A stretch of 64,000 nt of DNA from assembly GCA_963789955.1 (NCBI GenBank), contig CAWBMV010000006.1:32001-96000 (forward strand). Reading direction: 5' to 3'. Positions 1 to 64,000 of the stretch are shown piece after piece. How positions within the stretch are numbered: position 1 is the first letter of the stretch; the number at the start of each line of letters is the position of its first letter. The DNA comes from an uncultured Candidatus Rokubacteria bacterium. Lineage in GTDB: Bacteria > Methylomirabilota > Methylomirabilia > Rokubacteriales > CSP1-6. The translations under genes were made by a program, and so were the position numbers. Under the pieces are notes generated by a model. The model saw only the letters and a program-made list of their open reading frames with translations, searched no databases and was not told the DNA's origin.

Positions 1-3000
1 CGCGAAACGCCCGTTCCGCACTCCCGTGGTTGCCACGGTACAGCTGCGCGAGACCGAGCTTCCAGAGCGAGTGACCGCGCGGCTCGGGCCATGGCCAGAG
101 TCGCCGGCTCGTCTCGTCGCCCTCGGTGTTGAGTCGGATGGCTTCGTCGAGATCGTACGTCTCGAGCGACACGCCGCCGAACAGGTTCGGCATGCGCGCC
201 AGGTAGAGCTTGTCGCCGGCAGCCTCTGCGTATTCGCGCAAACTCCGGTAGTGCTCCAGCGTGCCCTCGTAGTCGCCACGGGCCAGAGCGGCGTGGCCAA
301 GGTGATAGAGCGCGAGGCCCACCAGATAGCCAGAATGCTCGCGGCGCGCCAGCTCGAGCCCCTCGCGGAGATGCGCGACCGCCACGTCGTATTCGCCGTG
401 CCACTCGAGCTGCCGGCCGGCGAACGTGAGGCACTGCGCCAGGAGGCGGGAATCGCTCACCTCACGGGCGAGACGCACCGCTTCGGACGCGTCGCGCATC
501 GCCTCGACGACGGGCCCATATACGCCGCCTCTGGCCTCGCCGCGGAGGGCGTGGCAACCCGCCTGGCCCGCCGTGTCGCCAATCTCGGTTGCGATCGCGA
601 GGGCGCCGTTCACGGTTGCGAGGACCTCGCCGATCTTGTGGCCCCAGTTGTAGACGTTGGCCAAGCCGAGCAAGGTCGCCACTTCCTGCTTCCGGTCGCC
701 CAGCTGGCGGATCAGCACGAGGGCTCGCTCGAACTCGGCCACCGCGGCGTCGAACTCCGCCAGAATGTAGAGGATGCCCCCGAGCTTTTCGTGGACGCTC
801 GCCAGCTCCCGGTCGCCCGCCGCCGGCCGCGCGCGAGCGGCAACCTCTAGCGCCCGGGCGTAGTGCTTGCGTGCCTCCGCGCTCGCGAACGAGTGGGCGG
901 CGCGGTCACCGGCGAGGACGCTGTAGCGAAACGCTTCGTCCCATTGCTCGCCCTCGACGAAGTGGTGCGCCAGCTCCTCGTAGTGCTCGGCGAGGCGATC
1001 GGGATAGAGTTCCTCGATCGCGCGGCCGACTGCTCGGTGGAGCTCCTTCCGGCGCTGCGACGAGCAGGCTCTGGTAGGCCACGTCCTGGATCACCGCGTG
1101 CTTGAAGATGTAGGCCGGCTCGGGCAAGAGCCCCTGCTCGTAGATGATCTCGAGCGCCTTTAGCTCCTGGAGAAATCCCTCGAGCTCGCCGGTGAGTCCG
1201 GCGATGCGCTCCAGCAGGCGTCGCAGGAACTGACGGCCGATCACCGAGGCGAGCTGCACGGTGCGCTTGCCGTCCTCGCCGAGCCGGTCGAGGCGCGCCA
1301 TGATGATGTCGTGGATCGTGTCCGGGCACGCTCGACCTCGCCGATCGCCCTCACGATGCGAAAGCCGCCGTTCTCGCGCTCGAGGATGCCGAGGTCGAGA
1401 AGCGTCTTGGCCACTTCCTCGACGAAGAGCGGGACACCCTCGGCCTTGTCCAGGAGCGCCGCTCGTCAGCATCGCGCCGGAAACTGCTCGCGCCGAGCAT
1501 CCGGCCGGCCATGGCCAGGGCTTCCGCCTCCGACAGCGGACTGGAGCGTGAGCGTCGTGTGGAAGCTGCGCGTGCCGAAGGGCGGCGTGTAGCCCACCCG
1601 GTGGGTGAGCGACGATGCATGATCGGCGCGTCGCGCCACCGAGTCGATGAGCGAGGCGAGGTACTCCTCCGTGCTGCGTGTCGATCCAGTGGAGGTCCTC
1701 GAACACGAACACGAGCGGGCGGAGTGCCGCGCCGCGCAGCGGACATCGCGAGCACCGCGTCGAAGATGCGCTTGCGGCGTGTGCGCGGCATCCATCGCGA
1801 CGACCGCGGGATCGCCCGGGATCGACGGAGAGCAGGTAGCGCACGAACGGGACATGGGCGTTCGAGCTCGCCGATGCCGGCGCATCCCGTGCTCGACCTT
1901 GGCGATGATCTCGGGCTCACCGTCGAACTCGTCGATGCGGAAGTTCTCGCGAAGCTGATCGACGAGCGGGCAGGAACGGGATCGACTGACCGAACGAGAT
2001 GCAGCGGCCCTCGAGCCACGTCGCGGCCTCGCGCGTCGCCGCGAGCCGCCGTTGGAACTCGAGCAGGAGCCGAGACTTGCCGATGCCTGCCTCGCCGGCG
2101 ACGAACACGACCTGCCCCCGGCCCTCGCGGACCTCGATCGAACAGCTCCATGAGCGTGGCGATCTCCCGCGTCTCGCCCGACGAGGGGCGTGAGGCCGCG
2201 CTCACTCTCGACGTCCAGCCGCGCCGTGCGGCCTCGCGACCGCAGGACCTCGAACGCCTGGACCGGCACGTGACCTTTCACAGGCAGCTCGCCGAGGTCG
2301 ACCGTTTCGAAGAACCCGGCGACCAGCCGATGCGTCGAGTCGCTCAACGAGCACGCTGCCCGGTCGCGCATTCTGCTGCAGGCGCGCGGCCAGGTTGGTC
2401 GTGTCGCCGACCGCGGTGTAGTCCATGCGGAGGTCGTCGCCGATCTTGCCGACGACGACCGGACCGGTGTTGAGGCCGATTCGCATCTCGAGGCTCCGGC
2501 CGAGGCGTGACGCCAGCTCGCCGCTCAGGTCACGGAGCGCCGTCGCTGGATCGCGAGGGCGGCATGCACGGCGCGCCGTGGTGCGTCCTCGTGCGCGATA
2601 GGCGCGCCGAACAAGCGCCATGACGCCGTCACCCGTGTACTGGTTGATCGTTCCCTCGAACCGGTGCACCTCGGCCGTGATCAGTTCGAAGCACCGATCG
2701 ACGATCGGCGTGGACCTCTTCCGGGTCGTGCTGCTCGGCCAGCGCGCGTGAATCCCGCGAGGTCGGCGAAGAGCACCGTCACCTGCCGCCGCTCGCCCTC
2801 GAGGGCGGACCGCGTCTTGAGGATCTTCTCCGCGAGGTGCTTGGGTGTGTATCCGACCTGGGCGCGATCCGACGGCGCCGGCGCGCCAGACAACAGCTGA
2901 TGGCCGCACTCATTACAGAAGCGGCTACCGGGAAGGTTTGAATGCTGGCAGGCAGGGCAGATCGCGTCCAGCCGTATGCCGCATCCGCGACAGAACTTAG

Positions 3001-3040
3001 CGCCCGACGGGTTCTCGATCCGGCAACCCGGGCAGTTCAT
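1..3040 (-). CDS. Double zinc ribbon + class III adenylate/guanylate cyclase + STAND AAA ATPase + TPR protein; several frameshifts; runs off the left edge
   Basis: Reassembled from ORFs 2681..3040 (CxxC repeats, VTVLFADLAGFT), 2202..2909 (YTGDGVMAL, RIGLNTG, VGDTTNLAARLQ), 1917..2108 (Walker A GEAGIGKS) and 906..1844 (FEDLHWID, YIFKHAVIQDVAY). The minus strand of 1-1060 reads as helical TPR-like sequence. Confidence 0.85.
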
Positions 3041-3109
3041 CGTCGTGATGATACCTCAGTCGAGCGACGCGTCAGGGACAGGCGCGCGGTGGAGCGCGCG
3101 TTGCTTCGT

Positions 3110-3559
3110 TCAACGCTGTTCGAGCGCTTCGCAGGACTCCGTTCGTTGATCGAGCTGCACCTGACTCAGTGGCGCCTTCGGCGTGAACCGCAGAACGATG
3201 AGATCGCCAAGGGGAGAAACAGTCCCTTCGCGAACTCGCCGCGTTCGTGCATGACGCCGCCCGACCGGCCCCTGAACAGGCGCCGCGCGCCGGTCAGCGA
3301 CTCGACGGTCCACGATGACTTCCACACGAGCCGTGTCCGCGAATGACCATCTCAGACGCTCGTAGAGCGCCGCGTGGCCTCGGCTCACGACGATGAGCAC
3401 CTCGGCATCCGGAAAGGATCGGGAGGGCAAGGACTCGAGGAGCTGGGCCTTGTGGTGCGCGCAGACACCGTGCGTCGGCAGCGGGTTTTCGAGGGGTTCT
3501 TTCTCACCCAGGTAGCCGGGCTGGCCTTCGCGGCAGCACCACGCGCACAGGATCTTCAT
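3110..3559 (-). CDS. Hypothetical protein with an N-terminal Cys/His motif and a C-terminal DRR-xx-DRR segment
   Basis: MKILCAWCCRE...THGVCAHH and EVIVDRRVADRR; ATG at 3559. Confidence 0.6.
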   Translation of the reverse strand: MKILCAWCCREGQPGYLGEKEPLENPLPTHGVCAHHKAQLLESLPSRSFPDAEVLIVVSRGHAALYERLRWSFADTARVEVIVDRRVADRRAAPVQGPVGRRHARTRRVREGTVSPLGDLIVLRFTPKAPLSQVQLDQRTESCEALEQR

Positions 3560-3575
3560 CTCGGACACACCAGAT

Positions 3576-3591
3576 TGCGAACGCAATGCCA
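3576..3591 (-). promoter_or_regulatory. Putative sigma-54 (-24/-12) promoter
   Basis: Minus strand TGGCATTGCGTTCGCA gives GG-N10-GC, 16 nt upstream of the ATG at 3559. Confidence 0.45.
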
Positions 3592-3852
3592 CTGGATTCG
3601 GGCTCCGCTAAGAACCGGAAAAGCCGCGTTTCGCGATCTTTTGTGCCGCCGGGCTGAGCCGCCGGGGCGAGCCTTGAGGCGCCGATTCGGGCGAGACGCC
3701 CGATTTCCGCGCACTTGTGCCCGGCAGGCGACGGATGCTCAGTGAGCGTGATTCCCAGGCAGGCGATGTGCGGTACGCTGGGACGACCCCTGGATGGGGG
3801 AGGCGTAGTCGCCGGTCTCGCGGCCGGCGTACCGCGATGAGGGAATGATGCG

Positions 3853-4188
3853 ATGAGCTGGCAGCGACCGTACCGTGAGCTCAATCCGGGAATCGAAGAG
3901 CTGGTCGTCAGAGTGCTGGAAGAAGGTAAGGGCGCGGCGCACAAACCCGAGTGGCAAACGCTCGGAAACGTCACGCAGCTCGACTGCCACAATCCGCGTT
4001 GTCAGCGTGGCGGGGTCGACCTTCAGCACACCCTGCGTGAAATGGTCGCCACCCGGCGCGCGGAGCTGGAGAACGTCAAGATGTGCCGCGGCACCGAAGG
4101 GGGCGGGCCCAGTGTCGCGCCACGCCACTGTCTGAATCGCTTCGCGTTCCGCATCTCGCTTGCCTACAAGGTGGACGGCACGCAGTGA
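3853..4188 (+). CDS. Small hypothetical protein with four Cys, possibly metal-binding
   Basis: 111-aa ORF with CHNPRC...CRG...HC; its stop overlaps the next start (GTGA). Confidence 0.55.
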   Translation: MSWQRPYRELNPGIEELVVRVLEEGKGAAHKPEWQTLGNVTQLDCHNPRCQRGGVDLQHTLREMVATRRAELENVKMCRGTEGGGPSVAPRHCLNRFAFRISLAYKVDGTQ

Positions 4189-5315
4189 CGCCGCGGGTCA
4201 TAGACGCCGACGGCCACGTCCTCGAGCCGGCGGATACGTGGCTCAAGTACCTCGACCCGCACTACCGTGACCGCGCCATCCGCATCGCCCGGGACGATCA
4301 AGGATTCGAGGTCCTGCTGATCGACGGCCAGCCGCTGAAGACCCTCCGCGGCCAGCTCGGCGCCCTGGGCGGCATCGACATGGACACCGCCAAGCTCCTG
4401 ACCCGAGGCCAGATCAGCTATGCGGAAGGGAGCCCGCCCGGCTCCTACGATCCCGCCGCTCGGCTACGCGTGATGGACGGCGAAGGCATCGACGGCGTCC
4501 TTCTCTACCCGACCATCGGGATCTGCTGGGAGGGCCACGTCACCGACGGCGCCCTCGCGACTGCCTACACGCGCGCCTACAACCGCTGGCTGGCCGAGTT
4601 CTGTCGTGCCGAACCCACGCGCCTCTATCCGGTGGCGCACATCTCGCTCCTGGATCCCGAAGGCGCGGTCGAGGAGACGATCCGCGCGCGCAAGGACGGC
4701 TGCGTCGGAATCTACCTCTCGCCGGACCTGGCTGCGCGCGGCGGGCGGCACTTCGACGATCCGGTCTTCGCGCGCTTCTGGGAGACGGCGCAGGACCTCG
4801 AGCTGCCGGTCGGCTTCCACGTCGTCGTCCGGGATCGGCAGTGGTTCAGACAGTGGCAGCGGCGGGACCCGTCGGACGGTCTCTTCAGCATCGTCTTCCT
4901 CGCCATCGACGTCATGGCGGCGTTCACCCAGATGCTGAGCGCGGGCATGTTCGAGCGCTATCCGCGCCTGCGGTGCGTCGTGCTCGAGGCGGGCTCGAAC
5001 TGGATCGCCGCCTGGCTGGATCGTCTCGACCACAAGTACCGCGTGCTCGCTCACCAGACACCGATCCGCATGGCGCCGAGCGAGTACTTTCGCCGTCAGT
5101 GTCTGATCTCGGCGGATCCCGACGAGTCGGTCACCGCCCAGATGATCGAGCACCTGGGAGCCGACTACTTCGTCTGGGCGTCGGACTATCCGCACATCGA
5201 CGCGTCGTTCGGGGTCGTGCGCGAGTTGAAAGAGCGGCTCGCGCCGCTGCCGGAAGAGGCGCGCCGTAAAGTGCTCGGCCTGAACGCGCAGCGGTTCTAC
5301 CGGCTCGCGGGCTGA
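4185..5315 (+). CDS. Amidohydrolase family protein (Amidohydro_2)
   Basis: VIDADGHVLEP, LYPT, AYNRWLAEFC, PVGFH, LEAG and WASDYPH motifs. Confidence 0.9.
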   Translation: MTPRVIDADGHVLEPADTWLKYLDPHYRDRAIRIARDDQGFEVLLIDGQPLKTLRGQLGALGGIDMDTAKLLTRGQISYAEGSPPGSYDPAARLRVMDGEGIDGVLLYPTIGICWEGHVTDGALATAYTRAYNRWLAEFCRAEPTRLYPVAHISLLDPEGAVEETIRARKDGCVGIYLSPDLAARGGRHFDDPVFARFWETAQDLELPVGFHVVVRDRQWFRQWQRRDPSDGLFSIVFLAIDVMAAFTQMLSAGMFERYPRLRCVVLEAGSNWIAAWLDRLDHKYRVLAHQTPIRMAPSEYFRRQCLISADPDESVTAQMIEHLGADYFVWASDYPHIDASFGVVRELKERLAPLPEEARRKVLGLNAQRFYRLAG

Positions 5316-5341
5316 ACCCGCGAGCCGGCTCGAGCACTCTC

Positions 5342-6256
5342 CTAGCAGAAGTCCTTCGCGATCTTCGCCAGTCGCTCCGCCGCCGCCGGCCGCATCTCGC
5401 CGAGCGTCGCAACGAAGTTCGGGTGCGTCATCCCAGACCCGAGATACGTCCACCGCTGCCCCTGCAGCTGCGTCGCCACGAACGTCTCGCGCTCACTCGT
5501 GCTGAGCTTCCGGCCGGTCGCGCGCGCCAGGTTCTCGATGTCGAACTCGACCTGCTGAGCCAGAGCCCCGTCGATCATGGCGCCGATCTCGAGATATTCC
5601 TCGACGGCCCCGTCGATCGTCGGCCCGTCCATCGTGCTGCTCAATGACTCGACCAGGAGCGTGTCGAGCTTGGCGTGCTGGGACTCCTCCATCCAGTGGT
5701 GCTTGAGCAGGCTCTTGAACTGCGGGTCGAGCTTCTGGTTGTCCTGCACCGCGTCGGTCCAGTGCTTGAGCGTCATCCACTCGATCTGCAGGATCACCAG
5801 CGCCACCCCCAGCGGCTGGTGGGCGAGCACCGCTTTCGCGACCGCCTCGGGCGGCCCGATCTCTTCGCACGGCGTGCCGAAGCCCCGCTCGAACTCCTCG
5901 CGGAAGCGGCGGAACAGGTGGATGTGCTTGGCCTCCTCCGCGGCGAACCCGAGCAGCGCGCGGACGGCGTAGGAGTCGCCGTGAATCTGGGGCCGCGCGT
6001 GATCCAGCACGAAGGGCACGATGAACTCCTCGACGAGGCCGAACGTGTACAGATAGCCGATGGCGCGGATGTGGTTGAGCGCCAGCCGCTCGCGCGGGCT
6101 CAGAAACGTGAGCGGCTCGACGCGCGCGAACGACTCCGGCATGAACGGCTTCGAGAAGTCGAGCGTCTTGTCGTCGCCGATCAGGTCCTCGACGCGCCAG
6201 TGAATGCGCTCCGACGCTGCCAGGGTCGTCTGGTACGAGTAGCCGTGACTCTTCAT
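5342..6256 (-). CDS. Ferritin-like diiron oxygenase (AurF-like)
   Basis: Paired ExxH motifs (EEAKH, EESQH) plus LVEEF and QIEW carboxylates; ATG at 6256 after an AAAGGAG SD. Confidence 0.75.
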   Translation of the reverse strand: MKSHGYSYQTTLAASERIHWRVEDLIGDDKTLDFSKPFMPESFARVEPLTFLSPRERLALNHIRAIGYLYTFGLVEEFIVPFVLDHARPQIHGDSYAVRALLGFAAEEAKHIHLFRRFREEFERGFGTPCEEIGPPEAVAKAVLAHQPLGVALVILQIEWMTLKHWTDAVQDNQKLDPQFKSLLKHHWMEESQHAKLDTLLVESLSSTMDGPTIDGAVEEYLEIGAMIDGALAQQVEFDIENLARATGRKLSTSERETFVATQLQGQRWTYLGSGMTHPNFVATLGEMRPAAAERLAKIAKDFC

Positions 6257-6331
6257 CGCCTGTCTCCTTTGGGTGCGCGTGTCGCGCCCTCGTGATCTCT
6301 CGGCTGTTGTTCCGCCGACGCGATTACAGAG

Positions 6332-6347
6332 TGCAGCCGCGATGCCA
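6332..6347 (-). promoter_or_regulatory. Putative sigma-54 promoter of the diiron gene
   Basis: Minus strand TGGCATCGCGGCTGCA gives GG-N10-GC; an enhancer-binding protein gene lies divergently next to it. Confidence 0.6.
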
Positions 6348-6436
6348 CGACGCACGCGAGCGATCTCGATGACTTGCGTCGAACCGACGAAACCGACGAA
6401 TCGCCGGGCGGTCTCTCGACATTCGACGGTTCTCAG

Positions 6437-6461
6437 CGGTTCGGGCAATGTTCCCGAACCG
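6437..6461. promoter_or_regulatory. Inverted repeat, candidate activator-binding site
   Basis: CGGTTCGGG-caatgtt-CCCGAACCG has perfect 9-bp arms and lies about 90-115 bp upstream of the -24 element. Confidence 0.4.
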
Positions 6462-6484
6462 GCGGCGCCGCGCGAGGCGGTAAG

Positions 6485-9400
6485 ATGTCCGCCGTGACGA
6501 CGGTGGGCGCGTTGATGGGTCAGAGCGCGGGCATGGTCGCCCTGCGACAGCAGATCTCGCGCGTGCTCGGCCGCCAGATCGACGCGGCGCGCCGCTCGCC
6601 GCCCATCCTCGTCCTGGGAGAGACGGGCACCGGTAAGGGACTGGTGGCCGCGACGATCCACCGGGCCGGCGCGCGGGCGCGCGGTCCGTTCGTCGACGTC
6701 AACTGCGCGGCCATCCCGGAGACGCTCATCGAGGCCGAGCTGTTCGGCTGGGAGCGTGGGGCGTTCACCGACGCGCGCCAGGCCAAGGCCGGGCTGTTCC
6801 AGACCGCGCACGGCGGCACGATCTTCCTGGACGAGATCGGGCTGTTGCCCTTTCCGCTGCAGTCGAAGCTCCTGAAGGTGATCGAGGACCAGCAGGTCCG
6901 GCGGCTAGGCGGCACGCGCAGCGAGACCGTCGACGTCTGGGTGATCGCGGCCACCAGCGAGGATCTCGACGAGGCCATCCGCGCTCGGCGGTTTCGCGAG
7001 GACCTGTATCACCGGCTGGCGGTCCTGACGCTTCGTCTACCTCCGCTGCGCGAGCGCGGCGACGATGCCGTCCTGCTGGGCGAGCACTTTCTCGCGCGCG
7101 CCTGCGACGACTACGGCCTGGCGCGCAAGACCCTGACACCGGAAGCGCGCGCCGCCCTGCGCACCTTCGCCTGGCCCGGCAACGTCCGGCAGCTGGCCAA
7201 CGTGATGGAGCGTGCGGCGCTGCTGACCGACTCGTCCGCGGTGGCTGCGGAAGAGCTCGGGCTCACGCCAGATCCAGCGACACCCGGCTCCTCGGCCCGA
7301 GAGATGTCGAGCCCACACCCCGGCGTCGCGCTCGAGGATGCCATGCGTGATGTCGAGCGCGCGCGCTTGCTCGACGCGCTCGAGGCGAGCGGCGGAAACA
7401 TCACGCGGGCAGCAGAGCGGCTCGGCCTGCCGCGCAACACCTTACGCTACCGGCTGGACCGACACGGGCTCGCGCTCGAGGCCGACTCGCCCCGACGGCG
7501 GGGAGGCCGGCCGGCCGGCTCGGTTCCGCGGCCTGACAGCGCGGTCGCGACACCTCCGCCCGGCGTGCCGGTCGGCGGAATCGCGCCGCCTGACCTTGCT
7601 CCGAGTGGCCCTCGTCTCTCCGCGCACCGAGCCGCACTCGTCCGAGATGTCGCGGGCGCTCGAAGGCGTCATGGACAAGGCGCAGGGTTTTGGCGGCTGG
7701 ATCGAAAGCGTCGGGCCCAGCGGCGCCCTCGTGGTGTTCGGGCTCGACCCGGCCGAGGATGCGTCCCGTCGCGCGGTGCACGCGGCCGTGGCCATCCGCC
7801 AGGCGGCCGCGCGCGCCCGGCGCGACGACGCGCTCCGGCCCGATGTGAGCATCGCGATCCACACCGCGAGCCTGGGGGTCGCACCCGGCGACGGCGATGT
7901 CGTGCTCGAGAGCGAAGGCCGGCGCGAGGCCTGCGCGGTCCTCGACGCGCTCGTCGCGGCGGCTGAACCGGGAAGCGTCATCGTCGGGGCGCGCGCGGCC
8001 GGCTCGCTCGGTCGGCATTTCGAGCTCGCACGGATCGCCGATTCCTCGGGTACCGAAGCCGCGTACCGGCTCGTGAGCTACGCCGAGCGCGAGCTACGCC
8101 GCGCGCGCTTCGTCGGCCGCGACCGCGAGCTCCGACTGCTCGCCGACCGCTTCGAGCAGGCGCGCGCCGGGCAGGGGCAGGTGTGCATGATCGTCGGCGA
8201 GCCCGGGATCGGCAAGTCGCGGCTCCTCCAGGAGCTCCGGCAGCGGCTCGGCGACGCCGCGGCATGGGTCGAGGCGCAGGCCGTCCCGTTCGGCCGGGCG
8301 ATGCCGTTTCACCCGGTCGTCGACATGTTGCGGCAATCGTGCGCGATCCAGGAAGGCGATAGCGCCGCAACCGTTGCCGCCAAGCTCGAGCAGCGGGTGC
8401 GTCGGCTGGACGAGCGTCTGACCCCGACCTTGCCGTTCCTGCGATCGATGCTGGGAGTCGATCCCGGCGATCGGGCGGTCAGCACCATGGACCCGAAGCT
8501 CCGCCGGGTGGAGATCGTCCACGCCACGCAGCAAATGCTGGCGCGAGCGGCCGAGGTCCAGCCGCACGTCATGGTGCTCGAGGACGCGCACTGGATGGAC
8601 GCCGCCACGGAAGAATGGGCGGCGCGCCTGGCCGAGAGCATCGCCGCACAGCGCGTGCTGCTCGTCGTGACCTATCGTCCCGGCTACAGGCCGCCCTTCA
8701 GCGATCAGACATTCCACACCCGGCTCGCGCTCACGACCCTGTCGACCGACGACAGCGTGCACATGGCTCGCGAGCTTCTCGGGGCCGCAGCGGTGCCGGA
8801 CGACGTCGAGACGCTGATCGTGAGCAAGGCGGAGGGCAACCCCTTCTTCCTCGAAGAGCTCGTGCGATCGGTCGGTGAGCTGGGCTCGGCGGGCCCACTC
8901 GATGCCACGCGCGTGCCCGATACCATCCAGGAGGCCGTGACCGCGCGTATCGATCGGCTGGCGGAGCCGGCCCGGCGCGCGCTTCGGATCGCAGCGGTCA
9001 TCGGTCGCGAGTTCTCGCGCGGGCTCCTCGGCCGAGTCGTCGAGAGCGCGGCGCCGCTCGACGATCTGCTGCGCGAGCTACGCGCCGTGGAGCTGATCCA
9101 CGAGCAGCGCGTCTTCCCCGACGTGTCCTACGCCTTCAAGCACGCGCTGACCCACGACGTGACGTACCAGTCGATTCCGGCTCACGAGCGCCGCACGCTC
9201 CATCGTCGGATCGCCCAGGCGCTCGAGGCCCTTCACGGCGACCGAGTGGGCGAGGTGGCGGGTATGCTGGCTCGCCACTACGTCGCGGCCGAGGACTGGG
9301 AGCGCGCCCTCGTGCACCTCGTCCGCGCGGCAGAGGCCGCCGCTCGGGCGTTCGCCACCCGCGACGCGCTCGAGCTCTACGACGACGCGCTGGAGGCCGC

Positions 9401-10715
9401 GGCGCGTCTTCCAGGCACGGGCGAGCGCGTCATCGCGATCCATCAGGCCCGCAGCGCGCTCTACTTCGTGGTCAGCGATTTCGAGCGATCGCGCGAAGCG
9501 GCGGGCCTCGCGCGCGACCTGGCTCACGATGCCGGCGACGCCACCCGCGAAGGCGTGGCGCTGGCCGCGATGGCGTGGGCCGCCACCTGGGCCCGCGATC
9601 TCGACGGCGCCGTCGCGCACGCGCGCGAGGCGATCGATCTGGCGGGCCCCGGCCGGCGCCGAGACGGTGCTGGCGCGGGCGCAGTTCACGATTGGATTCG
9701 TGCAAGGCGTGACCGGCGTCCTTGACGAGGCGAAGAGCGCGATCCAGAGCTCGGTCGTGACGAGCCGCTCGGCGGGCGACATGATCCACCACTCCCTGGC
9801 CCTGACGATGGGCGGTCTGATCAAGAACTGGGAGTCGGAGTTCGCGGCCGCCGATCAGCTGCAGGCGCAGGGGCTGGCGATCGCCCGCGAGCAGAATCTC
9901 CTGGTGCCTCTGCTGTTCAGCGCCTTCCTGCGCGGCCTCACCCTGGTCGGCAAGGGGAGCTACACGGAGGCCCTCGCCACCTTCCACGAAGGCCTCGAGC
10001 TGTCCGAGAAGGTCGGCGACGAGGTCATTCACCACCGGCTCCTGAACTGCCTGGGCTGGCTGCACTACGAGCTCGGCGATCTCGACCGGGCAGCCGAGCT
10101 CAATCGCCTGAGCGCCGACGGCGGGCGCCGCCGGAACGATCCCGGAACGTTGCCGAACGCCGAGCTGAATCTCGGCGACATCTTCCTGGCCCGGGGTGAC
10201 CTGCCCGCCGCGCGCGAGATGCTCGAGCGCGTCGACCGATTCGCCCGCGATCCCGCGACGAGTGCCTGGATGCGCTTTCGCTACTCGATCCGGCTCTGCG
10301 CGAGCCTGGGCGAGCTGGCGCTCGCGCAAGGCGATCTCGACCAGGCGCGGCGCCACGCCGAGCGCTGTCTGGAGCTCGCCACGCGCACGAACGCGCGGAA
10401 GAATCTCGTCAAGGGCTGGCGGCTGGCCGGCGAGGTGGCATCCGCCGCGCGACGCTGGGCCGACGCGGAGCACGCGCTCGGCCAGGCACGGACGATCGCC
10501 GAGAGCCATCGGGAATCCGACCCAGCTCTGGCGCACGTACGCCGCGCTCGCGCGGTTCCACGCCGCGCGCGGTGACAAGGACGCCGCGCGTCTTGCCGCC
10601 GGCGCCGGTGCCCGCGTCGTTGACGGCATGCTGGCCGGAGCTGACTGACCCGAGCGTTACGGCGCGCCTCGAAGGGCTCGCGCTCGTGCGCGAGCTTCGC
10701 TCTACGGCGGGCTGA
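6485..10715 (+). CDS. Sigma-54 activator (AAA+ and Fis-HTH) fused to a degenerate cyclase-like domain, STAND ATPase and TPR repeats; frameshifted
   Basis: GETGTGK, ELFGWERGAFTDA, FLDEIG, WPGNVRQL and HTH NITRAAERLGLPRNTL (ORF 6374..7966). Then FVGRDREL, GEPGIGKS, LEDAHW, GNPFFLEEL and FKHALTHDV (7338..9725), and TPR-like helices (9529..10575 and beyond). Start is ATG 6485 or GTG 6494. Confidence 0.85.
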
Positions 10716-11213
10716 CCCGCGGCGCACCCAGATCAATCGCCGTGATCGGCGTGCCCGGTCCGACGGCACATGGGTGCAGGACATCGATCGCGTAGCCGAC
10801 GTTCAAACGCTCACCGAGCCATCCCGGCTCTACTCGTCTGAGCATCTAGAACAACGCCCAGCGGCATCGTTTCGCTCGCGGAGAAGCGTCGCCGGATCAC
10901 CGTGCATGTCAGGTGACGGCGGAACTTCGGGCAGAGGTTGGCCATCGGGTCGCCGGAATCGAAGCTCACCGTTGGGCTCGCGATCGAGCTGATAGCCCTC
11001 CTCATGGACGGCGCGATGATGCCGGCGACATGAGTAGCGCGAGATTCGAGAGCGTCGTCGGTCCGCCACGGGCCCAGTGGCGGATGTGGTGTTCCAGCCC
11101 TCACGGGCGTCGAACTCGCGGATCAGATCCAGCAGCCGGGCGGTCGCGGCTTCGAGGTGAGCCGACAGCTCGGCGATCTCATCGCTTAGACGGTCGAGCG
11201 CGAGCGTGTCCAT
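10702..11213 (-). pseudogene. Internally deleted DUF222/HNH endonuclease (13E12-repeat-like) remnant
   Basis: The N-terminus LDRLSDEIAELSAHLEAATARLLDLIREFDAREGW joins directly to the HNH motif HIRHWARGGPTTLSNLALL-CRRHHRAVHEEG and the tail WLGERLNVGYAIDVLHP. Confidence 0.75.
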
Positions 11214-11505
11214 GACGAGCCTCCTTCTTCAAGAGACTCTACACATGGATTTTGCGGGCCTCTCAGGGGCATCAGGAGCGACGATCGTGCTACGAGCAGC
11301 CGTTTTGGGGAGTCAGCGCCTCACGGCATAACCGGTAGCGCTTAGCTCATCGCTGATGCGATTCTAGAGAAAGGCGCTGGGAACGAGCCGATGCGCAGCC
11401 GAAAAGCTGTCAAGCAGAAAACGCAAACCGGCGAGCGAACAACACCCGTCGGCTTGCGAAATCTCCGGGCGTATCGAAAATCAGACGCGAGCGCGAGCGG
11501 ACAAC

Positions 11506-11901
11506 CTACAGCTTCGCGACCGCCGCCTTCGCGACGTCCTCGTCCTGCTGCGAGGTCCCGCCGCCCACGCCGCACGCGCCCTCGACCACGCCGTTCTTGA
11601 TGATCGGTACGGCGCCCATGCTCGGGATCATGTGGCCGCCCTCGGCCGCGGCGATGCCCTGGATGATCGGGCTCCCGGCGCGCTCCTGCAGCTCGCCGCT
11701 GGCACGTCCGAACGCAGCCGAGGCGATGGCTTTGCCCTGGGAGCCGTAGACGCTGCCCCAGATGGCGCCGTCCATGCGATTGAACGCCATCAGCCGCCCG
11801 CCGGCGTCGCAGACCGCCGCGCTGACCTTGATGTTCATCTCCTGGGCCTTGGTGATCGCGGCTTGAACGATGCGATTGGCTTCAGCGAGTGTCAGAGCCA
11901 T
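11506..11901 (-). CDS. GlcG/HbpS-family heme-binding protein
   Basis: MALTLAEANRIV, VSAAVCDAGG, RMDGA, GKAIASA, GAVPI and GACGVGGG...QDEDVA. Confidence 0.85.
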   Translation of the reverse strand: MALTLAEANRIVQAAITKAQEMNIKVSAAVCDAGGRLMAFNRMDGAIWGSVYGSQGKAIASAAFGRASGELQERAGSPIIQGIAAAEGGHMIPSMGAVPIIKNGVVEGACGVGGGTSQQDEDVAKAAVAKL

Positions 11902-11942
11902 TGGATGTCCTCCTGTAAGTGTGTGAGCGAGCCCGGCCGAGT

Positions 11943-12699
11943 CTATTCGGCCGTCGTGCCGCCGTCGATGACCAGCTCGCTCCCCGTCATGAACGACGAC
12001 TCGTCGGACGCCAGGTACAGGACGCCGTAGGCGACGTCCTCGGGCGTCCCGACGCGGCCCATCGGCAGCCGGCGCATGCGCTGCCTCGAGCTGAGCCTTG
12101 TTCTCCAGGACGTCCTTGATCATGTCGGTCGCGATCGGCCCGGGATGGACGGAGTTGCAGCGAATACCTTCCTTCGCGTGCTGAACCGCCGTCGACTTCG
12201 TGAACAACCGCACGGCGCCCTTCGTCGCGGTGTAGGCGGCCGTGAAGCCCGGCGCCCCGACCAGCCCCGCCGTCGACGAGATGTTGATGATCGAGCCGCC
12301 GCCGGCCTGGCGCATCGCCGGGATCGCGTGCTTCGTGCCGAGGAAGACGCCCTTGACGTTGATCGCCATGATGCGGTCCCAGTCTTCTTCCGACGTCTCC
12401 TCGATCTTCGAGCGGAAGAGGATGCCGGCGTTGTTGACGAGCACGTTCAGCTTGCCGTAGGAGCTCACGGCCGTCGCGATCGCCGCGCGCCAGTCGGCCT
12501 CGCGCGTCACGTTCAGGTGCACGTAGGTCGCCTTGCCGCCGGAGGCGCGGATCTCCGCCTCGACCTTCTTGCCCTCGTCGTCGAGGACGTCGCCGAGCAC
12601 CACCGAGGCGCCCTCGCGCACGAACATCCGCCCCTCGACCGCGCCCTGTCCGCGGGCGCCGCCGCTGATCAACGCGACCTTGCCGTCCAGTCGTCCCAT
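11943..12699 (-). CDS. Short-chain dehydrogenase/reductase; frameshift near 12090
   Basis: [32 protein letters not shown] and NSVHPG. Confidence 0.9.
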
Positions 12700-12716
12700 C
12701 AGAGTGTCCTCCGAAG

Positions 12717-13664
12717 CTATTGCGGGTGGGTTTTGAGCCACTCGATGTACGCCGCGATCCCGCCCTCGAGCGTGTGCTCGGGTTTGTACCCGACCTCCGC
12801 CGCCCGACCCAGATCGGTCGCCGGATTCGTCGACCCGCCCGGCGTCTTGCCGGGCTTCAGGGCTGAGCACCGCGCGCCGGGGACGGCCTTGCGCACCGCC
12901 TCGAACGCGTCTCGGTTGGAGCTCGCGCGCCCGGACGCGATGTTGTACACGCGATGCGTGAGCTTGTCCGCCGTGTGCACCTGCTGGATGCCCCGCGCGA
13001 CGTCTTTCACGTAGGTCCAGTCGGCCTGGTCGTCCGCGAAGATCTTGCCGTCGGGACGGTCGCCGAAATCCGGCTCGGTGTTGCGGGCGGCGCCGTGGCA
13101 CATGCGGCTGATCGGATTGTGCATGCTGTAGTAGTACGGGCCGTAGATGCTGCCGATGCGCAGCGCGACCACGTCGATCTTGGTCTGGGCCGCGTAGAAG
13201 TGGGCGTGCATCTCCATGCCCTTCTTGAAGGCCGACACCTGTGTCGGCGAGATCACCGGCAGCGGCATGTCCTCGCGGTAGGGGCCGTGCGGGATGCCAC
13301 CGTAGACGCCCACGGAGCTGCCGAGCGACACGCGCCGTAGCCCGAAGGTGCGCGCGGCCTCGAGCACGTTCTGCAGACCCGCCGTGTAGAGATGATAATC
13401 GGCCCCGGTCGAGAGGCTGCGGGCGGGCGGAGCCATGAGATTCACGATGCTCTCGACCTGATGGCGACGCACGACTTCGAACACCTCGTACGGGTTGGTC
13501 ACGTCCATCTGCGCGATCATGACGCGGGTGCCGATCTCGCTCTTGAGCACGTCCGGAATGCGGCGCGCACTGTGCTGCGAGAGCACGACGCGCTTGCCGA
13601 CCTCCAGGAACCGCAGGGCCGTGTTCAGGCCGATGAAACCCATGCCGCCGATGATCAGAATCAT
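12717..13664 (-). CDS. NAD-dependent epimerase/dehydratase family protein
   Basis: ILIIGGMGFIG, SSVGVYG, LRIGSIYGP, DWTYVKDVA and VYNIASG. Confidence 0.85.
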   Translation of the reverse strand: MILIIGGMGFIGLNTALRFLEVGKRVVLSQHSARRIPDVLKSEIGTRVMIAQMDVTNPYEVFEVVRRHQVESIVNLMAPPARSLSTGADYHLYTAGLQNVLEAARTFGLRRVSLGSSVGVYGGIPHGPYREDMPLPVISPTQVSAFKKGMEMHAHFYAAQTKIDVVALRIGSIYGPYYYSMHNPISRMCHGAARNTEPDFGDRPDGKIFADDQADWTYVKDVARGIQQVHTADKLTHRVYNIASGRASSNRDAFEAVRKAVPGARCSALKPGKTPGGSTNPATDLGRAAEVGYKPEHTLEGGIAAYIEWLKTHPQ

Positions 13665-13973
13665 GAGGCACCTCCGCGTGGCGGATAGCCGGACGTGTAC
13701 CACTGCGGGGCCGCTATGACAACGGGAATTCCGCGCCTCGACGGGCGAGGGACGTTCCGCGCACGCCATACCGACTCGGGCAGGGAGCCGCCGGACGGGA
13801 TTGAGAACCACGGGCGACCTAGCAGGCCGGAGGCATTCGGGCGGCGGGGGCTGGTGGTCATAGGACGGCAATGCCCCGTGGGGCGGATTTCCGGGAACGG
13901 CGCTTCCTTGTGCTGTATATGCTGAGGTGCTCCAGCAGAGGGACGAGGCAAAGGGGCCCGCAAGGAGGACGTC

Positions 13974-15008
13974 ATGCGCGACGGCATCTTCATCGTGGAC
14001 GGCGACGGCCATGTCATGGACTTCGCGCACCGCTGCTACGAGAAATACCTGCCGGAGCAGTACCGCCGCCGCATCGCCTTCTTCCCGGGCGCCCAGTGGG
14101 ACCGGCGCCAGGCGCCCAACGGCGATCTGGGGCGCGACCCCGACACGCCGCAGGAGATGTTGGCCGATCTCGGGCAGGAGGGGATCGATCTCGCGTTCCT
14201 CTATCCCACCTCGGCCCTGCGCATCGGCGAGATCCGCGAGGCGGACTACCAGGCCGCGCTGTGCCGTGCCTACAACGACTTCATGGCCGACTGGTGCAAG
14301 GCCGCGCCGGATCGGCTGAAGGGTGTGGCGATCGTGCCCTACCTGGACCCGACCGAGGCGGCGCGCGAGCTCGACCGCGCCGTGTCGCGCCTCGGGCTCG
14401 TCGGGCTCATGTTCCCGACCTTCATCCCCGGACGGAACGTCGCCGATCCCTTCTTCTGGCCGATCTACGAAGAGGCCGAGCGCCTGGGCGTGCCGGTGGG
14501 CATGCACGCCTCGGGCAGCGAGACCGGCGATCCCTACCGGTTCAGTAATTTCCTGGCGGTGCACACGTGGACTCACGCGCCCGAGCAGATGATCTCCGTG
14601 ATCAGCTGCGTCTACGGCGGGCTCTTCGAGAAGTTCCAGCGGCTGCGGATCGGCTTCATGGAGTCGGGCGCCGGCTGGGTGCCGTTCTTCATGGAGCACA
14701 TGGACGGCGAGTTCGAGAAGCGGCCGTGGGACGCGCCGCTCTGCAAGGCGAAGCCGAGCGAGTACGTGACCTGCGGCCGCGCCTACTTCTCGTGCGAGCC
14801 GGAGGAGAAGACGATCCCGTACGTCACCAGCTGGATCGGCGAGGACCACATCCTCTACGCCTCGGACTACCCGCACTGGGACAGCGAGTGGCCGCACACG
14901 GTCGACGAGCTCTTGCACCGCAAAGACCTCGAGCCGCGTGTGAAGGCGAAGATCCTCGGGCAGAACGCGCTTCGATTTTACGATTTGAAATCGCCCGTTT
15001 CACGCTAA
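13974..15008 (+). CDS. Amidohydrolase family protein (Amidohydro_2, possible decarboxylase or hydratase)
   Basis: IVDGDGHVMD, LYPT, AYNDFMADWC, MESGAGW and YASDYPHWD; AAGGAGG SD. Confidence 0.9.
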   Translation: MRDGIFIVDGDGHVMDFAHRCYEKYLPEQYRRRIAFFPGAQWDRRQAPNGDLGRDPDTPQEMLADLGQEGIDLAFLYPTSALRIGEIREADYQAALCRAYNDFMADWCKAAPDRLKGVAIVPYLDPTEAARELDRAVSRLGLVGLMFPTFIPGRNVADPFFWPIYEEAERLGVPVGMHASGSETGDPYRFSNFLAVHTWTHAPEQMISVISCVYGGLFEKFQRLRIGFMESGAGWVPFFMEHMDGEFEKRPWDAPLCKAKPSEYVTCGRAYFSCEPEEKTIPYVTSWIGEDHILYASDYPHWDSEWPHTVDELLHRKDLEPRVKAKILGQNALRFYDLKSPVSR

Positions 15009-15018
15009 GGAGATCGCG

Positions 15019-16111
15019 ATGAACCGCTCAGCCGCGACCGCCGCCGAGACCGAGTTCCACGACAGGATGCACGCCGCCCACATGTACGGGCTCTGGGAGC
15101 TGGCGAGCCAGATGACGAGGCACCCCGAGCCGCAAGGCGATCCCCTACATGTGGACGGCGTCGCTGATCGAGTCGCATCGTGCGCGAAGCCGGCGAGGTC
15201 GTGCCCGTCGGCGAGGAGCGCCGCGCGCTGCAGCTCTTCAACCCCGGCCTCGACGGCCGCTGGGCGACGACCAACACGATGATCGCCGCCGTCCAGCTCC
15301 TGCTGCCGGGCGAGGTGGCGCGCGCGCATCGCCACACGCCCGACCGCGATCCGCTTCATCATGGAAGGCGAGGGCGCCTACACCGCGGTCGACGGCGAGC
15401 GCGTCTACATGGCGCCCGGCGATCTCGTCCTGACGCCGAGCTGGGCCTGGCACGACCACGGCAACGAGACCGACAAGCCCGTCGTCTGGATGGACGGGCT
15501 CGACATCCCGCTCGATCCAGTCGCTCAACGCGATGTTCTTCCAGATGTACGACGCAGCCGCAGGTGCCGCTGACCAAGCCGAACAACGCCTCGCGTACGC
15601 TGCACGGCCACGTCGAGCCTGAGCCCGACGTGGGTGAAGGAGCGCCCGCAGTCGTCGCCGCTGCTGCTCTACTCCTGGGAGAAGACGTGGCAGTCGCTCG
15701 ACGCGCTGCGCGACGCCGCCGGCGACGCGCACGACGGCATCGCGCTCGAGTACACGCACCCGCAGACCGGGCGCTCGCTGCTGCCGACGATGGCCTGCTG
15801 GATCCAGATGCTCCGCCCCGGCGAGCGCCTGAAGGCGCATCGCCACACCGGCAGCGCCGTCTACTACGTGGTCGCAGGGCGACGGGCGAGACGATCATCG
15901 ACGGCTGCCGCTTCGCCTGGGGCAAGGGCGACATCATCGCGCTGCCGTCGTGGGCCCTGCACGAGCACGCCAACACGCTCGTCGCGCGACGCCGCCGATC
16001 CTCTTCTCGATCCAGGATCGCCCGGTGCTCGAGGCGCTCGGCCTCTACCGCGAAGAGGCGCTGACGGAGAACGGCGGCCACCAGAAGGTGACCTCGACCT
16101 TCACGGCCTAG
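15019..16111 (+). CDS. Bicupin ring-cleaving dioxygenase (gentisate 1,2-dioxygenase-like); several frameshifts
   Basis: [65 protein letters not shown] and PSWALHEH. Confidence 0.85.
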
Positions 16112-16121
16112 CGCCGGGCGC

Positions 16122-17206
16122 TCAGCGCCAGCGCGCGAACGCCCAGCCGCCGCCGGTCCCGGCCGGCGTGCGATACACGGGCACGTAGTCGAGCAGCTCC
16201 ATCTTCAGCCGCGCCCGCTGCATCGCGCCGCCCAGCGCCACCCAGTTCAAGGACTCCGAGGCGGCCGAGTGCAGGCGATGGCGCGGAATGCGAGCGCAGC
16301 GCCGCCGCGTCGTTCCGCTCGAGCGCGCCGAGCAGCCCGCGGTCGAGCTCCTCGTCGACGACGAAGTGGCTGAGCCCGCCCGAGGCGATGATGGCGACCG
16401 ACGCGTCGCTCTGCCACTCTTCGATCGCCGCCCGCGACGGCTTCGCCGATCGCGAAGGAGCGCCGGGGCGTCGGCTGGTTCGGCAGGTAGCAGGTGTTCT
16501 GGAAGACCGGCAGGATCGCGCTGGGCTTGTTGTCGAAGAGCCGCTTGACGACGAACGAGAACGCGTGCGGGAGCCCCTGCGGCCGCGGTGGCGGTCTCGC
16601 GCACGTAGTCGAGCTCGCCCTGCTTCGTCGGATAGCGCCGCGCGACACTGCCGCCGTACGGCTGCTTCACGTACCGCATGTGGGCCACGTCGAAGTCGTG
16701 CTCGATCAGGTACTCGATCAGGTAGCGGCCGAACCCGCTCGCGACCGGGACGTCCATCGCCACGTCGCCGTAGCCGCGCCGGATCGCCTCGATCACCGCC
16801 GCGTCCCGCGAGCCCGGGGGCATCGTGCGCGGGATCAGCGGCGCCGTCTCGCCCCAGTAGACCGACAGGGCCGGCATGTTGTCCTCGAAGAACCACTCGT
16901 CCTGGTCGTCGCCGATGATCACGGTGACGTCCGGATTGACGGCGCGCAGGGTGCTCGACAGCTCGTCGAGCGCGCGCTGGCACGCTTCGCTCTGCGCGCG
17001 ATAGGGCTCCGCCCCGCGATATCCGGCGCTGCGCCTCGGGCGAGATCGCGTCGGCCGCTTCCTGTGTACGGCATCACCAGCCCGTGCGGCGGAAAGGCGA
17101 GCTCGGGGTTGCGTTCGTCGTTCTTGGCGAACGACGGCCAGAGCTCGGCGGGCAAGGTGAGCATGGGCGTGTGCGAGGTCGCGAGGCCCAGAACGATGTC
17201 GGCCAT
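16122..17206 (-). CDS. Class III extradiol ring-cleavage dioxygenase (LigB-like); frameshifted
   Basis: IVLGLATSHTPML, IIGDDQDEWF, GLPHAFSFV, PVFQNTCYLPNQP, IASGGLSHFVVDEELD and YVPVYRTPAGTG. Confidence 0.8.
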
Positions 17207-17216
17207 GATCGCTCCC

Positions 17217-18516
17217 TTAGCCCGCGGGTGAGCGGGCGTCGACGCCGGGCTCGGGCAGGCCCATCGCGCGGCGGTACGCGGCACGGACTTCTTCGGGCTG
17301 TCCCACCAGGAACGGAAACTCTCTGCGCAGCGGCAGCCCCGGCGTCCGCTGGCGCGAGATCTCGCTCTCGACCCTGGACGAGCCGTTCACGAAGAAATCG
17401 CGCCCGATGATCGGCAGGCGCACGATGTGATTCTTGTCCGCATCGCGGATCACGCCCTTGGGCTCTTGCCCCTTCGCGACGCGTTCGGCGTCTTCGAGAA
17501 TGCGGCGGCGCATCATGATCACGCCGCGATCGCTCTCGCCCAGGTGCTCCTGCGTGCGGTCGGCGACGGTGCCCTGGCCGACCCAGGCGACGAAGTCCTG
17601 GTTCATGACGTGCGAGGTGATCCAGCGATCGGTCAGCGCGTCCTTGATCGGGCTGTACCAGTAGGGAATGCGGTCCTGCTTGTAGGGCTCCATCTCGTTC
17701 GGCACGCGATCGAAGAACCAGCCGACGCTCAGCGTGTTGTCGTCGTCGATCGGCACGCGCCACTCGAAGTGGCCGCCGGTGAACAGGCAGTTCGGCCAGA
17801 GGCAGCAGCGCCCGACCGTCCACAGCTCGTCCTGCTCGGACTGGCCTTCCAGAACGCGCCGGTAGATGAAGCCGTACTCGAACTCGTCGAAGCCGACCTT
17901 CAGGTGTGTCGGGGAGCGCTCGCCGTCGGCGCCGCTCAGCGCGCGCGACCAGTTCGAGTGGAGCCACTCGAAGTGCACGGGGTCGATCGAGTTCTCCTGG
18001 CACTGAAACCAGTTGCACGGGACCTCGGAGAACACGATCTGCACGAAGCCGTTCTCCCAGGTGAAGGGCTCCCAGGTCGGCACGAGCGGCACGGGCGGCG
18101 GGCCGAGGTAGGCCCACACGAGCCCCGCCTTCGCCTCGACCGGGTAGGCCTTGATGCGCACGCGGTCCTTGAACTTCGCGTCGGGGTGCGCGGTCTCCTC
18201 GAACGGCTGCTGCCAGACAGCGGCCCGTGTGATCCCAGAGCCAGCCGTGATAGTGGCAGCGCAGCCCGCAGTCGTCGGGCCATCCGTACGAAAGATCCGC
18301 GCGCCGATGAGGACAATGCCGGTCGACCAGGCCGTACGTGCCGGCCTTGTCCTTGTAGAGGACGAGATCCTCGCCCATGAGCCGCACGGGCTTCGTCGGC
18401 TTGTCGTCCAGCTCGGCGACGGCGGCGATCGGCATCCAGTAGCGACGCAGCAGCTCGCCCATGGGCGTGCCGGCGCCGACTTCCGTCAGTGTTCGGTTTT
18501 GCTCCTCGCTGAGCAC
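17217..18516 (-). CDS. Rieske non-heme iron aromatic oxygenase (phthalate 4,5-dioxygenase-like); frameshift near 18210
   Basis: GTPMGELLRRYW; Rieske motif CPHR...CHYHGW; mononuclear Fe motif ENSIDPVHFEWLH; QDF...QG...EHLGESD. Confidence 0.9.
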
Positions 18517-18545
18517 GGACCGATTTTACCTCCAGTCGCCGGGGA

Positions 18546-19881
18546 TCAGGGCAGCAGCGGCTTACCCTCCGCCCCGGGCAGCGCCAGGCCGAGCCGCTGC
18601 GCCAGGGTCGGGGCGATGTCTCGCATGTCGACGAGCCCGAGCGAGTCGCCCCGCGGGCACACCCGGCCCGACCACGAAGAACGCCGCGCGCAGCTCGGGC
18701 AAATCAGGCAGATGGCCGTGCGTGCCGAATCGGCCGGTCTTCGAGACGACGGCGCCGTCGAGCCCCGTGCCGACGAACCAGCCGGGCTTGCAACCGATCA
18801 GGAAGGAGGCGGCGGGAAAGCCGCCGCGCGCGTGCAGGACGTCGGCGCTGAGGACCCGATCGATGCCGTTGGCCGGGTCGGCCGCGAGCTTGTCGAGGAG
18901 CGCGCGCACCTCGGCGAGGGTTGCCGTGTCGGCCGGGTCTTTCAGCATGATGGCCGCGGACCCGCCCGCGGTCCAGGGCATGGCCTTCCAGGCCGTGACC
19001 GTCCGCCCGTTCGCGGTGATCAGACCCGCGTCCCGGAACGCGGGGAAGGGATTGAATCGGTGCTCGATCTTCACGAAGCCGTGGTCGGACACGATCGCCA
19101 CGTACGCGTTGCCGGGAGCCAGGCGCTCGGCGGCGTCGCGCAGCTTGCCGACGACGGCGTCCTGCCGCTCGAGGACGGCGAAGCTCTCCGGGGACAACGG
19201 GCCGGTCTCGTGCTCGACGTGATCGAGCGCAAGGAGATGCAAGGTCAGTAGCTGCGGGCGCTTCTTCTCGAGCAGGCGCGTGGCGAAGCTCCCGCGTCGC
19301 TCGTCGTGCTCGATGTCCTGGCCCCGCGGATACGGACCGAGCTCTGCCTCGAGCTCGGGCAGGAGTCCCTCCGTCGCGAGGGCTCGGAGCAGCTTCGCGT
19401 CCTCGTCCGTGTTGGCGCGCCAGACCTCGGGGATATTCCACGTCACCCGCGCGCCCACGCTGACCGGCCACTGAATGCTGGCGGTCGTCATGCCGGCCTG
19501 CCGGGCCACGTCCCAGAGCGTCGGCACCTTGATGTCCTCGGCGTACCAGTACCAGCCGCTCTGATTCTTTCCGAGCGGGTCGAAGGTCGTGTTGGCGAGG
19601 ATGCCGTGCCTGGTCGGCCACACGCCGGTGATCAGGGTGGTGTGGCTCGGATAGGTCACGGTCGGGATCACGCCGGCGACACCGTCGGCGAACGCGCCCT
19701 CCTTGAGAAAGCGGCGCAGGTTCGGGATCTTCAACCCGTGCGCGTCGGCGGCCGTCACGTAGTCGGGCCGCAGGCCGTCGATGGAAATCATGATGAGGAC
19801 CGGCCGCGCGCTCTGCGCCTGCGCTCCGCTGTGCAGGAGGAGAACGCCGACCGCAATGAGGACACGCAACGTGATCGTCAT
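18546..19881 (-). CDS. Secreted alkaline phosphatase/nucleotide pyrophosphatase-phosphodiesterase family protein
   Basis: Signal peptide, ISIDGLRPD, PTVTYPSHTTLITG, DHVEH, VSDHGF and GTHG; frameshift near the C-terminus. Confidence 0.85.
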
Positions 19882-19958
19882 TCTCGGAGCCCCTCCGGCG
19901 GCGGCCATGATCGCGCACTATACGCGCGGCTGGCCACCTCCGGTATAGTTGGCGCGCC

Positions 19959-20678
<720 letters not shown>

Positions 20679-20685
20679 TCGGGCC

Positions 20686-21601
20686 ATGAAACTCACCGTC
20701 GAGTTCCCCAGCGTCTCCTATCGCGAAGGTCCCCAGGGCGTCATGCACCTGGCTCGAGCCATCGAGCAGATCGGCTACGACCACATCGACATGTTCGACC
20801 ACGTCGTGATGGGCTACCCGATGGAAGGGCGGCCGCCCGGCCCGTACCCGGCGCAGATGCCGATCCTCGAAGCGCTGATGGCCCTCTCGTACATGGCGGC
20901 GGTGACGACGCGCGTCACCCTGGGCACCGAGGTGCTCGTGCTGCCGCAGCGGCATCCGACCCTGGTCGCCAAGCAGGTGAGCACGCTCGATACCTTGTCG
21001 GGCGGCCGCGTGCGACTCGGCGTCGGCGTCGGCTGGCAGGAGTCGGAGTACGACGCGCTGGGCGAGGACTTCCACACACGCGGCGCGCGCATGGACGAGA
21101 TGATCCGTCTGCTGCGCACGTACTGGAGCGACGCCGCAGGTGGACTTCAAAGGCCGGCACTACCAGATCACGGCGATCGGGATGGAGCCGAAGCCGCCGC
21201 AGGGAAGCCGGCTCCCGATCTGGATCGGCGGCCGCTCGGACCGCGCGCTACGCCGGGTGGGCGAGCTCGGCGACGGCTGGCTCGGCAACCAGATCGCCGA
21301 CGCGGCGAGCGCGCGGATCGTCATCGACACGATCCGGCGCCACGCCGAGGCGGCCGGGCGCGATCCCGCCGCGATCGGCTTGCAGGCGATGGTCGCATCG
21401 CCGCCACGGGACGCGACCGGCAAGAAGTTCTACGTCGAGCACGATCGCGTCGTCGCGCGCGTGGTCGAGCTCAAGGCGATGGGCTTCGAGTGGGTCGCCC
21501 TGAACGCGACCGCGATGTTCCAGGCGGGCGCGCGCTCGGTCGCCGCGCTGATCGACGTGCTGGGCGCGCTGCACATGAAGATCCGCGGCGAGGTCGGCTA
21601 G
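20686..21601 (+). CDS. LLM-class (luciferase-like) oxidoreductase; frameshift near 21135
   Basis: FDHVV, LGTEVLVLPQRHP, LDTLSGGRVRLGVGVGW and PIWIGG...RALRRVGELGDGW. Confidence 0.85.
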
Positions 21602-22050
21602 GCTGCGCGCCGCTGAGCCACGTCCGCAGGCTTCCGGCGTCGATCGCGGCGCCCGCTGATCCACATCGCGGCCACCACGATCAGAAATCCGGCGAATGAA
21701 ATCCCCGCGGCGACCGGGCCGCCGTGCGTGTCGAGATGCAGGTGCAGATACGCATGCCAGAGCTCTCCCGCCGCCGAGACCATCGCGCCCAGGAACGCGA
21801 CGGGGAAGGCGGCGCCGATCGGCGGGCGCCGCGCCTGGTCGATGAGCGCCCACGCTGTCGCGAGCAGGACGCACAGCACGCCCACGTAGATCGGGATATG
21901 GATCGTGCCCAGATGGACGGCCATCTGCTCGACGGTTCTCGCCTCGAAGTCGGAATGCAGCGCGTGCCAGACGATATCGACGATCAAGCCGGCAAACTGG
22001 ACCGCGAGCGCGGCCCAGATCAACATCCGAGACTGTCTGCGACGGGACAT
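21598..22050 (-). CDS. Hypothetical four-TM membrane protein with His residues
   Basis: Hydrophobic segments; DIVWH, IHIP and ELWH motifs. Confidence 0.65.
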   Translation of the reverse strand: MSRRRQSRMLIWAALAVQFAGLIVDIVWHALHSDFEARTVEQMAVHLGTIHIPIYVGVLCVLLATAWALIDQARRPPIGAAFPVAFLGAMVSAAGELWHAYLHLHLDTHGGPVAAGISFAGFLIVVAAMWISGRRDRRRKPADVAQRRAA

Positions 22051-22130
22051 GCCGCTCCCTCCTCCATACGACCATCGTACCGGACTGTGCTACCTTCCCA
22101 GGCACGAGCGGTCGCGAGAGGAGACGCCGT

Positions 22131-23375
22131 ATGGACTTCGAGGTCACGTACACGGAAGAGCAGCAGCGGTTCCGGCGCGAAGTGCGCGCCTGGCTCGAGG
22201 CCACCGTGCCGGCCTCGATGCTCCGGACGCCGACCTCGGCCGAGGACAACTACCGGCGTTATCTCGAGCTTCGTGATTTCGGCCGCAAGCTCGGCGCCAA
22301 GGGCTGGCTCTATCCCACCGCGCCCGCGAAGTACGGCGGCGGCGGCCTCGACGTCGACCACGCCATCATTCTCGAGGAAGAAGTCGACCGGTTCGATCTC
22401 TCGCTGCCGCCCTACTACGACAGCGGCGGGCGGCTCGGCTCGGCGTCGATCCTCGTGTGGGGCACCGAGGAGCAGCGCCAGAAGTTCCTGCCGCCGATCT
22501 ATCGCGGCGAGGTCCGCACCTGGCAGCTCCTGACCGAGCCCGGCGCCGGCTCCGACCTGGCCGGCGTGCGCATGACGACGGCGGTGCGCGACGGCGACGA
22601 CTACGTCATCAAGGGCCAGAAGATCTTCGTCGGCAGCGACAACGGCACCGACCGGATCTGGATGATCGTCTGCACCGATCCCAAGGGCAAGCGCCACGAG
22701 AATCTCTCGTGGTTCATGATCGACGCGAGCCTGCCGGGGATCACGATGCAGCCGATGGAGCTGATGGGCACCGGCGGCGAGGGCGGCACCGACAGCGGCG
22801 TCAAGCAGACGGTCTTCTTCGACGACGTCCGCGTGCCGGCGTTCGCGCTGGTCGGCGGCGAGAACAAGGGCTGGACGGTGGCGACGACGCACCTCGAGCT
22901 CGAGCACGGCGGCGGCGGCCGCATCGGCCGCAACCGCGTGTGGGACCGGCTCCTGCGCTATTGCCAGGAGACCAAGCGCGACGGCGTGCCGCTGAGCCAG
23001 CAGCAGGACGTGCGCGACAGCCTCGCCGACATCTACATCAAGACCGAGGTGCAGCGGCTCTTCGGCCTGCGCAACTTCTAGCTCACGTACGCGCGCAAGC
23101 CGAAGTCCTACGAGGGGCCGCAGCTCTCGTACTACCGAAAGACCACCGGGCTCTGGATGACCGGCGCGATCCTGGAAGCGGTCGGCCCCGCGGCGCTCAC
23201 GACCGATCCGGCCTGGGGCTCGTCGGCCGGCTTCCTCGAGACCCAGCAGCGCAACGGCATCGTCTCCGTCCATCCCGGCGGCACGACCGACATCCAGCGC
23301 GTGCAGATGGCCCGCCGCATCGGCATCGGCCGGTCGACCCGCGAGAAGGCCGGCACCGTGCACGGGGCGGAGTGA
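22131..23375 (+). CDS. Acyl-CoA dehydrogenase (FadE26-like subunit) interrupted by an in-frame TAG at 23079-23081
   Basis: LTEPGAGSDLAG, IKGQKIF, VFFDDVRVP, GENKGW and C-terminal GGTTDIQR. ORFs 22131..23081 and 23157..23375 share one frame. Confidence 0.85.
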
Positions 23376-23378
23376 GCG

Positions 23379-24499
23379 ATGGATCTGGCGCTGACCGAAA
23401 GCCAGGAGATGCTCCGCACGACCGCGCGCACCTTCATGGAGCGCGAGGCGCCGGTCGACGTGGTCGTGGGTCTGCAGAAGGCCGAATCGTCCCTGGATCC
23501 CGATCTCTGGGCGAAGGCCGCGCGGCTGGGCTGGCTCGGCATCGTGCTGCCCACCGAATACGGCGGAAGCGGTGACAGCCTGAGCGACGCCGCGGTGCTC
23601 TACGAAGAGCTCGGTCGCGGGCCGCTTCCGGGCCCGTTCTTCAGCTCCGGCGTGCTCGGCGCGCTGACCGTGCTCGAAGGCGGCACCGAGGAACAGCGCC
23701 GGAGATTCTGCCGGGTGTCGCGAGCGGCGAGCGCGTGCTGACCGTCGCGATCACCGAGCCGAACACCTCGTGGGGTCCCGGCGGGATCACCTTGACGCCT
23801 CAGGGACGCAACGGGAGCCTCGTCCTGAACGGCACCAAGCTCTTCGTCAGCGACGCGACGTCGGCGACCGATCTGATCGTCGCGGTCCGCACGGGCGACG
23901 GCACGACCGACGTGAGCCTGCTCCACGTCGACGCGAAGTCGCGCGGGGTGACCACGCGCCGGCTGCCCGGCTTCCTCTCGTGGCAGTGCGAGGTGACGTT
24001 CGACAACGTGCAGGTGCCCGCCGCCGCGATGCTGGGCGAGGCGCAGCGAGGCTGGACGTCACTTTCTCGGGCGCTCGAGCGGGCGCTCCCGCTGCTGTGC
24101 TCGTACATCGTCGGCGGGTGCCAGGCGGTCTACGAGAAGTCGGTGCTCTACACGCAGACCCGCGTGCAGTTCGGCGTCCCCATCGGGCGGTTCCAGCGCG
24201 TCCAGGACCACGTGGTCAAGCTCGTCAACCACCTCGACAGCGCGCGCTGGGCCACGTGGGAGGCGCTCTGGAAGCTCGACACCGGCCGGCCCGCGACCGC
24301 GAGCGTCCATATGGCCAAGGCCGTCGCGAGCGAGGCCTATCTCGAGGCGTGCAACGCGGCGCACGAGGTGCACGCCGGCATGGGCGTGCTGGTCGAGTAC
24401 GGCCTCCCCGCGCACACGCAGATGTCGCGGACCCTGTTCCACTACCTCGGCGATCCGCGCTGGCACAAGCGCCGGATGGCCGACGCGCTCGAGTGGTAA
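23379..24499 (+). CDS. Acyl-CoA dehydrogenase (FadE27-like partner subunit); frameshift near 23710
   Basis: MDLALTESQEML, EELGR, AITEP, LNGTKLFV, RVQFGVPIGRFQ and HEVHAGMG. Confidence 0.85.
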
Positions 24500-24525
24500 T
24501 CAGGCCGCGGGGCTGAGGGCCCGTC

Positions 24526-25399
24526 TCAGCCGCGTCGCCCGGCGATCCGGCTCGCGGCGGCGACCCAGCCCGCGTCGAAGCTGTGTCCGGCCTCGTCGAG
24601 ATCGATGACGAGCGGCGCGTGATCCGACGGTAGCGGCTTGCCCTTGCGCGCCTCGCGATCGATCTCGACCGCCACCGTGCGCCCGGCGACCGACTTGGTC
24701 ACGAGCAGGTGGTCGATCCGCATCCCGAAGTTCTTGTGGAAGTTGCCGGCGCGATAGTCCCACCACGTGTAGCGGCCCGGCTCGGGTTGGCGCAGGCGAT
24801 AGATGTCGACCAGACCCCACGCGCAGAGCTTGGCGAACGCGCGGCGCTCGGGCTCCGAGACGTGCGTCCCGCCGTGGCAGGCTTCGGGATCCCACACGTC
24901 GGCGTCGGCCGGCGCGATGTTGTAAGTCGCCGCCGAGCGCCATGGCCTCGCCCGGGTCCCGCGATTCGGCGAGCCAGCGGGCGAGCCGCTCGTACCAGAC
25001 CAGCTTCGCCTGATAGAACGGCGAGTCGAGCGAGCGCCCGTTGGGCGCGTAGAGGCTCACCACGCGGACGCCGCCGCAGACCGCCGAGACCATCCGCGCC
25101 TCGGCGAGCGGCTCGTCGTCCGGCACGTCCGGGGTCGTCTGGGGCCGCAGGGGCTGGCCGAAGTTGCTGATCACGTCGGCGATGCCGACCCGGCTCGCGA
25201 TCGCGACGCCGTTCCAGCGGCCCTCACCGTGGTGGGCGAGCTCGTAGCCGGCCTGCTTGAAGGTCGCGGCCGGCGCGTCGGCGTCCGAGAGCTTCGTCTC
25301 CTGCATCAGGAGCACGTCCGGCTTCGCGCGCTCGAGCCACCAGACGACCTTCTCGAGCCGCGCCTTCAGCGAATTGACGTTCCAGGTGGCGATCCGCAT
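24526..25399 (-). CDS. xth: Exodeoxyribonuclease III; frameshift near 24925
   Basis: MRIATWNVNS, MQETK, NGVAI, SLYAPNG, YTWWDYR, MRIDHLL and SDHAP. Confidence 0.92.
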
Positions 25400-25427
25400 G
25401 GTGGTCGATCTCCGCTCCTGGCTCAGT

Positions 25428-26822
25428 TTACCTCGTGGTGAAATCGAAGCCGGGCGGCCGCGGAAGCTCCGGCCGTCGCTCGAAGAGCCGGCGCCAGGCG
25501 GCGCGCGCGATGCGATCGGCCTCGGCGACGATCGCCGGCTCGTCCAGGGTCAGCACGCGCCCGTCCCGCATGAGCCAGCGGCCGTCCACCATGACCGCCT
25601 CGACGTCGCTGGCCAGCCCCTGATGGACGAAGCACGAGACCACGCGCAGCGCTGGCGTCAGGTGAGGCTTTCGCAGATCGATCAGGATCAGGTCCGCGCG
25701 ATTGCCCGGCGCAAGCCAGCCGCCGTCGGGGACCCCGAGCGCCCGGTAGCCGTTCCGCGTCGCCCACACGAGCGCGTCTTCGGGCGTCGGCTGCCGGCCG
25801 TCCTGGCGCCTGACGCGTTCCATGAAGAGCGCGGTGCGCACCACCTCGACCATGTCCTCGGCCATGTTGTCGGTGCCCAGGGTGATCAGGCAGCCGGCGC
25901 GCTCGAGCTCCGCGATGCGGGCGGCGAGCCCGCGCCGCGCGGCGATGGCGGGGTTGATGGCGACCGCCGCGCGCGAAGCGCCCAGGATCCGTTCCTCGTC
26001 CGCGCTCATGCAGCGGCAGTGCGCGGCGACCAGCCGGTCCGACAGCATCCCGGCCCGCGCGAGGTACTCCGTGGGCAGGACCCCGCGCTGCTCCTGAACG
26101 GCCGCGACCTCGCCCCAGATCTGGTTGAGGTGCACGGTGGCGAGCGCGCCGAGCTCGGCCTGGAGCTTTCGCAAGCGTCCGAGGAGCTCGGGTGAGCAGA
26201 GGTCTGGCGCCCACGCCGCGAGGCCCGCCGTCAGCCGGCCGTCGCCTTTGCCGTTCCAGCGCGCGTGAAAGTCGGCGATCCGCGCCAATCCGGTCTCGGC
26301 GAGCGCCGGATCGACCTTGAACGGGCCCGGCTCGCCGATCGACGCGTTCGCGCGGTCCCACGCGCGCTCACAGAGGACCAGCCTCAGCCCCGTATCGACG
26401 AGCGCCCCCGCATAGCTGTCGAGTCCCGCGCTCTCTTCCAGCACGAGCGTCGTCCCGCTGCGGATCGCCTCCAGCGCGCCGAGCAGCACCATCACACGCT
26501 CCTCGTCGGGCGAGAGCGCCGGGAGCGGCAGCGGTGCCAGCCCGCCCGTGAAGGGAGGCGTGTGGGACGGCGAGAGATCCTCGTAGATGCCGCGCGCCAG
26601 GACGCGTGAGAGGTGGGTATGCGTGTTCGCGAAGCCCGGGAACACCGCCCGGCCGCGGCCATCGATTCGCTCGGCGTCAGGGAACTGCGCGCGGAGCTGA
26701 GCGCTCGGACCGAGCGCCGCGATGCGGCCATCGCGCACGGCAAGCGCCGCGTCGTACAGGATCGTTCCGGCGTCGTCGGCGGTGACGATCGTCGTGTCGT
26801 GGATCAGCTGGGTCGCCGCCAT
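25428..26822 (-). CDS. Metal-dependent amidohydrolase (MtaD/SsnA-like deaminase family)
   Basis: PGFANTHTHL, HLNQ, AAHC, LGTDN and GNRADLILID. Confidence 0.85.
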   Translation of the reverse strand: MAATQLIHDTTIVTADDAGTILYDAALAVRDGRIAALGPSAQLRAQFPDAERIDGRGRAVFPGFANTHTHLSRVLARGIYEDLSPSHTPPFTGGLAPLPLPALSPDEERVMVLLGALEAIRSGTTLVLEESAGLDSYAGALVDTGLRLVLCERAWDRANASIGEPGPFKVDPALAETGLARIADFHARWNGKGDGRLTAGLAAWAPDLCSPELLGRLRKLQAELGALATVHLNQIWGEVAAVQEQRGVLPTEYLARAGMLSDRLVAAHCRCMSADEERILGASRAAVAINPAIAARRGLAARIAELERAGCLITLGTDNMAEDMVEVVRTALFMERVRRQDGRQPTPEDALVWATRNGYRALGVPDGGWLAPGNRADLILIDLRKPHLTPALRVVSCFVHQGLASDVEAVMVDGRWLMRDGRVLTLDEPAIVAEADRIARAAWRRLFERRPELPRPPGFDFTTR

Positions 26823-26928
26823 TGCGCGCTACTGTCCCGTGGCGCGGCGCGGCAGTCAAGCCGACGGCGGCGCCCGGTGAGCCCGTGGTATGGTGCGGGC
26901 CGGGAATTCCCAACTGGAGGGTTGAGCC

Positions 26929-27769
26929 ATGCGTGACCTCGTGAAGAGTCTCAACGAGCTGTGCGACAGCGCCGAGTTCGAGGTGAGCTGGTACCTGAAA
27001 GACCTGGCGAGCGGGGCGACCGCCGATCGGCGTGGCGACGTGCCGGTGCCGTCGGCCAGCACGCGCAAGATCTCGATCATGATGGCCGCGCTGGCCGCCG
27101 TCCACGCCGGCAAGCTCTCCCTCGATCAGAAGATCACCATCGATTCACGCTTTCAGGACAACGACTCCGGGACCTTCCAGCACCTGACGCCGGGGTTCTG
27201 GCTCACCCTGCGCGACGCGATGGTCATGATGATCATCGTCAGCGACAACACGTGCACCGGTCACGTCGCCGACGTCGTCGGGCTCTCGAATATCCAGCGC
27301 TACACCGAGGCGGTCGGCCTGACCGGCACGGTGCACCGCTACGGGATCCCGCCGAAGACCGGGCCCGACAACACGCTCGACCGGGTGACGATCGACGACC
27401 GCCAACGACCAGGGGCTCCTGCTCGAGATGATCCTGAACGGGACCAAGGACCCGGCGGTCGCCGCCAAGCTTCAGTGCACGCCCGCGCTCTGTCAGCTCG
27501 GGCTCGACATCCTGTCGTGGCAGAAGCTCAAGACCCGGCTGCCGTCGCTCCTGCCGCTGGGCACGAAGGTCGCCCACAAGACCGGGACCGGCCACCGCTG
27601 CTACAACGACGCCGGCATCATCTTCAAGGGCGACCGCCCGCACTGCATCCTGACGGCCTATACGGTGGCCGTGCCCGATGCGATCAAGGACGGGACGCCG
27701 GGCTTCGCCGCGGCCTACCGGCTGATCGGGCGGATGGCGCGGATGTCCTACGACGGGCTCGGAGGCTAG
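26929..27769 (+). CDS. Class A beta-lactamase-like serine hydrolase with no signal peptide; frameshift near 27395
   Basis: SxxK (ASTRK), SDN, KTG (HKTGT) and NDAGII motifs. Confidence 0.8.
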
Positions 27770-27773
27770 GCCC

Positions 27774-28295
27774 ATGAACGTCGAGGCGAAGCTCGAGAAG
27801 CTGGGCCTGGAGCTTCCGAATCTCGAGGACCTCTACCGGACGAATGCGTCAGGCGCTCACTACATTTCCCACTACCCCGTTCAGAACTTGCTTTACCTGT
27901 CCGGGACCACGCCGAGAAAGGGCGGACAGGCCTACCTGCCCGGTGTCGTCGGCAAGGACCTGACGCTCGAGCAGGGGCAGGAAGCGGCGCGCTATGCCGC
28001 CGTGATGAGCCTGGCGGCGGTGAAGTACGCGCTCGGCGATCTCGACCGCGTCCAGCAGTTCGTCCACCTGCTCGGGTTCGTGAACTCGGCACCCGGGTTC
28101 GGCGACCAGCCGCGCGTGATCAACGGCGCGGCGGATCTCCTGGTGGAGCTGTTCGGGGAGCGCGGCAAGCCCACGCGGGCGGCGATCGGGTGCCAGGGGC
28201 TCGGCGGCAACGCGTCCGTCGAGATCATCGTGACCGTGCTCTTCTCGGGGACGGAGGTTCGCCCGCCGCTCGCCCGCGACAAGTTCGTCAAGTAG
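27774..28295 (+). CDS. RidA/YjgF-family protein
   Basis: LYLSG, GFVNSAPGFGDQPRVINGAADLLVELFG, RAAIG and VEI. Confidence 0.88.
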   Translation: MNVEAKLEKLGLELPNLEDLYRTNASGAHYISHYPVQNLLYLSGTTPRKGGQAYLPGVVGKDLTLEQGQEAARYAAVMSLAAVKYALGDLDRVQQFVHLLGFVNSAPGFGDQPRVINGAADLLVELFGERGKPTRAAIGCQGLGGNASVEIIVTVLFSGTEVRPPLARDKFVK

Positions 28296-28304
28296 GGGCG
28301 ACAG

Positions 28305-28940
28305 CTAGACGCGGGCCGGACGCGCGTCGGACTCGGGATCGAGGTCGGCGAGGAGCGTCGCCAGCGACGCGAGGGACAGGCCCAGGGCGATGCCGGCGAG
28401 CGTGTCGACCGGCCAGTGGGCTCGCAGGATGATCCGGGCCAGCGCGACCAGGGCGATCAGGACGAGACTCGCGGCTCGCACGCTGGTGCGGGCCCGCGGC
28501 GGGAGCGAGGCGGCGAGGTAGATCACCGCGCCGAAGAAGGCCGCGGCGGCCGTCGCGTGGCCGCTCGGAAAGCCCATCGAGGCTTCCTCGGGGCGCGCCC
28601 GGCCGATGAGGATCTTCAGCAGTCCTTCCGCCGCGGGCGCGGCGATCATCAGCCCGAGCCAGATCCACCAGCGTCGTCGCGCCCTCGGGAACGCGACGAA
28701 CAGCCCGAAGGTCAGGGGCAGGAGCACCTGCCAGCTACCGAGGTGGTTGATCAGCCGCGCGACCTGAAGGACTCCCGGCGAGCCGAAGCCGAGCACCCAG
28801 AGCCGCGCCGACGCATCGCCGGGGAACGGATCGACCAGTAGCACGGCGAGGGCCAGCGCGAGGAAGCAGCCGGCGCTGGCAAGCAGGATCCGGCAGGCGT
28901 TATTTCGACGGAGTGAGCTCGGCGCCATAAAGAAGGACAT
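28305..28940 (-). CDS. PAP2-family membrane phosphatase
   Basis: KILIGRARP, FPSGH and ARIILRAHWPVD. Confidence 0.88.
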   Translation of the reverse strand: MSFFMAPSSLRRNNACRILLASAGCFLALALAVLLVDPFPGDASARLWVLGFGSPGVLQVARLINHLGSWQVLLPLTFGLFVAFPRARRRWWIWLGLMIAAPAAEGLLKILIGRARPEEASMGFPSGHATAAAAFFGAVIYLAASLPPRARTSVRAASLVLIALVALARIILRAHWPVDTLAGIALGLSLASLATLLADLDPESDARPARV

Positions 28941-28949
28941 CCAAAGCCG

Positions 28950-29549
28950 TCAGCGAAGCACCGGGGCAGGCCGCAGCGGAGCCAGTAACTCGACGATGAC
29001 CTTTCGAGCGGCGACCACATAGGCCGACTCGAGAGTGATGGTTCCCGGCGTCGGCACGGGCGCCGCCGTTCGGTGTTGGCGCCAGATCTCCTGTCCGGTC
29101 GGGGCATCGATCAGGCTGGCGGTCACCGCGACGATGACGAAGCGCGTTTCCGTCGGGGAGTCGGGCTCCCAGCGGCGGATCTCAAGGTAGAGCAATCGGC
29201 TCTTCATGCCGCTCTGGCGGGCGAGCTCGAGGGCCGACTCGCGGCTCACGGGCACGCGTCCCTTGAGCGCCGCCTGTTGAGTGATCCAGTCGCCGACCTC
29301 GAACCCTTTTTCCTGCAGGCGGAAGCGGGCTTCCGACTGAAGCACGTCGCCGACGCTGACGGCACCGGTGCGACGGATGTACCTGTCGATGAGCCCGCCG
29401 CCTTGGACGAGGAGCGGATCGGCCGTCAGATTGTTCACGGGCATCACGGCGATGGTCCCGGCGATTCCGAGCGGCGCGGATAGCGTCGTGGTCCCGCAGC
29501 TCGAAGACATCACCAGCAGCCCGAGCGACAGGAAGAGGCGGCGCGTCAT
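28950..29549 (-). CDS. Putative lipoprotein (DUF799/GNA1162-like)
   Basis: Lipoprotein-like signal MTRRLFLSLGLLVMSSSC, IAVMPVNN and LIDAPTGQEIW; ATGA overlap with the upstream gene. Confidence 0.6.
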   Translation of the reverse strand: MTRRLFLSLGLLVMSSSCGTTTLSAPLGIAGTIAVMPVNNLTADPLLVQGGGLIDRYIRRTGAVSVGDVLQSEARFRLQEKGFEVGDWITQQAALKGRVPVSRESALELARQSGMKSRLLYLEIRRWEPDSPTETRFVIVAVTASLIDAPTGQEIWRQHRTAAPVPTPGTITLESAYVVAARKVIVELLAPLRPAPVLR

Positions 29550-32086
29550 CGAGGCGCTCCGTCCGATGGCGCCGGGCGCAGACGGTGCTCCATCGACTGG
29601 AGCTGTTGCCGCAGGCGCTCCTGTTCGGATTGCAGGGTGCCGAGAGTCCTGCGGACGTCGGCCAGCTCCACCGAAGGGCCTTCTCGCGCGGCTGCGCTGA
29701 CGACGTCGGGGACCAGACGACTGACTTCTCGCATGAACACGTCGGCGCGTGCCGTGTCGCCGCGCGTCGCCGCGAGCGCGTAACGGAACAACGTGAGCCC
29801 AGCGCGTCGCGCGTCCGCGGCGGCCGGCGTCGGCGGGAGAACTGGCTCGGGACGGTCGGCGAGCTTGCGCGCCAACGCCTCGGTGTAGTCGGCGAGTGGC
29901 TCGCCGATGAGCCAATCCTTGTCGCCGGTCGCGCCCATCCGCGTGAGCCGCGGTGCGAGGAACTCGATGAGGGGCTGCTCGTCGCGGCTCACCGGGCCGT
30001 CCGGGATCACGCCCGGCGACGATGACAGGTCGCCGAGATAGAGCATCGCGATCGCGAGCGGGGCGGTGAGGAGCGAATCGCGGCTCCAGTCCGGGAGTAT
30101 GCCGAGCCGCTGAGCCATGTGGTCGAGGTCCACGCGAAGCGGTTGCCGGCTGCCGATGAGGCCGAGCACCGGGCGATTCGGGTAGAAATCGTTGCGCCAC
30201 AGCGTGACATGCGGAAACGCCGTCATGAACGTCCGCGCGATGATCTCGAACTCTTCCCGCGTGAGCTGGTAGAGCGGCAGCCACTGGCAGAACAGGCCGC
30301 TGTCGCTCAGCCGGCGCGCCGCCGTCCGGTACATGTCGACCGAGTAGAGATTGCCGGTCGAGGCGTGCCAGGGAATGAACAAGTCCGACACGATGACGTC
30401 GAACCGCGCGTCGCTGGCGGCGAGATAGCGCCGGCCGTCGTCGACCACCAGCCGCACGTCGCGCCGATCCAGCAGGCCGGCGTTCCATTTGCTGAAATGC
30501 TTCTGGGCCAGCACGGCGACCTCGGGAACGACCTCGACGACCGTAACGTCGTCGACCTTCAGCGCGATGGCCGCACTCGCACTGATGCCGGTGGCCATGC
30601 CGATGAAGGCTATCCGACGCGGCGACGGATGCAACAGCAGGGGGATCAGTCCGAGCCGGCGCTCGTTGCGCTCGGCCGCGCTGCCGCCGAGCACGTAGTA
30701 GTTATCCAGCCGCAGCTGGCGATCGTCGCCGGTGTCGACGACGCTCACGATGCCGGACGGGCTCTCGAGCAGAGCCTGTACGGTCTCACCCGGATTCAGG
30801 AAAGTCAGCGGCGCGCGGAGCGGATCGGCGACGACGACCAGAACGAGGCCCGCGTAAGCGAGCCAGCGCATACGGCGATCGATGTCGACGAGAAAGGCGG
30901 CGAGCAAGAGGGAGACGACGGCGGCCAGCAGGAATCCCGCGCGCACCCCGAGCCAGGGCAGCACCGCGAACCCTGCCGCGACCGCACCGCCGATGCCGCC
31001 GACGAGGTTGGCACTCGTCAACCCGCCGACCGGACGCGCGGAGCTGTCGCGCTCGCCGACCGCGGCCCACAGCGCCGGCAGCACGACACCCGAGGCGAGC
31101 GTCGCCGGTCCGGCAGTCAGGACGACGAGTCCCACGATGCGCGCGACGTATTCGACCAACCCTGACTGCATGCCCACGTATCGCAAGCCGCCGGTCAGGT
31201 GGACGAAGGCCCACACGCCCGCGATCGTCGCGAGGCCCGCGAGGAGGAGACCGGCTCCGGCGAGACGCCTCGGCGCGAGGCGACGAAGAAGAAGGGCCGA
31301 CAGCTCGGCGCCGGCGGCGAGCGCGAGGAGGAATACCAAGGTCACTGCGGCGAACGAATAGACCGAGTTGTGCAGTACCTGAGCGAAGAGAACGACCCAG
31401 AGGATCTCCAGGCTCATGCCGACGAACCCGAGGCCCAGCGCGACCAGTAGGAGCGAGCGCGGCGCCGATATCGTCGCGACGGCGGAGCGCGGCGCGTCAG
31501 GTTCGGACGCATCACCGATCGCCAGCGCGACGCCGCCGGCCAGGGCGCTCGCCGCGGCGGCCACGAAGTAGCAGGCCGTAACCCCGATCAGCGCCGGGAG
31601 GCCAAACCCCATCGCCGCGACGCCGATCGCGCCGCCGAGGGTGTTCAGGGCATAGAGCGCACCGCCGCGTCGCCCGACCAGGTCAGGCGCGGCAAGTGCC
31701 TGGCAGAGCGTCGGCAAGGTGGCGCCCAGCGCGGCCGTAACGGGCACCACGATGAGCGCGACGACCGCCACGCGGCCGACCGGGCCGACGGCGATCAGCG
31801 CCCGCTGCGCACCATCGGACGCGAGCAGGGAGAACGCGGCCCACGACAGCACGGCGCCGCCGCTCGCCGTCAACTCGAGTAAGGCGTAGCGCCGAACGGG
31901 CCGGAGTGGCGCGAGTCGCGCGAGCCAGGCGCCGGCGCCGAGCCCGGCGAAATAGGCCGCGACGACCGTCGCCGTCGTCACGGCCGTCGCGCCGAGCACG
32001 AGACCGGCCGAGCGGAGCCACAGAAGCTCGAGGCCGAGTGCACTCGCGCCGGAGAGCGCGAAGCACGCCCAGAGCAGCTTGTTCAC
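29546..32086 (-). CDS. Fused MFS-like membrane domain / spermidine synthase-like SAM-dependent transferase
   Basis: Multi-TM N-terminal half, then FIGMATG, VEVVPEV, DDGRRYL, FDVIVSD and GLFCQWLP. Confidence 0.85.
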   Translation of the reverse strand: MNKLLWACFALSGASALGLELLWLRSAGLVLGATAVTTATVVAAYFAGLGAGAWLARLAPLRPVRRYALLELTASGGAVLSWAAFSLLASDGAQRALIAVGPVGRVAVVALIVVPVTAALGATLPTLCQALAAPDLVGRRGGALYALNTLGGAIGVAAMGFGLPALIGVTACYFVAAAASALAGGVALAIGDASEPDAPRSAVATISAPRSLLLVALGLGFVGMSLEILWVVLFAQVLHNSVYSFAAVTLVFLLALAAGAELSALLLRRLAPRRLAGAGLLLAGLATIAGVWAFVHLTGGLRYVGMQSGLVEYVARIVGLVVLTAGPATLASGVVLPALWAAVGERDSSARPVGGLTSANLVGGIGGAVAAGFAVLPWLGVRAGFLLAAVVSLLLAAFLVDIDRRMRWLAYAGLVLVVVADPLRAPLTFLNPGETVQALLESPSGIVSVVDTGDDRQLRLDNYYVLGGSAAERNERRLGLIPLLLHPSPRRIAFIGMATGISASAAIALKVDDVTVVEVVPEVAVLAQKHFSKWNAGLLDRRDVRLVVDDGRRYLAASDARFDVIVSDLFIPWHASTGNLYSVDMYRTAARRLSDSGLFCQWLPLYQLTREEFEIIARTFMTAFPHVTLWRNDFYPNRPVLGLIGSRQPLRVDLDHMAQRLGILPDWSRDSLLTAPLAIAMLYLGDLSSSPGVIPDGPVSRDEQPLIEFLAPRLTRMGATGDKDWLIGEPLADYTEALARKLADRPEPVLPPTPAAADARRAGLTLFRYALAATRGDTARADVFMREVSRLVPDVVSAAAREGPSVELADVRRTLGTLQSEQERLRQQLQSMEHRLRPAPSDGAPR

Positions 32087-32964
32087 GCCGGGCGGAACCT
32101 GAGCGCCTGTCGGAGCCGGACCGCGCTACCGACGACGACAAGCACGGCGGCGCTCACGGCCACTTCGGCGGGGCCGAGCGGCATGTCATAGCGATACGCC
32201 GCGCAGAAGCCGACGAACGCGGTGACGCCTCCGATCGCCGCCGAGGCGATCGAGAAGGTCAGCATTCGCCGCGTGACGAGGCGCGCGGTGAGCGGCGGCG
32301 CCAGCAGGAATCCGAACGTCACGAGGGGGCCGGCCGCAAGAACGCCGAATGAGATCGTGAGGCCGCACAGGACGTAGAGCGTCGTGTCCCAGACGGTGGT
32401 CGACTTGCCGAAAACCACGGCGAGATCCCGGTCGAACGAGACGAGCAGAAATTCCTTCTGGAAGACGAGGAGGACCACGACGACGAGGCCGAGGACGACG
32501 CCGAGAAACGCCACACTCTTCTCGGTCGCGGCCAGGAGCTCGCCCTTGAGTAGATTCACGATGTGCGCCTCACCCCAGGGGTCGGCCGCCAGGAACAGGA
32601 TCGTGAGGGCGCCGGCGATCGCGTAGACCATGCCGATGCGCGCCTCGACGATCCCCCGCCCGCGCCGCTCCAGCGCCGCCAGGGTGAGGATCCCGATGAG
32701 CGTGAAGGCGGTGGCCCCGACCCGGGCCATGATGGAATCGCTGGCCCCTCCGTGGGGATGGGGCCCGACGATCGTGCGATGCATGAGGAGCGCGAAGGCG
32801 ATGCCGGCGGCGGAGAGCTGCGGAAGGGCGACCCCGAGGAAGATCATGCGGCGCAGGACGAAGTAGACACCGACGAGCGGACAGACGACGCCGACCAGGA
32901 CGCTGGCGACCAGCGCGTCGCGCAGGAGGAACCCGGGCCGCAATACCTCGAGGACCGTGCTCAT
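32083..32964 (-). CDS. Zn/Mn-type metal ABC transporter permease
   Basis: GVYFVLRRMIFLGVAL, LLVSFDRDLA, FLLAPP and YDMPLGP; hydrophobic. Confidence 0.88.
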   Translation of the reverse strand: MSTVLEVLRPGFLLRDALVASVLVGVVCPLVGVYFVLRRMIFLGVALPQLSAAGIAFALLMHRTIVGPHPHGGASDSIMARVGATAFTLIGILTLAALERRGRGIVEARIGMVYAIAGALTILFLAADPWGEAHIVNLLKGELLAATEKSVAFLGVVLGLVVVVLLVFQKEFLLVSFDRDLAVVFGKSTTVWDTTLYVLCGLTISFGVLAAGPLVTFGFLLAPPLTARLVTRRMLTFSIASAAIGGVTAFVGFCAAYRYDMPLGPAEVAVSAAVLVVVGSAVRLRQALRFRPA

Positions 32965-33659
32965 GCGCTCGACGGCACCCCCAGGTCGGCCGCGGCCATC
33001 ACGTCTTCGACCCGGCGCCGGGCGACGCGCCCATCCTGCACCCAGAACACCCCGGTGGCGAGGCCCTGCAGCATCCGCGGCTGGTGCGTGACGAGCAGCA
33101 CCGTCAGGCCCGCGTCCCGGTTGAGCCGGCTGAGGACGCCCATGATCGTCGCGGTCGCCTCCGCGTCGACGCCCGCCGTGGGCTCGTCGAGGAGAAGGAA
33201 GCTCGGCTCGGCGGCGAGCGCGCGCGCGATCAGCGCCCGCTGGGTCTGACCGCCTGAGAGCGAGGCGAACCGCTGTTGCGCAATCGCGCCGAGCCCGACC
33301 AGGTCCAGGGCCTCCGAGGCCCGTCTGCGCTCGGCCCGCCCGACACGCCGCCATGGCGCAAGGCGCGCGTATGTGCCCATCAGGACGACCTCGAAGACCG
33401 TCAGCGGAAAGCTCGGATCGAGCGACTCCCGCTGAGGCACGTAGCCGAGCGGGCTCGCGGCGCGGTCGAAGCCGTACTCGAGGGTGCCCTGGCTGACCGG
33501 CATGAGTCCGACGATCCCGCGCAGGAGGGTCGTCTTGCCTGCGCCGTTGGGTCCCAGCAGCGCGACGAATTCGCCGCGCTCGATCTCGAGGCTGACGTGC
33601 TCGAGGACCTGCCGATTCCCGTACCCGAGGCTGACGTTACGGAGTCGCAGAAGGCACAA
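32961..33659 (-). CDS. Metal ABC transporter ATP-binding protein
   Basis: GPNGAGKTT, GYVPQ, LSGGQTQR, LLDEPTAGVD and VTH. Confidence 0.92.
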   Translation of the reverse strand: MCLLRLRNVSLGYGNRQVLEHVSLEIERGEFVALLGPNGAGKTTLLRGIVGLMPVSQGTLEYGFDRAASPLGYVPQRESLDPSFPLTVFEVVLMGTYARLAPWRRVGRAERRRASEALDLVGLGAIAQQRFASLSGGQTQRALIARALAAEPSFLLLDEPTAGVDAEATATIMGVLSRLNRDAGLTVLLVTHQPRMLQGLATGVFWVQDGRVARRRVEDVMAAADLGVPSSA

Positions 33660-34583
33660 GAAGGGCCGCCGAGCCTCCTGTCACCGCTTTGACCAGGGTG
33701 CGGACATTGTAGTCAATGAGGTCGATATAGTCCTTGGCCTCGGGCACTCCGCGGACCATGGCCGGCAGCTCGACCAGCTTCGCCCCGGTGGACTTGGCCA
33801 CCGTCTCGGCGAGCCCGGCCGGATAATGCAGCTCGCGGATGACGATCTCGACCTTGGCCTGACGCATGCGCTCGATGAGCTCGGCGACGTGCGCCGGGGT
33901 GGGATCGACGCCCGGCCGAATCTCGATCGTCCCGAACTGGATCATCCCGAAGCGTTCGGCGAAGTAGATCATGTCCGGGTGATACGCCACGAATTTCTTG
34001 CCCTTCAACGGCGCGGCCTCACGCTGCCAGCGAACGATCGCCTCGTCGAGCTTTGCGTTGTAGGCGTCCCCGTTCTTCTTGAAGACCGCCGCATGCTCCG
34101 GGTCGAGACGGGAGAGACCGTCGACGATCGCCCGGACGATGTTCTTGCCATTACCGGGGTCGAGATTGAAATGGGGGTTGCCCATCGGATGAACGTCGCC
34201 GAGGGAACGATCGAGACGGGTGGGCACCTCGAGCGGCGTGACGTAGACGGAGCAGTCGATGTAGCCCGGCATGTCACGCTGGATCTTCGGGTTCCGACTG
34301 GCCTCGAGCAGAGCCGGAAGGAACGCATGCTCGGCCTCGAGCCCCATCAGGATCACGCCGTCGGCGCGATTGAGCAGGACCGCGAAGCTCGGCTTCATCG
34401 GGACCGCGTGGATGTCCTCGACGCCGGTCGCGAGGCTCGCGACGTCGACGAAGTCGCCGCCGACGTTGCGGGTGATGTCGGCCAGATCCGGGATGGTCGT
34501 CACGATCCGTAGCTTCTTGGCCGCGTCGGCGCCGCCGGGAAGCAGCACGGTCGCGACGAGAATGACGAGCAGAAATCTCTCAT
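33637..34583 (-). CDS. Metal ABC transporter substrate-binding protein (ZnuA/TroA cluster); frameshift in the signal peptide
   Basis: VTTIPDLADI, EDIH, GDVHPMGNPH, AYH, YFAERFG and PTPAH. Confidence 0.9.
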
Positions 34584-34592
34584 GATATCTCC

Positions 34593-34627
34593 GTCACCGC
34601 GTGGACCATGCTTCGCACATTGTAGTC
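34593..34627 (-). repeat. Diverged copy of the 3' end of the metal SBP gene (other copy at 33680-33714)
   Basis: GACTACAATGTGCGAAGCATGGTCCACGCGGTGAC versus GACTACAATGTCCGCACCCTGGTCAAAGCGGTGAC, 29/35 identical by hand alignment. Confidence 0.7.
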
Positions 34628-34666
34628 CACGAAGGCTGCTTCGTTGAGCGGGTTCGCGGTCGTCTC

Positions 34667-36051
34667 CTATCGATCCCGGAAGCCGTGGACGTGACTACCC
34701 ATGACGATCGTCCATTGCAGGAAGAACGCATCGTCGGTCGGCTTGGATGACGGCAAGCTCGTTTCGCTGTGGGTGTATTGGAGCCGAATGCGCTGGAACT
34801 CGGACGCCCAGATGGTGAAATACGGTGAGATCTGCCAGGTCGTGCGCGACGGATTGTCGATGTCCTGGACGTATTCCAGCAGGATCCCCGGGTAGTAGCG
34901 GCGGGTCAGGCGCGCCTCGAAATAGGTGTACGCGCCGACCGCATCGCGATATCTGAAGACCTGGGTAGGGCTGTCGTCGGTCGGGGGAATGCCCGGTCGG
35001 GCCTCGTGATTCACGAGGAGCTCGCTGCCCCAGATGAAGCCACGGTACGAGGACTGGCCCAGCGGTGCGTACCGCAACGTCATATCGAATCCGAACAGAT
35101 TTCGAGCCTTCAGCCCTTCGATTCGCACCTCCGGCGTGTAGGCGTCGCTCAGCCCGAGGTCGAGCCCTAGAGAATCGCTGAGGCTGAAGTACGTGGCCAC
35201 CCGACCCAGGTAGGTGAACTCCGAAAGATCGCGCGGTACGAGGTTGGAGACGCGATCGTTCTCGGCACCGATCTTGTTGTACATGCCGGCCGTGAACGTC
35301 AGGTACTGATCGATCGGCGCCAGCCAGCTCACCTCGACGCCGTCGGCCTGCGATTCTCCGCCGACGTACTGGTCGAGGACGAGGGGCCGGTTCACGAACG
35401 GCAGATCGTGGTCGTGGAACGTGGACAGGCGTCCGAACTCGGCGAAGAAGCGCCCGCCCTTGACCGTGAGGTTGTAGGGGAGCGCCGTCGTGACGATGGC
35501 GGCTTCCTCGACCTCGACCCCGTCCGCCGTCCCGTTGATGATGGCGTACGCCCTCGCAAACGGATCGACACTCGCCGAGATCCCCAGCTCACCCGACCGG
35601 AACTCGAAGTTCGAGTGGTTCTGCCGACTGTCGAGAACACCGAGTCGACGACGAATCCGATGGCTGGATTGAACTGAGATGGGAACGTCTTGTTCGCCGC
35701 GGCGAGTTGCGGCTGGATCTCGGCCAGGATCATTCGCTTGAGCTCCTCCGCGTCGACCGCCATGGGTGCCGGAGTCGGCGTCGCGGGCGGAGCCGCCGAG
35801 GGTATCGCCGGGGGAGGCGCTGCGGGCGCGGCTGACGGTGTGGGTGTGCCCGGTTTCTCGCCCGAGAGCTTTCGGATCAGCTCCTCCTGCTGTTTCATCT
35901 GTTGCTCGACGCGCTGCAACTGCTGCTTGACTGCGTCGAGCTCCCGGCGAAGCTGCTCTTCGCTCGCCGGCTGCTGGCTATGACCGGCGTAGGACCGCCG
36001 AGTATCACTGCCGTGCCCAGCAATACGACGACGGGAAGTAAGCACGCGCAT
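34667..36051 (-). CDS. Outer-membrane beta-barrel metal uptake protein (zinc-regulated receptor-like); frameshifted
   Basis: Coiled coil and Pro/Ala linker, SQFNPAIG, alternating beta-strand pattern and C-terminal SEFQRIRLQY...FFLQWTIVMGSHVHGF; heads the metal ABC operon. Confidence 0.75.
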
Positions 36052-36127
36052 GCGATCCTCCGTATGGACATCGAGCTTGCCGGCAGCGGAGCCGGCGTGG
36101 TCGAGCTACGTCAGTGCGCGGAGGACG

Positions 36128-36409
36128 CTAGCGGAGCGGAGGAGCGCGAGAATCGAAGCGGTAGAGCGCCTGGCCCTGGATTCGGCCCGAGCGCTGGTGG
36201 GCCGCGAGCAGGGAGGCCAGGAACAGGACCACGACCGGTACGGTTTCGGCCAGCGACGCGGTCGAGCCGAGCGCCGCCATCAGGCTGAGGTCGTGCTCTG
36301 CGTTCCAGAGCCCCGACTCGGCCGAGACGTGGACGTGGAGAAGGGTCGCGCCGGCGACGACGAACGCGACGAGGCCCAGCACCAAGAGTAGCGACTTGAA
36401 CTTCGTCAC
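36128..36409 (-). CDS. Small membrane uORF with HxH/EHD motif and C-terminal RAPP (DUF2946-like putative arrest peptide)
   Basis: N-terminal TM, LLHVH...GLWNAEHD and FDSRAPPLR*; lies directly upstream of the outer-membrane transporter. Confidence 0.7.
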   Translation of the reverse strand: MTKFKSLLLVLGLVAFVVAGATLLHVHVSAESGLWNAEHDLSLMAALGSTASLAETVPVVVLFLASLLAAHQRSGRIQGQALYRFDSRAPPLR

Positions 36410-36476
36410 GGCGCTAACAATACCTCACTTCTCGGTGTACGCAAAGCCTGCGAAGGACTCACCCGAGGGGCGTGCC

Positions 36477-36845
36477 TCACCGCCGACCCGTCACCGTGAA
36501 GGTCAAGGTCGACTCGACGACGTGGCCGTCGACCGACAGCACGCGAAAGCTCACGGTATAGCGTCCGGGCGCGAGGAGAGGCAGCGAGACCGCGAGCCGC
36601 CGGGCATCCTCGGCCGACACCGCGACGTCACGCAGATCGACCTGGGCCCCCGCCTCGTTGGTCACCGACGCCTTCGAGTACGCCGGCTCGAGGCGCTCGT
36701 TGAACCAGAGCTCGACCCGGGGCGGCGGCTCGACGAGCGCGGCTCGCTGGGCGGGGACGGACTTCACGAGGACCGCGTGCGCGAGGGCCGCGGCAGGCCG
36801 GAGCAGCAGGGCGGCCAGCCCGGCGAGGACGAGACGCCGTCTCAT
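36477..36845 (-). CDS. copC: Copper resistance protein CopC
   Basis: Signal peptide, then mature N-terminal His (AHAVLVKSVP), LWFNE and GRYTVSFRVLSVDGHVV. Confidence 0.9.
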   Translation of the reverse strand: MRRRLVLAGLAALLLRPAAALAHAVLVKSVPAQRAALVEPPPRVELWFNERLEPAYSKASVTNEAGAQVDLRDVAVSAEDARRLAVSLPLLAPGRYTVSFRVLSVDGHVVESTLTFTVTGRR

Positions 36846-37210
36846 TTGATCTTCTCGATCGCGGTGACGGCCAGGTTCGGCAGAATGCCTCGCAAGGTGA
36901 ATCGTACCGCGTCGCCGACGGCCACGGCCTCCTGGATCTTCGGCGACGCGACGCGAAAGCCCATGGTCATCGCCGGCATGTAGCCCGGGATGTCGCCGTG
37001 CGTGAGCACGATCACCCCGAGCTCGGGAAAGATCGCGCGCACGACGCCGTCGACCGTCCACTGGCGCTCGACTCCGCTGGTGGCGGCGGTGCGCGCCTCG
37101 TCGAGCTCGCGCTCGAGCCGGGCCGCGCGAAGCCCCCAGAAGGCATAGCCCCAGCCCACACCGACGACGAGCGCCAGGTTGATCAGGAGCACCGCCTTCC
37201 AGGCCCGCAT
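36842..37210 (-). CDS. Membrane-anchored CusF-like copper-binding protein
   Basis: LTHGDIPGYMPAMTMGF...VGDAVRF (His/Met CusF motif). Confidence 0.8.
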   Translation of the reverse strand: MRAWKAVLLINLALVVGVGWGYAFWGLRAARLERELDEARTAATSGVERQWTVDGVVRAIFPELGVIVLTHGDIPGYMPAMTMGFRVASPKIQEAVAVGDAVRFTLRGILPNLAVTAIEKIK

Positions 37211-39187
37211 CAGTGCACGTGCTCCTCCGGCGCCGCCTCCGCCGTGATCTTCTCGTCGTTGAGCTGCTGCACCTGGGCCATGAACGAATCGAGGTCGCCG
37301 GCCTCGCCGCCGCTTCGAGTGATGGCGCGGATGTAGCCCTGGCGATCGATGAGGAGCTCGACGTGCGGAGCGACCGCGAACATCCGATAGGCGGCCACGA
37401 TCGTCTCGGCGCCCTCGGTGACCACCGGGAACATGATGCGCGGGTCCGGACCGAGATGACGGATCGCGTCCGGGTCGGCGTCGATCGGCACCGCGATGAC
37501 CTCCACGCCGAGCATCGCCAGGCTTCCCTCGTGCTGGGCGATCTGAGTCATCCGCGCGCGCGAGCCGGGCAGCGCGTACAGCACGACCAGCACGTTGCGG
37601 CCCCGATAGTCCTTGAGCGTGCGCGCCGGCGTCGGGCCGACCGTGAACGTGAAGTCGGGTGCGACGAGCCAGCGCCGGTCGCGCTCGATCGTGGGTCCCA
37701 TGCCTCGGGCGCCGTACCCCGCCGACAGCGCGCGCAGGAAGTTGATCAGCTCCCAGCGTTGCTCCTCGCCGAGCCGCGAGTCGAATCCGGGCATCCCGGA
37801 TCCCGAGATCCCGTGACTGATCCACCAGAACAGGTCGCCCGCCGTGTGCTGCGCGGTGTGCGGCGCGCGCAGGTCGGCAGGGGACCGCGGAAGCCCTCGG
37901 CCGTCGGGGCCGTCGCCTGCGCCCCGCGGCCCGTGGCAGCCCGCGCAGTTCGTCTGGTAGAGCGCGGCGCCGGCCGTGATCGCGCCGGCCTGATAGGGTA
38001 CCGAAGGGCGCAGATACGTCGTCGGGTACGCGTCGATCGCCAGCGGCGGAAGCGCGAGCCCGGCGCCGGCCCCGAGCAAGGCGAGCGCGACCATCGCCAG
38101 GGGAAGCCGCCAGGCGCGCATCGCGATCCCGGCGATCAGGGCCAGCAGACCGATCACACCGATCTGGCTTCCGATCAACGCACGCGCCGTCTCGTCGGCG
38201 CGGCCCTCGAGCGCGGCGAACGACAGGCGGATCGTGAACGGCCAGAGTGGCGGCTCGTGACGGGCCGGCGGCGTGACGCTCATCGCGGCGACGATGGCGA
38301 CGATCGCCAGCGCCAGGATCGCCTCCACGAGCACAAATCCCGCGAGTCGGCGCATCGCCGGACGACCGACCGCCGGCCCGTCGCCGCCGAGACGGGCCAG
38401 AAGAACCGAGCGATTCACTGCGGCCAGCACGAGAATGAGCACCAGCAGCCCAAGCTTGGCGAGGAGCAGACGCCCGTAGGTCGTGCCGACGAGCCCGGCG
38501 ACGTTGCCGACGTGGGTGACCGCGAGCGTGGTGCCCGTGATCGCGAGCAGGAGGATCACGCCCAGCGCGGCGCGCGAGAAGCTCCGCGCCGCGAGCACCG
38601 CGTACGGCCGCGCATCCGCGCCGGCGTCCGTCGACGCCTTTTTCAGGAGAAGCGCCAGCGGGAGCAGCCCTCCCACCCAGATGCCGGCGCCGAGCACGTG
38701 CAGGGCGTCGACCGCGATCGCCCGCGCGGTGTCCGGCTCCACGGCGGCGGCGTGACCCGCCGCCGCGAGCGGCACCAGGGCCGCGACCCCGAGCAGCATC
38801 GCTTCGCCTCTCGCCGCCCGCCAGTCCGCGCGCCGCGCGACGGACACGCGCAAGGACAGGAAGGCGACGAGCATCGACGAGGAACCCGGCGCGCACGAGC
38901 CAGACGTGGCCGGCCTGGGTTTCGACCAGCACGCGTCCGATCGCGCGGGCTTCGAGCGCCGCGGCCGGCCGATCTTCGAAGAGGGCCGCCTGCGTACCGA
39001 CCACGACGAGGCCGGACGCGAGCGCGACGAGCGCGCAGCCCCACGCCCAGGCGAGCACGCGCCGCTCCCAGGCCAGTGCGGTCGCGCGATCAGAGCGGCC
39101 TGCCATCACGATCATCGCCGCGGCGCCGACGAGGAGGACCGAGCTGGCGAGATGGAACCAGCGAGCGGTGAGACCGAGCGCGTACAC
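37210..39187 (-). CDS. copD: CopD membrane domain + cytochrome c + redoxin-like fusion; frameshift near 38880
   Basis: RWFHL, AGHAAA, LHVLGAGIWVGGL, YGRLLLAKLGL, heme motif CAGCH, GDLFWWISHG..MPGF, APDFTF..TLKDYRG and C-terminal EEHVH. Confidence 0.85.
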
Positions 39188-39253
39188 CCGGCCAGTGTAC
39201 CGGATGGGCAACCGGCATTGAGTCCGGCGAGTTTCTTCGCTACAGTGCCATCC

Positions 39254-39764
39254 ATGCTGCGGGTCCTGGCGATGCTCGCCTTGGCCGCTTTCGTTCTGGC
39301 CGCGGGCCCGGCCGACGCTCACGTCGGCAGCGCCGAGCGCGCCGTGTTCGAGGCGCCGGAGCTTCCGGCGGCCTCGGAAGCCTCTGGTCCGACTCAGTTC
39401 CTGGTAGCGGGCGACTCGACCGACTTCCCGTGGCCGATTGCCCTGATCGTGCTCTTCGCCGCGGCGACCCTCACGCGGCGGCGTTCCCGCGGACTGGTCG
39501 CGGCGGTCCTGGTCGCTCCTGATCGCGATCCTCGGTGTCGAGGCGGCGGTGCATTCGGTGCACCACGCGTCCGGCGGCCAACCCGTCGCGTGTCCGACCG
39601 CCTCGGTCGCCGCGCATCTCGACGGCACCACGGTCGTGGCGCTCGCGCTGGACGAGCCCGTCCACCCGGTCGGCACCGCGACCGTGCTGTCCGGTCCGCG
39701 CCTCGCTTCACTCCGCTCGCTCGATCCGTCGCAGCCCCGGGCTCCCCCGTTCGCGCTCGCGTAG
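39254..39764 (+). CDS. Membrane uORF with HSVHH..C motif and C-terminal RAPP (DUF2946-like putative arrest peptide); frameshift near 39515
   Basis: Signal-like N-terminus, TM segments, EAAVHSVHHASGGQPVACPTA and SQPRAPPFALA*. Confidence 0.7.
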
Positions 39765-39803
39765 ACATCGCGCGACGCTCCAAAAATTTCCCAGGGGGGT
39801 CCC

Positions 39804-40791
39804 ATGCAAGGGAAGACTCTATTCGCGTGCGCGCTCGCGCTGGCGCTCTCGTTCGCGACGTTCGACGCGGCTCAGGCCCACGGCCTGATCGGCAAGCGGT
39901 TTTTCCCGGCGACCTTGGCCACCGACGATCCGTTCGTGGCCGACGAGCTCTCGTTGCCGACCATCTCCTATCTCAAGCTCCGGGGCAGTGAAGACGCGCC
40001 CCCGACGAAACAGATCGACCTGAGCGGCGAGTTCTCGAAGCGTCTGAGTCCCGAATCTGGGCATCTCGCTCGCTGGGACCTTCACGATGCTGGACCCGGA
40101 CGAAGGCTCGTCCGTGAGCGGCTTCGACAACCTCGAGGTCTCGGCGAAGTACGTCTTCTTCAAGAACGCCCCGCACGAGCTCCTGCTGGCGGGCGGTCTC
40201 AGCTGGGACGTGGGCGGCACCGGCAGCAAGAAGGTCGACGCCGAGAGCTTCGACACGTGGACGCCGCAGCTCTTCTTCGGCAAGGGCTTCGGCGATCTGC
40301 CGGATCAGCTCGAGCTGATGAAGCCCTTCGCGGTGACCGGCGTGTTCGGCCTGGCGATTCCCTCGCGCGTGCACACGAAGACGTTCGAGACCGACGAAGA
40401 CGGCACCGTGGACGTGAAGAAGCCGCTGAATCCGATGGTGTTCCAGTGGGGGTTCAGCTTCCAGTACAACCTGCAATACCTGCAATCCTACGTGCGCGAC
40501 GTCGGGCTCCCGGCGCCGCTCAACCGGATGATTCCGATCGTCGAGCTCGTGCTCGAGACGCCGCTCGACGGGCGGGACGCCGGGCGCACGACCGGCACCG
40601 TGAACCCGGGGATCATCTGGTTCGGGCGGTATTTCCAGCTCGGGCTCGAGGCGGTCATTCCGGTCAACCACGACATCAGCAAGAACATCGGCGCCCTCGC
40701 GCAGATTCACTTCTATCTGGACGACATCCTGCCGCAGGTCTTCACGTGGACGCCGTTCCACGGCGTCCTCGGGCCGACGCAGCCGCAGTGA
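39804..40791 (+). CDS. Putative outer-membrane beta-barrel protein, copper-associated; frameshift near 40055
   Basis: Signal peptide with mature N-terminal His (AHGLIGKRFFPATLATDDP), SGFDNLEVSAKY and alternating aromatic strands; cotranscribed with copC/copD. Confidence 0.7.
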
Positions 40792-41139
40792 GCCGACTGC
40801 TGGCGGTGGCGCTGCTTCTGCTCGCTCCGAGCTGGGCCGGGGCTCACGCGTTTCCCGACCATTCCGAGCCCCGGGTCGGGCACACGGTGGAGGCGTCGCC
40901 GCCGGCAGTCCGCATCTGGTTCGACGGGCAGATCGAGCCCGTGTTCAGCAAGCTTCGCGTCGAGGACGCCAACAACCGACAGGTCGACAAGGGCGACTCG
41001 CGGGTGAATCCGACGGACGCGAACAATTCTCGAGGTCGGTCTGCCGCCGCTGGCGCCGGGCCGATATCGCGTGTTCTGGAGCGTCGTCGCCCGTGACGGC
41101 CACCGGACCGAGGGCGATTTTGCTTTTCGGGTGAAATAG
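40788..41139 (+). CDS. copC: Copper resistance protein CopC, second copy; frameshift near 41025
   Basis: AHAFPDHSEP, RIWFD and GRYRVFWSVVARDGHRTEG. Confidence 0.88.
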
Positions 41140-41155
41140 ACGGGACGCCCCAGAC

Positions 41156-42540
41156 GTGATCGCCCTGCCTCTGCACGAGCTGCTCCTGGCGACCGGCGGC
41201 CGCTGGCTCGGACTGCTCGCGCTGGCGGTGCTGGTCGGCGGCCTCGTGCTCGACTGCGTCGTGCTCCCGCGCCACGCCGGAGAGCTCGTGACGGCCCGGC
41301 GCCGGCTCCAGCGGTGGATCAGCCTGGCGATCGTGCTACTGCTCGTGACGTCCGTGATCGATCTTCTGGCCCGAGCGCGCGTGATGAGCGGGGGCGACCT
41401 CTCGCAGGTGGGCACGGTGCTGCCGCTCGTGCTGACGCGCACGCACTTCGGCACGGTGTGGATCGCGCGCGCGATCATTCTCGTGGCTCTCCTCGCACTC
41501 TCCGCGTTGCGTCGTCGCCGGCAGCCGGATCGTCGGGTTCGTGCTCGCCCTCGGCGTCGCGCTGACCGGTACGCTCACCGGGCACGCCGCCGACTGGGGC
41601 GATCGCTCGTTCTCCGTGCTGGTCGACTGGCTTCACGCGGTCGCCGCCACCGCGTGGACGGGAGGGCTGTTCGGTCTGGCGATCGCGCTCAGCCCGCGGA
41701 GCGCGTTCAGGATCGGCGCCTCATCCGAGCTGCTCCGTACGGTCGCGCGGCGATTCTCGCGTCTCGCCGGGTACTGCCTGCTGGTCGTCGTCGCCAGCGG
41801 TGTCTACAACGCGTACGTTCAAGTGCCGACCTTCGCTTCGCTGTGGACCACGACGTATGGAGCGGCTCTCCTGCTCAAGGTCGTGCTCGCGCTGGTCCTC
41901 GCGCTGCTGGGCGCTGTGAATCGCTACCTGGTGCTGCCGGGTCTCGGGGCGACCCGCCCGCGACGGCGCGGACGGCTCCGCCGGCTCTGTCGCATCGCGC
42001 TCTTCGGCGCCGCGACGGCTCAGGGAGCAGCGCGAACCCGGCTCTCGCGGCTGGTCGGGCGCGAAGCGGCGGTCGCGGTTGTCGTGTTCGGCTGTACGGC
42101 CGTCCTCGGCGAGTCCACCCCCAAAACCCACGAGGCCCACGCCTCCCACGTCGGCGATCGAGAGGAGGACGGCGCGCATCACGATGCAGGAGCTGCATGC
42201 GAGCGGCGGCGTGCCGAAGGGCTGGATGTTCACGCCGCCCTCGGGCGACGCCGCCAGGGGCCGTGAGGTGTTCGCGCGGCTCGAGTGCTACACGTGTCAC
42301 GCGGTGGCCGGCGAGACGTTCCCGCGGCCCTCGAAGGTCGGGCCCGCGCTGAGCGACGTCGGCCACCATCATCCGCCCGGCTATCTCCTCGAGTCGGTCA
42401 TCAATCCGAACGCCGTGATCGTCGAGGCGCCGGGCTATACTGGCCCCGACGGACGCTCGATCATGCCCGACTATCGCGACAGCCTCTCGACCCGCGAGCT
42501 GATCGACCTGATCGCCTACCTGAAGAGCCTCGGAGGCTAG
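41156..42540 (+). CDS. copD: CopD membrane domain with C-terminal cytochrome c, probably one fusion; frameshifts near 41520 and 42170
   Basis: THFGTVWIAR, TGHAADWG, DWLHAVAATAWTGGL, RRFSRLA, YGAALLLKV, then GDAARGREVF..CYTCH..MPDY..LIAYL. Confidence 0.8.
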
Positions 42541-42541
42541 C

Positions 42542-43261
42542 ACGGCGTCCGGGCCCGCCGGCCGCCCGCTTCGAGCCGTCTTCTTCGACGCGGGCAACAC
42601 ACTTCTGCGCATGGACTACGCGGCGATCGCCGCCGCGCTCGCGCGCGAGGGGGTGCGGGTCAGCGCTGACGCCGTTCAGCGCGCCGAATGGCGGGCGCGC
42701 GTCCAGCTCGACGACCACGTCTTCGCGCGGACGGCCGTGGCCGAGTCCACCGAGAGCCAGTCGGCCGCGACGCGTTACATGGCGTACGTGCTCGAGGGGC
42801 TCGGCGTGACCGATCCAGACACCGTCGAGAAGGTCGCCGCCTGGAGGCGGAGCTTCAACCCCCCGGTCGGTGTCTGGACCACGCACGATCCACAAGCGCT
42901 CGAGGCGATCGCGCTCGTGCGCGACTGCGGTCTTCGAGCCGCCGCCATCTCCAACTCGAACGGGTCGGTGCGGTCGGTCCTCGATGCCGTCGGCGTGGCG
43001 GCTCATCTCGACTTCGTCCTTGATTCCGGCGAAGTCGGCGTCGAGAAGCCCGATCGCCGCATCTTCGAGCTCGCGCTGGCCCGCGCCGGAATCGCGGCCG
43101 CTGAAGCTGCCTACATCGGTGACCTCTACACGATCGACGCGCGTGGCGCCGGCGCGGCCGGACTACGGCCCGTCCTCCTCGATCCCGGCGGTTTCTGGGG
43201 CGCCCGCGATTGCGCGATGGCGCCCGATCTCCTGTCGGCGGTGAGGCTGGTGGTGGGCTGA
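42542..43261 (+). CDS. HAD-superfamily hydrolase
   Basis: Motif I VFFDAGNTLL (upstream of the ORF-track ATG), ISNS, EKPDRRIF and YIGD...D. Confidence 0.85.
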   Translation, partial: TASGPAGRPLRAVFFDAGNTLLRMDYAAIAAALAREGVRVSADAVQRAEWRARVQLDDHVFARTAVAESTESQSAATRYMAYVLEGLGVTDPDTVEKVAAWRRSFNPPVGVWTTHDPQALEAIALVRDCGLRAAAISNSNGSVRSVLDAVGVAAHLDFVLDSGEVGVEKPDRRIFELALARAGIAAAEAAYIGDLYTIDARGAGAAGLRPVLLDPGGFWGARDCAMAPDLLSAVRLVVG

Positions 43262-43280
43262 GAGTCACCCGGCGAGCGGC

Positions 43281-44648
43281 TCAGTCGGGCAGGGTCACCG
43301 GGTAGTGGCTCAGCACGGCGTAGATCTCGCGCTTCATCTCCTCGATCTCTCGATCGGTCCGGGCCTCGAAGCGGAGGGTCAGATACGGGTTCGTGTTCGA
43401 GGCGCGCACGAGTCCCCAGCCGCGTCCTGGAAAGATCACCCGGGCGCCGTCGGTGTCGATCGTCTCGTACCGCTGCTTGAGCTCCTGCGTGACTTGCTCG
43501 ACGACCCGGAACTTCTCGCCGTCGGCGCACGGCGCCTTGAGCTCGGGTGTCGTGCGCAGGTGCGGAATCGACGCGAAGATGCGCGAGAGCGACTCCGTCG
43601 CCCCGGCGGTGAGCTCGATGATCTTGCACGAGGCCAGGATGCCGTCGTCGACGCCGTAGTAGTTCTCGGCGAAGAACATGTGGCCGCTCACCTCGCCGCC
43701 GAGCAGGATGTGATCGTCGCGCATCTTGCGCTTCAGGTGCGAGTGGCCGGTCTTCCACATGATGGGCACGCCGCCGTGCTGCCGGATGTCGTCGACGAGC
43801 GCCTGCGAAGACTTCACGTCGAAGACGATCTTGGCGCCGGGATGGCGGGTGAGCAGATCACGGGCGAGCAGGATCAGGATCAGGTCGGCCTCGTGGCGCT
43901 GGCCGCGCTCGTCGATGACCCCGACGCGATCGGCGTCGCCGTCGTAGGCGATCCCGATATCGGCGCCGATCTCGAGAACCTTGGCCTTCAGATCCTCGAC
44001 GTTGCGCTCGTCCTCGGGGTCGGGCAGGTGATTCGGAAAGCTCCCGTCCGACTCGCAGTAGAGCTCGGTGACCTCGCAGCCGATCCGGCGCAGGAGCTCG
44101 GGGCCGTAGATCCCGGCCACGCCGTTGCCGGCGTCGACCACGACCTTCAACCGCCGGGTCGGGCGGACGATCCGCGAGATCGTGTCGAAGTAGTCCTCGC
44201 GCGGGCTGCGCTCGCTCAGGCCGCCGTTTCCGCTCTCGTAGTCCCCGCGCTCGATCGTCCTGAGGAGCGCCTGGATCTCGTCCTCGGAGAGCGGCGCCGC
44301 GCCGGGGTGGACCATCTTCACGCCGTTGTACTCGATCGGGTTGTGGCTGCCGGTGATGTTGGCGCCGCCGTCGAGCTTCCAGTGTGCCGTCGCGAAGTAG
44401 AGGATCGGCGTGGTGGACGGGCCGATGTCGACCACGTCGATGCCGGCCGCGCGCACGCCCTCCACGAAGCCGAGCTTGAGATCGTTCGACGACAGGCGAT
44501 TGTCCCGACCGACCGCGATGCGGCGGCCGCCGTTGCGACGAATCAGGGTCGCATAGGCGCGTCCGACCTGGCGGAAGACGTCGGGGTTGATGTCGCTGCC
44601 GACGAGCCCGCGCACATCGTAGGCGCGGAACACGTGCGGGTTCAACAT
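43281..44648 (-). CDS. Phosphomannomutase/phosphoglucomutase (AlgC-like)
   Basis: FRAYDVRG, ITGSHNP, DGDADR, GEVSGH and LVRASNT. Confidence 0.93.
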   Translation of the reverse strand: MLNPHVFRAYDVRGLVGSDINPDVFRQVGRAYATLIRRNGGRRIAVGRDNRLSSNDLKLGFVEGVRAAGIDVVDIGPSTTPILYFATAHWKLDGGANITGSHNPIEYNGVKMVHPGAAPLSEDEIQALLRTIERGDYESGNGGLSERSPREDYFDTISRIVRPTRRLKVVVDAGNGVAGIYGPELLRRIGCEVTELYCESDGSFPNHLPDPEDERNVEDLKAKVLEIGADIGIAYDGDADRVGVIDERGQRHEADLILILLARDLLTRHPGAKIVFDVKSSQALVDDIRQHGGVPIMWKTGHSHLKRKMRDDHILLGGEVSGHMFFAENYYGVDDGILASCKIIELTAGATESLSRIFASIPHLRTTPELKAPCADGEKFRVVEQVTQELKQRYETIDTDGARVIFPGRGWGLVRASNTNPYLTLRFEARTDREIEEMKREIYAVLSHYPVTLPD

Positions 44649-44748
44649 TGTGCGGTCCTCTCGGCTACGTTATTGTGACGGCGCGACGCGCCGCCGGAAT
44701 GGCAGCGTATCATCCGCGGCGACTCTCGAAAGGTCTCAAGGAGATCCC

Positions 44749-45165
44749 ATGGCGCTGATGGACGATGCCGGGCTGAAAGCCCTCACGAAGAAGACGAGCC
44801 AGAAGCTCTTCAGCAGCTTGAAGGGCGGCTCTGGATTCGAGACGTGGAAACGATTCGACAAGGGGCTCGCGCGCGAGCTCTCGCTGTTCTTCACCGGGGT
44901 GCTCTACAGCCGGGAGGTCATCTCCCAGAAGCAGCGGGAGCTCTGCGCGGTCGGCGCGCTCACCGCGCTCCATCGGCCCAACGAGGTGCGCGCGCACATC
45001 CACGCGGCGCTCAACGTCGGCGCCACCCGCCAGGAAGTGGCGGAGGTGATCTTCCAGATGGTCACCTACGGCGGCATGCCGGTCGTGGTCGACGCGCTCG
45101 AGGTGTACGGGCAGGTGCTGGCCGAGCGCGGCGAGCCCTTCCCGGGGGAAGAGCCCGCGCGGTGA
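44749..45165 (+). CDS. Carboxymuconolactone decarboxylase family protein
   Basis: RELCAVGALTAL, AHIHAALNVGAT and YGGMP. Confidence 0.85.
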   Translation: MALMDDAGLKALTKKTSQKLFSSLKGGSGFETWKRFDKGLARELSLFFTGVLYSREVISQKQRELCAVGALTALHRPNEVRAHIHAALNVGATRQEVAEVIFQMVTYGGMPVVVDALEVYGQVLAERGEPFPGEEPAR

Positions 45166-45935
45166 GCGACGCGGCGCTGGCGGCCGCCGTCGACGCCGCC
45201 CGGGCGGCCGGGCGCGTCGCGCTGAAGTACTATCACGGCGGCTTCGAGATCGTCCTGAAGCCGGACGCGACGCCGGTGACGCAGGCCGACCGGGAGGCCG
45301 AGCGGACCATCGTCGAGATCCTCGGGCGGACGTTCCCGGAGCACGGGTTCCTCGGCGAGGAGTTCGGAAGCTCCGGGAAGACCGACACGCGGTGGATCAT
45401 CGATCCCATCGACGGCACGAAGAACTTCGTCCGCCACATCCCGATCTGGGCGACGTTGATCGCGCTCGAGGAGCACGGCGAGATCACGGTCGGCGTCATC
45501 CACAATCCGGTGACCGGCGATCTCTACACCGCGCGCCGGGGCGGCGGCGCGTTCCTGAACGGCGAGCGCATCCGCATCTCGGGCGAAGGCGACATGAGCC
45601 AGGCCTATCTGCTGCACGCCGGGCTGCGCGGCGCGCGGACGACGCGGTACTGGGACGGGTTCATGCGGCTCGTGGACGCGACCGACCGGCAGCGCGGCTT
45701 CGGCGACTACATCGGCTACTGCCTGATCGCCGAGGGCAAGGCCGAGGTCTACGCCGAGATCTACCCGGAGGGCTCGGGACTCAAGCCCTGGGACCTGGCC
45801 CCGTGCAAGATCCTCGTCGAGGAGGCGGGCGGCCGGTTCACCGATCTCGAGGGCCGTCCGACGATCTACTCGAGCTCGGCGCTGGCCACGAACGGACGCC
45901 TCCACGATGCCGCGGTGGCGCTGCTCCGGCCCTGA
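45162..45935 (+). CDS. Inositol monophosphatase family protein (histidinol-phosphatase HisN-like)
   Basis: PVTQADREAE, GEEFG, WIIDPIDGTKNF and WDLAP..EEAGGRFT. Confidence 0.88.
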   Translation: MSDAALAAAVDAARAAGRVALKYYHGGFEIVLKPDATPVTQADREAERTIVEILGRTFPEHGFLGEEFGSSGKTDTRWIIDPIDGTKNFVRHIPIWATLIALEEHGEITVGVIHNPVTGDLYTARRGGGAFLNGERIRISGEGDMSQAYLLHAGLRGARTTRYWDGFMRLVDATDRQRGFGDYIGYCLIAEGKAEVYAEIYPEGSGLKPWDLAPCKILVEEAGGRFTDLEGRPTIYSSSALATNGRLHDAAVALLRP

Positions 45936-46867
45936 CACTCGCGATTCATCCCGGCGCCCTGGGCGACGTGCTCCTCGCGATCCCTGCGCTTCGCGTCCTG
46001 CGGCGCACCCGGCCTCGTGACACGCTGGTCGTGGCGGCGCAGCCGCGGATCGGCCGGCTCCTCGAAATCCTGGGTGTTGTCGATCGCTCGATCGACTTCG
46101 AGACGCTCGGGCTCGATGCCCTCTTTCAGGATGACCCGGACGGGCGGGACGGGGAATGGCCGGCGCGCTGTGCGGAGGATCTACGGCGGGCCACGCGCGT
46201 GGTCGCGTGGGTCGGCTCGCGCGAGCCGCGATTCGTGAAGCGGCTCATCGGGCTCGTGCCGGGCTCCGTCGTGGCGCCGTCCGTGAGCGCCGGGCGCCTG
46301 GTCTGGGAGCACCTCGTGGAGAGTACGGGCGAGCGCAGCGGCGATCATTCGATTCGCGCGGCGGTTCGCGTGCCGGCAGCGCTCGCGGACGAGGCGCGAC
46401 GCGAGCTGCGCCATCATGGCTGGAACGGAAGCGACCGCCTGCTGTTCGTGCATCCCGGATCGGGCGGGCGAGGCAAACGATGGGCCGCGACGGGCTTCGC
46501 CGCCGTGCTCGAGCGAGTCGCGCCGCTGCCGCGTCTCGCGGTCGTCGTCCATCAAGGACCGGCAGATGCCGAGGCCGTGGCGGCGCTCCCGGAGCGTCTG
46601 ACCGCTCGCGCGATCAGTCTCCGGGAGCCACCGCTACCGCTTCTAGCCGGGATGCTGACCCACGCGGCCGCCTACCTCGGAAACGATTCGGGGATCAGCC
46701 ATCTGGCCGCGACGGTCGGTGTCCCTTCGATCGTGCTCTTCGGCGCCGACCAGCTGGGCTGGCGACCGTGGGCCGAGCACGTCGAGCCGCTGGTCGTCTC
46801 GCTGACGGGGACGGATGACTCCGACACCGCACGAGTCATGACGCAGCTGACGACGTTACTCCGGTGA
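45932..46867 (+). CDS. Glycosyltransferase family 9 (heptosyltransferase-like); start uncertain
   Basis: HPGALGDVLL, HPGSGGRGKRW and YLGNDSGISHLAA..PSIVLFG. Confidence 0.85.
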   Translation: MTLAIHPGALGDVLLAIPALRVLRRTRPRDTLVVAAQPRIGRLLEILGVVDRSIDFETLGLDALFQDDPDGRDGEWPARCAEDLRRATRVVAWVGSREPRFVKRLIGLVPGSVVAPSVSAGRLVWEHLVESTGERSGDHSIRAAVRVPAALADEARRELRHHGWNGSDRLLFVHPGSGGRGKRWAATGFAAVLERVAPLPRLAVVVHQGPADAEAVAALPERLTARAISLREPPLPLLAGMLTHAAAYLGNDSGISHLAATVGVPSIVLFGADQLGWRPWAEHVEPLVVSLTGTDDSDTARVMTQLTTLLR

Positions 46868-47022
46868 GACCACGGGGCACGATCCTCGCGGCGAGTGTCC
46901 TCATCGCCGCCGGCTTCGCCGTGGCGGTCGTCGAGATGCTACGGCTCCCGAAGGGAACGATCTGGATCGTCGTGGCCGTCGCGGTGGCGGCCCTGGCGAT
47001 CATCCGTGCCGCGACGCGCTGA
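46864..47022 (+). CDS. Small two-TM membrane protein (52 aa, not in the ORF track)
   Basis: GTGA overlap with the GT9 stop; MRPRGTILAASVLIAAGFAVAVVEMLRLPKGTIWIVVAVAVAALAIIRAATR. Confidence 0.55.
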   Translation: MRPRGTILAASVLIAAGFAVAVVEMLRLPKGTIWIVVAVAVAALAIIRAATR

Positions 47023-47037
47023 GCGTCGGCGCGGCCT

Positions 47038-47199
47038 CTAGAAGAACTCGCTCGGCGGATCCGACTCCTCGTTGCCGCGATCGTCCGGGGACGGATCGGG
47101 CTCCGAGCCGTCCGTCAGCTGAAAGCGAGCGAGCACCTCCTCCTCCAGGTTGGGCTCTCCCCTGATGGCCAGGTCGAACCAGAGGTCCATATGCTGCAT
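47038..47199 (-). CDS. Small acidic hypothetical protein
   Basis: MQHMDLWFDLAIRGEPNLEEEVLARF...SEFF, after a GGAGG SD and a sigma-54-like promoter. Confidence 0.5.
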   Translation of the reverse strand: MQHMDLWFDLAIRGEPNLEEEVLARFQLTDGSEPDPSPDDRGNEESDPPSEFF

Positions 47200-47260
47200 T
47201 TCAATTTGCCTCCGGGCGCCTTGCACCCTGTTCGGTCATCTCCATCTGCACGGCTCCCTA

Positions 47261-47276
47261 CGCAGGAGTCGTGCCC
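47261..47276 (-). promoter_or_regulatory. Putative sigma-54 promoter
   Basis: Minus strand GGGCACGACTCCTGCG has the GGCACG core and GG-N10-GC spacing. Confidence 0.5.
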
Positions 47277-47389
47277 ATTGGAGAGTTTCGAAGAATCAGA
47301 GGCTTGGACGTCGGCGCGATCGATCGGGCAGGGCACAATTCCGGAAGCTCTCGGGAAAGATGCCCGATGAGCTCGGGAGATTTCGGGGA

Positions 47390-48421
47390 TCAGCGAGGGC
47401 GCGTGAGGTCCTCGAACGGCCCGGAGATGCGAAGCACCTCGTTCACGGGCCACGTGCCTGCCTTGATCGCGATGACGAAGAGATCGCCGGCCATGCCGGC
47501 GCGTCGCGCCTCCGGCGTGGCCGGCGCGAAGACCAGGGCCCGCGGTACGTCTCCGTCGGTGAAGCTGGCGAATTCGATCCGCTTGCCGTCCGGCGTGAGG
47601 ATGAAGATCTGCTTCTCGTTGCGATCGGCCACGAACACGGTGCCTCCGGGGCCGACGCCGAGCGCGGCGACCACAGGCCCGCGGTGGACGACCTCGGACG
47701 CGCCCTGCGGCGAGACGCGTACGATCTCGCCGGGACCCTGCTGATAGGGCGCTTCGGCGCTGCCGTCGCTGCCGATCCACAGCTGATCGCGCTCGTCGAT
47801 CGCAAGCAGGCGTGGACGCGCGAGCTTCACGAATGCTGGATTGAGCAGACGGCCCTCGGGATCGAGGCGGACGATGACGCCCTCGGCGCGATCCGCGACG
47901 TAGAGATTTCCCGCCGAGTCGACGGCCGACGCTTCAGGCTGTCTCAGAACCGGTCGAGCGCCCCGCTCGGGCGTACCGCCCGCGAACAGCTCGGCCCGTC
48001 CGTCGACCACGCGATAGAGCGCGCCGACCTTCCGCTCACGATCGAACGTCGTCACGAAGAGCTCGCGCCCGCGCCGGGTCGCGCCGACTTGCGGGTTGAG
48101 CAGCGGCGGCCCGTAGAAGTACCGCGCCTCGACGTCGGGGCTCAGCCGCGCGCCGCCGGCGGGGATCCGATAGATCGGCCAGAGGTCGTAGGCTTCGCCC
48201 CCGACATAGCGCCGTCCGGTGCGGGCCAGGTAGAGCGATCCGGCCTGATCGAACGTGAGCGTGGAGGTGGCCGGGATGCCGCGGATGCCGCGCGTGGCGT
48301 CGGTGTCGAAGCCCTCGCCGGTCACGTAGGTCTGGGCGGTGAATCCGGTCGGCAACCTGAGCTCGGCCGCCGCCGGCAGCGGCAGCAGCAACACGATGAG
48401 CGCGCAGAGTCGGGTGATCAT
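47390..48421 (-). CDS. Secreted NHL/SMP-30-like beta-propeller protein
   Basis: Signal peptide; repeats AVDSAGNLYVAD, AIDERDQLWIG and GVGPGGTVFVAD. Confidence 0.75.
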   Translation of the reverse strand: MITRLCALIVLLLPLPAAAELRLPTGFTAQTYVTGEGFDTDATRGIRGIPATSTLTFDQAGSLYLARTGRRYVGGEAYDLWPIYRIPAGGARLSPDVEARYFYGPPLLNPQVGATRRGRELFVTTFDRERKVGALYRVVDGRAELFAGGTPERGARPVLRQPEASAVDSAGNLYVADRAEGVIVRLDPEGRLLNPAFVKLARPRLLAIDERDQLWIGSDGSAEAPYQQGPGEIVRVSPQGASEVVHRGPVVAALGVGPGGTVFVADRNEKQIFILTPDGKRIEFASFTDGDVPRALVFAPATPEARRAGMAGDLFVIAIKAGTWPVNEVLRISGPFEDLTRPR

Positions 48422-49485
48422 CGCGACGGCCGCTTCCAGATGTCGCGGTCGTGCATCAGCCGGATCTGTCGCCGGATGACCTTCTCGCGATACTCCGCGT
48501 GCTTCATGGGCGCGCGCTTCAGATAGAGATTCTTCGGGTAGATCGGCCGCTCGTAGAGAATCTGGTAGAGCTCGGTTCTCAGATCTTTCATCCAGTTGTC
48601 CCACTGCGCCCGGGCCCGATGATCGCGCAGCGCCTCGATGTCGATGACGCCCCCGACATAGGTCGAGCCGGCGCCGTAGTCCTGCCGGCCGACGATGCGG
48701 CCCTTGTAGTCGATGATAAAGGACCGGCCGCCGAACGTATCGATCGGCGTCGATTCCTCCGGGAACAGGTAGTACGTGCCCATGTTCGGCGCGACGAGGT
48801 ACATGTTGTTGTCGAGCGCCCGGGCTCGGCTCTGGATCTCGAAGATGTCGTTGCCGGTCGCCGGATGCGGATAGGAGGCGCGATACACGACCTCGGCGCC
48901 GTTCAGCGCCAGCGCCCGCGCGTTCTCCGGATACGAGCCCTCGTTCGCCATCATGATGCCCATGCGCCCGATCTCGGTGTCGACGACCGGCCAGAACGCG
49001 TCGAGCGTCTTGCCGTACTTCTCGACCCACCAGTCGTAGACGTCGTGGGGACAGACCGAGTGCTCCACCGGAAACAGCGGCGAGACCTTGTAATGCTTCA
49101 GGATCACCCGGCCTCGCGGGTTGATGATGAACCCGACGTTGAAGTAGCGGTCCTTGAGGTCGGGGTGCCTCGCCTTGGCCTGCGCCATGACGAACGCGTT
49201 GTACTCCTTCGCGATCTTGCCGAGGGCCTCGGTCTCTTCGCCGGGAATGTCGATCGCGCACTCGCGCGCGAACGTCACGTGGTCGAGGTCGAGCACCTCG
49301 TCGTTGAACGCCTGGAGCGCCCCCTCGGGAAACGCGATCAGCCGCACCGGAATATCGAGGCTGGAGAGCCACGACGCCGCCTTCACCAGGTGCGAGAGGT
49401 GCTCGAGGTTGATCTTGATGTCCCCGCGCTTGCGGATGCCGCGGACGGTGGGGATCAGGCCGACGGCGGTGTACGGTTTGATCAT
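48418..49485 (-). CDS. Nitrilase-superfamily carbon-nitrogen hydrolase with an atypical nucleophile position
   Basis: LIAFPEG, YFNVGFIINP..HYK, GRMGIMMANEGSYPE, ARALDN and GGRSFIIDYKG. Confidence 0.85.
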   Translation of the reverse strand: MIKPYTAVGLIPTVRGIRKRGDIKINLEHLSHLVKAASWLSSLDIPVRLIAFPEGALQAFNDEVLDLDHVTFARECAIDIPGEETEALGKIAKEYNAFVMAQAKARHPDLKDRYFNVGFIINPRGRVILKHYKVSPLFPVEHSVCPHDVYDWWVEKYGKTLDAFWPVVDTEIGRMGIMMANEGSYPENARALALNGAEVVYRASYPHPATGNDIFEIQSRARALDNNMYLVAPNMGTYYLFPEESTPIDTFGGRSFIIDYKGRIVGRQDYGAGSTYVGGVIDIEALRDHRARAQWDNWMKDLRTELYQILYERPIYPKNLYLKRAPMKHAEYREKVIRRQIRLMHDRDIWKRPSR

Positions 49486-49496
49486 TCGCTCGCTCC

Positions 49497-50762
49497 TCAG
49501 CGGCTGGTGATACGGGTAACTTCGCGAACGCGGTCGTCGTCGATCTCGATCGCCACCTCTGTGGTGCACGTTGCCGTTGGCGCTGCGATACACGCAAGGT
49601 GCGCCGGCCCGGGGGCGTCACGCGCTCGTGCTCCTCGTCGGGGCGCCCGAAGCGGGAGACGACCTCGTCGTAGCGCGTCCCGACGCGGGATCAGGCGTCA
49701 CGAGCGACTCGCGCGACGGCACGCCGCCGGTGACCGTGGCGCGCCGGTCCTGCGAATCGGCGCCGCGCGCGGCGTCGACGGCGGATCCGGCGGCCCACGT
49801 CCGTGCTCAGCATGAAGACGCCGCCCAGATTCGTGGCCAACAAGATCAGTGCCGAGATCACGATCGGGCGCCAGTTGATACGCCCGGTGAAGTAGTGGTA
49901 CTGCACGCGCAGGCTCTGGGCGGCGACGTCTTGAGAAGGCAGGAGCGTCAGGGCCACGACCTCACCGCCCGCGCGCACGCGGCTCTGGCGGCGGACGGCC
50001 GACGCCGGCGCGATCTCCTCGATCTTGAGATGGTCCGAGTCGCCGAAGTTCGCGATGACCAGCGAGTAGTCACGCGCCAGACGCACGATCCGGTCGCGGC
50101 GCTCGTAGTAGAGCGCGAACAGCCCGAGCACCGGCGGGCCCAGATCCCCGAAGCCCGGCGATGAGCACCTGGCGCGGACCCCAGAAGAGATCTTCCAGCC
50201 ACGTCCCGGCCTTCTGCGCCAGGAGACCACGAAGCGGCAGCACCAGGGTCACGATCGCGAGCTGATCGGCCAGGCGCGGCGTCCAGGGGATCTTGATGTA
50301 CGTCACGATGCCGGCCTGTGTCCCGGGCCGGGTGAAGTTCACATACGAGGGCGTGACCGGGAGCGGCTCGCCGAGCACCGCCGTGCCGAGCTGCAGACGG
50401 TCGCGGCTTCTGAGCAGGAGCCGCCCGCTGTTCACGACGGCGAGACCCCGGCGCTCGACCTCGCGCACGAGCTGCGGCTCCGCGGCCCCGGGTGCCGTGG
50501 CCTCGGTGATCTCCGCGGGCCACAGGAGAAACAGGTCCTGCGCGATGTCCGTCTTGCTCGTGACCGGCCCCGTCGTGAGACTCCACGAGAGATTCACGAT
50601 GACGGTCGGCTGGCCCGGGGTCACGTTCGCGACGACGAAGAGCGGCCCGATCGTGAAGTCGGGATGCGGTTGCGAGGCGAGGAAGACCTGACCGTGGCCC
50701 GGCGCCGGCAGGGCCATCGCCGCGCAGAGGAGGGCGGCGATCGCCGTGCACGATTTGATCAT
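49497..50762 (-). CDS. Hypothetical exported/membrane-anchored protein; frameshifted
   Basis: Signal peptide (ORF 50070..50762) continues in 49691..50230 with a TM (PIVISALILLATNLGG) followed by an Arg-rich segment. Confidence 0.6.
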
Positions 50763-50866
50763 GTCGCGCTCCTCTGCTAAGGTCCGGCTGCGCCGCCGGC
50801 CAGATCGAGACTGTGAACAGTTAGCACACTTTTTTCCGCCGCGTACAAGGAGCCCCGAGAGCCATC

Positions 50867-51874
50867 ATGAGTGCCATGCCGGTCGGCGTCAGCGTGATGC
50901 CGCTCGACAACCGCCGCGACACGCTCATCGGCGTCGCGATGACCGCCGAGCGGCTGGGGTTCGACGCCTACTTCTTGCCGGAGACGTGGGCGCACGACAT
51001 CACCGTGTTGATGGCGGAGGCGTCCATTCGCACCCGGCACCTCTTGCTGGGCACGGGCATCCTGGGTGTCTGGGGTCGCAGCGCCGGCACGCTCGCGATG
51101 GCCGCCGCGAGCCTCTCCGAGGTGTCGTCCGGGCGCTTCGTCCTGGGGCTCGGCGCCAGCACCCCGCAGCTGACCGAAGGCCTGCACGACGTCCCGTTCG
51201 TCGCGCCGCTCGCGCGGATGCGCCGCACGGTGACGCAGGTGCGAGCGCTGCTGGGCGGCGAGCGCGTGCCGCTCGCGGTCGCGACCGGCGCGCGGCCGCT
51301 CAAGCTCAACCTGGCTGCTTCGAGCGCGGTGCCGATCTTCCTCGCGGCGCTCACGGACGAATCCGTCCGACTCGCCGGCGAGCTGGCGGACGGCTGGCTC
51401 CCGTTCCTCTATCCCCGCCGGTGTCTCGCGCAGGGGCGGGAGCTCTTGCGCGAGGGCGCCGCGCGCTCGGGCGACCCCGCCCGGCGCGTGTCGGTCTATC
51501 CGACGGTCCCGACGGTGGTGTCCGACGATCCGGCCGAAGCCCGGGCCGGCGCCGCGTGGTTCGTCTCGTTCTACCTCACGACGATGGGGCCGCTCTACCG
51601 CCGGTCGCTCGCGCGTCAGGGATTCAGCCGCGAGATCGACGCGGTGATCGGCGCCAACAGCCCCAAGTTCACGGGTGAAGTTCCGCGCGAGGCCGACAGC
51701 CTGCTCGAGGAGCTGACGGCATTCGGCGCGCCCGCGGAGGCGCGTGAGCGCCTCGCGCAGTGGCACGCCGCCGGCGCCGACATGCCGATGGTCTTCCTGC
51801 GCCCGAACCTGACACCCGAGCAGATCGAGCGCACGTTGGGCGCGTTCGGCCCGATGCTAGAATCGCGACCGTAG
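50867..51874 (+). CDS. LLM-class (luciferase-like) oxidoreductase
   Basis: AERLGFDAYFLPE, LGTGIL, SSGRFVLGLG and PIFLAAL..LAGELADGW. Confidence 0.88.
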   Translation: MSAMPVGVSVMPLDNRRDTLIGVAMTAERLGFDAYFLPETWAHDITVLMAEASIRTRHLLLGTGILGVWGRSAGTLAMAAASLSEVSSGRFVLGLGASTPQLTEGLHDVPFVAPLARMRRTVTQVRALLGGERVPLAVATGARPLKLNLAASSAVPIFLAALTDESVRLAGELADGWLPFLYPRRCLAQGRELLREGAARSGDPARRVSVYPTVPTVVSDDPAEARAGAAWFVSFYLTTMGPLYRRSLARQGFSREIDAVIGANSPKFTGEVPREADSLLEELTAFGAPAEARERLAQWHAAGADMPMVFLRPNLTPEQIERTLGAFGPMLESRP

Positions 51875-51895
51875 CGCGTATAAGCGGGAGGCACC

Positions 51896-52981
51896 GTGGA
51901 ACGTGGACAGTCGGCGGTGAGCGGGCGCGAACGGGTCGTCGCCGCGTACAAGGGCGGTTATGCCGATTGCGTGCCGGCCTATCCGATCGCGGGATCCTTC
52001 GCCGGATGCCTCGACGGGCTCTCGATCGAGGAGTACTGCACCGACCCCACCAAGGCGGTCCGCGCGATGCTCAACTACTACGAGCGCTACCAGCCGGACA
52101 TCATGGTGGCCTTCAACGACCTGGCCAAGGAAGCCGAGGCGGTCGGCTGTCGGGTGAAGTACTCGGACTACGTCGTCCCGTCGATCGACAAGCACGTGCT
52201 CCAGGACGACAAGGGCCTTCTCGCGCGCATGGAGATCCCCGATCCGAAGAAGGCCGGGCGGATTCCGGCGTTTCTCGAGCAGTGCGAGGCGCTCTCGGCG
52301 GCTCGGCTTCCGAGCGGGCTCGGCGCCGTGCTGGTCGGGCCGTGGACGATCGCGATGCTCCTGCGCAATCCCGAGATCATGTGCCTGGACACGATCGACG
52401 ATCCGGCGTTCGTCCACGACCTGATGCGCTTCAGCACCGAGTACGCCAAGCAGGTCGGCGACGCCGTGCTCGGCACGAAGATCGGCCTGAGCTACTCCGA
52501 TCCGACCGCCTCGTGCTCCCTGGTCGGGCCCGAGACCTACCGCGAGTTCATCAAGCCCTACCATCAAGATCTGGTGAACTACTTCCGCGCGAAGAAGGTC
52601 GGCACGACCGTCCACATCTGCGGCACGACCCACCAGATCCACGAGGACCTGGTCGACGTGGGCTTCGTCGCGATCACCATCGACCTCGATCAGCAGGGCG
52701 ATCCGGCGCTCAAGGTCGATCAGCTCGATCGCTTGATCACGCTCGGCAACCAGCGGAACGTCGTCGCGATCGGCAACGTCGACGTGACGATCTTCGAGCG
52801 CGCGACCAAGCAGCAGATCGAGGCCGAGGTGAAGCGCTGCATCGACACGGCCGGGAAGCGCTCACGCTTCGTGCTCTCGACCTCGTGCGAGCTGCCCCCA
52901 CGCGCCGATCCGGATTGCGTGAAGTGGATGATGGACGCCGCGCGGGAGTACGGTCGCTACGACCGCATTCTGTCGTCCTGA
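51896..52981 (+). CDS. Uroporphyrinogen decarboxylase-superfamily protein, MtaA/MtbA (MT2 methyltransferase)-like
   Basis: EAEAVGC, GRIP, GPWTIA, DPTAS, HICG, IGNVD and LSTSCELP. Confidence 0.85.
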   Translation: MERGQSAVSGRERVVAAYKGGYADCVPAYPIAGSFAGCLDGLSIEEYCTDPTKAVRAMLNYYERYQPDIMVAFNDLAKEAEAVGCRVKYSDYVVPSIDKHVLQDDKGLLARMEIPDPKKAGRIPAFLEQCEALSAARLPSGLGAVLVGPWTIAMLLRNPEIMCLDTIDDPAFVHDLMRFSTEYAKQVGDAVLGTKIGLSYSDPTASCSLVGPETYREFIKPYHQDLVNYFRAKKVGTTVHICGTTHQIHEDLVDVGFVAITIDLDQQGDPALKVDQLDRLITLGNQRNVVAIGNVDVTIFERATKQQIEAEVKRCIDTAGKRSRFVLSTSCELPPRADPDCVKWMMDAAREYGRYDRILSS

Positions 52982-53551
52982 TCCGGGAGCTTCGCGACGC
53001 GGTCGATGACTCTGACCGCGATCTGGCCGGCTCGGTTGCGGACGGTCAGATCGTGGGCCAGGGCACCGCGCGCGGATACCACGGGCGGAAGCGAAGCCAG
53101 AAGTGAAGCCCGATACAGGCATGAAGCCAGGCGAGCACGACCGTGATCGCCTGCCGAGCGCCGACCTCGGGCGCCTGCAGCCAGAGCGCCTGCAGCACGC
53201 GCGCATAGGGGTCGTCGGTGCGAAGCGCCACCAGGCGATTCGAGTTCCGACGACGTGCGAGATGAGCAACGCGGGCAGGAGCAGGCCGAGCGCGTACTGG
53301 GTGGCCTCCCAGAGCGGCATGCGAGCGTCCGCCGGTCGTAGAGCAGCCACAGCGCCAGGATCCCGTGCACGGTGATCGCGCCGTAGAGCGCGAGCGTGCC
53401 CGGCGCGCTGCGCCACAGCGCGAGGAACCACCAGCGCCCGGTTTCCATCGCGTTCAGCGAGACGAGCCCGAGCGCGTGGTTGATGAAGTGGAGAACGAGG
53501 TACGTGAGCAGGACGAACGCCGCCCCGAGCCGCAGGCGGCGTACGCCGCAT
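52957..53551 (-). pseudogene. Internally deleted heme-b membrane-anchored adenylate cyclase (CyaC-like) remnant
   Basis: Reassembled sequence RRLRLGAAFVLLTYLVLHFINHALGLVSL..HGILAL..LISHVVGTR..AWLHACIGLHFWLRFRPWY, followed at once by HDLTVRNRAGQIAVRVID. Confidence 0.6.
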
Positions 53552-54930
53552 CACACCTTCGGCACGCTCTTGAGCGCTTCGTCGACCTTCGCGGCCGGGT
53601 ACTCGTAGTCCTGGAGCTTACCGCTCAGGTGCGCTTCGTAGGCCCCGAGGTCGAAGTGCCCGTGTCCGGACAGGTTGAAGACAATCGTCCGGCGCTTGCC
53701 GTCACGCTTGCAGCGCTGGGCCTCGTCGATCGCCACGCGAATCGCGTGCGCCGACTCGGGCGCCGGGATGATGCCCTCGGTCCGCGCGAACTGCACCGCG
53801 GCCTCGAACGTCGCGAGCTGCGGGACCGCCTGGGCCTCGATCACGCCCTCGTCGTAGAGCTTGCAGACCAGCGGCGCCATGCCGTGGTAGCGGAGCCCGC
53901 CGGCGTGGAACGGCGCCGGGATGAACGTGTGACCGAGCGTGTGCATCTTCACCAGCGGTGTCAGGCCGACCGTGTCGCCGAAGTCGTAGACGTACTTGCC
54001 CTTGGTCAGGCTCGGGCAGGCAGCCGGCTCGACGGCGATGATTCGCACCTTCTTGTTCTTGCCGGTGAGCTTGTCGGCCGCGAAGGGGAAGGACAGGCCG
54101 GCGAAGTTCGAGCCGCCGCCGGCGCAGCCGATGACGATGTCCGCCGAATCGTCGGCTTTCTCCAGCTGCTTCTTCGTCTCTTGCCCGATCACGGTCTGGT
54201 GCATGAGGACGTGATTCAGCACGCTGCCGAGCGAGTACTTCGTGTCGTCGCGGGTGGCCGCGTCCTCGACGGCCTCGCTGATCGCGATGCCGAGCGAGCC
54301 GGGTGAATTCGGATCCTGCTCGAGGACTTTCTTGCCGGATTGCGTGTCGGGGCTCGGGCTCGCGACCACCTGCGCGCCCCAGGTCTCCATCATGATCCGG
54401 CGGTACGGCTTCTGCTGATACGACACCTTCACCATGTAGACCTTGCACTGAAGCCCGAACATCTGGCAGGCGAGCGAGAGGGCGGAGCCCCACTGGCCGG
54501 CGCCGGTCTCGGTGCTGAGCCGCGTGACCTTTTCCTTCTTGTTGTAGTAGGCCTGCGCCACGGCGGTGTTCGGCTTGTGGCTGCCGGCCGGGCTCACGCC
54601 TTCGTACTTGTAGTAGATGTGGGCCGGGGTGCCGAGCGCCTTCTCGAGGCGGCGCGCGCGATAGAGCGGAGACGGCCGCCACAGGCGATAGACGTTGCGG
54701 ACCTCGTCGGGGATCTCGATCCACCGCTCCTGGCTGACCTCCTGCTTGATCAGCTCCATCGGGAAGAGCGGGGCCAGGTCTTGCGGGCCGATCGGCTGCT
54801 TGGTCCCGGGGTGCAGCACCGGCGGCGCGGGTGTCTTGAAGTCGGCCTGGATGTTGTACCACTTGGTCGGAATGTCCTTCTCGTCGAGCGTGAACTTCGT
54901 GCGATTCCGGTCGTTCGCTTTGGTGGCCAT
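53551..54930 (-). CDS. trpB2: TrpB-like PLP enzyme (tryptophan synthase beta chain 2)
   Basis: [46 protein letters not shown] and NLSGHG. Confidence 0.93.
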
Positions 54931-55031
54931 GCCGACCTCCTTCGGAGGGAACCCCGTGAAAAGTGGGCTAACCATATACAACCGGGAGCGAGCCTGTCAA
55001 TGCGAGGGCCGTGGAGTAAACTAATGAAGCC

Positions 55032-56198
55032 ATGCCCACCACCCTCAAGCTGCCGCGTCGCGACGGCTTGCTGACGCCGTACACGCTCACGGGCCGCGCG
55101 CCGGTTTCACCGCCGCCCGGTCCGATCAAGAGCCGCATCGGCATGGCCGCCGTCCACGTCGTCGCCGATCCGCTCGCGCCGGTCAATCCGACGCTCGAGG
55201 TGGCGCTCGACTGGGACGCGACCCTGCGCTATCGCCATCACATCTGGTCGCTCGGCCTGGCCGTCGCCGAGGCGATGGACACCTCGCAGCGCGGCATGGG
55301 GTTCGACTGGCGCACCGCGAAGGAGCTGATCCGGCGCACGGTCGCCGAGGCGAAGACGGTTCCGGGCGCCGTGCTGGCGTCGGGGGCGGGCACCGATCAC
55401 CTCGAGCCCGGGCCCCGCGTGACGATCGCCGACGTCGAGGCCGCGTACGAGGAGCAGTGCGCGTGGATCGAGGGCTGCGGCGGCCGGATCATCCTGATGG
55501 CGAGCCGCGCGCTGGCCGCCTGCGCGAAGGAGCCCGGCGACTACCTGAAGGTGTACGGACGCATCCTCTCGCAGGTGCGCGAGCCGGTGATCATCCACTG
55601 GCTCGGCGAGATGTTCGACCCCGCGCTCGAGGGCTACTGGGGCTCGCGCGACCTCGACCAGGCGACCGAGACCTTGCTGACGATCGTGAAGGAGCACGCC
55701 TCACACATCGACGGCGTCAAGATCTCGCTCCTGGATCAGGCTCGCGAGGTCGCGATGCGCAAGCGGTTCCCGGCGAACGTGCGCATGTACACCGGGGACG
55801 ACTTCGACTACCCGACCACGATCCGCGGCGACGGTGACCGCCATTCGGACGCCCTGCTCGGGATCTTCGACGTCATCGCGCCGGCCGCCTCGGCGGCGCT
55901 CAAGGCGCTGGACGCCGGCGACCTCGCCCGCTACGCCGACGTGCTGGCGCCGACCCTCACGCTCTCGCGCCTGATCTTCGGCGCGCCCACGCGCTTCTAC
56001 AAGACGGGCGTGGTGTTCGCCGCCTACCTGAACGGCCACCAGTCGCACTTCCGGATGGTCGGCGGGCAGGAGAGCGCGCGCTCGCTCGTGCATCTGTCCG
56101 AACAGTTCGTGCTGATGGATCGCGCCGGTCTGCTGCGCGACCCCGACTTCGCCACCACGCGCATGCGCCGCGTGCTCGCCGTCGCCGGCGTCGAGTAG
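55032..56198 (+). CDS. DUF993 (dihydrodipicolinate synthase-like) family protein
   Basis: HVVADPL, AEAMDTSQRGMG, GAGTDHL, HWLGEMFDP, KISLLD and YTGDDF. Confidence 0.85.
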   Translation: MPTTLKLPRRDGLLTPYTLTGRAPVSPPPGPIKSRIGMAAVHVVADPLAPVNPTLEVALDWDATLRYRHHIWSLGLAVAEAMDTSQRGMGFDWRTAKELIRRTVAEAKTVPGAVLASGAGTDHLEPGPRVTIADVEAAYEEQCAWIEGCGGRIILMASRALAACAKEPGDYLKVYGRILSQVREPVIIHWLGEMFDPALEGYWGSRDLDQATETLLTIVKEHASHIDGVKISLLDQAREVAMRKRFPANVRMYTGDDFDYPTTIRGDGDRHSDALLGIFDVIAPAASAALKALDAGDLARYADVLAPTLTLSRLIFGAPTRFYKTGVVFAAYLNGHQSHFRMVGGQESARSLVHLSEQFVLMDRAGLLRDPDFATTRMRRVLAVAGVE

Positions 56199-56209
56199 CG
56201 CCGGACGAC

Positions 56210-57743
56210 CTAGCGAATCTCTCCGACGACCCGCACACGCACCCGCAGAGAGTTCCCGGGCAGGTAGGCCAGCGGCAGGTCTTCGACCTCGACCGTCGTC
56301 AAGGTCCTCGGGTCGGCGCCGGCGTTCGCGGCCTGAGCCTCGGCCAGCTCGCGGGCCCGCGCGATCGCCTCGTCGCGTGAGAGATCCTGGAAGATGCGGT
56401 CGACCTCGCCGCTGACCTGGGCGATCGCGGCGCCGACGGCGTTCGCGACCGCCTGGTGCTCGACGTGAATCACCTCGGAGATGCCGGAGATCCGCTCCGG
56501 GACGAGAAAACATCCGCCGCCGACGGCGATCAGCGGCTCGTCACCCGCGTCGGTCTTCATCCGATCCACACCTTCCTCGATCATCGCGTGCATCGCGCGC
56601 GATGGCGCCGGTCACGAGGTCGCCCGGCAGTGATTCGACGCGACGCCGGTCGCCGAGGTCGATGAGTCCGGCGGCCACCGCGATGTCGGTGGCCGTGAGC
56701 TCGTTGCCGCCGAACACGAGCCCTTCCTCGACCAGACGATAGCCGACGCTTCGCGGGCCGACCGACAGCGGGCGACCGCGTGACGAGCGAGCCGCCGCCG
56801 AGACCGATCGAGAGCAGGTCCGGCATGCGGAAGAGCGTCCGCACGCCGCCGATCTCGACGACGTTGTTGGCCTCGCGCGGAAAGCCGTGGCGCAGGCTGC
56901 CGATGTCGGTCGTCGTCCCGCCGACGTCGATCACGAGCGCGTCCGTCAGCTTCGACAGGAACGCGGCTCCGCGCATGCTGTTCGTCGGGCCCGAGGCGAA
57001 GCCGTAGACCGGAAACGCCTCGGCGACCGACGCCAGCATCACGGTCCCGTCGTTCTGCGTCAGGTAGAGCGGCGCGCGGATGCCGCTGGCGGCGAGCGCG
57101 TCCTGGAACGCTCCGGTGGTCGTGCGGGCCAGCCCGACGAGCGCGGCGTTGAGCAGGGTGGCGTTCTCGCGCTCGAGGAGGCCGATCCGCCCGAGCTGAT
57201 GCGACATCGTCACCGCCACGTCGGGGCACTCGTGTCGCACGATGGTCGCGGCCTCGAGCTCGCAGGCCGCGTTGAGCGGCGAGAAGACCGACGCGATGCC
57301 GACCGACGTCAGGCCGGCGTGCACGGATTCGGCGCGCGGCGGCACGCATACCGGCGATATCGAGCGGAACCAGCGGGCGGCCGTCGAACTCGTGGCCGCC
57401 CTCCAGCATGACGACCTCGCCGCGGACGAGCGCCGCCAGATCCTCGGGCCAGTCGATGAACGGCTCGAGCGAGGCGCCCGACGGCAGCCCGATCCGTATC
57501 GCGGCGACCCGCGTGAGGTCGCGCCGCTGGACGACCGCATTGGTGAAGTGGGTGGTCCCGATCATCACCGCGTCGACCGACGCCGGGGCTCCGGCCTGCG
57601 AGCAGCTTGCGGAGAGCGTCGGTGACGCCCGACGTCACGTCACGGGTCGTCGGTGTCTTGACCGCGTGTACGACCCGGGTGTCTTCGAGCAGCACGGCGT
57701 CGGTGTTCGTGCCGCCGACGTCGATGCCGATGCGCCGCTTCAC
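56210..57743 (-). CDS. Hydantoinase/oxoprolinase family protein; several frameshifts
   Basis: IGIDVGGTNTDAV, IGTTHFTNA, LLERENA, SGPTNSMRGA, DVGGTTTD and ANAVGAA. Confidence 0.88.
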
Positions 57744-57759
57744 GAAGCGAGGCTCGTCG

Positions 57760-58840
57760 TCACGAGAAGACGCTCTGGAACTCGAGGTCGTAGCCGAAGG
57801 CGCGGGGCCCGACGTGCTCGAGCCCCTTCGGCGTCAGCAGCACCGGCGGCGCCGGGAGGGCGATCACGCTGACGCGCTGGCCGTAGCGCAGAGGTCTCCG
57901 TCCCGATCGCGTCACCCGAGACGCTGTCCAGGACGCAGATGAGATCGGGTGTCATCACGCGAGGCCGGCCGTCGAGCCAGCCGACCGCGAACTCGTTCTG
58001 GAAGGCGAGCTCGAAGGAGGCGCCGCGAAAGTCGTCGAGGCCGTCGAGCTTGGCGGTGCCGCGCAAGAAGCCTTCGGTGGTGCGGCGGGCGACGTCGCGG
58101 ATCTTGCCGCGGAAGAGCAGCCGGCCGCGCTCGGCTTCGATCAGGGCCTGAACGGGATCCTGATGGCGGCGGCGGGCCTCCTGCACGGTCTGGCCGAGCC
58201 GGATCGCCTTGGTCGTCGAGTAGAGGATGCCGCACTCCTTCACTTCTTTCCCCGTGCGCGGCGCCTTGCAGGTCGACGCGATCGAGCCGACCTCGACGCA
58301 TGCCTTGCGCGAGAGACGCTCCATCCACTTCCAGGAGGCCGCGCGCGCGACGACGACCGCGTTGTCGCGCACGTCGGCCAGGGTGAGCGGGTACATCGTC
58401 AGGTCGTGGATCGCGAAGCTCGTCATCTGCGCCTCGGGGAAGGCGCGGCCCATGCAATCGGCGTCGACCACCGGAAGCCCGAGCTCGGCGGCGGCCATGA
58501 AGGGCTGGAGCGAGTTGCCTCCGCCGATCTCCAGGGACATGACCGCGTCGAATCGCACGCCGCGGTACTCCTCCATCATCCGCACCGCGAGCGCGATCGT
58601 CCGCGGGTCGGTCAGCCGCTCCTGGCCGACCAGCGGCGCGCCCATGTTGGAGACGACCGCCACGCGCGCGTCGTCCGCGAGGTCCATCGGGTCGAGCAAC
58701 GAGACGGAGACGCCCCGGCGGTAGAGCTTGCGCATGTTCAGGAGCGCCAGGTACGGACTCCCGCCGCCACCGGTGCCGAGGATCCAGGCGCCGATGGCGA
58801 GCGACTCGATCTCGGCCGCGGAGACGGGGCGAAGGGCCAT
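57760..58840 (-). CDS. DUF917 family protein; frameshift near 57895
   Basis: LGTGGGGSP, MGAP, EIGGGN, VDADCMGRAFPE, FQNE and PDLICVLD. Confidence 0.88.
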
Positions 58841-58892
58841 CGGAAGCGTATGTTATCCTCCCGCCATCGCGATGCAAACCAGGAGGTCGAGC

Positions 58893-60468
58893 GTGGGCGA
58901 ACGTGTGTTCCTGACAGCGGTGCTCGCGGTGCTGGTCGCGATGTCGCCGGCGGCCGCCTTCGAGCGGGCCGGCGACCGGAAGATCCTCGTGTGCGCCGGC
59001 CGCCAGGAAGTCCCGACGATCGATCCGAGCGTCAAGTACGACTGGTCGATCCGCATGGCGCAGCAGTCGCTCTACGACGCGCTCGTGAAGTACGTCGGCA
59101 ACCCGCCGGAGATCGTGCCCTGGCTCGCCGAGAAGTGGGAGAGCTCGCCCGACGCCAAGACCTGGACGTTCCATCTCGCGAAGAACGCGAAGTTCCACAA
59201 CGGTGATCCGGTGACCGCCGAGGCGGTGCGCTTCTCGTTCGCGCGCACGCTCAAGCTCAATCAGGGGCCGGCGTGGATGCTGTCGGATTTCCTGAAAGAG
59301 GACGGCATCAAGGTCGTCAACGAGTCGACGATCCAGTTCAACCTGACGCAGTCCGTACGCGCCGTTCCTGTCGTTCCTGCCGTGGTGGTACGTGATGAAT
59401 CCCAAGCAGGTGATGGCGAACGAGCAGGCGGGCGACATGGGCCAGAAGTGGCTCACGACCAACGCCGCCGGCAGCGGGCCGTTCAAGATCAAGCGCTGGG
59501 AGCAGGGGGTGCTCTACGAGCTCGAGGCCGTCGACGGCTACTGGAAGGGCTGGCCGTCGAAGGATCATATCAGCGGCGTCATCTACAAGATCGTGCGCGA
59601 GTCGGCCGCCCAGCGCGCCGCGTTGATTCGCGCCGAGGCCGACATCGTCGAAGGGCTCTCGAGCGACGACTTCGACCAGGTCGCGAAGATGCCGGGCATC
59701 GCGGTTCCGAACTTCCCGGGCATGACGACCTTCGGCATCAAGATGAACACGCAGAACGGCGCCACGAAGGACGTCAACCTCCGCAAGGCCGTCTGCTACG
59801 CGTTCGACTACGAGACGCTGGTCAAGATCTACAACGGCAACGCCGTGCTCCAGACGAGCCCGTTCCCGAACGCGACGCGCGGCTTCGTCGCGGTACCCGG
59901 GATCTATCGCCAGGACCTCGGGAAGGCCAAGGAGTTCCTGGCCAAGTCGGCGTACCCGAACGGCGGGCTCGAGCTCGAGTACGTCTACGTTCAGGGCCTC
60001 GAGGAGGAGCGCAAGATGGGGCTCGTTCTCATCGACAACCTCCAGAAGCTCAACATCACGGTGAAGATGGTCCCGCTGATCTGGCCGAACATGGTCGGGC
60101 GCGGCGCCAAGCCGGAGACGTCACCCGAGCTGATGGCCGTCTTCGCCACGCCCGTCTCGACCGATCCCGACGCGGTCGCGTACCAGTACCACAAGAATTC
60201 CTGGGGCAAGTACTACGGCTCGTCCTACTACGCCAACGACGCGGTGTGGGCGCTGATCGACAAGGCGCGGACCATCGCGCGGTGGGAGGAGCGGGCGCCC
60301 CTCTACGCGGACATCCAGCGGAAGATCGTCGCCGACGCCCCGGAGATCTTCGGGATGCTGGCGAACCGCCGCTGGGCGATGCGCGATCACGTGAAGGGCT
60401 TCGTCTTCAGCCCGGTGCGCTTCACCGGCGAGATCGACCTCTACCCGCTCGCGATCGCCGCCAAGTAG
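58893..60468 (+). CDS. Peptide/nickel-type ABC transporter substrate-binding protein; frameshift near 59350
   Basis: TIDP, LYDALV, PWLAEKWE..WTFHL..KFHNGDPVTAEAV, GSGPF and LRKAVCYAFD. Confidence 0.9.
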
Positions 60469-60470
60469 GC

Positions 60471-61487
60471 TTGCTCGGCTACCTCGCCCGGCGCTTCCTC
60501 CTGCTGGGCCTCATGCTGTTTGGCCTGCTCTGCATCACGTTCGTCATCTCGCACGTCGCGCCCGGCGACCCGGCGCGGCTCGCCGCCGGGCCCGACGCGA
60601 CGGCGTCGATGGTCGAGACCCTCCGCGTCCAGTACGGGCTCGATCGGCCGCTCCTCGTCCAGTTCGGACAGTATCTGCGTGGAGTTCTGGGCGGCGACCT
60701 AGGACGCTCCTTGAGGACTCGCGAGACCGTGGCCTCGGATCTCGCACGATATTTTCCGAACACGTTCGAGCTCGTGACGGGCGCCATGCTCCTCGCGGTC
60801 GGGCTCGGCATCCCGCTGGGCATTCTCTCGGCGGTCTATCGCGATACCTGGGTCGACCAGCTCACCCGAGTCGTCTCGGTCTCGGGCATCGCGATCCCGG
60901 CGTTCTGGCTCGGGCTGATGCTGCAGCTCCTACTGGCGCTCCAGCTCGGGCTCTTGCCGCTCGGCGGGCGTCTCGGCTTGATGGCGACACCTCCGGCGCC
61001 GGTGACGCACCTGCTGGTCGTCGACGCGATCCTGGGAGGCCAGTGGCGGGTCCTCGGCGACGCGCTGGCCCATGCGGTCCTGCCGACCGTGACCCTGTGC
61101 TTCCCGGCGCTCGCCTCGATCGTGCGGGTCAACCGCGCCGAGATGCTCGAGACCTTGAAGCAGGACTACATCGTCAACGCGCGCGCCCAGGGCGTGTCCG
61201 AGGTCCGCATCGTCGCCAGGTACGCCCTGAAGAACGCGATGATCCCAACCCTGGCGATGATCGGGCTGCGCTACGGCTGGATGCTCGGGGGGACCGTGCT
61301 CGTCGAGACCGTGTTCGACTGGCCGGGCATCGGTCTCTACGCCGTCGCCTCGGCCGTGTCGTCGGACTTCCAGCCGATCATGGGCGTCACCCTGCTGATC
61401 GGCCTCAACTTCATGCTGGCCAACTTCCTCGTCGACCTCGCCTACGGCTGGCTCGACCCGCGGGTCCGGCCGAGCCTGTCGACGTGA
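60471..61487 (+). CDS. Peptide ABC transporter permease (DppB-like)
   Basis: YLARRFLL, PGDPA, GDLGRS, DYIVNARAQG and VETVFDWPGIG. Confidence 0.92.
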   Translation: MLGYLARRFLLLGLMLFGLLCITFVISHVAPGDPARLAAGPDATASMVETLRVQYGLDRPLLVQFGQYLRGVLGGDLGRSLRTRETVASDLARYFPNTFELVTGAMLLAVGLGIPLGILSAVYRDTWVDQLTRVVSVSGIAIPAFWLGLMLQLLLALQLGLLPLGGRLGLMATPPAPVTHLLVVDAILGGQWRVLGDALAHAVLPTVTLCFPALASIVRVNRAEMLETLKQDYIVNARAQGVSEVRIVARYALKNAMIPTLAMIGLRYGWMLGGTVLVETVFDWPGIGLYAVASAVSSDFQPIMGVTLLIGLNFMLANFLVDLAYGWLDPRVRPSLST

Positions 61488-61545
61488 TGGTAGTGCGAGC
61501 CGCAGGACTTCGCGGGGCTGGGGCCCCGCAGTCCGAGGCGAGCCG

Positions 61546-62460
61546 ATGAACATGGACCGCGCGGTTCCCTCGGGCTCGCTCTCGACGTGGCTGGCTGGCC
61601 ACCACGGGGCGTCGCGCGAGCTGCGGTTCTACGCGCGCGTGTTCGCGCGGAGCGCCGCGTCGCTGCTCGGTCTGGGCCTCGTGCTCGCGTTCCTCCTGAT
61701 GGCGGCGCTCGGTCCGTGGATCGTGCCCTATCCGGAGGACGCGCGCGGCGCGGTGCATCTCGACGAGAAGCTCAGGCCGCCGAGCGCGCGCCACTGGTTC
61801 GGCACGGACGAGGTCGGCACCGACATCTACACGCGCGTCGTCCTGGGCACCCGGGTCTCGCTTCAGATCGGCCTGATCATCACCTTGCTGGCCGCCGCGA
61901 TCGGGGTGCCGCTCGGCATCGTCGCGGGCTATGTCGGCGGCCCGCTGGGCGAGACGATCATGCGGGTGACGGACATCTTCCTTTCGGTCCCGGCGCTCGT
62001 GCTGGCGCTAGCGATCGTCGGCGCCCTCGGCCCGGGCATCACCAACGTGATCGTCGCGCTCGGCCTGGTGTGGTGGCCGGGTTACGTGCGTCTCGTGCAG
62101 AGCAAGACGCTCGCGCTCAAGGGGCAGGTGTTCGTCGAGGCCGCGCGCGCCGTGGGAACCGGCCGGCTCCGGATCGTCTTCGTCCACATCCTGCCGAACT
62201 GTGTGTCACCGATCACGGTCAAGGCGAGCATGGACATGGGGTCGGCGATTCTCGCGGCCGCCGGGCTCGGCTTCATCGGCCTCGGCGCCCAGCCGCCGTA
62301 TCCGGAGTGGGGCGCGATGATCAGCCACGGGCGAAACTACCTGCCGACCTGGTGGTGGTATTCGGCGTTCCCCGGTATCTTCATCTATCTCACGGTGCTC
62401 GGCTTCAATCTGCTCGGGGACGGACTGCGCGACATCCTCGACCCGCAGAGTCGAGGGTAG
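61546..62460 (+). CDS. Peptide ABC transporter permease (DppC-like)
   Basis: HWFGTDEVG, FVEAARAVG, HILPN and LGFIGLG..PEWG. Confidence 0.92.
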   Translation: MNMDRAVPSGSLSTWLAGHHGASRELRFYARVFARSAASLLGLGLVLAFLLMAALGPWIVPYPEDARGAVHLDEKLRPPSARHWFGTDEVGTDIYTRVVLGTRVSLQIGLIITLLAAAIGVPLGIVAGYVGGPLGETIMRVTDIFLSVPALVLALAIVGALGPGITNVIVALGLVWWPGYVRLVQSKTLALKGQVFVEAARAVGTGRLRIVFVHILPNCVSPITVKASMDMGSAILAAAGLGFIGLGAQPPYPEWGAMISHGRNYLPTWWWYSAFPGIFIYLTVLGFNLLGDGLRDILDPQSRG

Positions 62461-62469
62461 GGCGGCGAC

Positions 62470-63153
62470 CTAGACGCCGCACGCCTCGGCGACGACGCGC
62501 GCGACGAGGAGATTCGCGAGGAGCACGGGCGCGCCCGTGAGCCGCTGGAGCTCGTCGCGCGTCTTGCGCCTGAATCCCATGCAATCCAGGGCGACGAGCC
62601 CGGCGTGCGCGGCCCGAAGCGCTTCCCCCGTGCGCGCGACCTCCGCCGGGTCTTCCTCCTCGTACGGCGAAAGCGGTACGACGACCGGATCGAACCCGTC
62701 GGCGCGCCACCGCGCTTCGGTCTGCGGCACGTGCTGGACGGACGGGGTGACGATGCCGAGGCAGCCCGGCCAGCGGAGCGCGCGCAGCACGCCGAGGAGC
62801 ACCTGGTGCGGCAGCACGAGGAGCCGCGACGCCTCGAGCGCGGGGAACGCGCCCGTGCAGAGAAGCGCCGTCATCGTGACGCCCGTCCGCTCGAGCTCAC
62901 GGATCGCGGCCTGGACGCGGGCGACGATGTGGCGCTTGGCCACGAAGGCCGGCGTGCCGTCGGCAAGCCGCGTGACGAGGATGTCGTCCCCGGGCCCAGG
63001 GGCCAGCGCGGCGATCTCGGCACGCCCGAGGCCGTCGAGCGCACCGCGCTCCCTCACGGTCACGGCGGGCCCGAGGATCGCTTCCATGTCGGGCACGACG
63101 TCGACGCGCGGCGACTGACCGATCGTGACGAGGCCGACGATCGGTCCCTTCAC
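62470..63153 (-). CDS. AroM family protein
   Basis: VTIGQSPRVD, GALDGL, LVTRLADG, LCTGAFP, SPY and LDCMGF. Confidence 0.85.
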   Translation of the reverse strand: MKGPIVGLVTIGQSPRVDVVPDMEAILGPAVTVRERGALDGLGRAEIAALAPGPGDDILVTRLADGTPAFVAKRHIVARVQAAIRELERTGVTMTALLCTGAFPALEASRLLVLPHQVLLGVLRALRWPGCLGIVTPSVQHVPQTEARWRADGFDPVVVPLSPYEEEDPAEVARTGEALRAAHAGLVALDCMGFRRKTRDELQRLTGAPVLLANLLVARVVAEACGV

Positions 63154-63686
63154 AGTACGTGCAGCCAGGGGCGGGTCGTGAGCCCGTCGGGCTTCCAGAA
63201 GCCGGTTTCGGCGAACCATCGGAGCGCCTCGTCGGCGTCGGCGGTCTTCACGATCGCCAGGGTCTTGCCGTCCTCGAAGAAGCCGCCGAAGGCGAGCCGG
63301 CCGGCGCCCCGCATCTCGATCAGCGCGAACTGCGCCATGTCGTGCTGCGCCGTCGGGCCTTCGACGATCGTCGCGCGACGGGTCCCGTCGAGGACGACCG
63401 GCACCATCTCCCAGGGCTCGACGAACTGGCTGAAGCTCTTCGGCTCGTAGCGGGTCCACACGCCGCCCATCCAGTACGGATCTTCTTCGATCGCGAACTT
63501 GAGCTGGGCCGGCTGCTGCAGCCGATAGAAGAGGTCGGCGGTGCGCAGGTCGGCCGACGGCCCGCCGCCGATCAGGATGCCGTTGGCGCGCAGCCCCTGG
63601 AGGCGCTCGATGTGGTCGCGGCGGTGGGCCTCGCGCCGGGTCAGATAGTCGTCGGCCGCCGTGAGAGCGATATGAAAGACGATCAC
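63150..63686 (-). CDS. YciI-like protein, probably two tandem YCII-like domains
   Basis: RREAHRRDHIERL..GGGP..EDPYW, with a second half containing GRLAFGG. Confidence 0.65.
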   Translation of the reverse strand: MIVFHIALTAADDYLTRREAHRRDHIERLQGLRANGILIGGGPSADLRTADLFYRLQQPAQLKFAIEEDPYWMGGVWTRYEPKSFSQFVEPWEMVPVVLDGTRRATIVEGPTAQHDMAQFALIEMRGAGRLAFGGFFEDGKTLAIVKTADADEALRWFAETGFWKPDGLTTRPWLHVL

Positions 63687-63750
63687 GCCTTCCTCCGTTC
63701 AAGGGCGCCAGAACCCTGGCGCCTGACGCCCCGTGTTACTGTGTCACGAG

Positions 63751-64000
63751 ATGGAGCTGCTCGAGCGATTCCGCTCGCGTTATCCGTTTCCGCTCGACGA
63801 CTTTCAGGTCGAAGCCATCCGCGCCATCGAAGCGGGCCAGTCCGTGATCGTCTCGGCACCCACGGGCGCCGGCAAGACCCTGGTCGCCGAGTTCGCCATC
63901 CACGCCGCCCTGGCCGCCGGCCGCCGCCTAGCGTACACGACTCCGCTCAAGGCGCTCTCGAACCAGAAATTCGCCGACTTCACCCGCGAGTTCGGCGCTG
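63751..64000 (+). CDS. DEAD/DEAH-box Ski2-like RNA helicase (HelY-like), 5' part only
   Basis: YPFPLDDFQ, SAPTGAGKT and YTTPLKALSNQKF. Confidence 0.9.
   Translation, partial: MELLERFRSRYPFPLDDFQVEAIRAIEAGQSVIVSAPTGAGKTLVAEFAIHAALAAGRRLAYTTPLKALSNQKFADFTREFGA

Follow-up and report, generated by a model that had tools for sequence, protein, structure and literature searches.

Results

Two leader ORFs in a metal island

The window (the whole stretch of 64,000 nucleotides analysed, from a soil Rokubacteria genome) carries between 28305 and 42540 an island of metal-related genes, in which two genes for outer-membrane barrels are each directly preceded by a small leader ORF:

28305..32086, minus strand: end of the minus-strand series of genes, encoding a PAP2 phosphatase and a large, frame-broken membrane protein with a spermidine-synthase-like domain
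32083..32950, minus strand: ABC-3 permease, ZnuB-like (the Pfam match covers residues 144-408; the listed ORF extends to 33354)
32961..33659, minus strand: ABC ATPase, ZnuC-like
33637..34548, minus strand: metal-binding protein of ZnuA type (cluster A-I; PF01297 profile)
34667..36051, minus strand: barrel A, with signal peptide, coiled coil, Pro-rich linker and porin-like beta-barrel, in three frames in the assembly
36128..36409, minus strand: uORF-A, leader protein of 93 aa
36477..36845, minus strand: CopC, separated from the co-oriented uORF-A by 67 nt
36842..37207, minus strand: CusF-like periplasmic copper protein
37210..39105, minus strand: fusion of CopD, cytochrome c and a thioredoxin-like (AhpC/TSA) domain, with a frame break near 38874-38876
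39254..39764, plus strand: uORF-B, leader protein of 169 aa
39804..40791, plus strand: barrel B, a predicted outer-membrane beta-barrel of 328 aa, with a frame break near 40049
40788..41139, plus strand: CopC of operon B, with a frame break near 41020
41156..42540, plus strand: CopD-cytochrome c fusion of operon B, with two frame breaks

Each leader is co-oriented with its barrel gene, from which it is separated by 76 nt (A) or 39 nt (B). An earlier note on this DNA had placed a small membrane ORF before each barrel, and both are found there (36128-36409 on the minus strand; an end at 39764 on the plus strand). The 71-aa ORF-B of that note (39549-39764), however, is only the tail of the 169-aa protein that starts at ATG 39254, and while a leader does stand directly before each barrel, uORF-A is not clearly the head of an operon, as copC ends 67 nt upstream of it. 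The copD-cusF-copC block (36477-39105, minus strand), about 150 nt from uORF-B, indeed has no RAPP ORF in front. Nor does the window encode a recognisable metal-sensing regulator, as the note had also observed: no Fur/Zur, MerR/CueR, CsoR or two-component match was obtained for 36 further window ORFs (E<=1e-5) or for 16 ORFs of the island (E<=0.01). Two Fur-family genes are located elsewhere in the genome. A PAP2 gene also lies 3' of the module in loci L103 and L106.

Several of these genes, namely uORF-B (one extra base near 39514/39515), both barrels, the copC of operon B and both copD genes, are frame-broken by single-base insertions. Such insertions are spread all over this assembly and are absent from independent Illumina contigs; we therefore rejected the reading of the broken frames as pseudogenes. 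Contigs of a metatranscriptome run (X16) cover 39487-39767 and the barrel B/copC region; such contigs are no proof of transcription, and they may stem from DNA carry-over.

Two separate families of RAPP leaders

uORF-A, which has a GC3 of 0.93-0.95 within its own frame and may start up to five codons further upstream, is built from an N-terminal hydrophobic anchor, an HxH...WNAEHDL cluster (H25-x-H27 ... N36-x-E38-H39-D40), a second hydrophobic stretch (residues 49-72) and the ending DSRAPP-LR-stop, with RAPP at residues 88-91. In 19 close homologues H25, H27, N36, E38, H39, D40, R88 and A89 are invariant and RAPP is kept in 18. A profile search of 1.84 billion representatives (E<=0.001) yielded a family of 196 clusters; among the best 149 of these, R[AG]PP lies at most 8 residues from the end in 136 and is followed by exactly 2 residues in 105. 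EHD and RAPP are 46-48 residues apart in 111 of 115 sequences, and only H25, H27, R88, P90 and P91 are invariant in an alignment of 105. Close members lack a conserved Cys; distant relatives have a single one, within NE[QE]CPL. Barrel A directly follows uORF-A in all 36 distinct loci, and ZnuA comes next in 7/7 loci. Searching genome contigs for related loci with a family-A query returned 2 loci only.

uORF-B contains three hydrophobic segments and is ordered as signal-like segment, PWP-TM-RRRSR, TM-HSVHH-x8-C-x7-H, 40-aa linker and RAPP-FALA-stop, ending in QPRAPPFALA-stop at 39764; its candidate ligands are H100, H103, H104, C113 and H121. Its 76 homologues are mostly 169 aa long, and 73 of them end four residues after RAPP. 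The distance from the C-x7-H motif to RAPP is exactly 40 residues from the His (48 from the Cys) in 68/69 members, and the invariant residues outside RAPP are E, H, S, H, H, C and H. The N-terminal two-thirds are moderately conserved, the conserved positions there being H23, E28 and W60. Family B is present in 92 of the 183 genomes searched within the order; barrel B and CopC follow the leader in 7/7 close loci, and B-type paralogues precede several different gene types within the same genome.

Homology between uORF-A and uORF-B is not detectable (hhalign probability 1.7%), and we therefore treat them as separate families. Both share a hydrophobic segment directly before the ligand cluster with basic residues N-terminal of it, as judged by Kyte-Doolittle profiles only. 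The R[AG]PP motif is written by 22 distinct 12-mers across 36 loci in family A and by 18 across 33 loci in family B, indicating that selection acts on the peptide. Both uORFs are real, conserved genes, far beyond chance. The conservation of RAPP and of the His motifs in homologues that the earlier note had anticipated is borne out and extends to the spacing between them, as do the constant position beside the barrel genes and the difference between the two sensor motifs, His-only in A and His plus one Cys in B. RAPP itself, called terminal in that note, is present in both ORFs but subterminal, 2 (A) or 4 (B) residues before the stop.

Conserved membrane proteins in front of transporter genes could simply be ordinary mature proteins, for instance periplasm-facing metallochaperones or accessory subunits of a channel or transporter, with RAPP as a structural or sorting motif and no regulatory stall. 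The length of uORF-B, its three hydrophobic segments and conserved N-terminal positions would suit such a role, as would the plausible metal ligands of both leaders and the occurrence of B-type paralogues before several gene types in one genome, as might be expected of an accessory metal-handling protein. On the other hand, the linker between ligands and RAPP is poorly conserved in sequence yet fixed in length, a pattern expected more of a ruler spanning the ribosome tunnel than of a folded domain. RAPP keeps its constant distance from the stop, an anti-Shine-Dalgarno sequence lies at or beside its codons (see below), and bacterial proteomes are reported to exclude the motif, whose arrest is described as not being relieved by EF-P (PMC12992588). 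We thus consider it unlikely that the leaders act solely as mature proteins, whereas uORF-B, with its moderately conserved N-terminal two-thirds, may have such a function in addition.

Relation to known arrest peptides

Where RAPP or RGPP does occur, it is described as overrepresented towards the C-terminal end of small proteins, membrane-bound or secreted, whose genes precede metal genes; among them are membrane proteins outside DUF2946 that carry conserved His/Cys and are encoded before copper genes (PMC12992588). In CruR (Bp2923) of Bordetella pertussis, a DUF2946 protein, a CXXC motif is separated by 45 residues from a RAPP located three residues before the end, and copper is reported to relieve the arrest (PMC9426467), which toeprinting has demonstrated (PMC12992588). 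For CutF of Rhodobacter capsulatus, the stall is described to melt a stem-loop hiding the cutO ribosome-binding site (bioRxiv 10.1101/2025.02.05.636593). Supplementary lists of RAPP uORFs place them before CopC (at least 133 and at least 75 rows), carbohydrate porins (at least 54) and zinc-regulated TonB receptors (at least 9); the rows covered hold no metal ABC, zinc ABC or substrate-binding entry and 0 entries from Methylomirabil/Rokubacteria, and families A and B are, as far as seen, not named among them (EMBO J 2025). A literature search combining translation arrest, znuA and nascent chain found no paper.

The link to DUF2946 drawn in the earlier note does not hold, as neither ORF is a member. 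PF11162 is absent from the families listed for 19 close family-A members and from the best 25 of 45 families matched by 105 members; 2/10 family-B members give a weak hit, at a best E of 0.15, and a six-frame search of the genome itself peaked at 14.8 bits, below the cut-off of 23.7. The CXXC motif is likewise absent from families A and B. A language-model neighbour in the Atlas, 24% of whose members carry DUF2946, has a score of 0.90; we take it as a lead only.

Despite these differences, the architecture is close to that of CruR: a small leader protein, here predicted to be exported or membrane-anchored, precedes an outer-membrane metal-uptake gene, the distance from ligands to RAPP is fixed (45 residues as described for CruR, 46-48 in A, 40 from the His or 48 from the Cys in B), and RAPP lies 2-4 residues before the stop. 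In contrast to CruR, the ligand set consists of His/Asp/Glu in A and of His plus a single Cys in B, the gene that follows encodes a porin-like or small barrel rather than a TonB-dependent receptor, and the distance between the two genes is 39-76 nt, combined with a Shine-Dalgarno mask, compared to the 162 nt with Rho-dependent termination reported for CruR. uORF-B shares with CutF the geometry of a stall that would open the ribosome-binding site of the next gene. CutF, however, is described as turning on a detoxifying oxidase at high copper, whereas the downstream genes found here look like uptake genes, and the opposite logic is therefore expected.

A common stall motif, a stall site few codons before the stop, a Shine-Dalgarno-masking stem and an N-terminal export signal, the last two being predictions for the leaders described here, are also features of SecM, ApdA and ApdP, which, unlike these leaders, sense secretion or insertion activity, control sec/yidC genes and lack conserved metal ligands. 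The first-described RAPP arrest peptides reportedly all monitor protein localisation (PMC7897499; PMC10987492), and one could imagine that uORF-A and uORF-B stall ribosomes in response to membrane insertion or secretion capacity, through Sec/YidC pulling force as in SecM, MifM, ApdA and ApdP, with His and Cys serving another purpose. The predicted membrane anchors of both leaders would be compatible with this, and stretch 49-72 of uORF-A would sit in the tunnel during the stall. Yet the downstream genes encode metal transporters and not Sec/YidC components, the only invariant residues outside RAPP are two histidines in the 105 family-A sequences and the seven residues listed above in family B, and the spacing matches the sensor-to-RAPP distance described for CruR. 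We judge sensing of insertion capacity to be very unlikely. By analogy, the two leaders most likely share the working principle already shown for CruR and CutF.

Barrels and transporters behind the leaders

Neither leader and neither barrel matches a curated Pfam or NCBIfam family above cut-off, all matches being weak and sub-threshold. The fold of barrel A was derived from the model of an orthologue (pLDDT 75.2, pTM 0.67), to which the frame-broken window copy is 28.7% identical over 328 aa. The top Foldseek matches of this model are VhChiP, MOMP, OprP, OmpT and PorB (E 1e-11 to 1e-10, TM 0.45-0.66), and barrel A would accordingly fit the general porins, which are outer-membrane barrels of 16-18 strands. 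The model of a barrel B orthologue, built from 8 sequences, is of low confidence (pLDDT 58.1); its top matches are all outer-membrane barrels (FapF at E 1.5e-7, NanC and the COG4313 channel 4rl8). We dropped the assignment to a 12-strand FapF/NanC/COG4313-type subfamily as too uncertain at this pLDDT.

The binding protein of operon A matches PF01297 with an E of 1.1e-53, and its best solved relatives include the ZnuA-type protein of Synechocystis, AdcA and Lmb; it was also aligned to 7lm7. Zinc-type ligand sets consist of three His plus Glu/Asp, unlike those of the manganese type. The similarity of the binding protein to solved zinc-binding proteins suggests zinc as the metal of leader A, and the position of leader B at the head of copC-copD points to copper.

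Predicted Shine-Dalgarno masking by the leader mRNAs

In the proposed mechanism, a stall on either leader would be read out by the barrel gene. The elements considered for this step are:

36137..36148, minus strand: uORF-A RAPP codons CGC GCT CCT CCG, predicted stall site
36120..36126, minus strand: GTCCTCC anti-Shine-Dalgarno, 2 nt past the uORF-A stop
36056..36061, minus strand: GGAGGA Shine-Dalgarno of barrel A (start ATG 36051)
39738..39749, plus strand: uORF-B RAPP codons CGG GCT CCC CCG, predicted stall site
39794..39799, plus strand: GGGGGG Shine-Dalgarno of barrel B (start ATG 39804)

In B, the RAPP codons of uORF-B themselves (with 39741-39749 as the masking segment) are predicted to pair best with the barrel Shine-Dalgarno. 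In A, the best partner lies just past the uORF-A stop and begins some 17 nt 3' of the P-site codon, which corresponds to the leading edge of a stalled ribosome. Given that the masking segment shifts by codons between orthologues, we ranked pairing partners by position. The best-pairing 12-mer starts between P-site codon -9 and stop+12 in 19/26 loci for B (expected 4.4) and in 18/36 for A (expected 5.3), an enrichment that overstates the independent support, as the loci are related and Pro-Pro codons are inherently complementary to a G-rich Shine-Dalgarno. Partition-function folds of the individual orthologues predict heterogeneous partners. When the footprint of a stalled ribosome is blocked in the window fold, the unpaired probability of the barrel B Shine-Dalgarno is predicted to rise from 0.06 to 0.40. 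The same footprint leaves the barrel A Shine-Dalgarno paired in the folding model (0.01 before and after), where it is loosened only by a ribosome at the uORF-A stop codon (0.19).

These data also bear on another explanation, in which both operons respond to metal chiefly at the level of transcription, through Zur/Fur or another regulator encoded elsewhere, and the leaders merely couple translation to the barrels. The two Fur-family genes of the genome would be available for such control, and a mask just past the stop, opened by any ribosome that finishes uORF-A, has the geometry of simple coupling. However, coupling of this kind accounts neither for an invariant RAPP at a fixed distance from the ligand cluster nor for a B mask that coincides with the stall codons, and a promoter scan of 35900-39900 found no sigma-70-like site. 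We see little chance that transcription is the main level of metal control. An element of the form TTGAGT-17-TACAGT before uORF-B scored below the threshold of the promoter scan. The proposal of the earlier note that import is regulated post-transcriptionally gains from the anti-Shine-Dalgarno sequences at or next to the stall codons; given the Fur-family regulators elsewhere in the genome, control need not be purely of this type.

Discussion

We propose that uORF-A and uORF-B are RAPP arrest-peptide regulatory leaders that act as nascent-chain metal sensors similar to CruR and CutF, a reading to which we assign a probability of roughly 0.7 and in which the stalling, its metal dependence and the direction of control are deduced from sequence. 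The leader would be inserted co-translationally into the inner membrane, with the invariant metal-ligand cluster facing the periplasm. Upon reaching Arg-Ala-Pro-Pro the ribosome would stall, at which point the cluster would be 40-48 residues behind and just outside the exit tunnel and translocon, and binding of metal to the nascent chain would alter the duration of the stall. Stall duration, in turn, would set the expression of the outer-membrane channel gene directly downstream and of the genes behind it, that is, a ZnuABC-type importer in A, and CopC and CopD-cytochrome c in B. The direction we prefer is that of CruR, with metal releasing the stall and switching the import genes off. In operon B, the stalled ribosome would occupy the RNA that otherwise masks the barrel ribosome-binding site, and given that it covers the mask, the stall would correspond to the ON state. 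In operon A, coupling may instead proceed via termination-dependent unmasking or Rho. Other layers of control are likely, because copC lies 67 nt before uORF-A and Fur-family genes are present elsewhere. The first reading of this locus is thus supported in part: all of its computational predictions passed, and the details on DUF2946 and the length of ORF-B did not stand.

A more specific version of this proposal, which we put forward tentatively and think is rather less likely to be right than wrong, would make uORF-A a zinc-sensing arrest peptide, with a His/Asp/Glu site devoid of cysteine, governing a porin and a ZnuABC-type importer, and uORF-B its copper-sensing counterpart. One island might then tell two metals apart purely by the ligand chemistry of two unrelated nascent peptides, which would share the RAPP brake and differ in their mRNA read-outs: B would have its mask on the stall codons, A at the leading edge of the ribosome.

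Published lists already contain RAPP leaders that precede CopC, porins and zinc-regulated receptors (EMBO J 2025); the two families described here, both sizeable and so far without annotation, extend them. For genome annotation, leader ORFs of this kind ought to be predicted and retained, and it would be wrong to take the numerous broken genes of this assembly for pseudogenes. At the RNA level, Pro-Pro stall codons can double as an anti-Shine-Dalgarno element. To our knowledge, copper is the only metal for which sensing by a nascent peptide has been demonstrated, namely in CruR and CutF. If our reading is correct, the island would hold a natural pair of leaders side by side in one organism, alike in stall motif and ruler length but unlike in their ligand sets and in the transporters they target. 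Such a pair would allow one to study how metals are distinguished by a nascent chain and whether this type of control can extend to zinc uptake.

Organization of the island

The source metagenome-assembled genome (6.77 Mb, 38 contigs, 87% complete) has its nearest Atlas clusters in Methylomirabilota/Rokuibacteriota, and the window has a G+C content of ~69%. Third-position G+C, six-frame reading and Pfam scans together yield two divergent gene strings that part at ~39105-39253. In each, a leader ORF with a near-terminal Arg-Ala-Pro-Pro (RAPP), the predicted stall motif, precedes a barrel gene.

Genes of the island (window coordinates, strand)
37210-39105, minus: CopD-cytochrome c-thioredoxin-like fusion
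36842-37207, minus: CusF-like
36477-36845, minus: CopC of the minus-strand block
67 nt, minus: gap between CopC and uORF-A
36128-36409, minus: leader uORF-A
76 nt, minus: gap between uORF-A and barrel A
34667-36051, minus: barrel A
33637-34548, minus: ZnuA-type binding protein
32961-33659, minus: ABC ATPase
32083-32950, minus: ABC-3 permease
28305-32086, minus: spermidine-synthase-like membrane protein and PAP2
39254-39764, plus: leader uORF-B
39 nt, plus: gap between uORF-B and barrel B
39804-40791, plus: barrel B
40788-41139, plus: CopC of operon B
41156-42540, plus: CopD-cytochrome c of operon B

Both CopD genes are fusions (the thioredoxin-like part of the minus-strand gene is of AhpC/TSA type), and both types are unbroken in the relative G015. 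The zinc-type module ends in a large membrane protein with a spermidine-synthase-like domain and a PAP2 phosphatase, the latter lying behind this module in two other genomes also (L103, L106). Between cusF and copC, G015 carries a YVTN/YncE-type beta-propeller gene (9003-9968, minus, of locus L027 on contig C1) with no counterpart there in the window; part of it weakly matches AztD, a zinc metallochaperone (E 1.6e-7, far below cut-off). The element TTGAGT-17 nt-TACAGT (39217-39256, plus) ends 7 nt 5' of the uORF-B ATG and is kept in an 89%-identical relative; although scoring below the promoter-scan threshold, it may be the promoter of a leaderless or near-leaderless uORF-B transcript.

The earlier note recognised no metal-sensing transcription factor in the window, and we agree: none of 36 further window ORFs with coding signal matches the Fur, MerR, CsoR or two-component families at E<=1e-5. 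Elsewhere, the genome encodes two Fur-family genes, on other contigs.

Frame breaks reflect the assembly

By third-position G+C and six-frame reading, the frame shifts with no stop codon in uORF-B, both barrels, copC of operon B and both copD genes. Compared with the 89%-identical relative G004, the window contains three isolated one-base insertions within 39200-41200 (at 39515, 40049 and 41020), and contigs from four independent public Illumina runs, aligned at a likeness of at least 88%, have one base fewer at 38874/38876, 39514, 40049/40054 and 41016-41024. Far from the island, 13964-20000 holds 18 isolated one-base insertions versus five one-base deletions, and 4197-10725 holds five and four, respectively. 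Gene decay is ruled out as the cause by this window-wide insertion signature and by the independent contigs without the extra bases. Given that the extra bases are assembly errors, the genes can be read as intact in nature, and whole-protein analyses used intact orthologues instead of the frame-broken window copies. Across the window, many genes are broken by isolated single-base insertions when compared with an 87-90% identical relative (e.g. 15133-18647 and 7575-10640). The pattern resembles that of an unpolished long-read assembly, and this may also account for the 87% completeness estimate.

Two conserved leader families

uORF-A is a genuine gene and belongs to a conserved family. By word-indexed search we obtained 19 close homologues, whose alignment shows no variation at H25, H27, N36, E38, H39, D40, L41, R88 and A89 and very little at D86, S87, P90 and P91; the C-terminus reads DSRAPP plus two or three residues in 18 of the 19. 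Querying 1.84 billion cluster representatives with a profile gave 196 proteins at E<=0.001 (80 at E<=1e-10). Among the 149 new proteins listed, R[AG]PP lies at most eight residues from the end in 136, with exactly two residues following in 105, and HxH...[NHD]x[ED]H[DE] occurs in 122. An alignment of 105 sequences reduces the invariant positions to H25, H27, R88, P90 and P91. The linker is constant in length and variable in sequence, the EHD-to-RAPP spacing being 46-48 residues in 111/115 proteins. Across the phylum, six-frame searches located the family in 119 of 251 genomes (own taxonomic family 107/158, sister family 10/21, one further family 1/21, the other ten 0/50), tallies that take in three genomes flagged unpublished (G115, G232 and G233).

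Intact uORF-B orthologues are read in one unbroken frame. An M(L/R)RVLA... signal-like segment is followed by a variable loop, PWP-hydrophobic-RRRSR, hydrophobic-E-A-V-HSVHH, eight residues, A-C-P-x-A-S-x-A-A-H-L, ~40 variable residues, (P/G)RAPP, four residues and the stop. The database holds 76 homologues, most of them exactly 169 aa long; HSxHH is present in 71, C-x7-H in 74 and the RAPP+4 C-terminus in 73, and C-x7-H stands 40 residues from RAPP in 68/69. The small membrane ORF with a His cluster and RAPP previously noted before barrel B is conserved, but it is the tail of this 169-aa protein. Within the order, 92 of 183 searched genomes carry family B (unpublished G115 included). Selection targets the peptide: the RAPP codons vary synonymously in both families, with 22 distinct 12-mers in 36 A loci (one, L044, from G115) and 18 in 33 B loci. 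We treat A and B as separate families, their hhalign probability being 1.7%.

Several relatives contain tandem A-type leader ORFs, ~500-600 nt apart, and the source genome itself encodes three more full B-type paralogues ending in RAPP (loci L100 and L101).

Further leader ORFs (genome, contig, coordinates)
G172, C36, 18815-19869: tandem A-type pair
G165, C166, 10371-11456: tandem A-type pair
G140, C368, 11179-12334: tandem A-type pair
G182, C11, 273497-274584: tandem A-type pair
Source genome, C37, 350273-350779, minus: B-type paralogue
Source genome, C37, 343153-343680, minus: B-type paralogue
Source genome, C1, 561994-562311, plus: B-type paralogue
Source genome, C37, 337445-337675: fourth, partial B-type match

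One of the paralogues precedes a TonB-dependent receptor in which Plug and barrel domains are recognised, another a putative CopC-like ORF (assigned by reading) and a cytochrome c, and the third a cytochrome c whose tail is rich in Met and His. In a class-level relative (L109; G062, contig C121) and in sister-family genomes (L110-L114), NAEHDL is replaced by NE[QE]CPL, which puts Cys in place of His/Asp at a ligand position, with barrel A and ZnuA still downstream. In some of these genomes, three to five such RAPP/RGPP ORFs are clustered within ~15 kb.

Genes downstream of the leaders

The association of RAPP leaders with both barrel families holds in related genomes. A barrel-A homologue follows the A-type ORF by ~40-100 nt in all 36 distinct loci (window counted), and a ZnuA homologue is the next gene in 7/7 longer loci of the same taxonomic family. 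Barrel B and CopC follow the B-type ORF in 7/7 close loci. Both modules also occur together in G015, and in tandem in L109.

The window copy of barrel A is a divergent member (28.7% identity to the G015 copy over 328 aa). In the model of the G015 orthologue (pLDDT 75.2), a signal peptide and a coiled-coil helix are joined by a disordered linker to a large beta-barrel, and the solved structures that match it best are porins (VhChiP, MOMP, OprP/OprO, OmpT, PorB and OmpF; E 1e-11 to 1e-9). The barrel-B orthologue gave a weak model (pLDDT 58.1), a beta meander whose top matches are all outer-membrane barrels (FapF, NanC and a COG4313 channel). These matches to solved structures firmly support a predicted outer-membrane barrel for A and tentatively for B. 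Of the two outer-membrane importers originally proposed, the barrel fold therefore stands at these two strengths, while the importer role is suggested by the neighbouring genes. The ZnuA-type protein of the window is closest to solved zinc binders. Solved zinc binders of this kind have a zinc-type ligand set, and CopC and CopD act in copper uptake.

Two mask geometries

In the minimum-energy fold of the window, the R-A-P-P codons of uORF-B (GGGCUCCCCC) pair with the Shine-Dalgarno sequence and spacer of barrel B (GGGGGGUCCC). This Shine-Dalgarno sequence is 97% paired, the RAPP-to-stop segment accounting for 93% of the pairing, and its unpaired probability rises from 0.06 to 0.40 when a ribosome footprint spanning -12 to +14 relative to the first Pro codon is blocked. 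Relatives in which the Shine-Dalgarno sequence is GGAGGG have CCA CCC TCC, and those with GGGGG(G) have CCC CCG or, in the tail, a run of CCCC. In 19 of 26 loci, versus 4.4 expected from uniform placement, the start of the best-pairing 12-mer falls between -9 from the P-site (Pro) codon and stop+12, mostly at -7 to +7 and hence on the stall codons; seven of the 33 loci were dropped for having no recognisable Shine-Dalgarno sequence within 300 nt.

In operon A, GUCCUCC, two bases past the uORF-A stop, pairs with GGAGGA of barrel A, whose Shine-Dalgarno sequence is 100% paired (82% with stop+1 to +21). CCTCC lies at most 25 nt past the stop in 15 of 36 A loci, and a relaxed form in 24. The best partner falls into the -9 to stop+12 zone in 18/36 loci versus 5.3 expected, starting at +13 to +20 in eleven and at -5 to +2 in seven. 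With a footprint on RAPP, this Shine-Dalgarno sequence stays masked (unpaired 0.01), and a ribosome at the stop frees it partly (0.19). In both operons, the pairing counts come from loci related to each other and from G+C-rich RNA, which pairs easily, and Pro-Pro codons are inherently complementary to Shine-Dalgarno sequences. In 8/36 A loci, the best-pairing 12-mer lies away from the stop, at a recurrent position ~95-101 nt 5' of the P-site codon, in codons of the second hydrophobic stretch; this CCTCCC-type site may be a second, alternative mask.

Relation to known arrest peptides

The leaders had been likened to DUF2946 uORFs. Their design is CruR-like, but no match to DUF2946 (PF11162) above the cut-off was found: it is absent from the families listed for the 19-member A set and from the 25 families listed of 45 matched by the 105-member set, 2/10 family-B members reach E 0.15, and a six-frame search of the source genome gave nothing above cut-off. 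NCBIfam likewise has no match above cut-off for the leaders. The likeness to CruR is one of design, namely an anchor, a ligand cluster, a ruler, RAPP and a short tail; neither family has a CXXC motif. In CruR, CXXC is followed by 45 residues and then RAPP, three residues before the end; copper relieves the arrest and so allows Rho to terminate, RAPP mutations abolish downstream expression, and spacing changes spoil regulation (PMC9426467). Fujiwara et al. (EMBO J 2025, PMC12992588) report that RAPP/RGPP is excluded from proteomes and, in small membrane or secreted proteins encoded upstream of metal genes, enriched close to the C-terminus, that the arrest is not relieved by EF-P and is seen by toeprint for CruR, and that S. 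lividans arrest peptides with conserved His/Cys precede copper genes. Their lists include RAPP uORFs before CopC (133 and 75 rows), 'carbohydrate porin' (54 rows) and 'zinc-regulated TonB-dependent receptor' (9 rows). The searched part of their supplementary file 8 contains neither 'metal ABC', 'zinc ABC' or 'substrate-binding' rows nor Rokubacteria or Methylomirabilota labels, which does not prove absence, and the main text lacks 'zinc', 'porin', 'CopC' and 'CopD'. Our literature search found no work linking translation arrest, nascent chains and znuA.

A model for leader-mediated control

Our model builds on the observed anatomy, conservation, spacing, synteny and mask positions of A and B; by analogy to CruR, CutF and the S. 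lividans peptides, we infer stalling, metal response, metal identity and direction of control. The anchor would insert N-in, and the ligand cluster would therefore emerge at the periplasmic face. The ribosome would stall at RAPP with this cluster 40-48 residues behind, and metal bound to the nascent chain might alter chain tension and hence the lifetime of the stall. In operon B, the stalled ribosome would cover the mask, so that the barrel and CopC-CopD would be made while the stall lasts; if metal ends the stall, as in CruR, abundant metal would turn the uptake genes off. This logic is attractive for operon A too, but there the leading edge of the stalled ribosome is where the mask lies, and termination-dependent unmasking or Rho may provide the link instead. 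The ligand sets, His/Asp/Glu beside a zinc-type ABC transporter in A and His plus Cys beside CopC/CopD in B, suggest different metals for the two leaders.

Taken together, A and B are a real, well-conserved leader-gene pair and constitute two new sequence families on the CruR/CutF principle. What deserves testing is the link to zinc and the difference in mask geometry between the two.

Follow-up and report, generated by a model that had tools for sequence, protein, structure and literature searches.

A small cysteine-free protein encoded on the minus strand of a Candidatus Rokubacteria contig is probably a metal-sensing arrest peptide of the CruR/CutF kind which, as the first cistron of its operon, would act in cis to unmask translation of the downstream gene. 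We base this view on the gene itself, on its conservation, internal spacings and synteny, and on a promoter-like site and a predicted RNA pairing; from these we infer that the peptide arrests the ribosome and binds a metal, which metal this is and in which direction the switch works. Current annotation pipelines miss the gene or call it a "hypothetical protein," and the family to which it belongs is unannotated.

Within the window (the whole stretch of DNA analyzed, 64 kb), the leader open reading frame (ORF) occupies positions 36128–36409 of the minus strand, from a GTG start (36409–36407) to a TAG stop (36130–36128). The original prediction of a genuine 93-residue ORF without cysteine was borne out on that strand, and conserved relatives were found. 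The motifs that had been read from the sequence (LLHVH, NAEHD, a second hydrophobic stretch and RAPP near the C terminus) were also located. A putative metal ligand pair, H25-V-H27 (36329–36337, minus strand), directly follows the N-terminal hydrophobic segment. Another possible cluster of ligands, W35-N-A-E-H-D40, is encoded at 36290–36307 (minus strand). The arrest motif R88-A-P-P91 (36137–36148, minus strand; codons CGC GCT CCT CCG, which include the anti-Shine-Dalgarno (anti-SD) pentamer CCUCC) is followed only by Leu, Arg and the stop codon. Hydrophobicity in 15-residue windows peaks near residues 6–20 and 55–70, and an AlphaFold2 model built from a 137-row alignment has helices at residues 3–20, 39–48 and 57–74 (mean pLDDT 80).

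Whole-gene dN/dS of the leader (median 0.66) is too weak to serve as coding evidence, and synonymous variety at single codons was used instead. At invariant residues of the leader synonymous codons vary, four different codons being used at each of A89, P90 and P91, which indicates that selection acts on the peptide. No RNA was found among sequencing runs sharing words with the leader region; the 20 matches were DNA contigs from soil or wetland, with a shared-word fraction of at most 0.17, and served to inspect indels.

A word-indexed search with the leader returned 19 proteins at E ≤ 0.01 (best E 3.7e-41), and an exhaustive profile search extended this to 196 representative clusters at E ≤ 1e-3, 80 of them at E ≤ 1e-10. 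The number of relatives is far beyond chance. The family, at home in soil Rokubacteria, was present in 91 of 201 sampled genomes of Methylomirabilota/Rokubacteria. For the analysis of conservation we used an alignment of 137 members, each representing a cluster at 50% identity; 128 of these fit the motif pattern. R88, P90 and P91 are invariant in all 137 members, and H25, H27, N36, H39 and A89 are each at least 90% conserved. Variability of the histidines among homologues, which had been named beforehand as grounds for giving up the prediction, is thus not what the alignment shows for H25, H27 and H39. Among the 19 close sequences H25, H27, N36, E38, H39 and D40 are all invariant. The triplet at the E38-H39-D40 position reads EHD in 81 of the 128 pattern-fitting members and DHD in 28. 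Cysteine takes the place of H39 in seven (ECP in four; NCS, DCG and ECD in one each), as it also does in paralogues, and 94/128 have no cysteine from HxH through the C terminus.

Spacing is conserved too. Seven residues lie between HxH and the aromatic-N position in 106/128 members. The gap from the triplet to RAPP spans 45–48 residues in every one of the 128 (46 in 38, 47 in 81) and 46–47 residues in 57 of 58 loci; the linker that fills it is fixed in length and not conserved in sequence. The arrest motif itself is RAPP in 122/128 members and RGPP in the other 6, and the tail after it measures two residues in 98/128 and three in 16/128 of the representatives, and two in all 58 loci. Ahead of HxH, 124/128 members have a hydrophobic 15-residue window scoring at least 1.6, and Lys or Arg precedes the N-terminal hydrophobic segment in 120/137. 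The second hydrophobic stretch is found in only 91/128, so a hairpin topology is not general. The family profile of 137 members, with its motifs and fixed gap, thereby upholds the proposed conservation of HxH, EHD, RAPP and their spacing.

The leader had been likened to characterized DUF2946 leaders, and by profile it does not belong to them. With the Pfam model for DUF2946 (PF11162, the CruR/CutF family; gathering score 23.7 bits) the ORF of the window gave no match at E ≤ 0.1, and none of the 19 close members matched at E ≤ 10. Three of the 137 members matched faintly (best E 0.016). A six-frame scan of the window's own genome found nothing at the leader locus at E ≤ 1, and among 201 genomes of the phylum PF11162 passed its cut-off in one; a second sample, again from this phylum, gave that same locus alone. 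To speak of a "DUF2946 leader" is therefore to use a working analogy or to suggest a remote kinship, not to assign membership. The copper motifs CXXC (of CruR) and CxxxC (of CutF) are missing from the leader of the window, in which E-H-D fills their position.

Architectural features of the known families are nonetheless present in the leader. The 45 intervening residues (±1–2) seen in more than 2000 DUF2946 members have their counterpart in the 45–48 residues of all 128 members, and the N-terminal signal peptide or N-in/C-out transmembrane segment of DUF2946 proteins in the model helix 3–20 and in the hydrophobic segment of 124/128. Likewise, the filter for CutF-like proteins, as set out in the text of Ozturk et al. 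2023 (PMC9973294), would admit the leader by its length of 93 residues, its Pro-Pro at 90–91 and its N-terminal hydrophobic segment, and also by its neighbor, a same-strand gene at a distance of 76 nt. In one relative, L017, there is a CxxC whose first Cys aligns at H39; the CxxC relative is recognized by the leader-family profile (E 1.4e-8) and faintly by PF11162 (21.3 bits). A CxxC-bearing form thus exists that, judged by its sequence, would link the leader family with the Cys-type leaders. No further relatives of the CxxC bridging form P0169 were found among longer or similar-length proteins. In the ESM Atlas the clusters nearest to the leader are unnamed ones from Methylomirabilota/Rokuibacteriota; PF11162 is assigned to 24% of the members of the nearest named cluster (score 0.90), which we treat only as a lead toward kinship. 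Two other matches were rejected in Pfam/NCBIfam comparisons: PhrK, matched by 11 of the 19 close members, is an N-terminal hydrophobic look-alike at chance level, and CbtB, matched by 2 of 19 (E 0.11, one of them 0.073 in NCBIfam), is far below its cut-offs.

Alternatively, the leader could be a small, stable protein similar to CbtB that serves the transporter as a membrane subunit or metallochaperone, with RAPP being incidental. A conserved N-terminal hydrophobic segment, a His-rich loop, the three helices modeled at pLDDT 80 and the faint CbtB matches (2/19) would all suit such a protein. Nothing in that role, however, calls for an invariant R-A-P-P, a fixed two-residue tail or a 46–47-residue linker of unconserved sequence, nor for the rare CCT codon at P90 and the anti-SD tracts around the stop codon described below, and the CbtB scores lie far under any cut-off. 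We consider this explanation highly improbable.

Directly downstream of the leader, on the same strand, lies a gene for a porin-like outer-membrane barrel (34667–36071), comprising a signal peptide, a coiled coil, a Pro/Ala linker and a beta-barrel. In the assembly of the window the gene is read in three frames (by tblastn and three-frame translation); related contigs carry one extra base at 35629–35631. The AlphaFold2 model of an intact homologue, compared by Foldseek, resembles general porins (OprP/OprO, chitoporin, DcaP) and points to no specific family, and a porin profile run against PDB sequences matched only coiled-coil fragments, including those of FapF. The porin gene is followed by genes for a cluster A-I metal substrate-binding protein of the ZnuA family (33637–34548, minus strand; PF01297, 182.8 bits), a ZnuC/AztA-like ABC transporter ATPase (32961–33659, minus strand; PF00005, 101.5 bits) and a ZnuB-like ABC-3 family permease (32083–32964, minus strand; PF00950, 122 bits). 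The permease ORF as listed extends to 33354, and its domain begins near residue 144. The substrate-binding protein keeps three His ligands and has Val in place of the fourth, which is Glu in the top PDB match; its NCBIfam scores fall below the equivalog cut-offs both for AztC, the best match (110.3 bits versus 350), and for ZnuA (57.1 versus 268), and the ATPase likewise scores under the AztA cut-off (193 bits versus 220).

Gene order is maintained wherever it could be followed. Porin follows the leader in 32/32 and ZnuA in 23/23 metagenome loci with enough DNA, and the same holds for 7/7 genome loci. Together with the promoter-like site described below, this synteny agrees with the original prediction insofar as the leader heads a Znu-type unit; the first gene of that unit, however, is the porin-like barrel and not ZnuA. 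The EHDL of the leader was also considered as a copy of an H-E/D-H-D-L-P loop of the porin, and this was rejected, since the porin behind an ECPL-type leader retains H-L-H-D, and leader and porin loop do not co-vary.

Immediately ahead of the leader we found a −35-like hexamer, TTGCGT (36439–36444, minus strand), separated by a 16-nt spacer from a −10-like hexamer, TATTGT (36417–36422, minus strand), which ends 7 nt before the GTG codon. The pattern TTGC[AG]N, 16–18 nt, TATNNN recurs in 37 of the 55 non-duplicate loci that extend far enough upstream, had no match in about 508 kb of background, and matches once in the 64-kb window with both strands searched. The first in-frame start codon lies 7–11 nt past the −10 hexamer in 36 of the 37 loci, from which we infer a leaderless or nearly leaderless mRNA. 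A stricter sigma-70 scan (9-of-12 rule) reported no promoter at the leader region, and the same scan found no intrinsic terminator-like site on the minus strand. Rfam reported no RNA family at E ≤ 1 over 35800–36700.

Zn(II) is the metal we favor for the sensor, copper, nickel and cobalt being possible. This preference stems from the three-His site kept by the binding protein and from the neighbors of sister leaders, which adjoin a Fur-family gene, strong ZnuA and ZnuC matches and a TonB receptor. Sites made of His and Asp accept Cu(II), Ni(II) and Co(II) as well, and the other side of the leader bears on copper: a CopD/cytochrome c/AhpC-TSA (thioredoxin-fold) fusion, a CusF-like gene and CopC, recognized with Pfam, lie directly upstream on the same strand (36477–38874). 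If the leader and the porin/ABC importer worked with CopD, CusF and CopC, for example in copper acquisition, the sensor would read copper rather than zinc. CopD and/or CusF are upstream of the leader in six of seven genome loci, with CopC directly before it in four (the seventh locus, L003, has too little upstream DNA to show CopD or CusF), and further upstream in five metagenome loci (L024, L034, L035, L037 and L067). Cu(II) binds His-rich sites, and both characterized relatives, CruR and CutF, sense copper. Against this, of 47 metagenome loci with sufficient DNA on that side just 1 has CopC directly before the leader, compared with 32/32 for porin and 23/23 for ZnuA behind it; the leader carries its own promoter-like site; sister leaders stand beside a Fur-family gene and strong ZnuA/ZnuC matches; and the three-His pattern of the binding protein is that seen in Zn-type cluster A-I proteins. 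The upstream CopD fusion, CusF-like and CopC genes are probably a unit separate from the leader, and we regard a copper sensor as rather unlikely.

The leader–porin junction suggests how the peptide may control its operon. Directly 3′ of the leader stop lies an anti-SD tract, CGUCCUCCG (36119–36127, minus strand), and the 76-nt intergenic region runs to the downstream gene, whose GGAGGA SD (36061–36056) and ATG (36051–36049) together occupy 36049–36061 of the minus strand; across loci the leader-to-porin region measures 57–102 nt. In the minimum free energy (MFE) fold of the window the CGUCCUCCG tract pairs with the downstream SD (fold z = −0.73), and in the consensus fold of aligned loci the SD pairs with UCCUCC past the stop in 8/8. 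An anti-SD pentamer is found within 12 nt past the leader stop in 39/58 loci, compared with 4.1% of background windows; counting the RAPP codons as well, 48/56 loci have one and 8/56 have none. In the MFE folds of 44/56 loci the partner of the SD core lies between the RAPP codons and 20 nt past the stop; the core pairs elsewhere in 11/56 and is unpaired in 1/56. A paired SD is predicted for 52/56. The P90 codon is CCT in 29/57 loci, whereas in the downstream ORFs 3.7% of prolines are encoded by CCT. Because the SD/anti-SD helix does not vary, it yields no covariation, and within these G+C-rich loci its duplex energy surpasses that of other windows only to a moderate degree (median percentile 0.14; below 0.05 in 9/56). 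We conclude that the downstream ribosome-binding site is predicted to be masked by RNA that an arrested ribosome would occupy or abut.

The same tract allows for a transcriptional output. The first 15 nt past the leader stop are 80% pyrimidine and 15% G, compared with a background of 52% and 34%, and an arrested ribosome could shield this C-rich, G-poor, rut-like tract from Rho; metal-induced release of the arrest would then expose it and cause termination before porin, possibly alongside SD masking. CruR controls an uptake receptor in this manner, as described in the text of PMC9426467, and no intrinsic terminator-like site is present on the minus strand. The intergenic region, however, is short (57–102 nt compared with 162 bp for CruR), and the tract is complementary to an SD that is predicted to be paired in 52/56 loci, so its conservation is already explained without Rho. 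For these reasons we consider control through Rho distinctly unlikely.

Under the preferred reading, translational unmasking by a metal-sensing arrest peptide, the operon would consist of the leader, the porin-like outer-membrane channel, the ZnuA-type binding protein, the ATPase and the permease, in that order. The N-terminal hydrophobic segment would direct the nascent leader to the Sec translocon, and the ribosome would arrest at R88-A-P-P91, its P and A sites being occupied by Pro90 and Pro91, respectively. At arrest, H39/D40 would be 49 residues from the arrest Arg, in the place of the first CXXC Cys of CruR, with HxH 14 residues further out; both sites would be at, or just past, the periplasmic mouth of the translocon. 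Metal bound to HxH and the E/H/D residues may alter the pulling force on the chain and thereby the duration of the arrest. The arrested ribosome is expected to cover the CCUCC of the RAPP codons and to abut the CCUCC-type tract, whose first nucleotide is at +16 relative to the P site. Since these segments are the predicted partners of the SD, arrest would expose the SD and turn the operon on, and release of the arrest followed by termination would let the SD helix re-form. The logic expected of an importer is then that bound metal releases the arrest and the operon is turned off. The post-stop tract at +16 is at the edge of the ribosome footprint, where an arrested ribosome may or may not open it, so the switch could also work with the opposite sign.

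Cytoplasmic repressors such as Zur and Fur are the usual explanation for how bacteria control metal uptake. In CruR and CutF a nascent exported peptide reads periplasmic copper and controls the next gene through ribosome arrest, according to the text of the two reports (PMC9426467, PMC9973294). The leader family would extend this principle to His/Asp/Glu chemistry without Cys and probably to a different metal, and also to another phylum and another target (a porin-like channel with an ABC importer); the 49-residue ruler would stay the same. In its fullest form, which we put forward tentatively, we would have here the first ribosome-arrest switch in which a nascent chain senses zinc: a leader without Cys on a leaderless or nearly leaderless mRNA, whose HxH/E-H-D site reads periplasmic Zn(II) 49 residues from the peptidyl-transferase center and gates the channel and the Znu-type importer, and whose arrest codons, with the rare CCU at Pro90, double as anti-SD. 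If true, the CruR/CutF principle would be a general periplasmic metal sensor whose ligands can be swapped, Cys serving for Cu and His/Asp for Zn, with His-to-Cys forms found in nature as intermediates. Such forms of the leader, and the one with CxxC, offer ready-made specificity swaps, and the common 49-residue geometry makes the position of the metal site relative to the translocon at the stall directly testable.

Several described systems share parts of this design. Like ApdA and ApdP and the small ORFs of a RAPP/RGPP census, the leader is a small exported or membrane protein that has a C-terminal RAPP/RGPP and is encoded upstream of the gene it would regulate, in the terms used in those texts (PMC10951233, PMC7897499, PMC12992588). 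ApdA and ApdP monitor the Sec pathway and not a metal, unlike the role proposed here (as given in PMC10951233 and PMC7897499). The census text includes metal-related classes among downstream genes and counts 54 RAPP versus 5 AAPP for "carbohydrate porin"; the word "zinc" is missing from its main text, and five motif strings of the leader family were not found in the portion of its source data that was searched (PMC12992588). Full-text searches of the literature returned no description linking a RAPP leader with ZnuA-type importers.

The idea that CutF-like peptides with His only and no Cys may sense metals other than copper is already in print. Clusters 14 and 17 of Ozturk et al. 2023, drawn from UniProt reference proteomes, are of this type and precede HupE/UreJ, with nickel or cobalt suggested in the text (PMC9973294); the terms ZnuA, PF01297 and Rokubacteria were not found in the three supplement files of that paper that were searched as text (8,054 characters). 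The leader resembles these clusters in being Cys-free and histidine-rich. It is set apart from them, by their descriptions, in preceding porin and ZnuA/ABC-3 genes and in belonging to Methylomirabilota/Rokubacteria.

CutF of Rhodobacter capsulatus has CxxxC and PPP and depends on EF-P; its copper-induced stalling turns on a detoxifying oxidase (as described in PMC9973294 and bioRxiv 10.1101/2025.02.05.636593), and it provides a precedent for an anti-SD stem-loop in the text of PMC9973294. In the leader, as in these descriptions of CutF, an export signal is followed by a metal motif and then by a proline stalling motif two residues before the stop, and an intergenic anti-SD would mask the next ribosome-binding site, which the stalled ribosome is thought to open. 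The leader differs from CutF, so described, in its RAPP motif, its His/Asp/Glu ligands and its target; since that target is an importer, metal is expected to act in the opposite sense.

The closest comparison is with CruR (Bp2923) of Bordetella pertussis, the DUF2946 prototype. As reported in the text of PMC9426467, CruR has 145 residues with CXXC at 90–93 and RAPP at 139–142, senses copper, and acts through Rho-dependent termination in a 162-bp intergenic region; toeprints described in PMC12992588 place two Pro codons in the P and A sites. Unlike CruR so described, the leader has 93 residues, HxH and E-H-D with no Cys, a 76-nt intergenic region and an anti-SD; it does not reach the cut-off of PF11162, and the products of its operon are a porin-like barrel and an ABC importer of the Znu type. 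What the two share is that each is a small upstream ORF that begins with an export signal, carries a metal-ligand motif and has RAPP 2–3 residues before the stop; each also heads a metal-uptake operon with an outer-membrane transporter as its first product. The distance from H39 to R88 of the leader, 49 residues, equals that from Cys90 to Arg139 of CruR (PMC9426467).

The leader is an ORF of 93 codons on the minus strand, with a GTG start and a TAG stop (window 36409-36128), and the original prediction had placed and described it correctly. The encoded peptide contains no cysteine and carries HVH at residues 25-27, WNAEHD at residues 35-40, and RAPP at residues 88-91, followed by Leu, Arg, and the stop. 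Its hydrophobic maxima lie near residues 6-20 and 55-70, and an AlphaFold2 model (137-row alignment, mean pLDDT 80) predicts helices at residues 3-20, 39-48, and 57-74.

Of 60 candidates from a word-indexed search with the leader, 19 proteins, each 93-139 aa in length, reached E ≤ 0.01. When the window ORF was aligned with 18 of these, L9, H25, H27, N36, E38, H39, D40, L41, L43, P58, R88, and A89 were invariant, and W35, D86, S87, P90, and P91 were at least 90% conserved. An exhaustive profile search of 1.84 billion representatives yielded 196 proteins at E ≤ 1e-3, 80 of them at E ≤ 1e-10; nearly all have 90-110 aa and are matched over their full length. The conservation of HxH, EHD, RAPP, and their spacing, which the original prediction had proposed as a check, was borne out by this larger set: in 137 full-length members, whose alignment has a mean column identity of 25%, R88, P90, and P91 are invariant, and conservation reaches 90% or more at H25, H27, N36, H39, and A89. 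The motif pattern fits 128 of these 137 members and not the other nine. Among the 128, residues 38-40 read EHD (81), DHD (28), EHV or QHV (10), AHV (1), or QHD (1), and seven have a Cys-bearing triplet (ECP in four; NCS, DCG, and ECD in one each); 94 have no Cys between HxH and the C-terminal end. At the arrest motif, 122 read RAPP and six RGPP. HxH stands seven residues ahead of the aromatic-Asn pair in 106, the tail past RAPP has two residues in 98 and three in 16, and the triplet is separated from RAPP by 45 (1), 46 (38), 47 (81), or 48 (8) residues in every case. Since this linker is poorly conserved in sequence, its length is what is kept.

The invariant residues are encoded by varied synonymous codons (in 57 non-duplicate loci, four each for A89, P90, and P91, and two each for E38, D40, and L41), which indicates that selection acts on the leader peptide. 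The dN/dS ratio over the whole leader gene is only 0.66, a value to be expected if only a few positions and a length matter. Family proteins are named "hypothetical protein" in the source databases, or not at all. The profile matches 91 of 201 sampled genomes of the phylum Methylomirabilota (three of the 91, G029, G058, and G101, are flagged unpublished), 52 of the 104 that are at least 90% complete, and 82 of 125 genomes of the window's own taxonomic family; the window genome has one copy. Genome loci are titled Rokuibacteriota or Methylomirabilia, with one Binatia. The latter (locus L006, genome G201, titled Candidatus Binatia) apparently belongs to the window's phylum, since a search of the phylum of G201 gave the same single DUF2946-scoring contig place as one of the window's own phylum.

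The leader had been predicted to head a Zn/Mn (Znu-type) operon. Genes for a ZnuA-family binding protein (PF01297, 182.8 bits), an ABC ATPase, and an ABC-3 permease do follow on the minus strand, but a porin-like gene with no Pfam match (34667-36071, minus strand) intervenes directly after the leader. Upstream, also on the minus strand, Pfam identified a CopD/cytochrome c/AhpC-TSA (thioredoxin-fold) fusion in one ORF (37210-38874), a CusF-like gene, and CopC, which ends at 36477 next to the leader. The order leader-porin-ZnuA-permease was found in all seven genome loci, as far as these extend. In metagenome loci (76 in total), the porin comes next in 32/32 with at least 1,900 nt past the leader start and ZnuA is present downstream in 23/23 with at least 2,900 nt, whereas CopC is directly upstream in only 1/47; these counts include near-identical loci and are not independent. 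Hence the leader belongs with the downstream module. The fusion ORF, which the CusF-like gene follows, is 56-79% identical in related loci, and in some loci a YncE-like beta-propeller/cytochrome c/P19-like ORF comes after it as well (L034:2818-4782). A second, divergent copper cluster (39804-42352, plus strand) comprises a barrel-like ORF, CopC, and CopD; its first gene is apparently split over two frames (39804-41096 and 40087-40791).

A promoter-like site (TTGCGT, 16 nt, TATTGT; 36417-36444, minus strand) ends 7 nt before the GTG. When the 120 nt before the ORF were searched for TTGC[AG]N, 16-18 nt, TATNNN, the pattern was found in 37 of 55 non-duplicate loci, with no match in about 508 kb of remaining locus sequence; the match at 36444 is the only one on either strand of the 64-kb window. 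In 36 of the 37 loci the -10 hexamer is followed by the first in-frame start codon at a distance of 7-11 nt (7 nt in the window). This spacing suggests that the mRNA of this putative arrest-peptide gene is leaderless or almost so.

The porin-like gene encodes a signal peptide, a coiled coil, a Pro/Ala-rich linker, and a barrel with an aromatic last residue. An AlphaFold2 model of an intact homologue (pLDDT 68, pTM 0.64) gave general porins as best Foldseek matches, e.g., chitoporin, OmpT, OprP/OprO, and DcaP. Unlike the leader ORF, which is uninterrupted in the window assembly, the porin-like gene lies in three frames: that of ATG 36071 holds the signal peptide, that of ATG 36051 the coiled coil, and the third, from about 35650, the barrel. 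A single additional base is present at 35629-35631 in four contigs of three related soil runs, so the barrel-frame break is specific to the window assembly or strain, that is, an assembly error or a strain-specific mutation. Other window genes look split too, which fits indel errors in the assembly; acyl-CoA dehydrogenase domains spread over two ORFs (22131-24499) and a 113-aa beta-lactamase-family fragment (27428-27769) are further hints of indels. A long loop of the porin family, modelled at low confidence, carries an invariant H-E/D-H-D-L-P (window ~35390-35410, minus strand; positions 210-215 of L004:6385-7761 in A5, the porin-like family alignment) that resembles N-x-E-H-D-L of the leader, and the family has a His-rich C terminus, GAHPAHPF (GSHVHGF in the window). 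Co-variation of the loop motif with the leader motif was considered and rejected, because H-L-H-D is retained in the porin that follows an E-C-P-L-type leader.

The region between leader and porin-like gene is 76 nt long in the window and 57-102 nt in other loci. The leader stop is directly followed on the minus strand by CGUCCUCCG, a tract complementary to the porin-like gene's Shine-Dalgarno (SD) sequence, GGAGGA, five nt ahead of its ATG. The two are paired in the window minimum free energy (MFE) fold (z = -0.73 for the whole 141 nt, not significant) and in the RNAalifold consensus of 8/8 loci, whose six pairs do not vary except for one G-U, so covariation is absent. Anti-SD pentamers (CCUCC, CUCCC, UCCUC, or CUCCU) occur within 12 nt past the stop in 39 of 58 non-duplicate loci, compared with 4.1% of background windows, and the first 15 nt past the stop are 80% pyrimidine. 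A second tract, CCUCC, is found inside the RAPP codons in 32 of 60 loci because Pro90 (window 36140-36142) uses CCT (29 of 57 loci), a codon used for only 3.7% of prolines in the downstream ORFs and for 4.6% in the rest of the leaders; this choice could serve RNA pairing, slow decoding, or both. Of 56 loci, 48 have at least one tract and 27 have both. In MFE folds of the 56 loci that run from the Arg codon of RAPP to +12 of the porin-like gene, the SD core is predicted to pair with the 20 nt past the stop (29), RAPP codons (10), tail or stop codons (5), or elsewhere (11), and in one is unpaired. In duplex energy the pairing is only moderately better than other windows taken from these G+C-rich loci, with a median percentile of 0.14.

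These computed features (the leader gene, its conservation and fixed spacings, synteny, the promoter-like site, anti-SD tracts, predicted pairing, and the Pro90 rare-codon bias) can be accommodated in a mechanism whose steps we borrow from the CruR, CutF, and RAPP literature. The ribosome would arrest at RAPP while the leader chain is exported co-translationally; HxH and E/H/D of the tethered chain would bind metal and so modulate the arrest, and the arrested ribosome would unmask the SD of the porin-like gene. The tail past RAPP is two codons in 58/58 loci, which places the first base past the stop at +16 with Pro90 in the P site; an arrested ribosome would thus hold one anti-SD inside and abut the other. 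The post-stop tract starts exactly at the ribosome-footprint edge, so the reverse logic is also conceivable, whereby only ribosomes passing RAPP and reaching the stop may open the SD helix. From physiology and CruR, rather than from anything visible in sequence, our expectation is that metal would end the arrest and switch the importer off.

Which metal would be sensed was judged from the neighbouring genes. The binding protein keeps three His ligands when aligned with its top PDB match, 7lm7 ("Adhesion protein"), which we take to be zinc-binding AdcAII, and has Val at the fourth-ligand position; in NCBIfam it comes closest to AztC and next to MntC, scoring far under the cut-off for each. Sister leaders from a sister taxonomic family (loci L099-L102; genomes G108, G096, and G138), with up to four copies per genome, have HxH, L-Y-D/S-E-E/D-C-P-L, RAPP or RGPP, and tails of 3 to 12 residues. 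They precede a TonB-dependent receptor with ExbB, a porin-like gene with ZnuA and ABC-3, three SPFH/Band-7 genes, a gene two positions ahead of DUF1007, or, directly, a strong ZnuA (265 bits) with ZnuC, adjoining a Fur-family gene (PF01475, E 4e-15); a second Fur-like sequence, recognised by eye only, lies upstream of another. The leader family is therefore not tied to one target. The three-His site, the NCBIfam matches, and the sister-leader neighbours argue for zinc, which we favor tentatively, at somewhat short of an even chance. Copper, to which cop genes upstream of the leader in the window and several loci and the precedents of CruR and CutF would point, seems unlikely, and the remaining probability falls to Ni, Co, Mn, or Fe.

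CruR, the product of a DUF2946 upstream ORF, carries CXXC at 90-93 and RAPP at 139-142; copper relieves its arrest, and Rho then terminates before a TonB-dependent receptor gene (PMC9426467); its arrest in vitro places two Pro codons in the P and A sites (PMC12992588). CutF has CxxxC and a GPPPRL ending, and the cutO ribosome-binding site is masked by an anti-SD stem-loop in the intergenic region (PMC9973294; bioRxiv 10.1101/2025.02.05.636593). Also reported are two CutF-like clusters, located upstream of HupE/UreJ genes, whose motifs are exclusively histidine-rich and for which nickel or cobalt sensing is suggested (PMC9973294), and RAPP/RGPP small ORFs upstream of TonB receptors, YcnI, PCuAC, and PepSY genes, with "carbohydrate porin" among the source table entries (PMC12992588); the general idea is thus not new. 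Within the literature and the parts of the PMC9973294 and PMC12992588 supplements covered, we found no printed link between a RAPP leader and a ZnuA-type importer, nor the motif set of the leader family. Other small RAPP-ending ORFs of the same phylum (L011, L016, L012, and L013) score 21-25 bits against DUF2946 and have different motifs, e.g., HSVHHLP with a single CP motif or AYHSHPDG with TCPLHFW, so several unrelated-looking RAPP leader types coexist in these genomes.

The leader family shares its architecture and geometry with CruR and CutF, and H39-R88 of the leader spans 49 residues, exactly as Cys90-Arg139 of CruR. It differs in having no Cys, and it fails the Pfam HMM of DUF2946 (PF11162), the family with which the original prediction had compared it. 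One relative, L017, has HxH, PGLY, CxxC whose first Cys aligns with H39, and RAPP plus two residues at the end; it is matched by the leader-family profile at E 1.4e-8 and by PF11162 at 21.3 bits, below cut-off. Natural H39-to-Cys forms (E-C-P-L) occur among the representatives and as paralogues in the sister taxonomic family. We tentatively regard L017 and these forms as signs of kinship with DUF2946 leaders rather than of convergence.
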